Both the position numbers and the translations under genes were made by a program. From Phycisphaerales bacterium (lineage in GTDB: Bacteria; Planctomycetota; Phycisphaerae; Phycisphaerales; UBA1924): a stretch of 24,000 nucleotides of DNA. The stretch lies in the NCBI GenBank assembly GCA_965228645.1, contig OZ245827.1, forward strand, positions 1,911,694-1,935,693, given 5' to 3'. The notes beneath the pieces are model-generated. The model worked only from the letters and a program-made list of their open reading frames with translations. It was not told the origin of the DNA and searched no databases. Of this stretch, positions 1 through 24,000 are shown piece after piece; the stretch's first letter is position 1; each line of letters starts with the position of its first letter.

Positions 1-706
1 CTCGCCAGACTCCTCGAACTCGGGCGTCACGTCCACGGTCGCAAAGCTCGTCTGGCGTTTGCCCTGCGCGTTGAAGGGGCTCACGCGTGCCAGGCGGTGC
101 GTGCCTCGCTCGCAGTTAAGATACCCGAACACAAACGGGCCCTTGACGTGGAGCGTCACGTGGTCGATCCCGACCTCGGTGCCGTAGGACTTGCTGAGCT
201 CCTCGACCTTCCAGCCCTGGCGCTCGAAGTAGTACAGGTACATCCGCAGGAGCATCTCGGCCCAGTCGTTGGCCTCGGTCCCGCCGTCGCCGGCGCTGAT
301 CGTAAAGAAGCAGTCGCGGTGGTCGTGCTTGCCCGAGAGCAGCGACTGGAGCTCGAGCTTGTCCATCTGCCTTGTCAGGTCAAAGAGCGCGTTGTCCGCC
401 TCGACGAGCAGGTCGTCATCGCTCTCCTCGCGGGCCATCTCGTAGGCGAGCTTGGCGTCCTCGAGCTGGGCGGTCATCTTCTGGATGGGCTCGGTCTGGG
501 CCCGGGCGAGCTTGAGCTCAGCGAGCACCTTCTGGGCCTCGGTCTGGCTGTTCCAGAAATCGCTCGAGTTCATCCGCTCCGTCAGTTTCGCGACGGTCTC
601 GACCTTTTTGTCGTAGTTAAAGAGAGTCGCGGATCGTCAAAATCCGCGCCTCGAGGTCGTTGATGACCGGTGTATGAACCTGAAAGTGGAGCGTATTTTC
701 GTCCAT
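1..706 (-). CDS. prfB: Peptide chain release factor 2, partial (3' end lies beyond the left window edge). Requires a +1 programmed ribosomal frameshift.
   Basis: Minus-strand ATG at 706-704 gives MDENTLHFQVHTPVINDLEARILTIRDSL followed by an in-frame TAA (619-617). Shifting +1 (AAC at 618-616) continues NYDKKVETVAKLTERMNSSDFWNSQTEAQKVL...TISAGDGGTEANDWAEMLLRMYLYYFERQGW...RGTHRLARVSPFNAQGKRQTSFATVDV. This is colinear with E. coli RF2 (..RGYL/DYDAKKERLEEV.., [35 protein letters not shown]). The frame stays open to position 1. The ORF track does not list it because it has no stop in the window. Confidence 0.93.
616..622 (-). promoter_or_regulatory. prfB +1 programmed frameshift site, CTT TAA C
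   Basis: Reverse complement of 616-622 is CTTTAAC. The zero-frame Leu codon CTT (622-620) is followed by stop TAA (619-617). Only the +1 frame continues the RF2 homology. This has the same architecture as the classical CUU UGA C cassette, but with UAA. Confidence 0.85.
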
Positions 707-740
707 GGTGGCTCAGTGTAGCCGCTACGCTGGGGGTGAG

Positions 741-1106
741 ATGAACCCCGGACCAACCGTCACGCTCGCCTCGTCGGACCAGCTCCTGGCCGCGGCTCTG
801 CTGGCGATGGTCGTGATCGTCGTCGCCTCGGGCTCGCTCGCGCTTCTGCTTATCGTCCGAGCCCGATTCAAACGCAACCTCGGACGCAACCCCAGGAAAC
901 CGAAGCACATCCCCGACGCCTGGGTCGAAGCCGGTCGCAGGCTGGACGTCCCGCCGGGCGATCTCCCGCCCCGGGGCTCGCAGAGCGATGACCCGGATGA
1001 CGACGGCGATGACGATGGCAACGACGACGATGATGACGACGACGACGGCGACATCGAGCCCAACCCCTCGACTCCGAGCTCGCCCGAGATCGCGGCAAGC
1101 CTCTGA
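741..1106 (+). CDS. Small single-pass membrane protein with a basic juxtamembrane segment and a poly-Asp C-terminal tail (hypothetical)
   Basis: ATG at 741 is preceded by GGGGGTGAG. The translation is MNPGPTVTLASSDQLLAAALLAMVVIVVASGSLALLLIV (TM helix), RARFKRNLGRNPRKPKH (basic), then DDPDDDGDDDGNDDDDDDDDGD. Third codon positions are strongly G/C, like neighbouring genes. The longer ORF from 705 is possible but lacks an SD. I recognised no homolog. Confidence 0.55.
   Translation: MNPGPTVTLASSDQLLAAALLAMVVIVVASGSLALLLIVRARFKRNLGRNPRKPKHIPDAWVEAGRRLDVPPGDLPPRGSQSDDPDDDGDDDGNDDDDDDDDGDIEPNPSTPSSPEIAASL
987..1052 (+). repeat. GAY-rich low-complexity tract encoding the poly-Asp tail
   Basis: gatgacccggatgacgacggcgatgacgatggcaacgacgacgatgatgacgacgacgacggcgac, almost entirely GAT/GAC codons. 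Confidence 0.7.
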
Positions 1107-1120
1107 ATTCTGCGGGTGCA

Positions 1121-1146
1121 ACGGGTTGCCTCGAAGAGCAACCCGT
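1121..1146. terminator. Stem-loop downstream of the small membrane protein gene (candidate terminator, no U-tract)
   Basis: ACGGGTTGC (1121-1129) and GCAACCCGT (1138-1146) form a perfect 9-bp stem with an 8-nt loop, 15 nt after the stop at 1106. No T-run follows, so intrinsic-terminator function is uncertain. Confidence 0.3.
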
Positions 1147-1153
1147 GCAGTAT

Positions 1154-1238
1154 GGTGCCATCACCGATCTCTGATCGGTGATGCGTTTGCGTACGGGATA
1201 CAAGAGGGAATCACCCATCGAAGATGGGTGATGGCACC
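1154..1238. repeat. Pair of paralogous 21-25-nt hairpins nested inside a 12-nt long-range inverted repeat, between convergent genes
   Basis: Hairpin A is at 1159-1183: CATCACCGATC-tct-GATCGGTGATG (11 bp). Hairpin B is at 1211-1231: TCACCCATC-gaa-GATGGGTGA (9 bp). The outer inverted repeat is GGTGCCATCACC (1154-1165) with GGTGATGGCACC (1227-1238). On the minus strand, hairpin B is followed by TTCCCTCTTGT just after the TPR gene stop (1241). Confidence 0.6.
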
Positions 1239-1240
1239 GT

Positions 1241-2284
1241 TCAACCCGGTCCCGAGTCTGCCCCTCCCGCCAAACGCTCGGCCATCTTGCCCGCCAGCTC
1301 GTGACCGAGCATCTGCGCCATCTTGGCCTTGGCCAGCGCTGCATCTGTATTCCCCGCTCGCTCGTGCCACTGCGCGCCCTGGAATGCCAGTTCCGCGTCG
1401 GCCGGGCTTGCCAAAAGCGCTTCTTCGAACAGAGCCGCCGCGTCGGCTGGGCGCTGCAGAAGCCCCATGCACCCGGCGCAGATCTCCAGCACCGCGTGCT
1501 GATAGAGCTGATCCTTTGGGAGCGCGAGCATCAGCGTGAGCGCCTCTTCCGGCTTGTTGAGCCTTCGCAGGATCCTCGCCTCCAGAATCCGGTGCGCCAG
1601 TTGCTCCGGGTCGATCTCACGCGAGCGCCGGATGTACCGCAGCGCCAACTCGTTCTGGTTCTCGTCCAGCGCAATCTGCGCCAGGACCGCAGGCGCGATC
1701 GGGTTTGTCTCATCCAGCTTCACCGACGCCAGCAGGCTCGCCTTGGCCTCGCCCACCTGCCCGAGCTTGTGCTGCGTCACGCCAAGATAGAGGGCGATCT
1801 CCGCGCTGCCCGGCTTGGCCGCCCTGGCCATCGAGAAGTGCTCCAGCGCCCGGTCGGCCTTCCCGATCGAACTGGCAAGCGTCCCCGCGAGGAACTCGAT
1901 CTCGGCATCCTGCGGCCCGATCGCCAGCGCCGCCTCGTACTGCTCGTACGCCTCGGGCACCCGCTTGAGATCGAGCAGCACCTCCGCGTACGCCAGCCGA
2001 AGGGCCTGATCTTCGAGGTGCTCGGAGACCGCTGCCCTGAGCACCGCCTCGGCTTTGGCGAACTCTTCGCTGCCCCGGTACGCCCGAGCCGCCCCGAGGG
2101 CCGCCTCGATCGCGTGCGCTGGCGTCGCCTTCTCAGAAGCCGAGGCGTCGGCCTGCTTTGGAAGAGCACCCGAGCCCAAGCCCAGCACGAACCACGCCCC
2201 CACAGCCACGATCCCGAGACCGACCACCGCGAGCAAGCCCGCCAACAGTCCCCTGGAACCCCGTTTCTCGTTGCCTGATGTCAT
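1241..2284 (-). CDS. Membrane-anchored TPR-repeat protein
   Basis: 347-aa ORF starting at ATG 2284-2282. The N-terminal TM helix is LLAGLLAVVGLGIVAVGAWFVLGL. It is followed by repeated Ala/Leu/Tyr-patterned 34-aa helical-hairpin units, e.g. AEAVLRAAVSEHLEDQALRLAYAEVLLDLKRVPEAYEQYEAALAIGP and AEIALYLGVTQHKLGQVGEAKASLLASVKLDETNP. Confidence 0.85.
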   Translation of the reverse strand: MTSGNEKRGSRGLLAGLLAVVGLGIVAVGAWFVLGLGSGALPKQADASASEKATPAHAIEAALGAARAYRGSEEFAKAEAVLRAAVSEHLEDQALRLAYAEVLLDLKRVPEAYEQYEAALAIGPQDAEIEFLAGTLASSIGKADRALEHFSMARAAKPGSAEIALYLGVTQHKLGQVGEAKASLLASVKLDETNPIAPAVLAQIALDENQNELALRYIRRSREIDPEQLAHRILEARILRRLNKPEEALTLMLALPKDQLYQHAVLEICAGCMGLLQRPADAAALFEEALLASPADAELAFQGAQWHERAGNTDAALAKAKMAQMLGHELAGKMAERLAGGADSGPG

Positions 2285-2320
2285 CGGTGATGGTATCGGC
2301 CCCCATACACTGCTGGCTCA

Positions 2321-5300
2321 ATGACCAAGCCAGCACCAACCGAACTTCCCGCCAAGTACGTCCCCGCCGAGCACGAGCCCTCGGTCAGCGCCCGCTGGGA
2401 CGAGGCCCGCGCGTTCCACGCCGACCCCGCCCGGGTCCTCTCGGGCGAGGCCAAGCCCTACTGCATCATCATCCCGCCCCCCAACGTCACCGCGGCCCTC
2501 CACCTCGGGCACGCGCTCAACAACACACTCCAAGACGTCCTCATCCGCTACCACCGGATGCGGGGCTACGAAACCCTCTGGATGCCAGGCACCGACCACG
2601 CGGGCATCGCGACCCAGACCGTCGTCGAGAAACGCGTCCTCGCCGACGAGGGCAAAAAACGCACCGACTTCGAGCGCGACGAGTTCGTCGCCAAGATCCA
2701 GGCCTTCAAGGACGAGTACGAAGCCCAGATCACGCGCCAGTTCAAGGCCATGGGCTGCAGCTGCGACTGGGAACGCCAGCGCTTCACCATGGACGAGATC
2801 TGCGCCCGGGCTGTCCGCGAGGCCTTCTTCCGCCTTTTCAAAGACGGCCTCATCTACCGCGGCAAGCGCCTCGTCAACTGGGACCCCGTCACCCAGACCG
2901 CCCTCGCCGACGACGAGGTCGAGAACGAGGAGATCGAGGGCATCTTCGCCTACCTGCGCTACCCGCTCGTGGCTCCGTCTTCCTCCCTCTCCCCTCCGGG
3001 GGAGAGGGCCGGGGTGAGGGGGTCTTCTGCATCCCTCTCTCCAGACGATGTCCGCCCCGTGACCTGGTCCGAGCTGGCCGCCAAGGGCTACCCCGGCGCC
3101 GACCAGTTCCCCGAGGACGATCAGGCCTTCGTCACCGTCGCCACGACCCGACCCGAGACGTACCTGGGCGACACCGCTGTCGCGATGAACAAACGCGACC
3201 CGAGGCACAAGTCGCTCGAAGGCCTCTTCGTCGAGCTGCCCCTCGTCGGGCGGATCATCCCGATCATCGAGGACGACTACGTTGTGCTCCCCATTGCCCT
3301 CGGCGGCGACGAGAACGACGCCAAGGCCAAGATGGCGACCGGCTTCCTCAAGGTCACCCCCGCGCACGATCCCAACGACTGGGAGATCGGGCTGCGCCAC
3401 GACCTGCCCAAAATCAATGTCATGGCGCCCGACGCCTCCATCTCCGCTGACCACGGCTGGGAGGACTACGACCCCCACCACGGCGCGCACGTCTTCATCG
3501 GGCTCTCACGCGAAAGCGCGAGACAGAAAGTGCTCGACGAGTTCAAGGCTCGGGGCCTGCTCGAAGCGGTCAAGCCCCACGTGCACAGCGTGGGCCACAG
3601 CTACCGCTCGCACGCCGCCATCGAGCCCTACCTCTCCGACCAGTGGTATGTAAAGGTCACCGACGACCGCCTCCGTGGCTCAGCGCTGCGAGCGATGTCC
3701 GAAGGCCAGCGCACGAGCAACCTGCTCCTCCCCCGCGAAAGCAACGAGCACGACGGCAAGCTCGAATTCACGCCCCCCCGCTATGCCAAGACCTTCGAGC
3801 AGTGGCACGAGAACCTCCGCGACTGGTGCATCAGCAGGCAGCTCTGGTGGGGGCACAGGATTCCAATTTGGTACCAAACTCAGACGGAAGCTCTTACGGA
3901 AGGTGTTAACCCAATCAAGTTGGGCGATTACGAAGGTTCACCAGTCAAGTTCGGTTTTCTCACTAATGAGCAGAATGAGGCGGTTGCTGTTCGTAGGCAT
4001 AGCAGCACTTCGCCGTCTGGTGACGAGCTTTACAACCACATAATCGTCTGCGTCCCACCCGGTCGAGATGATATCGAACAGCTATTCCATCAGAATGGCT
4101 TCACCCAAGACCCCGACGTCCTCGACACCTGGTTCAGCTCAGCGCTCTGGCCCATGTCCACGATGGGCTGGCCCGATGCGAAAGCCGCTGGCCCCGAGTT
4201 CGCCGGCCTCCTCGACGCCTTCAACCCGAGCTCCGTCCTGACCACCGCGCGGGAGATCATCACCCTCTGGGTCTCGCGCATGGTCATGTTCAACCGCTAT
4301 CTGCTTGCAGATGACGAAACCAAGGCCGGCGATGCACAACTCCCGTTCTCTGACGTCTTCATCCACGCCATGATCCAGGATGGCGAAGGCCGCAAGATGT
4401 CCAAGTCGCTGGGCAATGGCGTCGACCCGCTCGACATCATCGAATCCCACGGCACCGACGCCATGCGCCTCACCCTCTGCGAGATGACCACGCAGACCCA
4501 GGACGTCCGCATGCCCGTCGAACGAGACGAAACCACCGGCAAGAACACGAGCCCCAAGTTCGACAAGGGACGCAACTTCTGCACCAAGCTCTGGAACGCG
4601 ACCAAGTTCGTCCTCATGATGCTGGGCGAAAAGTCCGGGGGCGAGCCCGCCTCCGTCAGCCCCAAAGACCTCGACGTCATCGACCGCTGGATGCTCTCGC
4701 GCCTGGCGCGGGCGACGAAGCAGATCGACGACTCGGTCGCGTCGTACCAGTTCAGCAACTATGCCTCCGCGATCTTCGACGTGCTCCGGAGCGACTACTG
4801 CGACTGGTACCTCGAAGGCGTCAAGCCCACACTGGCGACCAAGCCGGGCCAACGCATCGTGCTCCAGCAGGTCCTCGAGACGGTCGTACGACTCATGCAC
4901 CCGGTCGCGCCCTTCATCACCGAGACGATCGCCCAGCCCGTCAGAGCCGCATTCGTCGGCAAGATCGAGGGTCTCGACCTGCCCGCGGGGCGCAACCCGG
5001 ATCTCGTGTGCTTGACGGGCTGGCCCAAGGTGAGCGCAGCGCTCATCGACACGGACGCGGAGAAACGCTTTACGCGCATGCAGACGCTCGTCGAATCGAT
5101 CCGCAAAGTCCGCGCACAGCACAAAGTCCCGCCCCGTCGCCAGATCGTGCTGCACGCGGATTCGGACATGGTCGCAAGCCTCGCGGGGCTCGGTCAGGTC
5201 ACGGAAACCCTCGCGGGGCTCGACGCGATCACGACGGCAGCGCCCGCGGGCGAGGCGGTCGCGTTCGACTTCGATGGCGTGGAACTCAAGCTCTCCAACC

Positions 5301-5515
5301 TCGCCGACGCCGTGGACGCGGACACCGAGCGTGAGCGCCTGCAGACGGTGCTCAAGGAGCTCGAAGGCTCCATCTCGGCGCTCGAAAAGCGTCTGTCGAA
5401 TCCGGGCTACACCGACAAGGCCCCGGCGCACCTCGTCGCCGAGACCCGCGCCAAGCTCGACCAGCAGATCGCCGAGCGCGACGCCACGCAGACTCGCCTC
5501 AAGGAACTCGGATGA
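2321..5515 (+). CDS. valS: Valine--tRNA ligase
   Basis: 1064 aa. Class I signatures are present: PPPNVTAALHLGH (HIGH-type), a literal KMSKS, TTRPETYLGDTAV, WCISRQLWWGHRIP, DVLDTWFSSALWP and a C-terminal coiled coil. The protein is colinear with E. coli ValRS apart from two inserts (see findings). Confidence 0.98.
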   Translation: MTKPAPTELPAKYVPAEHEPSVSARWDEARAFHADPARVLSGEAKPYCIIIPPPNVTAALHLGHALNNTLQDVLIRYHRMRGYETLWMPGTDHAGIATQTVVEKRVLADEGKKRTDFERDEFVAKIQAFKDEYEAQITRQFKAMGCSCDWERQRFTMDEICARAVREAFFRLFKDGLIYRGKRLVNWDPVTQTALADDEVENEEIEGIFAYLRYPLVAPSSSLSPPGERAGVRGSSASLSPDDVRPVTWSELAAKGYPGADQFPEDDQAFVTVATTRPETYLGDTAVAMNKRDPRHKSLEGLFVELPLVGRIIPIIEDDYVVLPIALGGDENDAKAKMATGFLKVTPAHDPNDWEIGLRHDLPKINVMAPDASISADHGWEDYDPHHGAHVFIGLSRESARQKVLDEFKARGLLEAVKPHVHSVGHSYRSHAAIEPYLSDQWYVKVTDDRLRGSALRAMSEGQRTSNLLLPRESNEHDGKLEFTPPRYAKTFEQWHENLRDWCISRQLWWGHRIPIWYQTQTEALTEGVNPIKLGDYEGSPVKFGFLTNEQNEAVAVRRHSSTSPSGDELYNHIIVCVPPGRDDIEQLFHQNGFTQDPDVLDTWFSSALWPMSTMGWPDAKAAGPEFAGLLDAFNPSSVLTTAREIITLWVSRMVMFNRYLLADDETKAGDAQLPFSDVFIHAMIQDGEGRKMSKSLGNGVDPLDIIESHGTDAMRLTLCEMTTQTQDVRMPVERDETTGKNTSPKFDKGRNFCTKLWNATKFVLMMLGEKSGGEPASVSPKDLDVIDRWMLSRLARATKQIDDSVASYQFSNYASAIFDVLRSDYCDWYLEGVKPTLATKPGQRIVLQQVLETVVRLMHPVAPFITETIAQPVRAAFVGKIEGLDLPAGRNPDLVCLTGWPKVSAALIDTDAEKRFTRMQTLVESIRKVRAQHKVPPRRQIVLHADSDMVASLAGLGQVTETLAGLDAITTAAPAGEAVAFDFDGVELKLSNLADAVDADTERERLQTVLKELEGSISALEKRLSNPGYTDKAPAHLVAETRAKLDQQIAERDATQTRLKELG
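2981..3042. repeat. Palindromic GC-rich element embedded in-frame in valS
   Basis: CCCTCTCCCC (2985-2994), loop TCCG, GGGGAGAGGG (2999-3008) form a perfect 10-bp stem. A third arm copy CCCTCTCTCC lies at 3033-3042. The element translates as SSLSPPGERAGVRGSSASLSP. Confidence 0.65.
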
Positions 5516-6507
5516 TGCGCTTTGCTTGCATCCTTGGGATCGCGTCGATCGTCGGCTGCGCGAGCGTTGATCGCTTCGAGCCCGTGCGAGAGCCCGCCGA
5601 GGCTGCGCCGAGCGTACGCACGCCCGCGTACTCGCATGTGCTCTCGGTCGAGCCCTGGAAGTTTGGCGACAGCGCCGGCTCGATCGTCCGCACGCAGCAC
5701 TACCGCGTCTTTACGACCTCGGATCGCCCCATCATCCGCCAGGTCCTGCCCGGCTTCCTCGAAGCCTCGCTCGTGCAGTACCGCTCGGCGCTTGGCGACC
5801 TTCCGCCGCCACCGGTCAAGCTGGACACCTACCTCATGGACACGCGCCCGCAGTGGGCGGCCCTGACGCGCGCTCTCATGCAGGACCGCGCCGACATCTA
5901 CCTCCAGATCGAGCGCGGCGGGTTCGCAGCCCAGGGGCGGGGTGTCTACCGCGACCTTGGCCCCCTGACCGACACGCTCAACCTGGCAGCGCACGAGGGC
6001 TGGCACCAGTACACGCAGCTGACCTTCAAGTCGCGTCTGCCCGTCTTCCTCGAAGAGGGCATCGCGACATACATGGAAGGCTTCCGATTCGACCCGGCAA
6101 GGCCGGACGTGCCGATATTCATGCCCTGGGCGAACACGGAGCGGTACGACCAGCTCAGGCGAGCCGTGACCGCCGGGCGCCTGCTCTCGCTCGACACGAT
6201 CATGACAACCCCGCCGCAGGACCTGATCGCGACAGACCAGGAGCTGGCGCTCACGTGGTACGCGCAGGTCTGGGCGCTGGTCCACTTCCTGCACGAGGGC
6301 GAGAGCGGGCTCTATACGAACGCGCTGCACGCCATGCTCGCCGACGCGGCGACCGGCTCACAGCGTGGCGTTGCACGCCTGCCCATTTCCAGGTACATCA
6401 GCACGCCCGCAGACGAACTCGACGATCAGTATCAGGCCTTCATCCGCCAGATCACGGCGTCTGGCGCACGCAACCGGATCGTCGAGGGGCGCTCGCCCCT
6501 GCGCTGA
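5512..6507 (+). CDS. Lipoprotein with an HExxH motif (putative zinc metallopeptidase-like, possibly DUF1570-type)
   Basis: 331 aa. The signal peptide plus lipobox is MMRFACILGIASIVG|C. An HExxH motif occurs in LAAHEGWHQY. The ATG (5512) overlaps the valS stop (5513-5515) as ATGA. The DUF1570 assignment is from memory of that family and was not searched. Confidence 0.8.
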   Translation: MMRFACILGIASIVGCASVDRFEPVREPAEAAPSVRTPAYSHVLSVEPWKFGDSAGSIVRTQHYRVFTTSDRPIIRQVLPGFLEASLVQYRSALGDLPPPPVKLDTYLMDTRPQWAALTRALMQDRADIYLQIERGGFAAQGRGVYRDLGPLTDTLNLAAHEGWHQYTQLTFKSRLPVFLEEGIATYMEGFRFDPARPDVPIFMPWANTERYDQLRRAVTAGRLLSLDTIMTTPPQDLIATDQELALTWYAQVWALVHFLHEGESGLYTNALHAMLADAATGSQRGVARLPISRYISTPADELDDQYQAFIRQITASGARNRIVEGRSPLR

Positions 6508-8433
6508 TCACTCCACGGCGCCAGCCAGCTCGTCGCCCTTGGTTTCCTCGATGATGTCGGGCTCGACACCGAGGTATTCCAGAGACCGCTCGAGCACGCG
6601 GCGCGCCACGGGCGCTGCGACCCAGGAGCCGTAGTGCTGGCGTTTGCGGATGCGCTCGGGCCCCGGGTCGTCGATCACGACCACGATCGTGAGCCTTGGG
6701 TGATCAAACGGCGCACCGGCGAGGAAGCTCGAGTTGTACTGTCCTTCGTAGTAGCCCACGCGCGCCAGTGGGTACTTGAATCCCTTGGGCGCGGGCCCGA
6801 CGGGCACGTCCGCGGTGCCGGACTTGCCGAACATCGTGTACTTCCAGCCCGCCTCACCGGTTGTCAGCTTCAGGTTCGCCTCGGCCTTGGCCGCGACCTC
6901 GACGAGCGCTCCGCGCACCAGGTGCGAGACGCGCTCACCGAACACGCGCTTGGCGATCCTGGGTTCGTCCTCGGACACACCCGTCAATCGCAGATCCACG
7001 AGCGTGCCCGCGTACTCGCCCTCGCGCGCAAAGGCGCCGAACGCCCGCAGGATCTGCACGGGCGTCACGCCCACCTCGTGACCGAACGCGATCGACGTTT
7101 GTGTGTACTTGCTCCAGTCTTTGGCGGACGTGACCGCCCCCGCAGACTCCGTGCTCAGCCCGATCCGAGTGGGCCTGCCAAAGCCGAGATCGAGCACCTT
7201 CTCGCGGACCTCGAGGAATCCGAGTCGCTCGGTCGCCTTGATCATGCCGATGTTGGAGCTGTTGACGAGCACCTCGCGCCACGTCATCTCGTGGCGCCGT
7301 GTGACATCCTCGATGCGGCGCCCATAGCCCGTGCGCCAGACGCCGCCCTCGGTATTGAAAGATTCGGCTGGATCGGCCTTGCCCGACTCGGTGATCAGCG
7401 CCCAGACGAACGGCTTAAAGCTCGAGCCCGGCTCGTAGAGATGCTCCACGCACCGGTTCTTGGCCAGTGCCGGGTGCACGCCGAGGTTCTTGTCATCCGG
7501 GATCGTGTCGTACCGACCCACGGGCAACTGGTACCCGGGCTGGCGCTTCTGATCCTCGGGAATCAGCGGGATCTCGAGCAGCCCCGGGATCTCGCGCACG
7601 AGGTCAACGATCGCCAGGATCTCGCCTGTCGCCGGGTCTGCCATCACCAGCCGACCGCCCGCGGCGTCGGCTTCCATGATCCCCCGGTTGAGTTCCTCCA
7701 CCGCGATGCGCTGGAGCTCCAGATCGAGCGACATCCGCACATCGTTGCCCGGCTCGGCCGGCTTCCACGTCCCCGGCTCGATCCAGAGCGGGCGGCGCGA
7801 CGCGTCGCGCACGTACGCGCCCTCGCCCCGCTCACCCGTCAGCGTCTTGTTGAACGCGTACTCGAACCCGAGGAGCCCAGAGTGCTCGACACCCACCAGC
7901 CCGAGCAGATTGGCAAGCTGCTCCATCGCCGGGTACTCGCGGACGGGCACGTCCTCGAGATACACACCCGGGAGCTTGAGCTGACGCACGCTGGCAGCCA
8001 GATCCGGCTCGATCGGATCACCGATCGACACATACTGCACCAGCTTTGGTTTCTCACCGGTTTCCGCGGCCAAGGCGCGCGCCGCCTCGTTGGCCGCCAT
8101 CCGTGAAACAATCCGCTGCCCGACCTCGCCTGGGTCGAGCCCGAGCGTCTCGGCGAGCTTGACGACTGACTCGCCTGTTTCATCAACGAAGCGCGTCGGG
8201 TCCACAAAGACACGATTGGCAAAGCGGGTCGCCGCGATCACGCGACCCCGGCGATCGAAGATCTCGCCCCGCACGGGCTCCTCGAACCGCACGCTCTGGC
8301 GCAGCCCGACGTTCCCGGTCAGCCTCTCATCGGGCTCGAGCTGGAGCTGAGCCACCCGACCGATCACGCCCAGGAAAACCAGGACACACAGCCCGAGCAG
8401 GAGCTTGCCCACGACCGATACCCGATCATTCAT
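6508..8433 (-). CDS. ftsI: Peptidoglycan D,D-transpeptidase (class B penicillin-binding protein, FtsI-type)
   Basis: 641 aa. It has an N-terminal TM anchor (LLLGLCVLVFLGVIG) and the three transpeptidase motifs: SxxK (GSSFKPF), SxN (NSSNIG) and KSG (GKSGTA). It sits immediately downstream of the ftsL-like gene and rsmH, and its start overlaps the ftsL-like stop by 8 nt. Confidence 0.92.
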   Translation of the reverse strand: MNDRVSVVGKLLLGLCVLVFLGVIGRVAQLQLEPDERLTGNVGLRQSVRFEEPVRGEIFDRRGRVIAATRFANRVFVDPTRFVDETGESVVKLAETLGLDPGEVGQRIVSRMAANEAARALAAETGEKPKLVQYVSIGDPIEPDLAASVRQLKLPGVYLEDVPVREYPAMEQLANLLGLVGVEHSGLLGFEYAFNKTLTGERGEGAYVRDASRRPLWIEPGTWKPAEPGNDVRMSLDLELQRIAVEELNRGIMEADAAGGRLVMADPATGEILAIVDLVREIPGLLEIPLIPEDQKRQPGYQLPVGRYDTIPDDKNLGVHPALAKNRCVEHLYEPGSSFKPFVWALITESGKADPAESFNTEGGVWRTGYGRRIEDVTRRHEMTWREVLVNSSNIGMIKATERLGFLEVREKVLDLGFGRPTRIGLSTESAGAVTSAKDWSKYTQTSIAFGHEVGVTPVQILRAFGAFAREGEYAGTLVDLRLTGVSEDEPRIAKRVFGERVSHLVRGALVEVAAKAEANLKLTTGEAGWKYTMFGKSGTADVPVGPAPKGFKYPLARVGYYEGQYNSSFLAGAPFDHPRLTIVVVIDDPGPERIRKRQHYGSWVAAPVARRVLERSLEYLGVEPDIIEETKGDELAGAVE

Positions 8434-8701
8434 CGCCAGGGGTCTCCATCGGCGCTTCGATCACCCCGATCTGTTCGGGCGTGATCAGCATCGAGATCTC
8501 GGACCGCAGACGCCACAGTTCCTTGTCCTGCTGGGTCTGGCGGAGCCTGGCCGCGGATTGTTCATGAAAGGCCTGAAGCCGGAGCTGCCTGTATGACAGC
8601 AGCGAGAGCGAGATCACGCCGAGGCCGACGATCAGCACCGCGAGGCGGCTCGTCAGGCTCACGCCTGAGGCTGGGCCCTGCGTGTGATCGGCGCCTGTCA
8701 T
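8426..8701 (-). CDS. ftsL: FtsL-like small bitopic cell-division protein
   Basis: 91 aa. It has one TM helix (LAVLIVGLGVISLSLLSY) followed by a heptad/coiled-coil segment (RQLRLQAFHEQSAARLRQTQQDKELWRLRSEISML). It occupies the canonical position directly upstream of ftsI. The call rests on architecture and synteny, not sequence identity. Confidence 0.55.
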   Translation of the reverse strand: MTGADHTQGPASGVSLTSRLAVLIVGLGVISLSLLSYRQLRLQAFHEQSAARLRQTQQDKELWRLRSEISMLITPEQIGVIEAPMETPGDE

Positions 8702-9771
8702 GCCCGCTGCCCGCGCGGATAGCGCAGCTTCATCCCGACTCGGATGTCATCGGCGTCCTGGATCTGATCCTTGTTGAGCTCGATCAGCTCGTTCATGCGC
8801 CGGATCGTGCCCATCAGCTCCTGAGAGATCTCGCTGAGCGTGTCGCCCTTCTTGATCGTGTACGAGCCGTAGGCGCTGGTCGATTCCTGCGAAGGAGCCC
8901 TGCTCGTCTGCGTCTGTGCCGCAGCCTGGGGGCGGGTCTGCGCCGGAGCCTGGACCGGAGCCCGGGCGATCACGGTGCCCTCGCGCTGGGGGATCACGAG
9001 ACGGGCGCCCTCAAAGACACGCCCCTCCTCGTCGGCAGCCGACTTGTTCGCCTTGAGCAGCTCGGGCCAGAGATCCCCGTTGCCGTAGTACTTGGCCGAG
9101 ATGCCATAGAGCGTCTCGCCCTCGGCGACCATGTGCGTGATCTGCTTGACGGGCGGGGTCTGCTGGAGCGCCGGGCGCTGCTCGCCAGAAGACTGGAGCT
9201 TCCGGGCCAGCTGCTCTGCGGTGGGTGTGATCGGGTTGTTCGCAGTCGGGCGCCCGTACCCCTCGACCGGTTCGAACATGGATAGATCGAGCGGGCTCGC
9301 CTGTGCCGTCCGCCTGACTTCGACAATACTGCCCTCGTTCGAATCGATGCCCATCGCGCGATCGACAGGGTCCGAAACCTTGGGCATCAGATTGGCGACA
9401 CCGATGTCCTCGCGGGGCTGCTGCTGGTTCATCCCTGGCAGCGACTGCTGCATGGCAAGGCGGGTGCCGGGCCCCGGATCGATCTGCACCGCGTCACGAC
9501 CGGCTATCGGCAAACCCGATTCGCCGATGCCCGGAGGCACGTCCGCAAGCCGATTCACAACCATCGGCTGATCGATGTCCGTGTCGGCGATGATCGTGTC
9601 CGTCCGCGCACGCGAAAGGTGGTCGCTGATCAGCACGCCTACCGCAAGAATCAGGCTGAACCCGATGATGAGGGCGAGTTTCTGTTCGCGTGTCACGGCG
9701 CTTCCCTGCTCAGTAAGGCACGCAACGTGCCCTGGAACAACAACTTCCGTGTCGTTGCCCCGTTTCGTCAA
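8698..9771 (-). CDS. Membrane-anchored protein with two LysM peptidoglycan-binding domains
   Basis: 357 aa from TTG 9771-9769. An alternative GTG at 9696 is preceded by AGGGAAG. The TM helix is LALIIGFSLILAVGVLI. LysM 1 is HMVAEGETLYGISAKYYGNGDLWPELLKANKSAADEEGRVFEGARLVIP. LysM 2 is YTIKKGDTLSEISQELMGTIRRMNELIELNKDQIQDADDIRVGMKLRYP. Its stop overlaps the ftsL-like ATG (ATGA at 8698-8701). Confidence 0.85.
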   Translation of the reverse strand: MTKRGNDTEVVVPGHVACLTEQGSAVTREQKLALIIGFSLILAVGVLISDHLSRARTDTIIADTDIDQPMVVNRLADVPPGIGESGLPIAGRDAVQIDPGPGTRLAMQQSLPGMNQQQPREDIGVANLMPKVSDPVDRAMGIDSNEGSIVEVRRTAQASPLDLSMFEPVEGYGRPTANNPITPTAEQLARKLQSSGEQRPALQQTPPVKQITHMVAEGETLYGISAKYYGNGDLWPELLKANKSAADEEGRVFEGARLVIPQREGTVIARAPVQAPAQTRPQAAAQTQTSRAPSQESTSAYGSYTIKKGDTLSEISQELMGTIRRMNELIELNKDQIQDADDIRVGMKLRYPRGQRA

Positions 9772-9808
9772 TGGAACTCAGGCCCCGGACGCTCCGCCGG
9801 GTACGGGT

Positions 9809-10780
9809 TCATCGGCTTTCGTCCCTGATTTCCCTCAACACTTTGAGCACCCTGAATTTAGCCGAACGGGACCGAGGATTGGCCTCCTGCTCCGCCTCAT
9901 CCGCGATCGCCGGCTTGCGCGTGATCCGCTGGGCCAGACGCTCGCTCGCCAGGGCCACGAACGCTTGCTTGACCGGGCGATCCTCCAGTGAGTGGAAGCT
10001 GATCACCCCCACCCTTGCTCCGGGTGCCAGCCAGCACGCCCGCGCATCCGCAGCGCTCTCGAACTGCTTGGCCGCCCGTTCGACGTAAATCAAAAAAGCT
10101 TCGAGCGCCTCGATCTCTCCGTTGACTGCGATCCGAAGGGCCTGGAAGGTCCGGGTCGCCTGATCGATCCGACGGCGTCCCCTGGGCGGCGGGCCGGCCG
10201 CTCGCCGAACCACCTCGGCAAAGTCCGCGGTCCGCTCGAAGCGTTGTTCCTTGCGCCGGCGCACGATCGCGCCCGCGATCCGGCGTGAGGCCCGCTCCTC
10301 GCCGAACTGATAGATCAGGTCCGCAAGCTCGCCCTCGTCCATCTCATTGACGAGCTGGGCAGCCGTGATCCCCTGCGATCGATCCAGGCGCATATCCAGC
10401 GGGCCATCGTCGCGGAAGGTCAGCCCGCGCTGCGGATCCTCCACCTGATTCGAGGCAAACCCGAGATCGCCCAGGACCATGTCCGCCGAGATCCCAAGCT
10501 CCTCCATCGCGCGCGGCAGGTCCGCAAAGCTCCCGTGGATCGCTCTGATCTGGCCCTCAAACCCGCTCTGCCGCAGGTGCGCCTCAGCCCGCGACAGATT
10601 CCCCGCGTCAAGGTCGTTGAGTATCACGGTCCCGGTCGGACCGAGGCGCTGAGCGATCAGCGCCGCGTGCCCGCCCAGCCCCGCGGTCGCATCGGCGTAC
10701 ACCTCGCCAGCCTGCGGGGCGAGCAGCTCGAGCACCTGTGTCGCCAGCACCGGGATGTGTGTGTGTCCCTCTTCGGTCAT
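9809..10780 (-). CDS. rsmH: 16S rRNA (cytosine1402-N4)-methyltransferase
   Basis: 323 aa. HIPVLATQVLELL..VYADATAGLGGHA...ILNDLD...DLGFASNQVEDPQRGLTFR..GPLDMRL...ISFHSLEDRPVK...NPRSRSAKFRVL is a typical RsmH/MraW over its full length. Confidence 0.95.
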   Translation of the reverse strand: MTEEGHTHIPVLATQVLELLAPQAGEVYADATAGLGGHAALIAQRLGPTGTVILNDLDAGNLSRAEAHLRQSGFEGQIRAIHGSFADLPRAMEELGISADMVLGDLGFASNQVEDPQRGLTFRDDGPLDMRLDRSQGITAAQLVNEMDEGELADLIYQFGEERASRRIAGAIVRRRKEQRFERTADFAEVVRRAAGPPPRGRRRIDQATRTFQALRIAVNGEIEALEAFLIYVERAAKQFESAADARACWLAPGARVGVISFHSLEDRPVKQAFVALASERLAQRITRKPAIADEAEQEANPRSRSAKFRVLKVLREIRDESR

Positions 10781-10822
10781 GCACCCAGCCTACGCGGCCT
10801 GTGCTCTTCCTATCCTCATCGC

Positions 10823-11827
10823 ATGAGAACTCTTGCCATCACCGTCGCCCTGGCTGCCAGCTTCTCGCTCGGGTGCATGCCAAAGTCCATCACCATCCAG
10901 CTGAGCCCAGACCGGGGCAGGGTCAAGCAGCGCGTCGTCCTCCGCGACCAACTGGGCGGCCCGAAGGTCGCCCAGATCGACCTGACCGGCGTCATCACTT
11001 CCGCCCAGACCTCCGCCTTCGGCTCGCCAGCCCTGCTCGACGACATGGCGCTCATGCTCCGGCAAGCCCAGCACGACCCGAGCGTGTGCGCGGTCCTGCT
11101 CCGCATCAACTCCCCGGGGGGCTCGGTCGCTGCCAGCGAGACACTGGCCAACATGATCGAAGACTTCAAACGCCAATCCGGGAAGCCGGTCGTCGCGTCG
11201 ATGGACGAGGTCGCCGCCAGCGGCGGGTACTACACCGCCATCACCGCGGACCGCATCATCGCACAGCCCTCAACGATCACCGGCTCGATCGGCGTCATCG
11301 TCCCAACCATGAACGTCGCAGACGGGCTCGCCCGCATCGGCATCAAGTCACGCTCGGTCACCAGCGGCCCGAACAAGGACATCGCAAACCCACTCCAGCC
11401 CATCAACGAGGCGCACTACACCATACTCCAGGGCATCGTTGACGAGTTCTACGCGGACTTCCGCGCCCGCGTGATCACCGCCAGGCCCAATATTCAGAAT
11501 CCGGACAGCACCCTCGACGGCTCCGTCTACACCGGCCGAAAGGCCCTCGAACTCGGGCTCGTCGATCAGCTCGGCGGCATCCCCGAAGCGTTCGCGGAGG
11601 CCAAGCGCCTCGCGGGCGTCGATTCCGCGATCCTCGTCAAGTACCACCGAGGCGGGCCCGCGCCGCTGACGCCCTACGCCTCGGTCGCTTCCCAACCACT
11701 CCTGCCCGAGCAGCAGAGCACTCTCGGCTCGATCCTCGGCTGGCAGGATCGAATCCGTCAGACCGGCGCCAACGATCCGGGCTTTTATTACCTCTGGCTC
11801 CCGCCCAGTTCGCTCGGGCTCGAGTGA
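10823..11827 (+). CDS. sppA: Signal peptide peptidase SppA (S49 family, 36K type), predicted lipoprotein
   Basis: Starting at ATG 10823 gives MRTLAITVALAASFSLG|C (lipobox). S49 blocks are present: VLLRINSPGGSVAASE, VVASMDEVAASGGYY, TGSIGV and RVITARP...GRKALELGLVDQLGG. The track ORF from 10535 would overlap rsmH and is rejected as an extension. Confidence 0.9.
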   Translation: MRTLAITVALAASFSLGCMPKSITIQLSPDRGRVKQRVVLRDQLGGPKVAQIDLTGVITSAQTSAFGSPALLDDMALMLRQAQHDPSVCAVLLRINSPGGSVAASETLANMIEDFKRQSGKPVVASMDEVAASGGYYTAITADRIIAQPSTITGSIGVIVPTMNVADGLARIGIKSRSVTSGPNKDIANPLQPINEAHYTILQGIVDEFYADFRARVITARPNIQNPDSTLDGSVYTGRKALELGLVDQLGGIPEAFAEAKRLAGVDSAILVKYHRGGPAPLTPYASVASQPLLPEQQSTLGSILGWQDRIRQTGANDPGFYYLWLPPSSLGLE

Positions 11828-12549
11828 GCCGAGGCCCGACGCGCCGACGCCTCGTCCGCCATCGCGCCGAACCGCTCGCCCATGCGCTGCGCCATCAGGG
11901 CCTTGACGTGCTCCATGCTCGGGCACGCCTCGCCCATGAGCCGGCGCAGACTCGTCACGGGCCTCCCGTGCAAGCCGCAGGGCACGATCAGACCAAAGTG
12001 ATCGAGCTGCGGGTCGACATTGAGCGCCAGCCCGTGGAGCGTCGCCCATCGGCGCACACGGACACCGATCGCCGCGATCTTGGCGAGCTCCGTCCCGTCG
12101 CGTGTCCAGACGCCCGTGGCGCCCTCGTCGCGCTGGCTCTGAACACCGAGATCCGCGAGCACTCCGATGATGATCTCCTCGAGTGCGCGAAGGTATTCGA
12201 TGATCCGGCAGTTCAGGCGATTGAGGTCGACGATCGGGTATACCACGAGCTGTCCCGGGCCGTGATAGGTCACATCGCCCCCACGGTCGGTTTCCTCGAG
12301 CGAGACGCCGTGCATCGCCAGCAGTTCGGGCGTTGCGATGACATGCTCGCTCACGCCGGGTCTGCGGGTGACCGTGATCACAGGGTCATGCTCGACAAAG
12401 AGCACCCGCCCGATCGAGTCGCCCTCTTCGCTGCGTCCCTCGAGAATGGCGCCGTGTCGTGCGTTCTGGATGCCGTACGCCTCGGCATACGACTTCCGCC
12501 CGAGATCCTCGATGATCAGTCGAACCTGCACGTGGGATGGTAGTTCCAT
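11788..12549 (-). CDS. lipB: Octanoyltransferase (lipoyl(octanoyl) transferase)
   Basis: YAEAYGIQ...VLFVEHDPVITVTRR...TDRGGDVTYHGPGQLVVYPI...KIAAIGVRVRRWATLHGLALNV...IVPCGL is characteristic of LipB. The start is taken at ATG 12549 (MELPSHVQVRLII..). A GTG at 12612 is the longest alternative. The 3' end overlaps sppA by 40 nt. Confidence 0.92.
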   Translation of the reverse strand: MELPSHVQVRLIIEDLGRKSYAEAYGIQNARHGAILEGRSEEGDSIGRVLFVEHDPVITVTRRPGVSEHVIATPELLAMHGVSLEETDRGGDVTYHGPGQLVVYPIVDLNRLNCRIIEYLRALEEIIIGVLADLGVQSQRDEGATGVWTRDGTELAKIAAIGVRVRRWATLHGLALNVDPQLDHFGLIVPCGLHGRPVTSLRRLMGEACPSMEHVKALMAQRMGERFGAMADEASARRASAHSSPSELGGSQR

Positions 12550-12615
12550 ATCCCCGTCCGATCCCCTACCATGCACCCATGCACCCAAGGCTCCATCTTG
12601 CGCAGGAATCACAGC

Positions 12616-13467
12616 ATGCCTGAGCCGGCAAAGCCCCTCAAGCTCTGCGTCCTGGCCAGCGGCTCGTCGGGCAACTGCTCCCTGCTCACGTACGGCCAGG
12701 GGCTGACCACCCGCGCGTGCCTCATCGACGCGGGGCTCTCACCGCGCAGAACGCGCACCTTCCTCGCAGACCTAGGCCTCCGATTCGACCAGCTCGATCA
12801 CATCCTCGTCACACACTTCGATCGCGATCACTTCCATCTGGGCTGGCAGGCGGCCCGCCTTGATCACATCCGCATCCACGCCCACGCGGGGCACTCCCCT
12901 TCGGCGCACAACACCGGAGTTCGCCCGAGACACTTCTCGTTCTTCAGCGAGCCCTTCACGCTCTGGGATTCGCTCAGCGTTGGCTTTGCACGCCTGGCGC
13001 ACGACAGCCAGGGCGTGACCGCCTTCCGCATCGAGAACGAGCTCGGTTCGCTCGGGTACGCCACTGACCTGGGTCGCCCGGCGCCCGAGCTCATCCGCTC
13101 GCTCCACGGCGTGGGAACGCTGGCCATCGAGAGCAACTACTGCCCCCAAATGCAGCTCGCATCCAGCAGGCCCGCGTTCCTGAAGAAGCGCATCATGGGC
13201 GGCGCGGGGCACCTGTCCAACCAGGAATCCGCCCTGGCGGTCCGCGATATCGCACCCGCAGCCCATGTCGTGCTCCTGCACCTCTCGCGTCAGTGCAACC
13301 GCCCGGCGATCGCGACCACCGAGCACGCCGGCACCGAGTGCGAGGTCATCGTTTCGGGGCAGTTCGAGCACACGCCCTGGATCGATGTCGCGCCCGCGCG
13401 AGCCGCGGCGCTGCCCGAGCCGGAGCCCGCGCAGCCCTCACTCTTCGCTGCGACCGCGTATCGATGA
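12616..13467 (+). CDS. MBL-fold metallo-hydrolase (YycJ/WalJ-like)
   Basis: Starting at ATG 12616: MPEPAKPLKLCVLASGSSGNCSLL..ACLIDAGLS...HILVTHFDRDH...YATDLG...LAIESNY...RIMGGAGHLSNQESA. The order and spacing of these blocks match the YycJ-type beta-lactamase fold. The metal motif is HFDRDH rather than HxHxDH. Confidence 0.85.
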   Translation: MPEPAKPLKLCVLASGSSGNCSLLTYGQGLTTRACLIDAGLSPRRTRTFLADLGLRFDQLDHILVTHFDRDHFHLGWQAARLDHIRIHAHAGHSPSAHNTGVRPRHFSFFSEPFTLWDSLSVGFARLAHDSQGVTAFRIENELGSLGYATDLGRPAPELIRSLHGVGTLAIESNYCPQMQLASSRPAFLKKRIMGGAGHLSNQESALAVRDIAPAAHVVLLHLSRQCNRPAIATTEHAGTECEVIVSGQFEHTPWIDVAPARAAALPEPEPAQPSLFAATAYR

Positions 13468-14249
13468 GCGAGCACGCCCACCAGCACGAGCCCGAGCGGC
13501 GCATCTGGCCGACGCAGCACTCGTCCTCGGCCAGCCAGCTGAGCCGGGCCTCGATCGGGCTGCGCCGGATGATGCGCCGGATCGTCGGATCGGGCTCGGT
13601 CACCACACCCGATGGCTGTCGGTATCGACCGGTCGGGCATCACTCGCTGACGCGCTCGCTCTCGAAGCGCGGCCCGGGATACAAGGACTACGACGTCCTG
13701 TTCCCCTCGGGCGAGCAGCTTCGCATCCGCGTCGAACCCCATCGCGTCTTTGCAGACCTGACGGGCTCACGATTCGCATTCGAGCAGGAAATGCTGGGCG
13801 GGCGGATCAGGCCTGGGAGTCGGGCTCTGATCATCAACGCGGGCACAGGCGATACCGCCCACTGGCTTTCGAACGAAGTCGGTCCCTCGGGCGCGGTTGT
13901 TTCCATCGAAGCCGACGATCCAAGCGCCCAGTTTGCCAGACTCAGGTATCCCGGGGACTCCATCTCGCACGAGCATGGCGACGGATCGCTCCTCTCCAGC
14001 GAGCCCAACGAGGCATTCGAGTTTGTCCTCGCCCCGCGAGCATTCGACCCGAACCAGGATCAGATCGATCTATCGCCTCTGTGTCGCCTGGTCGCGCCGG
14101 GGGGCTCGATCGCGGTCAGCACCGCCTCGGGCTCGGCGCTCGCCTCTGGGCTGTCAGAACGCCTGGCCTCGTGTCTGGAGCAGGATTCAAAGGTCCAACT
14201 GCTCGAACGCGCGGGCATTACCCTCGCCCTCGCTGCCAGGGCGAACTAG
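13464..14249 (+). CDS. Class I SAM-dependent methyltransferase (substrate unknown)
   Basis: ATG 13464 overlaps the MBL gene stop (ATGA). The Gly-rich SAM motif I is ALIINAGTGDTAHWL, followed by VVSIEAD (motif II acidic residue) and LVAPGGSIAV. The track ORF start at 13293 lies inside the MBL gene and is rejected. Confidence 0.7.
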   Translation: MSEHAHQHEPERRIWPTQHSSSASQLSRASIGLRRMMRRIVGSGSVTTPDGCRYRPVGHHSLTRSLSKRGPGYKDYDVLFPSGEQLRIRVEPHRVFADLTGSRFAFEQEMLGGRIRPGSRALIINAGTGDTAHWLSNEVGPSGAVVSIEADDPSAQFARLRYPGDSISHEHGDGSLLSSEPNEAFEFVLAPRAFDPNQDQIDLSPLCRLVAPGGSIAVSTASGSALASGLSERLASCLEQDSKVQLLERAGITLALAARAN

Positions 14250-14261
14250 GCTTGCCCAGAC

Positions 14262-14663
14262 ATGACACAAACCAACGACCCCGATATCACTACCCAGAAA
14301 CCCAGGCAGCGCGAGCAGGCCCGCACCTTTGCGGTCGAGGCGGCTCGATGCCTGAAGGACACCCAGTGCTCCGATGTGGTGGTGCTCGACCTCAAGGGGC
14401 AGAGCCCAGTGGCTGAGCTCCTGGTCATCGCAACGGGCACGTCTGACCGCCAGATGAAGAGCGCCGCAGACGATGTCTCCGAATTGGCGTCCAAGACCGG
14501 TCATGCGCTGATCCGCCAGGCTGCGGACACACGGCACACCTGGATCGTTTCCGACTTCGGCGACGTGGTCATGCACATATTCGAGCCCGACGCACGCGAC
14601 TACTACGACCTTGAACGCCTCTGGGGCGCTGCGGAGAAAATCAGCTGGGCACGCGAGGAGTAA
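14262..14663 (+). CDS. rsfS: Ribosomal silencing factor RsfS (Iojap family)
   Basis: 133 aa. DVVVLDLKGQSPVAELLVIATGTSDRQMKSAADDV...WIVSDFGDVVMHIFEPDARDYYDLERLW is the canonical RsfS/DUF143 pattern. Confidence 0.9.
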   Translation: MTQTNDPDITTQKPRQREQARTFAVEAARCLKDTQCSDVVVLDLKGQSPVAELLVIATGTSDRQMKSAADDVSELASKTGHALIRQAADTRHTWIVSDFGDVVMHIFEPDARDYYDLERLWGAAEKISWAREE

Positions 14664-14670
14664 GCGAGCC

Positions 14671-15825
14671 ATGACCTTCAGCGTTCCCGTCCAGACCGCA
14701 TCGGCCAGCTATGACGTCTCGATCGGACCGGGCCTGCTCCCGGATCTCGGAGGCGTGCTCAGGAAGCACGCGCCCGACGCCAGGCGGATCTACGCCGTGG
14801 TGGACTCCGGCGTGCCCGTTGCGACCGTCGAGCCCGCAGCGGCATCGATCCGCAGCGCGGGGTACGAGTTTGATGCGCTGACGATCACCCCCACCGAGCA
14901 GGCCAAATCCGCCGAGACGTGGTACCTGATCCTGCGCGCTGCAGCCGAGGCCCGTCTCGACCGGGGCGATGTCTTCGTAGCCATCGGTGGCGGGATTGTG
15001 GGTGACATGACCGGCTTCGCGGGCGCGAGCTACCGCCGGGGTGTGGGCGTCATCCAGTGCCCCACCACTCTGCTGTCGATGGTCGATGCCTCTGTTGGCG
15101 GCAAGACCGGGATCAACATGCCTTCGAGCGACGGATTGCTCAAGAACGCGGTCGGCTCGTTCCACCAGCCGCTGGCGGTCGTCGCTGACACCGCCTCGCT
15201 CGCTTCCCTCTCACCCCGCGATTACCGCTCGGGCCTGGCTGAGTGCGTCAAGCACGCGTTGCTCAGCGCCGACTTTGGCGATGCGGAACTGCACACCTGG
15301 ATGATGCATCACGAGAGCGAGATTCTGGCACAGGACCCGGGCGCGCTGACCGAACTTGTGCGCCGGAACGTGGCGGTGAAGGCCGCGGTGGTTGCCGGCG
15401 ACGAACGCGAGAACGCACCTGGCGACATGGGACGGGCGCTGCTGAACCTCGGTCACACCTTTGCCCACGCGATCGAGACACTCCCGGGTGTTTCAGTCCA
15501 AGGCTCATCCGATGCCTGCCCGATCACGCACGGCGAAGCCGTCGGGCTGGGCCTGATCTGCGCGGGCCATCTGAGCGCTCAGCTCGGTCACACCAACGGG
15601 CTCGTCGATCGCTTGCGAGAGCAGCTTGGCGCTCTGGGACTGCCAACCCACGCTGTGGGCTTGCCAGAGGGCGACACGGTCCTGGCCCGGATGGCCCACG
15701 ACAAAAAGGCAGAGTCGGGACAGATCCGGTTTGTGGTGCCCATCGACGAGGGTCGCTGCCGGGTCGTCCGCGAAGTGCCCGAAGAGGCGGTCCGGATGGC
15801 CCTGGACGCGATCCGCCCGGGCTGA
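14671..15825 (+). CDS. aroB: 3-dehydroquinate synthase
   Basis: Starting at ATG 14671 (MTFSVPVQT..): VAIGGGIVGDMTGFAGASYRRGVGVIQCPTTLLSMVDASVGGKTGIN, NAVGSFHQP, ECVKHALL and LNLGHTFAHAIE. The track start at 14611 lies inside rsfS. Confidence 0.95.
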   Translation: MTFSVPVQTASASYDVSIGPGLLPDLGGVLRKHAPDARRIYAVVDSGVPVATVEPAAASIRSAGYEFDALTITPTEQAKSAETWYLILRAAAEARLDRGDVFVAIGGGIVGDMTGFAGASYRRGVGVIQCPTTLLSMVDASVGGKTGINMPSSDGLLKNAVGSFHQPLAVVADTASLASLSPRDYRSGLAECVKHALLSADFGDAELHTWMMHHESEILAQDPGALTELVRRNVAVKAAVVAGDERENAPGDMGRALLNLGHTFAHAIETLPGVSVQGSSDACPITHGEAVGLGLICAGHLSAQLGHTNGLVDRLREQLGALGLPTHAVGLPEGDTVLARMAHDKKAESGQIRFVVPIDEGRCRVVREVPEEAVRMALDAIRPG

Positions 15826-15958
15826 GACAGACCCCCGTGTCAAACAAGGCAAACTTGGAGCGGCAGGCGAGGCCCGGACGATAACCCGTGCAGGACGCCC
15901 ACGGGCCAGCGCCAAGCGGCGCGGCTGCGTGGCGGATCCAATTTGCGGGAGCCCAGCC

Positions 15959-17449
15959 GTGCGCACAGTCGTCATCGTCAATCAAAAGGGTGGCTGCGGC
16001 AAGACCACCACCGCGATCAACCTCGCCGGGATCTGGGCCAGCCGGGGCAAAAGAGCCCTGCTGATCGATCTGGACCCGCAGTCGCACTGCGCCGCGGGTC
16101 TTGCGATCCCCGAGCAACGGATCGATCTGGACATCAGCGACGCGCTCATCACCGATGCGCCGCTGGACCCGAATCGACTCGTCTGGAGCGCGGGACGCAA
16201 TCTCGATCTGATTCCGAGCCGAACCAAGCTGGCGGGCCTCGAAGCCGCCCGGGGCGGGCTTGCGACCAAGCCAGACAAGGAACTCCGACTCGCCCGCGTC
16301 GTCAAGCGCTTCGAGAACGACTACGACGTCTGCCTCATCGACTGCTCGCCCTCGATCGGTCTGCTGACCTACAACGCGCTCGCCGCGGCGACGGACGTGC
16401 TCGTCCCCGTCGAAACCGGCTTCTTCAGCCTGCAAGGCGCACTCAAGCAGGCCAAAACGATCGAATCCCTCCAGCGCCGTCTGGGCGTCAATGCGCCCTT
16501 CTACCTGCTGGCCACACTCCACGAGCCGGAATCCGTGCTCGCCTGCGACCTGCTCCAGGAACTCCGCAGGCGCTTTGGCGATCAGGTCATCCCGACCCCG
16601 ATCAGACGGGATCTGAAGCTCAAGGAGGCCGTCAGCTTCGGTCAGCCCGCGGTCGAATACGCCCCGGAATCGACCGGCGCCCGCGATCACTCGGATCTGG
16701 CACACTGGCTCGAGGCCAAGTGGCGTCCGACCGATCGACCGACGCATCCGGTGGCCCTGAGCGCCCAGCCCGCGGACTCGTTCCCGGCTGGACGCCCGGA
16801 GATGGACCTCGACCTCTGTGTTTCCCAGGCACCCGAGATCCGGGAGCAGCCCAGTGACTTCGGGTTCGGTCAGCCCGAGTTTGAGCCCGCGACCGCAGCA
16901 GCTTCGACCGCGGTCGCGACGGCACCGGTCAGCGAAGCTCGAATCAACGCCCTCACTCAGCCCAGAGCGGGCGACACGCGCGTCGCAGAGATCGCTGCAC
17001 TCGCCAAGCGCCTGCGTGAAGCGACCCTCCAGGGCTCGCCTGCTCGCTCGGTGACACAGGCACCGACGACCGCGGTCCGCCTCGAAGAATCAAAGCCCGA
17101 GATCGAGCCCTCCGGTGCCCCATCCAAGACCAAGGAAGCCCTCGGCAGGGAACTGCTGGGCGTGCGCCAGACGCCCCAGGGTGTGCTCTTTGTCCAGCCC
17201 ATCGCGACCGGTCGCCAGCTGGCGATCGCGGGCGACTTCAACGGATGGTCCATCCGGGCCAACCGCATGATCGCCGATCCGCGTCTTGGCGTGCACCAGA
17301 CGTGCGTCCACCTGCCTCCGGGTCGACACCGCTACCGCGTCGTCGTGGACGGGCGGTGGATCGCAGACCCCCACAACCCGGTCATCGAACCCAACGAGTA
17401 CGGTGAAACCAACAGCGTGGTTGTGGTCGAGCCCCCCAAGGGGACATAA
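15959..17449 (+). CDS. ParA/MinD-type deviant Walker A ATPase fused to a C-terminal CBM48 / AMPK-beta-like glycogen-binding domain
   Basis: GTG 15959 is preceded by GGGAG (15947-15951). There is no in-frame ATG between the track start at 15626 (inside aroB) and this codon. The N-terminus is VRTVVIVNQKGGCGKTTTAINLA (KGGxGKT), followed by LLIDLDPQ and VCLIDCSPS (Walker B); the ATPase domain spans about 15959-16730. A ~150-aa Pro/Ala/Glu-rich linker follows. The C-terminal region (17180-17434), LAIAGDFNGWS...VHLPPGRHRYRVVVDGRWIADPHNP...GETNSVVVV, aligns by eye with AMPK-beta VYLSGSFNNWS...LPEGEHQYKFFVDGQWTHDPSEP...GTVNNIIQV. Confidence 0.85.
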   Translation: MRTVVIVNQKGGCGKTTTAINLAGIWASRGKRALLIDLDPQSHCAAGLAIPEQRIDLDISDALITDAPLDPNRLVWSAGRNLDLIPSRTKLAGLEAARGGLATKPDKELRLARVVKRFENDYDVCLIDCSPSIGLLTYNALAAATDVLVPVETGFFSLQGALKQAKTIESLQRRLGVNAPFYLLATLHEPESVLACDLLQELRRRFGDQVIPTPIRRDLKLKEAVSFGQPAVEYAPESTGARDHSDLAHWLEAKWRPTDRPTHPVALSAQPADSFPAGRPEMDLDLCVSQAPEIREQPSDFGFGQPEFEPATAAASTAVATAPVSEARINALTQPRAGDTRVAEIAALAKRLREATLQGSPARSVTQAPTTAVRLEESKPEIEPSGAPSKTKEALGRELLGVRQTPQGVLFVQPIATGRQLAIAGDFNGWSIRANRMIADPRLGVHQTCVHLPPGRHRYRVVVDGRWIADPHNPVIEPNEYGETNSVVVVEPPKGT

Positions 17450-17505
17450 TCCCGCATCAGAACACACACCGGCGGCGGAGCCGCTGAACTTCCCAGGAGA
17501 TCACG

Positions 17506-18756
17506 ATGAGCTCGGAAGCTCCATCCGGTCGTCCGTCCAGCAGCGTGTCCGGTCTCGAAGCCTTCGATGACCTTGCGGACCTCTTCCTCGGCGAAGAGCC
17601 CATCGTCACGCCTCGCCAGACCAGCGACACTTCAGTCCACGTCAGCTCGCTCGTCGCCGGGCACCTGCCCGTGATCGCGGCCCCGTGGATCAGCCAGCAC
17701 GCCCGCGACATCTCCCGCACGCTCGCGGCACCGATCGCGGTGCTGAGCCGATCGGGCGATCGCACCACGCTCGACCTGTACAACGCGCCCGCCCTCCAGG
17801 AACAGCACACGATCGAGGGGGCCATCGAGCAGGCGATCGCAGCCCGTGTGCGCCGGTTCCTGATCCGGACGGACGCGGTGAGCGAGCTCTCGGCGTTCGA
17901 TCTCGACAGGGTCGACTCGGTCACGCTTCTGACCGGTGCGGACGACGCCGCGGTGGTCGGCGCGTACCGCGCGATCAAGGGACTTGTCGCGGACGCCTCG
18001 GAGCTCGACGAGCGCCCGATGGTCCTGAACCTTGCTGTCATGGGCTCGGATCGCACAAGGTCCCGCGGGGCCGCGGAAAAGATCCGCAAGGCGGCCCGTT
18101 CGTTCCTGCAGACCGGGCTTGCGGACGTGACGATGAGCGAGAAGATCGCCGCCGGTGGCTCGAGCGTGCGCACGTTCGATGGCTCAACGACCCTGCAGCT
18201 CGAAGAGATCATCGCCAGAATCCCGCGTCAGCTGCCTGCGGTCGCTCCGGCTCAGGTTGACACTGCGGGCCCTTTGCGTCTGGCGGGGCACGGGAGCAGC
18301 GAGAAGCCGACCGGTGAACCCAAAGCTGTCCCGACCGAGGCCAAACCGATTCGCCCGGATGTCAGCGCCTCCCGCCTTGGCCCTCTTGAGAGCGCCAATG
18401 GGACGAACGCTTCGCTGCTCGGACTCTCGCGGATCGAGGCTCGCTGCCCGTACGCGGACGACATCGAGATCGCTGTCGATCACGAGGGTCGAGCGCACCT
18501 GATCGCGGTGGCGGAGGGTCAGGACATGGCCCGCCCGCTCGAGTCGCTCCAGATCGCCAACGACTGGATCGGGGCGCACCTGACGCTGCTGGCGTCTGCG
18601 ACCGGCGGGCGCGTGAAGGCCAACCCGCCTCTGGCGGCGGCGAGACACCTGATCGTCGACCACGCCGCGTCGGCGCGCCGCCTGCTCGACTCGGACCTGA
18701 AAGTCTACATCAAGGCCCGCGGGCAGCAGGAAACGCTCTGCGTGCCGCTGAACTAA
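17506..18756 (+). CDS. Hypothetical 416-aa protein. The N-terminal half may be a P-loop-less ParA/MinD-like fold, and the C-terminal domain is unknown.
   Basis: ATG 17506 has AGGAG at 17495-17499. The gene lies 56 nt after the ParA-like gene and ends at a strong terminator. It has G/C third-position bias and a non-repetitive composition. See findings for the manual alignment to MinD. I recognised no catalytic motifs. Confidence 0.75.
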   Translation: MSSEAPSGRPSSSVSGLEAFDDLADLFLGEEPIVTPRQTSDTSVHVSSLVAGHLPVIAAPWISQHARDISRTLAAPIAVLSRSGDRTTLDLYNAPALQEQHTIEGAIEQAIAARVRRFLIRTDAVSELSAFDLDRVDSVTLLTGADDAAVVGAYRAIKGLVADASELDERPMVLNLAVMGSDRTRSRGAAEKIRKAARSFLQTGLADVTMSEKIAAGGSSVRTFDGSTTLQLEEIIARIPRQLPAVAPAQVDTAGPLRLAGHGSSEKPTGEPKAVPTEAKPIRPDVSASRLGPLESANGTNASLLGLSRIEARCPYADDIEIAVDHEGRAHLIAVAEGQDMARPLESLQIANDWIGAHLTLLASATGGRVKANPPLAAARHLIVDHAASARRLLDSDLKVYIKARGQQETLCVPLN

Positions 18757-18782
18757 TCGACCGATTGAGAGTGACCAAAGAA

Positions 18783-18815
18783 AGAGCCGCGACCATACGG
18801 TCACGGCTCTTTTTC
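18783..18815. terminator. Bidirectional rho-independent terminator between convergent genes
   Basis: AGAGCCGCGACC (18783-18794), loop ATAC, GGTCACGGCTCT (18799-18810) form a 12-bp stem with one mismatch. The stem is flanked by AAAGAAAG upstream and TTTTT downstream, so each strand sees a stem followed by a U-tract. Confidence 0.7.
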
Positions 18816-18835
18816 GTTGAGTTGAGTTTGTCGGT

Positions 18836-20155
18836 TCAGGCGGTCTCGGCCCGCTTGACGCGGATCTCGCTGAGCTTCTTCTTCTCGCGGATGGTCGTCT
18901 CGTCGACGACAAACTCCACGCCCTCGGCGTCCATGTCGGGCAGATCGTACATCAGCTCGAGCATGGTCTCTTCCATCACAGCGCGCAGGGCGCGGGCACC
19001 GGTCTCACGCTTGGCGGCCTTCTCGGCCAGCGCCTTGAGCGCGCCGTCGGTGAAGGACAGCTTGGCGCCTTCGAGCTCGAACTGCTTCTGGTACTGACGC
19101 ACCAGCGCATTGCGCGGCTCGGTGAGCACGCGGACGAGCGCATCGACCGGGAGCGGACGCAGGGCCGCGATGATGGGCAGTCGCCCGATGAACTCGGGGA
19201 TCATGCCGTATTCGACGAGGTCGTCGGGGGTGACCATCTGGAGCAGGTCGCCCTTTTCCTGGTCTTCCGAGTGCGTCGAGCCCGTATCGACGAAGCCGAT
19301 TCGGGTCTTTCCGATGCGCCGGCGGATGATCTCGTCCAGCCCAACGAACGTGCCGGCGCAGATGAAGAGCACCTGCGTCGTGTCGATCTGGATGTACTGC
19401 TGCTCGGGGTGCTTGCGTCCGCCCTGAGGGGGGACATTGGCGACGGTGCCCTCGAGCATCTTGAGGAGGCTCTGCTGCACGCCCTCGCCCGAGACGTCGC
19501 GGGTGATCGAGACGTTGTTGGAGGTCTTGCCGATCTTGTCGATCTCATCGATGTAGATCACGCCGCGCTGCGCCTGCTCGACGTCGAAGTCAGCGGCCTG
19601 GAGCAGCTTGAGCATGAGGTTCTCGACGTCTTCTCCGACGTAACCGGCCTCGGTGAGCGTGGTCGCGTCGCCGATGGCGAAGGGGACCTTGAGCACGCGG
19701 GCCAGGCTCTTTGCGAGGAGGGTCTTGCCGCAGCCGGTCGGCCCGATCATGAGGATGTTTGATTTGTCGAGTTCGACGTCGCCGTCGTTCGTTCCTCGCT
19801 GGATTTCCTGCAGGCGCTTGTAGTGGCTTCGCACCGCGACGGCGAGCGGCTTCTTGGCCTCGTCCTGCCCGATGACGTACTCATCGAGGAAGGTCTTGAT
19901 CTCAGAGGGCGTCGGCACTTCTGTGAACAGCGGCGCATCGGCGCTGACGCGCCGGCGTTCCTGCTTGAAAATGTTCTGGCAGAGATCGACGCAGTTGGAG
20001 CAGATGTAAACGTCGTTTGGCCCTTCGACCATGGGGCCGACGTCGCGGCTGGTTTTGCCGCAGAACGAGCACGTTGTCACGCGCCTCCCGCGGAAGCCCT
20101 CGCCCGTGGTGCCCGGGGTCTCGCCGGTGCCGTCGTTATCGCGACCTTTGGCCAT
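18836..20155 (-). CDS. clpX: ATP-dependent Clp protease ATP-binding subunit ClpX
   Basis: 439 aa. It has an N-terminal zinc finger (CSFCGK...CSNCVDLC), Walker A (GPTGCGKT), Walker B (IIYIDEIDK) and a ClpP-docking loop (RIGF). It is ClpX-like over its full length. Confidence 0.97.
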
Positions 20156-20337
20156 GCGCTGGTCTCACTCATTCAAAGGACTGGTGCACCCTCAGGCCTG
20201 CGCCTCTCGCCCACCCAGGTCGGTGCCTCGGATAAGTGTATCGGCGCTGCGGTCTGCCGAATCAATACTTCTGGCACTTCCCTCGCTCTGGTGGGCCGTA
20301 TGGGCAGGCGGGGCAAAGAATAACTCGCTGCAGACGT

Positions 20338-20649
20338 TCATTCCACGGACGTTTTGGAGCCCGGGGAGGCCGACATCTGGTCCGCCATCGCGTCCACGGC
20401 CCGCTGGTACTCCTCGGTCGACAGCAGCCCCTCGTCGCGCAATCGACGCAGGTCATCGAGCAGCAGCCCCTGAGTCTGCGCCGTGTCGCTCTCTCGCATG
20501 ATCCGGCGCAGCTGCATGAGCACGACGCCGAAGACCAGCACGATCACGATCAGCACGGCTGCCCAGAGCAGAACATCCCAGACGGCACGACCGCTGGCCT
20601 GCTGCGCCAGCGTGCTCAGGTTGTGCGGGATCTTCGTCACCGGGAACAC
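20338..20649 (-). CDS. Small membrane protein with a C-terminal SHOCT-like domain
   Basis: 103 aa from GTG 20649. An alternative GTG at 20640 is preceded by GAGGTG. The TM helix is VLLWAAVLIVIVLVFGVVLM. The following LLDDLRRLRDEGLLSTEEYQRAV fits the SHOCT pattern (L..L..L.d.G.lt.eEy). Confidence 0.65.
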   Translation of the reverse strand: MFPVTKIPHNLSTLAQQASGRAVWDVLLWAAVLIVIVLVFGVVLMQLRRIMRESDTAQTQGLLLDDLRRLRDEGLLSTEEYQRAVDAMADQMSASPGSKTSVE

Positions 20650-20667
20650 CTCACGGATGTGTTTCTC

Positions 20668-21429
20668 TCAGAACGTCGTGATCGCGCGACGGATCGGGAG
20701 CACGAGCGCCGGGATCATCGCGTGCTCGACCAGGTGCTCGCCCCGACGGGCCAGCTCCGTGTAGGTCGACGTCAGTTCGTCGAGATTCGTCAGTGGGCCG
20801 CTCTGCCTCGCGGTCAGGTAGATGCTGATCGGCTCGCCCGTGTGCTCGCCCTCGCGGGCGGAGCCGTGCTGACGCGTTTTGACTTCGTACTGGATCTCGG
20901 TGCCCGGGCTGTCGGGGACGTTGGTCGTCAGGACGGGCTGGCAATCGGTTACGGAGCAATCGTGCACGAGCAGATTGGCCAGGGGCGAGTCGGCGACCAG
21001 CGCCGAGTAGACCGCCTCGTCGTGGTTGCCGCTGGCGATCAGATCCGCGCCGAAGAGCAGCTCGATGGAATCGATATCCAGAGGGCTGATGTTGAGGTAA
21101 TACGGGATGACCTCGAGGATGTGCCTGTGCAGGTCGTGCGCCGAGCGAAAGTCTGCGGGGTTGACGATGCCCGAGCGGATGTTCCGCGAGCGGACCGCGA
21201 GCCATCGGTAGGGCGACTCGCCTTGAGCGGTTTCGAGTGCCAGCTCCTCGCCGTGACGACCGAACTGGCTCATCGAGGGATACTGCCGGCGGACACGGTC
21301 GAATAATTCGAGCACGGTCTCGCGGCTCTTTGTCAGCTCGAGCTTCAGGCTGACCTTGAGATTGACGTAGGCATCGGAGACGAGAGCCTTGAGGCTGTCG
21401 AGCGTGTCGTATGAGGTGGCACCGGACAT
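20668..21429 (-). CDS. Hypothetical protein (253 aa), no recognised domain
   Basis: ATG 21429-21427 has a strong SD, AAGGAGGAG, 8 nt upstream. Codons are mostly G/C-ending and the composition is balanced (MSGATSYDTLDSLKALVSDAYVNLKVSLKLELTKSRETVLELFDRVRRQYP...). The overlapping ORFs at 20236-21306(+) and 20651-21454(-) are Arg/Asp/Gly-rich junk. The track start at 21507 is an upstream extension. Confidence 0.75.
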   Translation of the reverse strand: MSGATSYDTLDSLKALVSDAYVNLKVSLKLELTKSRETVLELFDRVRRQYPSMSQFGRHGEELALETAQGESPYRWLAVRSRNIRSGIVNPADFRSAHDLHRHILEVIPYYLNISPLDIDSIELLFGADLIASGNHDEAVYSALVADSPLANLLVHDCSVTDCQPVLTTNVPDSPGTEIQYEVKTRQHGSAREGEHTGEPISIYLTARQSGPLTNLDELTSTYTELARRGEHLVEHAMIPALVLPIRRAITTF

Positions 21430-21552
21430 CTTGATCGCTCCTCCTTGAAACCATGATCGGCCGGGCCTGAAGGATACGCTGACGCGGGCGTATGCGTTCC
21501 GCCCCACCGCTGCATACAGGCGAACTTCTGTCGGCTGAGCGCGAGCGGCGTG

Positions 21553-21825
21553 TCAGCTGCGGATCTGAAAGCCCGCCTCACCGGTCAGGATTGGGATCGG
21601 GCTTTGCTGCGTGTCATCGACACGTCCGAACGTCCTTTGGGGAATCTGAGACAGGCAGCCGGCGAGGGCATGGTCGGGCCCCTGGATCTGCATCAGGACC
21701 GAGCCGTCGGTTTCGTTGCGGACCCATCCCGTCAGGCCAAGAGCATCCGCGACCGCCTTGGCGGTCATCCGAAAGCCCACCCCCTGGACACGCCCGACGA
21801 ATCGCACCTGTAGCCGCTGCATCAC
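21553..21825 (-). CDS. acyP: Acylphosphatase
   Basis: 90 aa. VRFVGRVQGVGFRMTAKAVADALGLTGWVRNETDGSVLMQIQG is the canonical acylphosphatase signature (V.G.VQGVGFR...G.V.N..DG.V). The start is either GTG 21825 or the adjacent ATG 21822. Confidence 0.9.
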   Translation of the reverse strand: MMQRLQVRFVGRVQGVGFRMTAKAVADALGLTGWVRNETDGSVLMQIQGPDHALAGCLSQIPQRTFGRVDDTQQSPIPILTGEAGFQIRS

Positions 21826-22143
21826 GGAGCTTAGGTCCGAGATCCGCGTTTCGGGGCCAGAAAGCGTGTCTGTTAGGGCCTTGGATTGAAAGTCGATGGA
21901 CGAAGCGGAATCCCGTGCTACCGTTTCCGTAGAGAAGCAGGCAGAGCGCGACCCCCATGGTCTGTGAGCCGGGAGCCATCAAGGCGTCCTCCGGCCCGGA
22001 CAACCCCAAACGGCGCGCCCGGGCCCCTTTGAATCATTCGAATCGGCGTTGGCCGAGCCGGTGCGAGCAGGCACTGGTCGAACGCTGCATGGTCGGTTGA
22101 AGCCGTCGCATGCGGTCTGAGTTACGGATACAGGGATCCCGGG

Positions 22144-24000
22144 ATGACCCCGGGCATTTGGGGCATGGATCGGCCTGTGATGCACGACACCTCTGGAACT
22201 GACGATGTCCAGCGCGTCCGCGACGCGTCGGACATCGTCCGCGTGGTGGGCGAGCACGTCGAGCTCCGCGCCAAGGGGCGCGAATACGTCGGGCTCTGCC
22301 CCTTCCACGACGACAAGAAGCCCTCGATGAATGTCGTGCCCACCAAGCAGATCTTTCATTGCTTCAGCTGCGGGGCGGGGGGCGACGTCTTCACGTTCGT
22401 GCAGGACTACCACAAGATGACCTTTCGCGAGGCGCTCAAGTTCCTGGCCGAGCGCGCGGGTCTCAAGCTCGAATCGCGCGGGCGCCGGCGCAGCGCCTCC
22501 GACGATGCCGACAGCGTGAACCGATCGGTCCTCCTGGAAGCCAACGAGCTGGCCGACAAGTTCTTCCGCTCGATCCTGCGCCACCCCGAGCACGGCCAGA
22601 AGGCCCGCGACATTATCGCACGCCGGGGCATCAGCCAGGACATGGTCGACGCCTTCGGGCTCGGGGCCGCTCCGGACCGCTGGGATGGGCTGGCGCTCTA
22701 TCTCGCGGAGAAGGGGCACAAACTCGATCCGTTCCTCAGCGCAGGCCTGCTGAAATCCTCGGAGCAGGGCAAGGGCCCCTACGACGCGCAGCGGAATCGC
22801 CTTGTCTTCCCGATCCGCGATCAGATCGGGCGCGTCATCGCCTTCGGCGGGCGCCGGATCAACGACGAAGACGAGCCCAAGTACATCAACAGCGCTGAGT
22901 CGGCGGCCTTCGACAAGTCCGCGACGCTCTTTGGGCTCGACCTTGCCAGCCGGGCGATCCAGAAAGAGGGCATTGCGGTCATCGCCGAGGGGTACACCGA
23001 CGTCATCGCCTGCCACCAGGCGGGGCTGACCAACGCGGTCGCGACGCTCGGAACAGCGCTGACGCCCAAGCACGCCAAACTGCTTCAGAGGCTCTGTCAC
23101 ACTGTGGTCCTGCTCTTCGATGGCGACGAGGCGGGCCAGAAAGCCGCGGACCGCGCGGTTGAGGTGTTCCTGACGCTTCCGATCGACGCGAAGATCGCGA
23201 CGCTGGCTGGGTTCACGGACGCCAAGGACCCGGACGAGCTTCTGAAGCGTGAGGGCGGTCTGGGCGTGCTGCGCTCGGCGATCGCCGGCGCGACCGAGCT
23301 GCTCGCGTACCGAATCGCTCGGCTGCGCTCGAGGCTGGCCAGCGCGGGCCCCGCTCAGACCGAGCGGGCGATCCGAGACGAGCTCCGCTCTCTTGGCGCC
23401 CTCGGGCTTGCGAGCGCGGACAAGGTTCGCTGGCAGTTTGTCGTGCGCCGCTTGAGTGAGCTGACCGGGCTTGACGCCCAGACGATCGCGGATCTCGTCC
23501 GCGAGGGCGCCCAGCGCGGCACGCGCGGCCCGACCTTTCAGGACCTCTCCGAGGCGGAAACAGCGCCTGCTCGTCACCGGCACAAGTCGATGAATGCGGA
23601 GATCCTCGGGTGCCTGCTGTCGCTACCGGAGCGCTGGATCTCGCTGGGCCAATCGCAGGATGACCTCAAAGCCGCGACAGAGGGATCTCCTTACGAGGCG
23701 GTCTTCGAGGCGATGCGGGACGTCGCGGAGCACACCGGGCGGACAGAGATCGCCCGGGTGGTGGACCTGATGCGTGAGCGTGAGCAGGACCACCGCGTCG
23801 TGGTGCAGCTCGAGCAGGACATCTCCCGTCGGCTCGTTGGCAACCGCGAGCAGATCGCGGAGACGCTCACGATCTGTCTGCGGAATCTCTCGCAACACGT
23901 TGCAATCATCGAACCCAAACCCGATTCCGTGGCGGACAGGTTGGCTCGATTGAAGACCATGAAAGAGCAGTCGGGGCCCAATACGCGGCTCCTGCCCCGT
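22144..24000 (+). CDS. dnaG: DNA primase, partial (3' end lies beyond the right window edge)
   Basis: The frame is open from 22144 to 24000. The track does not list it because there is no stop in the window. Zinc finger: GLCPFHDDKKPSMNVVPTKQIFHCFSCGAGGDVFTF. Further blocks are RLVFPIRDQIGRVIAFGGRR, KYINSAES..FDKSATLFG and the TOPRIM motif IAEGYTDVIACHQAG..NAVATLGTALT...VVLLFDGDEAGQKAA. Three in-frame ATGs (22144, 22165, 22180) could be the start. Confidence 0.93.
   Translation, partial: MTPGIWGMDRPVMHDTSGTDDVQRVRDASDIVRVVGEHVELRAKGREYVGLCPFHDDKKPSMNVVPTKQIFHCFSCGAGGDVFTFVQDYHKMTFREALKFLAERAGLKLESRGRRRSASDDADSVNRSVLLEANELADKFFRSILRHPEHGQKARDIIARRGISQDMVDAFGLGAAPDRWDGLALYLAEKGHKLDPFLSAGLLKSSEQGKGPYDAQRNRLVFPIRDQIGRVIAFGGRRINDEDEPKYINSAESAAFDKSATLFGLDLASRAIQKEGIAVIAEGYTDVIACHQAGLTNAVATLGTALTPKHAKLLQRLCHTVVLLFDGDEAGQKAADRAVEVFLTLPIDAKIATLAGFTDAKDPDELLKREGGLGVLRSAIAGATELLAYRIARLRSRLASAGPAQTERAIRDELRSLGALGLASADKVRWQFVVRRLSELTGLDAQTIADLVREGAQRGTRGPTFQDLSEAETAPARHRHKSMNAEILGCLLSLPERWISLGQSQDDLKAATEGSPYEAVFEAMRDVAEHTGRTEIARVVDLMREREQDHRVVVQLEQDISRRLVGNREQIAETLTICLRNLSQHVAIIEPKPDSVADRLARLKTMKEQSGPNTRLLPR

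Follow-up and report, generated by a model that had tools for sequence, protein, structure and literature searches.

A conserved ParA-CBM48 ATPase and its partner protein in Phycisphaerae: a candidate module for the spatial organization of glycogen

What would a bacterium do with a ParA-type ATPase that carries its own carbohydrate-binding module? ParA/MinD ATPases are general positioners in bacteria, with DNA, carboxysomes, chemoreceptor arrays, flagella, and division sites as known cargos. In the genome of a Phycisphaerales bacterium, a stretch of 24,000 nucleotides (nt) that was analyzed as a whole (the window) encodes such a fusion protein (gene 1), followed by a second protein without a named family (gene 2). 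An earlier interpretation made from the letters alone (the sequence-only reading) had taken the two genes for a self-contained system that positions glycogen granules, of a kind not previously described. Full-text literature searches likewise gave no description of a ParA-CBM48 protein with this partner.

Both open reading frames were confirmed in the window as earlier described, including the gaps that precede them and the AGGAG signal upstream of gene 2. Gene 1 (positions 15959 to 17449; 496 amino acids [aa]) and gene 2 (17506 to 18756; 416 aa) lie on the forward (+) strand, as do all of the gaps, domains, and motifs given below. A gap of 133 nt (15826 to 15958) separates aroB from gene 1; it contains a GGGAG ribosome-binding site (15947 to 15951), and no sigma-70-like promoter was found in it. 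The GTG start codon of gene 1 at 15959 agrees with the MRTVVIVNQKGG N termini of homologs. A spacer of 56 nt (17450 to 17505), with AGGAG at 17495 to 17499, leads to the ATG start codon of gene 2. Downstream, a bidirectional intrinsic terminator (18781 to 18814, assigned to neither strand) is common to gene 2 and the convergent clpX gene. Its stems (18781 to 18794 and 18799 to 18812) are bordered by an A-run on the 5' side and by a T-run on the 3' side that extends to 18814. The hairpin has a folding energy of -28.2 kcal/mol (z = -4.2), which was reached by none of 200 shuffled sequences, and the proposal of a closing terminator was thus borne out, although a simple terminator scan did not pick up the hairpin at 18781 to 18812. 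A repeat scan returned the terminator alone, and an Rfam scan was empty. The two genes have a single operon-like layout, with one terminator at its end. A replication origin at the cumulative GC-skew minimum (18 to 19 kb) was considered and rejected, because this minimum coincides with the coding-strand switch.

The two genes are a real, conserved unit. In all 77 informative loci, a gene for a ParA protein with a CBM ended directly upstream of the gene 2 homolog, and a check in the reverse direction agreed in 3 of 3 cases; the two-gene unit that had been proposed from a single genome therefore recurs in relatives. The median distance between the two genes was 94 nt across loci, and the pair was intact even where the flanking genes differed (loci L007 and L011). 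Its conserved neighbors in 91 loci were aroB, rsfS, clpX, and dnaG, and the pair appears to span the class Phycisphaerae, among core genes. No ParB-like cluster was found near the pair in the 91 loci, in line with the earlier expectation that no known cargo system would be linked to this ATPase elsewhere. The window itself was confirmed to be free of ParB, min, che, fla, carboxysome, and bcs genes, and a search for parS sites that allowed up to 3 mismatches gave 0 matches.

The first 256 aa of gene 1 (15959 to 16726) correspond to a Soj-like ParA ATPase domain. All of its nearest solved relatives are chromosomal ParAs, i.e., M. xanthus ParA (8RAY, the best match, with an E value of 6e-42), T. 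thermophilus Soj (1WCV), and H. pylori Soj (6IUB), with E values up to 4e-33. Among Pfam families, the domain matched AAA_31 (143 bits, cutoff of 27; E value of 1e-41) and CbiA (65.9 bits, cutoff of 25.4). The deviant Walker A motif KGGCGKTT (aa 10 to 17; 15986 to 16009), which fits the consensus KGGxxGK[ST] with its signature lysine, was unchanged in all 121 homologs, even at the unusual Cys13, and D37 and D39 (Motif 2/Walker A') and D128 (Walker B) were kept in the same 121. Judged from these motifs, gene 1 is an intact Soj-like deviant-Walker-A ATPase in which every catalytic motif is present, as the sequence-only reading had supposed. Some database entries call gene 1 relatives "YhjQ/BcsQ," and partial Pfam and TIGR matches point in that direction. 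However, gene 1 differs from BcsQ in carrying a CBM48, its score of 96 against TIGR03371 (BcsQ) is below the cutoff of 158, and bcs genes were absent from the window and from all 91 loci. Gene 1 starts straight at strand 1 of the ATPase and has no signal peptide; therefore, its ligand must be cytoplasmic.

The ATPase domain is followed by a low-complexity, variable, disordered linker of ~140 aa (aa 257 to 396; 16727 to 17146); among relatives, the spacing between ParA and CBM ranges from 69 to 288 aa, with a median of 130. Embedded in the linker is a conserved basic helix (aa 340 to 357, TRVAEIAALAKRLREATL; 16976 to 17029), of which R341 was kept in 112 and A349 in 114 of the 121 homologs. The motif RxL[LF]G[VA]RxT (aa 397 to 405) then introduces a CBM48/AMPK1_CBM domain (17147 to 17437, motif included). 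In the profile search, aa 417 to 493 matched PF16561 (AMPK1_CBM) at 48.8 bits (cutoff of 26.8; E value of 8e-13). PF16561 was present in all 120 top homologs, and a family HMM detected the CBM domain in 77 of 77 loci; the ParA of locus L006, in which the CBM is absent on record, scored 55 bits with this HMM. Residues W430, Y459, R460, W467, and D470 were invariant (121/121), and N485 was kept in 116 of the 121. The domain aligned to the CBMs of AMPK beta and to the CBM48s of SEX4, LSF1, and pullulanase. The sugar-contact residues of AMPK beta1 were reportedly identified by Polekhina et al. in 2005 as W100, K126, W133, and N150, positions that we take to be those of W430, R460 (Lys in AMPK), W467, and N485 in gene 1. 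The equivalent of W430 in AMPK beta2 is W99 (PMC4650587). By profile match and residue conservation, the C-terminal module of gene 1 is a CBM48 with conserved sugar-binding residues, and the earlier assignment of a carbohydrate-binding module was upheld.

For gene 2, the HMM searches that the sequence-only reading had suggested matched no family: Pfam (with the single sequence and with all 24 members of the family), NCBIfam, PHROGs, and PADLOC gave no hits, and neither did a profile search of the PDB. Given the absence of family matches and the core-genome context, an assignment to a defense system was dropped. The gene 2 profile matched ~1,416 clusters at 50% identity, the named members of which all belong to Phycisphaerae or Planctomycetota. 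An AF2 model of gene 2 (pLDDT of 77 overall) suggests four parts. Near the N terminus is an amphipathic, docking-type helix, FDDLADLFLG (aa 20 to 29; 17563 to 17592); its motif, [YF]DxL[AT][DE]LFLG, is shared by 220 of the 258 family members, with a central residue that is always acidic. Next comes a MinD/ParA-like alpha/beta domain (aa 45 to 240; 17638 to 18225; pLDDT of ~90), in which GHLPV (17659 to 17673) occupies the would-be Walker A loop; a GxxxxGK[ST] P-loop is found in only 1 of 258 family members. The best Foldseek match of the model was FlhG (4RZ2; E value of 1.6e-5), with FleN, ParF, and Chlorobium ParA (3EA0) also retrieved (target TM scores of 0.40 to 0.48). At the level of predicted structure only, it holds that this domain has a ParA-like fold without a P-loop. 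The idea that gene 2 is a degenerate copy of the gene 1 fold thus stood as regards the predicted fold but not as regards sequence, since BLASTP and hhalign comparisons of the two proteins gave no sequence or profile similarity; a gene duplication thus finds no support. A disordered, length-variable linker (aa 250 to 298; 18253 to 18399; pLDDT of <50) leads to a C-terminal alpha/beta domain (aa 300 to 416; 18403 to 18753; pLDDT of 94) with invariant residues C314, P315, E321, G328, H331, W354, and H381. Foldseek gave no significant match for this domain (best E value of 0.012, TM scores of ≤0.49), in agreement with its earlier description as unrecognized. The weak matches were mostly to PD-(D/E)xK nuclease-fold proteins, an identity that was rejected because the match was nonsignificant, the order of secondary structures was noncanonical, and an ExK motif was absent.

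We propose, with a probability of roughly 45%, that the pair is a two-gene ParA/MinD-type spatial-organization module acting on cytoplasmic alpha-glucan (glycogen), a reading for which we infer the cargo, the matrix, and the role of the partner. ATP would drive gene 1 into a sandwich dimer and thereby pair two weak CBM48 modules. The dimer, and not the monomer, would bind glycogen particles avidly, by a logic like that of MinD's weak membrane helix, and it may bind the nucleoid as well. A nucleoid-based ratchet is doubtful because the position of the non-specific DNA-binding Arg (Bs Soj R189/Mx R238) holds a basic residue in no more than 46 of the 121 homologs (T in 47, K in 39, A in 16, S in 7, and R in 7; K in the window protein); R216, R217, and K/R222 close to it are conserved. 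The partner would dock onto the ATPase dimer, most likely with its N-terminal helix, as do the peptides of ParB, MinE, and McdB, and docking would bring about ATP hydrolysis and release. In keeping with such docking, the hydrophobic pocket for the ParB peptide in M. xanthus ParA is mostly retained in gene 1 (I133, L135, Y/F138, and L175). Repeated cycles could then spread, separate, or anchor glycogen particles and so govern their distribution in the cell and their inheritance at division. Gene 2 would most simply be an adaptor or regulator of gene 1, and the claim of a self-contained system that needs no adaptor was accordingly overstated.

Several observations weigh against an action on glycogen. 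No glycogen-metabolism gene was linked to the pair in any of the 91 loci, and glycogen granules, which the sequence-only reading had named as the positioned cargo, are a putative cargo. Glycogen particles are usually small and numerous, and active partition of such particles seems needless. Conservation like that of a core gene, in the vicinity of housekeeping genes, would fit better with a function more central than the handling of granules.

Known systems offer partial parallels to the proposed glycogen module. Like McdA/McdB and orphan systems such as ParC/ParP, PomXYZ, MipZ, and FlhG, the pair consists of a ParA-type ATPase followed by a fast-evolving, partly disordered partner from a small family. 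Systems of the McdA/McdB type position a non-DNA cytoplasmic structure, as the pair may also do. In those systems, cargo is recognized by a separate partner, whereas in gene 1 the putative cargo-binding module is fused to the ATPase, and gene 2 differs from their partners in its predicted pseudo-ATPase domain. The similarity of gene 1 to McdA is weak (~46 bits), and genes for carboxysomes, chemotaxis, or flagella are absent from the vicinity. MinD binds the membrane through a C-terminal amphipathic helix and needs dimerization to do so. Gene 1 would resemble it in having a weak C-terminal surface-binding element that is effective in the ATP dimer only, but the surface would be glycogen, reached by a folded CBM48 on a long linker, rather than the membrane; in addition, minC and minE do not accompany the pair, and the score against TIGR01968 (MinD) is 37, below the cutoff of 213. 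AMPK beta, plant PTST/FLO6, and the SEX4/LSF phosphatases share with gene 1 the PF16561 domain, the same sugar-contact residues, the placement of a CBM on a non-glycosidase, and presumptive targeting to alpha-glucan. Unlike gene 1, none of these eukaryotic or plastidial proteins is fused to a ParA/MinD ATPase.

The closest sequence relatives of the ATPase would also fit a different cargo. The pair could be a chromosome-segregation or division-site system of Phycisphaerae that lack FtsZ, in which gene 2 replaces ParB, MipZ, or PomXY and the CBM48 is a regulatory input or sink, such that the ATPase is titrated by the glycogen load, much as AMPK is by glycogen. The ParA domain scores 147 bits to M. 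xanthus ParA, compared with ~45 bits to McdA/MinD. As a known system, chromosomal ParABS has in common with the pair three ATPase motifs (deviant Walker A, Motif 2, and Walker B) and the order of ATPase then partner, and the gene 2 helix, with its charged residue and its four conserved hydrophobic ones, recalls the ParB peptide (L11/R13/L15/L18/I19). The apparently class-wide occurrence of the pair amid core genes fits this alternative, as do a dcw-like run (rsmH, a LysM protein, and an FtsI-like PBP) 5 to 9 kb upstream in the window, mraZ near the pair in L006, and the weak likeness of the gene 2 C-terminal domain (nonsignificant, as noted) to DNA-binding nuclease folds. Planctomycetota divide without FtsZ (PMC12283558). 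However, the pair has no ParB/Srx CTPase domain, helix-turn-helix, or parS, the gene 1 score against the NCBIfam ParA_partition equivalog (92.8) is below the cutoff of 180, and the DNA-binding Arg is variable. The helix of gene 2 has an acidic rather than a basic residue at its center. The docking site for ParB R13 on ParAs comprises invariant Y81 and E117 and conserved E82 and D110 (M. xanthus numbering; PMC12462528). In the 121 close homologs of gene 1, the equivalent of Y81 is always G, S, or A, that of D110 is K or R in 119, and the E117 region bears a 3-aa insertion. A divergent marine subclade (L004 type) retains the Tyr. The fused CBM48 itself sets gene 1 apart from ParABS, and its perfectly conserved sugar site argues that glucan binding is central and not accessory. 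On balance, we consider a segregation or division role unlikely. A bolder form, in which the pair is a core spatial organizer that places the chromosome or division site, gated by the glycogen reserve through the CBM48 and with the pseudo-ATPase in the place of ParB/MipZ/PomXY, is a long shot; if true, it would tie carbon storage directly to cell-cycle geometry.

Alternatively, nothing may be moved at all: the CBM48 would target a static complex to glycogen, as in plant PTST proteins or the AMPK beta subunit, with the ATPase switching, according to the energy state, between recruitment and release of glycogen enzymes. Non-enzymatic CBM48 targeting or sensor proteins are known (the matches include AMPK beta, SEX4, and LSF1), the ParA fold by its nature provides a dimer switch that depends on ATP/ADP, and the variable DNA-binding Arg leaves no sign of a gradient-forming surface. 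We nevertheless regard such a scaffold as quite improbable, since a glycogen enzyme was linked in 0 of 91 loci and the strict conservation of a partner that has a helix of the docking type, together with a complete set of catalytic residues, suggests a system that cycles rather than a passive tether. Very unlikely is a module that is CBM48-like in fold only and binds another ligand or a protein (e.g., the partner, as in AMPK, where the CBM packs against the kinase domain), with a different cargo: the AMPK CBM does make protein contacts that carbohydrate modulates (PMC4650587) and the genomic context lacks a glycogen link, but the reported AMPK beta sugar-contact residues match W430, R460, W467 (121/121), and N485 (116/121).

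Should the pair act on glycogen, as we propose, it may be the first known machinery for the spatial organization of glycogen reserves in a cell. Polysaccharide storage particles would then represent a class of cargo or matrix that is new, and the fusion of cargo recognition to the ATPase would challenge the usual division of labor, in which the ATPase sits on the matrix and the cargo carries the adaptor. The partner, unlike those of known systems, would use a catalytically inactive version of the same fold as its framework. The pair also provides a tangible entry point to cell biology in Phycisphaerae, a class that has been little studied and that divides in the absence of FtsZ.

The interface between the two proteins was examined through covariation of the partner helix with the ATPase surface in 57 dereplicated pairs, which gave phylogenetic signal only. 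A charge swap between the acidic partner helix and K/R90 of the ATPase (D110 in canonical ParA) was unsupported by this analysis and is kept as an idea only; the subclade with the canonical Tyr still has an acidic partner helix. ParA partners usually evolve faster than their ATPases. The same was observed here, with ~30% identity in the partner where the ATPase keeps ~50%, and gene 2 defines a large unnamed family of partner proteins (~1,400 clusters at 50% identity).

The pair is classed here with the ParA/MinD positioning systems, as a new variant, and consists of a ParA-CBM48 fusion of 496 amino acids (gene 1; positions 15959 to 17449, plus strand) and a partner protein of 416 amino acids (gene 2; positions 17506 to 18756, plus strand). 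Both co-oriented ORFs proposed in the sequence-only reading were recovered at these coordinates. The GTG start of gene 1 agrees with the MRTVVIVNQKGG N-termini of homologs, lies 133 nt from aroB, and has GGGAG 7 nt 5' of it; gene 2 follows after 56 nt and is preceded by AGGAG (17495 to 17499). A closing hairpin (stems at 18781 to 18794 and 18799 to 18812, with an A-run 5' and a T-run 3') faces the convergent clpX; its folding energy was -28.2 kcal/mol (z = -4.2), a value equaled in 0 of 200 shuffles. The cumulative GC skew has its minimum at 18000 to 19000. A replication origin was rejected as its source; the minimum coincides with the plus/minus coding-strand switch at the shared terminator and is read as a coding-strand effect.

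What is shown is the set of components and the linkage of the two genes. All three independently picked ParA-CBM homologs had a gene 2 family gene downstream (E values of 1e-81 to 1e-89), and distant gene 2 homologs (23 to 31% identity) were all located directly downstream of a ParA or ParA-CBM gene. A metagenome scan provided 80 further loci. Synteny was kept in every one of the 77 loci whose upstream sequence was at least 1.5 kb long, each having a same-strand ORF with ParA and CBM upstream of the gene 2 homolog (median of 94 nt from the ORF end to the first aligned gene 2 codon). The pair was also present in two loci with different flanks (L007 and L011). A gene 2 profile matched 1,416 cluster representatives (clustering at 50% identity); for 882, the E value was ≤1e-30. 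All named matches came from MAGs of Phycisphaerales, Phycisphaeraceae, or Planctomycetota, and their annotations did not go beyond "hypothetical protein," "AAA family ATPase," or "chromosome partitioning protein."

We tentatively interpret the pair as an ATP-cycling system that acts on cytoplasmic glycogen (probability of roughly 0.45), and we infer all of its mechanistic steps. Dimerization would bring two tethered CBM48s together for avid glucan binding, docking of the partner would trigger hydrolysis, and the cycle would distribute or anchor the particles. The suggestion that no such system had been described agrees with a full-text collection of roughly 8 million articles and preprints, in which word matching (most subscription journals being outside its coverage) found neither a ParA-CBM48 protein nor ParA-driven glycogen positioning.

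Gene 1 matched AAA_31 (E value of 1e-41), CbiA, and, partially, BcsQ in Pfam and reached none of the NCBIfam equivalog cutoffs. The nearest relatives of its ATPase domain are chromosomal ParAs, i.e., M. xanthus ParA (8RAY; E value of 6e-42) and the Soj proteins of T. thermophilus and H. pylori, whereas its resemblance to McdA and MinD is far lower. That the pair organizes segregation or division, with glycogen as an input, is unlikely. Neither ParB nor glycogen genes were found in any locus looked at, and the window contains no parS, consistent with the lack of nearby ParB/parS noted from the sequence. A static targeting scaffold is quite improbable. KGGCGKTT, D37, D39, and D128 showed no variation across the 121 gene 1 family members. 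Because ATPase strand 1 opens the protein, the gene 1 product is predicted to be cytoplasmic. Additionally, the Cys within Walker A (residue 13; 15995 to 15997) is invariant in the family, as is the His-Cys of DPQSHC (residues 43 and 44, 16085 to 16090; 121/121), and Cys129 in the Walker B motif IDCSP (16343 to 16345) occurs in 120 of 121 members. In canonical Soj, the Cys13 position is Val and the His-Cys position is Gly-Asn. At the nucleotide pocket, the Cys and His residues of the family might together create a redox or metal site. A ParA-CBM subclade (L060, L064, L067, L068, L070, and L073 to L076) has an acidic low-complexity insertion of 25 to 35 amino acids right before Walker B.

The C-terminal domain of gene 1, previously assigned to CBM48 from the sequence alone, matched AMPK1_CBM at residues 417 to 493 above the Pfam cutoff (48.8 versus 26.8 bits) and could be aligned to AMPK beta CBMs and the CBM48s of plant SEX4/LSF1. 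Polekhina et al. reportedly listed W100, K126, W133, and N150 as AMPK beta1 contacts in 2005. In beta2, W99 is a key residue for glycogen/cyclodextrin binding (PMC4650587), and W430 is its counterpart in gene 1. W430, Y459, R460, W467, and D470 are invariant in the family, and N485 is present in 116 of 121 members. A CBM-like domain with a ligand other than glucan is a very improbable reading. The linker between the ATPase domain and the CBM is of low complexity and variable (69 to 288 amino acids in relatives; median, 130), with one conserved basic helix (residues 340 to 357). Immediately N-terminal of the CBM is a near-invariant RxL[LF]G[VA]RxT motif (residues 397 to 405, 17147 to 17173; G401 in 121, R403 in 111, and T405 in 117 of 121 members), which bears a faint likeness to the ParA-binding "LGRGL" peptides found in ParB. 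The motif might function in cis, or it might be no more than an additional CBM strand.

Gene 2 belongs to no named family; Pfam, NCBIfam, PHROG, PADLOC, and PDB sequences yielded no relative, even when the 24 aligned members were all searched or a profile was used. Its AlphaFold model, built from 24 sequences (pLDDT of 77), has a short N-terminal helix (17 to 28), an alpha/beta domain (45 to 240), a disordered stretch (250 to 298), and a compact C-terminal domain. Foldseek matched the alpha/beta domain to FlhG (E value of 1.6e-5), FleN, ParF, and a Chlorobium ParA. Strand 1 is followed by a loop with GHLPV in place of Walker A, and just 1 of the 258 family members has GxxxxGK[ST]. These features support, at the fold level, the description of gene 2 as ParA-like without a P-loop. 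At the sequence level, BLASTP and hhalign detected no relationship between gene 2 and gene 1. The C-terminal domain, modeled separately (pLDDT of 94), had no significant structural match (E values of ≥0.012 for the best matches). Most of the best matches were PD-(D/E)xK folds, yet topology and motifs did not fit, and this assignment was rejected.

The motif [YF]DxL[AT][DE]LFLG is found in the N-terminal helix of 220 of the 258 gene 2 family members; its center is always acidic. Gene 1 was aligned to M. xanthus ParA and compared with published work on that protein and ParB (PMC12462528). The hydrophobic ParB-peptide pocket is mostly retained (I133, L135, Y/F138, and L175). Y81, the R13-docking Tyr, is replaced by G, S, or A in every one of the 121 close homologs. 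D110 gives way to K or R in 119 of them, and a 3-amino-acid insertion with R98 follows. Only 46 of the 121 have a basic residue at the position of the DNA-binding R238. These differences led to the idea that the partner helix might dock in a ParB-like, charge-reversed manner. However, a divergent marine subclade (L004 type) has retained the canonical Tyr to which ParB R13 docks, and its partner helix is still acidic; a covariation test was uninformative.

The conserved gene order is lpxA-like, MBL-fold gene, rsfS, aroB, the pair, clpX (opposite strand), a conserved hypothetical protein, and dnaG. Downstream of clpX, a hypothetical protein (279 amino acids; 20668 to 21507, minus strand) that had no match in Pfam or PHROG shows conservation across 35 related loci. 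A dcw-like run (6508 to 10780, minus strand) lies 5 to 9 kb upstream of the pair and includes rsmH/mraW (9809 to 10780), a LysM-domain protein at the usual place of ftsL (8698 to 9771), and an FtsI-like PBP (6508 to 8433), all on the minus strand; in locus L006, mraZ is about 6 kb from the pair. No Rfam elements were detected in the window. Three long ORFs of 534, 331, and 230 amino acids (21979 to 23583, minus strand; 5512 to 6507 and 8593 to 9285, plus strand) matched nothing in Pfam at E values of ≤1e-5 or in PHROG, and some may not be genes, given the 65% GC DNA. A 318-amino-acid ORF (13293 to 14249, plus strand), likewise without a Pfam match at E values of ≤1e-5, occupies the position of a class I SAM methyltransferase in relatives (L004). 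As called, the aroB ORF begins at TTG 14611 and overlaps rsfS, whose end is at 14663; aroB more likely starts from the in-frame ATG at 14671 (MTFSVPV).

Follow-up and report, generated by a model that had tools for sequence, protein, structure and literature searches.

ParA-CBM48, a Soj-type ParA ATPase joined to an AMPK-beta-like CBM48 module and conserved across the Phycisphaerae

The locus and its genes

The window analysed here is a 24,000-nucleotide stretch of DNA from a Phycisphaerales bacterium (GenBank assembly GCA_965228645.1, contig OZ245827.1, positions 1,911,694 to 1,935,693 of the forward strand). It carries a gene whose product, termed ParA-CBM48 in what follows, is a cytoplasmic single-chain fusion of a Soj-type ParA ATPase, a disordered linker and a CBM48 module. 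The features of this gene and of the one that follows it are collected in Table 1. The motifs listed in an initial annotation of the sequence were all found where it had placed them, each being statistically significant.

Table 1. Features of the ParA-CBM48 gene and its downstream partner (positions in the window; residues of the encoded protein)
Feature	Position	Strand	Basis or remark
Shine-Dalgarno-like GGGAG	15947..15951	+	7 nt 5' of GTG start; read from sequence
Complete ParA-linker-CBM48 gene	15959..17449	+	Uninterrupted translation, 496 aa + stop
Soj-type ParA ATPase domain, residues 1-255	15959..16723	+	Pfam, PDB sequence matches, AF2, Foldseek
Deviant Walker A KGGCGKTT, residues 10-17, signature Lys10 and Lys15	15986..16009	+	Conserved in 241 sequences
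Walker A'/switch I region DLDPQSHC, residues 37-44, family-specific His43-Cys44	16067..16090	+	
Walker B VCLID, residues 124-128	16328..16342	+	D128 invariant
Basic cluster R203-R205, R216, R217, K220, K222	16565..16624	+	Overlaps Soj non-specific DNA-binding patch positions
Disordered Ala/Pro/Glu/Ser-rich linker, residues 256-399	16724..17155	+	pLDDT <50 at 273-323, 359-389
Conserved linker helix, residues 339-357, DTRVAEIAALAKRLREATL, near-invariant Arg341	16973..17029	+	AF2 helix 341-357
CBM48/AMPK1_CBM glycogen-binding module, residues 400-493	17156..17437	+	Pfam, PDB sequence matches, AF2
Partner gene, 416 aa	17506..18756	+	AGGAG 8 nt before ATG; directly downstream

The ORF starts with the GTG at 15959, which has GGGAG upstream. 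This start is favoured because homologues share the spacing of the Walker A motif from the N-terminus, KGGCGKT following 9 residues in nearly all of them; a longer ORF from the upstream TTG at 15626 is ruled out by the homologue starts and by the GGGAG in front of the GTG. A promoter and terminator scan of positions 15700-19000 gave no signal exceeding background.

Among the nearby genes are rsfS, aroB and clpX, with rsmH-ftsI further upstream, and this synteny with housekeeping genes is restricted to Phycisphaerales. The six-frame ORFs of the window and of loci L001-L084 contain neither a ParB box (GERRxRA) nor a second ORF with a Walker A motif. Pfam annotation of the genes in the window and in five related places brought up no parB, min, bcs or carboxysome families. 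Glycogen-metabolism genes were absent from the window, from 26 non-Phycisphaerales loci compared by all-against-all ORF clustering, and from the five Pfam-annotated related places. The CBM is the sole link to glycogen, and the lack of a neighbouring glycogen gene counts against the granule-holding reading proposed below.

In 58 of 80 genome loci, and in loci L002 and L003, the partner gene, which the initial annotation had overlooked, immediately follows the ParA-CBM48 gene in the same orientation. It is family-restricted and adjoins the ParA-CBM48 gene in Phycisphaerales and Tepidisphaerales. Its product is predicted to begin with an FDxLADLFLG helix, to continue through a P-loop-less MinD/FlhG-like domain (approximately residues 42-240) and a disordered linker, and to end in an alpha/beta domain (residues 300-416). 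The sequence has no match in Pfam, NCBIfam or PDB sequences, a partner profile likewise found nothing among PDB sequences, and hhalign comparison with the ParA family was not significant (probability 0.2%). The AlphaFold2 (AF2) model (pLDDT 83) has FlhG, ParA, FleN, McdA and MinD as its top Foldseek matches (probability 1.0, TM 0.42-0.46), and so modestly points to a MinD/FlhG-like fold without a P-loop.

The ATPase domain

The ATPase domain matches Pfam AAA_31 (E 9.6e-42) and CbiA (E 4.3e-18) and, among PDB sequences, the ParA of 8ray (5.8e-42) and Thermus thermophilus Soj (3.7e-37). Its AF2 model, with pLDDT above 90 over residues 1-255, matches Soj/ParA structures in Foldseek at TM 0.91 (rmsd 1.9-2.0 A), and those of MinD, FlhG and McdA at TM 0.75-0.85. 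Conservation was measured in 241 sequences from two branches, 121 from that of the window and 120 from Sedimentisphaerales. Walker A residue K15 occurs in 241/241, K10 and C13 each in 240/241; D37, D39, H43 and C44, at and just after the DLDPQ motif (residues 37-41), are invariant, as is D128 of Walker B. Judged by these motifs the ATPase is predicted to be catalytically intact. Four family-specific invariant residues, C13, H43, C44 and W76, distinguish it from Soj.

The protein had initially been described as a ParA/MinD ATPase. The deviant-Walker-A assignment holds; the MinD side does not, the protein being Soj/chromosomal-ParA-like and carrying its CBM at the place of the C-terminal membrane-targeting helix of MinD. 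The reading as a MinD-like membrane ATPase was therefore rejected: the C-terminus lacks an amphipathic helix, no min genes lie nearby, and Soj is a much closer relative. The NCBIfam minD_bact score is 37 bits, against a cut-off of 213.

In Bacillus subtilis Soj the non-specific DNA-binding patch comprises R189, K201, R215 and R218 (PMC6393308). Transferring the residues listed there through an alignment with T. thermophilus Soj places E191, R203, R217 and K220 at the equivalent positions of the window protein. R203 and R217 are retained in the window's branch, where R204, R205, R216 and K/R222 are further basic residues; the Sedimentisphaerales branch has R191, R/K203 and K/R220 in 120/120 sequences, but F217. 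Nucleoid binding by the ATPase is plausible, since the nearest solved relatives are the DNA-binding Soj/ParA proteins and the basic residues of the patch are partly kept.

At two patch positions the window's branch departs from Soj: no sequence has a basic residue at position 191 (R189 equivalent), and only 38% have one at position 220 (R218 equivalent). This counts against a model of nucleoid-bound cargo.

These comparisons bear on whether ParA-CBM48 might be simply a chromosomal partition ParA (Soj) that acquired a CBM, serving segregation with a ParB encoded elsewhere and with glycogen at most hitch-hiking. The ATPase is indeed closest to chromosomal Soj/ParA in sequence and structure, each locus examined has a single gene of a family found throughout the class, source databases call members 'chromosome partitioning protein', and Sedimentisphaerales members retain the arginines with which Soj binds DNA. 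We nevertheless regard this reading as improbable: the window and loci L001-L084 are free of ParB boxes, no ParB family occurs among the Pfam-annotated genes in the window and the five related places, the score for the NCBIfam ParA_partition equivalog (92.8 bits) is below the cut-off of 180, the invariant C13, H43, C44 and W76 differ from Soj, and the downstream partner is a different, family-restricted protein.

The CBM48 module, the linker and the family

A CBM48 profile search was significant and above the curated cut-off: AMPK1_CBM (PF16561) matches residues 417-493 at E 8e-13 (48.8 bits, gathering score 26.8), over profile positions 10-82 of 85 (73 positions), and homologues additionally match PF02922 CBM_48. 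When the last 99 aa of the window protein were compared with PDB sequences by phmmer, the top matches were the CBMs of AMPK beta2/beta1 (2f15, E 1.6e-9; 1z0n, 2.7e-8), followed by those of the starch phosphatases SEX4 and LSF1. The phmmer alignment reproduces the motif-by-motif pairing with the AMPK-beta CBM that had been proposed from the sequence (FNGWS/FNNWS, HRYRVVVDGRW/HQYKFFVDGQW and ETNSVVVV/TINNLIHV). AF2 predicts a confident all-beta domain, with nine beta-strands at residues 401-490 (pLDDT ~96); Foldseek results for the full-length model are dominated by the ATPase, and the all-beta character of the module is read from the predicted strands. Pfam, the sequences of solved structures, structure prediction and family-wide conservation thus concur on the AMPK-beta-like CBM48 identity first suggested for this region.

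In a HMMER alignment to 2f15, AMPK residues W100, K126, W133 and N150 correspond to W430, R460, W467 and N485. The first three of these are present in 241/241 family sequences and N485 in 236/241; the initial annotation was right to single out both sugar-stacking tryptophans and the Asn of the last strand. The AMPK Lys126 position is taken by an invariant Arg (R460) in the family. Glycogen binding by AMPK beta1 is lost in W100G and K126Q and weaker in W133L (PMC6274970). The alignment indicates that the CBM48 module keeps all four AMPK-beta glycogen-contact equivalents checked.

This conservation has to be set against a reading in which the CBM binds a protein, or nascent polysaccharide at a synthase, and ParA-CBM48 localises an envelope or exopolysaccharide machine in the manner of BcsQ. 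BcsQ is the best-scoring NCBIfam model and a strong Pfam match, and the AMPK-beta CBM also contacts proteins. The BcsQ score, however, is far under its cut-off (96 versus 158 bits), no bcs or other synthase genes lie nearby, and the invariant CBM residues are precisely the sugar-stacking and hydrogen-bonding ones, so that we consider this reading very improbable.

The linker is ~145 aa long in the window protein, 104-239 aa across its branch and 53-125 aa in Sedimentisphaerales. It is found in every member yet varies in sequence and length, which matches the expectation for a spacer or tether. The initial description of it as flexible and low in complexity holds in so far as it is disordered and variable; it is not featureless, since a helix at residues 339-357 is conserved, its R341 being present in 110/121 sequences of one branch and 118/120 of the other.

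Both domains occur together in 120/120 of the best listed homologues of the window protein and in 120/120 of those of a distant Sedimentisphaerales member. Searches with family-specific motifs, among them the pattern D[LM]DPQSHC, gave at least 589 confirmed places in species-representative genomes from Phycisphaerales, Tepidisphaerales and Sedimentisphaerales. Of 80 genome loci, 73 show both domains, with one gene per locus. Among the best 150 of 6455 CBM matches in 1.84 billion representatives, no other ParA type was fused to CBM48, every fused match carries KGGCGKT, and the closest relatives of the CBM outside the family are secreted tandem-CBM48 proteins. Throughout the class Phycisphaerae the ParA-CBM48 gene is conserved in the manner of a housekeeping gene, and the fusion is under selection. 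That it might be an assembly or frameshift artefact of two genes has a negligible probability: the same single ORF, with no frameshift and no separate products, recurs in 240/240 listed homologues from independent assemblies and in the 73 two-domain loci, and nothing was found in favour of an artefact. The single product assumed from the outset is accordingly what the family shows. Database labels of homologues are 'AAA family ATPase' and 'chromosome partitioning protein', and hundreds of such entries could be re-annotated.

Four lineages have lost the CBM. The linker helix is kept in three of the four CBM-less variants, and the partner gene is downstream in three CBM-less lineages; the sequence of locus L047 ends 77 bp past the stop. 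That these lineages mostly keep ATPase, helix and partner implies that the core system has some glycogen-independent function. The existence of CBM-less lineages counts against glycogen as the cargo.

Proposed function and comparison with known systems

ParA/MinD ATPases place chromosomes, plasmids, carboxysomes, chemoreceptor arrays, flagella and division sites, and to our knowledge a separate adaptor couples ATPase to cargo in every well-studied case. ParA/McdAB disperses carboxysomes, and PhaM does likewise for PHB granules. We tentatively favour the reading, a strong possibility if short of a probable one, that nucleoid-bound ATP dimers of ParA-CBM48 hold glycogen granules through two CBMs and so space or partition them. 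The ATPase would form an ATP-sandwich dimer on a large surface, most likely the nucleoid to judge from other ParA proteins, and each dimer would present two CBM48 modules on long tethers, gripping multivalent glycogen (alpha-glucan) particles. Cycles of ATP binding and hydrolysis would then attach and release granules along the nucleoid, such that granules are dispersed and both daughters inherit some. Cargo recognition would be built into the ATPase, with no need for an adaptor like ParB or McdB. Where the MinD-like, P-loop-less partner is present, in Phycisphaerales and Tepidisphaerales, it is presumably co-transcribed and probably regulates the ATPase cycle, perhaps as an ATPase activator or a pseudo-dimer partner acting through its conserved N-terminal helix. 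The initial annotation suggested that a granule could be tethered some way off the nucleoid or membrane, which would fit the anatomy of the protein.

The standard ParA diffusion-ratchet scheme requires a cargo-bound ATPase activator, and a ParA permanently joined to its cargo does not fit it. A more specific proposal, which we hold to be doubtful, is an adaptor-free, ATP-switchable glycogen partition machine in which the linker helix and the partner replace the ParB/McdB activator. In a bolder version, glycogen load may feed back on the cell cycle through the ATPase, placing AMPK-like logic on a ParA.

The AMPK-beta CBM gates AMPK on glycogen, and ParA-CBM48 could by analogy be a sensor of glycogen status, its CBM sequestering or allosterically gating the ATPase so that the state of the carbon store steers a different ParA-type process: segregation of the chromosome, for example, or where these FtsZ-less bacteria divide, or how active the downstream pseudo-ATPase is. 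In type the module is regulatory, like those of AMPK-beta and SEX4; the neighbouring genes serve housekeeping and the cell envelope rather than storage; the Arg-bearing helix conserved in the linker might have a regulatory role; and the glycogen-independent core function indicated by the CBM-less lineages, which mostly keep ATPase, linker helix and partner, would suit a sensor. The findings point to no particular target process, however, the long variable linker resembles a tether more than an allosteric connection, and the housekeeping synteny is confined to Phycisphaerales; we rate the sensor as unlikely.

Few carbon stores are as widespread in bacteria as glycogen, and we know of no system that positions or partitions it there. 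No paper describing a ParA-CBM48 fusion, or bacterial glycogen being actively positioned, came up in a full-text literature search. ParA-CBM48 is, as far as we know, the first candidate machine for placing glycogen granules, or sharing them out, in a bacterial cell. Should the adaptor-free partition machine prove real, no bacterium would have provided an earlier example of a polysaccharide store that is actively positioned or segregated, and the cargo would be bound in cis, a topology new for ParA. Glycogen positioning becomes directly testable through a ParA that is found class-wide and has a conserved, built-in, predicted glycogen module. An additional gain is a family-restricted pseudo-ATPase partner in poorly studied planctomycetes; the Phycisphaerae, as far as we know, divide without FtsZ.

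Of the known systems, chromosomal ParA/Soj (1WCV from T. thermophilus, 6IUB from Helicobacter pylori, and 8RAY) has the same fold (TM 0.91, 33-36% identity). Its small ATPase, the absence of an N-terminal extension, the Walker B motif, the switch Asp residues and a deviant Walker A carrying the signature Lys recur in ParA-CBM48, which also has basic residues at some positions of the DNA-binding patch. It differs in its ~240-aa C-terminal extension (linker and CBM48), in lacking an adjacent parB, its downstream partner not being ParB, and in its invariant C13, H43, C44 and W76, as against the Soj consensus KGGVGKT and DPQGN.

BcsQ, a MinD/ParA-family localisation factor for cellulose synthase, is ParA-family and polysaccharide-linked, and is both the top NCBIfam match (TIGR03371) and a full-length Pfam match (CBP_BcsQ). 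Its score of 96.3 bits is under the cut-off of 157.85, and its TM of 0.79 is lower than the 0.91 of Soj. Orthology with BcsQ was rejected on the score and on the absence of bcs genes from every neighbourhood examined.

With the orphan systems McdA/McdB, PomXYZ, ParC/ParP, PpfA/TlpT and MipZ, ParA-CBM48 shares a proposed logic, that of a nucleoid ParA-type ATPase distributing non-DNA cargo, and like orphan ParA systems it belongs to a small operon encoding a family-specific partner. In McdA/McdB and the other orphan ParAs, cargo binding and ATPase activation fall to a separate adaptor; in ParA-CBM48 the proposed cargo-binding module is part of the ATPase polypeptide. McdA itself has weak sequence similarity to ParA-CBM48 (E 1e-11), and McdB is a disordered protein, whereas the partner described here is predicted to be folded, P-loop-less and MinD-like.

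The best sequence matches of the CBM, from AMPK beta (1Z0M, 1Z0N, 2F15), SEX4 and LSF1, are cytosolic non-catalytic modules that bring a regulatory or enzymatic partner to alpha-glucan, as is predicted here. Those modules belong to a kinase scaffold or a phosphatase, that of ParA-CBM48 to a P-loop ATPase; unlike that of AMPK beta, it is bacterial, restricted to Phycisphaerae and has Arg at the Lys126 position. Finally, PhaM and PhaF tether PHB granules to the nucleoid, and mammalian Stbd1 tethers glycogen to membrane through a CBM20. As in these proteins, a storage-polymer module is joined to one that binds a large surface, an arrangement that would anchor granules and allow their equal inheritance. 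PhaM, PhaF and Stbd1 are passive tethers without an ATPase, whereas a ParA-CBM48 anchor would be ATP-switchable.

A Soj-type ATPase fused to a CBM48 module

The initial annotation read ParA-CBM, the 496-aa protein of the window with ParA ATPase, linker and CBM48, as a ParA/MinD ATPase fused to an AMPK-beta-like module. Since homologues almost all place KGGCGKT nine residues from the N-terminus, the GTG at 15959, with GGGAG 7 nt upstream, is the likely start, rather than the TTG at 15626 to which the frame stays open in the six-frame list. Pfam finds AAA_31 (E 9.6e-42), CbiA (E 4.3e-18) and CBP_BcsQ (E 3.3e-13), and AMPK1_CBM (PF16561) over residues 417–493 (E 8e-13, 48.8 bits; gathering score 26.8). 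When the last 99 residues are compared with all PDB sequences by phmmer, the AMPK beta2/beta1 CBMs come first (2f15, E 1.6e-9; 1z0n, 2.7e-8), followed by the starch phosphatases SEX4 and LSF1, and the alignment to the PDB AMPK beta CBM pairs the same motifs that the initial annotation had paired. With an uninterrupted frame and matches to both Pfam and PDB sequences, the fusion as first read is confirmed at sequence level, far beyond chance; ParA-CBM has every sequence-testable feature of the ParA/MinD superfamily and of CBM48/AMPK1_CBM. We give practically no weight to an artefact.

In an AlphaFold2 model built on a family alignment of 91 sequences, the ATPase domain superposes on B. subtilis Soj, ParA 8RAY, T. 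thermophilus Soj and H. pylori Soj with TM-scores of 0.86–0.91 (Foldseek; rmsd 1.9–2.6 Å, 33–36% identity). McdA, BcsQ, MinD and FlhG rank lower, sequence searches agree, and scores stay below every NCBIfam equivalog cut-off (BcsQ, 96 versus 158 bits; ParA_partition, 93 versus 180); the ATPase is therefore a diverged Soj-type ParA. A MinD identity was rejected on this ranking and on the absence of a MinD-like terminal amphipathic helix, and a BcsQ identity on its rank and score. ParA-CBM lacks at least one defining feature of each of the Soj/ParABS, MinD, BcsQ and McdA subfamilies.

Features of ParA-CBM, its partner and their surroundings (nucleotide positions are those of the window unless a locus is named)
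Feature	Position	Strand	Remarks
ParA-CBM gene	15959–17449	+	single open ORF, 496 codons and stop
ATPase domain	residues 1–255		AlphaFold2, pLDDT mostly above 90
Cys13	15995–15997		P-loop
His43-Cys44	16085–16090		switch I
Trp76	16184–16186		
Last ATPase helix, DYxALAxWL	16709–16723		
Linker, disordered stretches	residues 273–323 and 359–389		AlphaFold2
Linker helix	residues 341–357		AlphaFold2, pLDDT 63–76
C-terminal all-beta domain	residues 400–490		AlphaFold2, pLDDT about 96
Partner gene	17506–18756	+	416 aa; ATG 56 nt after ParA-CBM stop; AGGAG 8 nt before ATG
Partner part 1, short conserved N-terminal helix	17563–17592		AF2; FDxLADLFLG (invariant LxxLFLG)
Partner part 2, alpha/beta domain	residues 42–240		AF2
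Partner part 3, disordered stretch			AF2
Partner part 4, second, C-terminal domain	residues 300–416		AF2; conserved CPYA, His, Trp
CBM-less ParA versions (four species)	L047 6001–6972; L048 6001–6984; L053 6001–6996; L073 4212–5207		
Division/cell-wall cluster remnant (rsmH/mraW, LysM protein, ftsI-type PBP)	6508–10780	-	5–9 kb upstream of ParA-CBM
ORFs with no Pfam or NCBIfam match	5512–6507; 20651–21454; 21979–23583	+; -; -	
ORF with no Pfam match	11348–12049	-	L001 counterpart matches LplA-B_cat

Conserved sites in the two domains

Conservation was counted in an alignment of 241 family sequences, comprising the window's branch (121) and a Sedimentisphaerales branch (120). The catalytic residues K10, K15, D37, D39 and D128 are invariant or nearly so, as are C13, H43, C44 and W76, which depart from the Soj consensus (KGGVGKT, DPQGN). 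Two cysteines and one histidine near the presumed dimer interface might confer redox or metal sensitivity. In the CBM, W430, R460 and W467 occur in 241/241 and N485 in 236/241, while position 481 is Phe/Tyr in 238 and Leu in 3; a HMMER alignment equates W430, R460, W467, N485 and position 481 with AMPK beta W100, K126, W133, N150 and L146. In the AMPK beta1 CBM, glycogen binding is abolished by W100G and K126Q and weakened by W133L (PMC6274970). We consider it improbable that the module binds a ligand other than glycogen. Linker sequence and length (median 155 aa in the window's branch, 77 aa in Sedimentisphaerales) are unconserved, except for the linker helix, where R341 is found in 110/121 and 118/120 sequences, respectively. 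As read from these data, ParA-CBM is a cytoplasmic protein with an intact Soj-type ATP switch, an intact predicted alpha-glucan site and a long flexible spacer, conserved across a bacterial class.

The non-specific DNA-binding patch of B. subtilis Soj consists of R189/K201/R215/R218 (R182/R194/R208/R211 in T. thermophilus Soj), of which R189 and R218 are validated by mutagenesis (HpSoj-DNA paper, PMC6393308). Alignment to T. thermophilus Soj places E191, R203, R217 and K220 of the window protein at these positions. No sequence of the window's branch has a basic residue at position 191 and 38% have one at position 220, with R203, R204, R205, R216, R217 and K/R222 each conserved at ≥88%; the Sedimentisphaerales branch has R191, R/K203 and K/R220 in 120/120. 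These basic residues make nucleoid binding plausible, more clearly in the Sedimentisphaerales branch.

Distribution, neighbourhood and partner

All 120 best database homologues (45–94% identity, 456–655 aa; named sources Phycisphaera, Phycisphaerales and Planctomycetota MAGs) have ParA domains and PF16561, and both domains are likewise present in the 120 best homologues, named Sedimentisphaerales, Anaerohalosphaeraceae or Phycisphaerae, of a distant member that is 35% identical (L068). Searching one genome per GTDB species for the family-specific peptides NQKGGCGK and D[LM]DPQSHC gave at least 589 confirmed stretches. The best 80 loci belong to Phycisphaerales, Tepidisphaerales and Sedimentisphaerales: 73 encode both domains in one ORF, three are truncated by contig ends, and in four a genuine stop after the linker removes the CBM. 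The linker helix survives in three of these four CBM-less variants, and L048, L053 and L073 still have the partner gene downstream; all four are useful natural controls for the contribution of the CBM. Some records (L048, RHKP01000016.1; L019, L050, L065, L077, L078) are labelled Cyanobacteria, Isosphaeraceae or Pirellulales. All of them carry the Phycisphaerae-type gene, L048 together with its synteny, and such labels probably reflect MAG mis-binning or loose taxonomy, not true occurrence outside Phycisphaerae.

When the CBM alone was searched with phmmer against 1.84 billion representatives, every ParA-fused protein among the best 150 matches carried KGGCGKT, so proteins of this architecture appear to form one family. 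The fusion is genuine and ancient. The remaining close relatives among these matches are secreted, with 3–18 tandem CBM48 repeats. The closest (P0184–P0261 and similar) form a large group with a signal peptide, ∼480 aa and four tandem CBM48-like repeats, and giants have up to 18; sequence starts and motif counts reveal no apparent catalytic motif.

Neighbours in the window are housekeeping genes: valS, the rsmH - LysM protein - ftsI block, and genes for an S49 peptidase and an MBL-fold protein. Upstream of ParA-CBM come a methyltransferase-like ORF and then, directly adjoining, rsfS and aroB; clpX is downstream and convergent. The longest aroB ORF (TTG at 14611) overlaps the rsfS end by 53 nt (14611–14663), and the true start is probably downstream. 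The order MBL - rsfS - aroB - ParA-CBM - unknown persists in genomes where ParA-CBM is only 49% identical to that of the window, and ORF clustering of 26 non-Phycisphaerales loci found no conserved neighbour except the partner and an MBL-fold gene. The division/cell-wall arrangement also occurs in L001 and L002; to our knowledge the Phycisphaerae-type bacteria of this analysis lack FtsZ, and the proximity of this remnant to a ParA-like system may be meaningful or mere chance. The window and loci L001–L084 show neither a ParB box nor a second Walker A ORF, and parB, min, bcs and glycogen-metabolism families are all absent from the Pfam annotations of the window and five related places. On the flanks surveyed, it seems unlikely that ParA-CBM is a chromosomal ParA with an added module, near as its ATPase is to Soj.

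Directly 3′ of the ParA-CBM gene, on the same strand, 58 of the 80 loci carry the partner gene, including all Phycisphaerales-type loci that extend far enough and eight clustering with labelled Tepidisphaerales MAGs. It was not found in Sedimentisphaerales-type loci, where ParA-CBM stands alone among variable neighbours. The partner matches nothing in Pfam, NCBIfam or the PDB sequences and has only 47 database homologues, the named ones all from the same clade. In its four-part AF2 model (pLDDT 83) the first domain resembles FlhG, ParA, FleN, McdA and MinD (Foldseek, best E 1.8e-4), with probability 1.0 yet TM-scores of only 0.42–0.46; GHLPVxAxPW occupies the expected P-loop site in the family. 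The model suggests, with moderate confidence in the fold, a MinD/ParA-like pseudo-ATPase, which is probably a functional partner of ParA-CBM. Its N-terminal motif resembles the last ATPase helix of ParA-CBM, the sole region paired by hhalign (not significant, probability 0.2%); the likeness may be chance or helix mimicry.

A possible role in glycogen-granule positioning

Full-text literature searches turned up no account of a ParA-CBM48 protein or of any system by which bacteria actively position glycogen, and databases label the homologues ‘AAA family ATPase’, ‘chromosome partitioning protein’ or ‘hypothetical protein’. What is new, as predicted from sequence, is that a ParA-type positioning ATPase would carry its cargo recognition fused in cis and have a pseudo-ATPase as partner.

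We infer function from domain identity alone. ATP-bound dimers would bind the nucleoid, their two tethered CBMs would hold multivalent glycogen particles, and ATP hydrolysis would release the granules, which would thus stay spread out over the nucleoid and pass to both daughter cells; the partner and the linker helix could regulate the ATPase cycle. We hold this reading tentatively, and its main weaknesses are four: no genomic context ties the gene to glycogen metabolism, the window's own branch has an incomplete DNA-binding patch, a ParA tethered in cis is an awkward fit for the diffusion-ratchet scheme, and CBM-less lineages occur, mostly with helix and partner retained. A glycogen-status sensor gating another ParA-controlled process seems to us a weaker candidate, though one to be kept in mind. 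The architecture is undescribed, clean and class-wide, and makes granule positioning directly testable. Such a role would be analogous to those of McdAB for carboxysomes and PhaM for PHB granules, from which ParA-CBM differs in carrying its cargo-binding module in cis.
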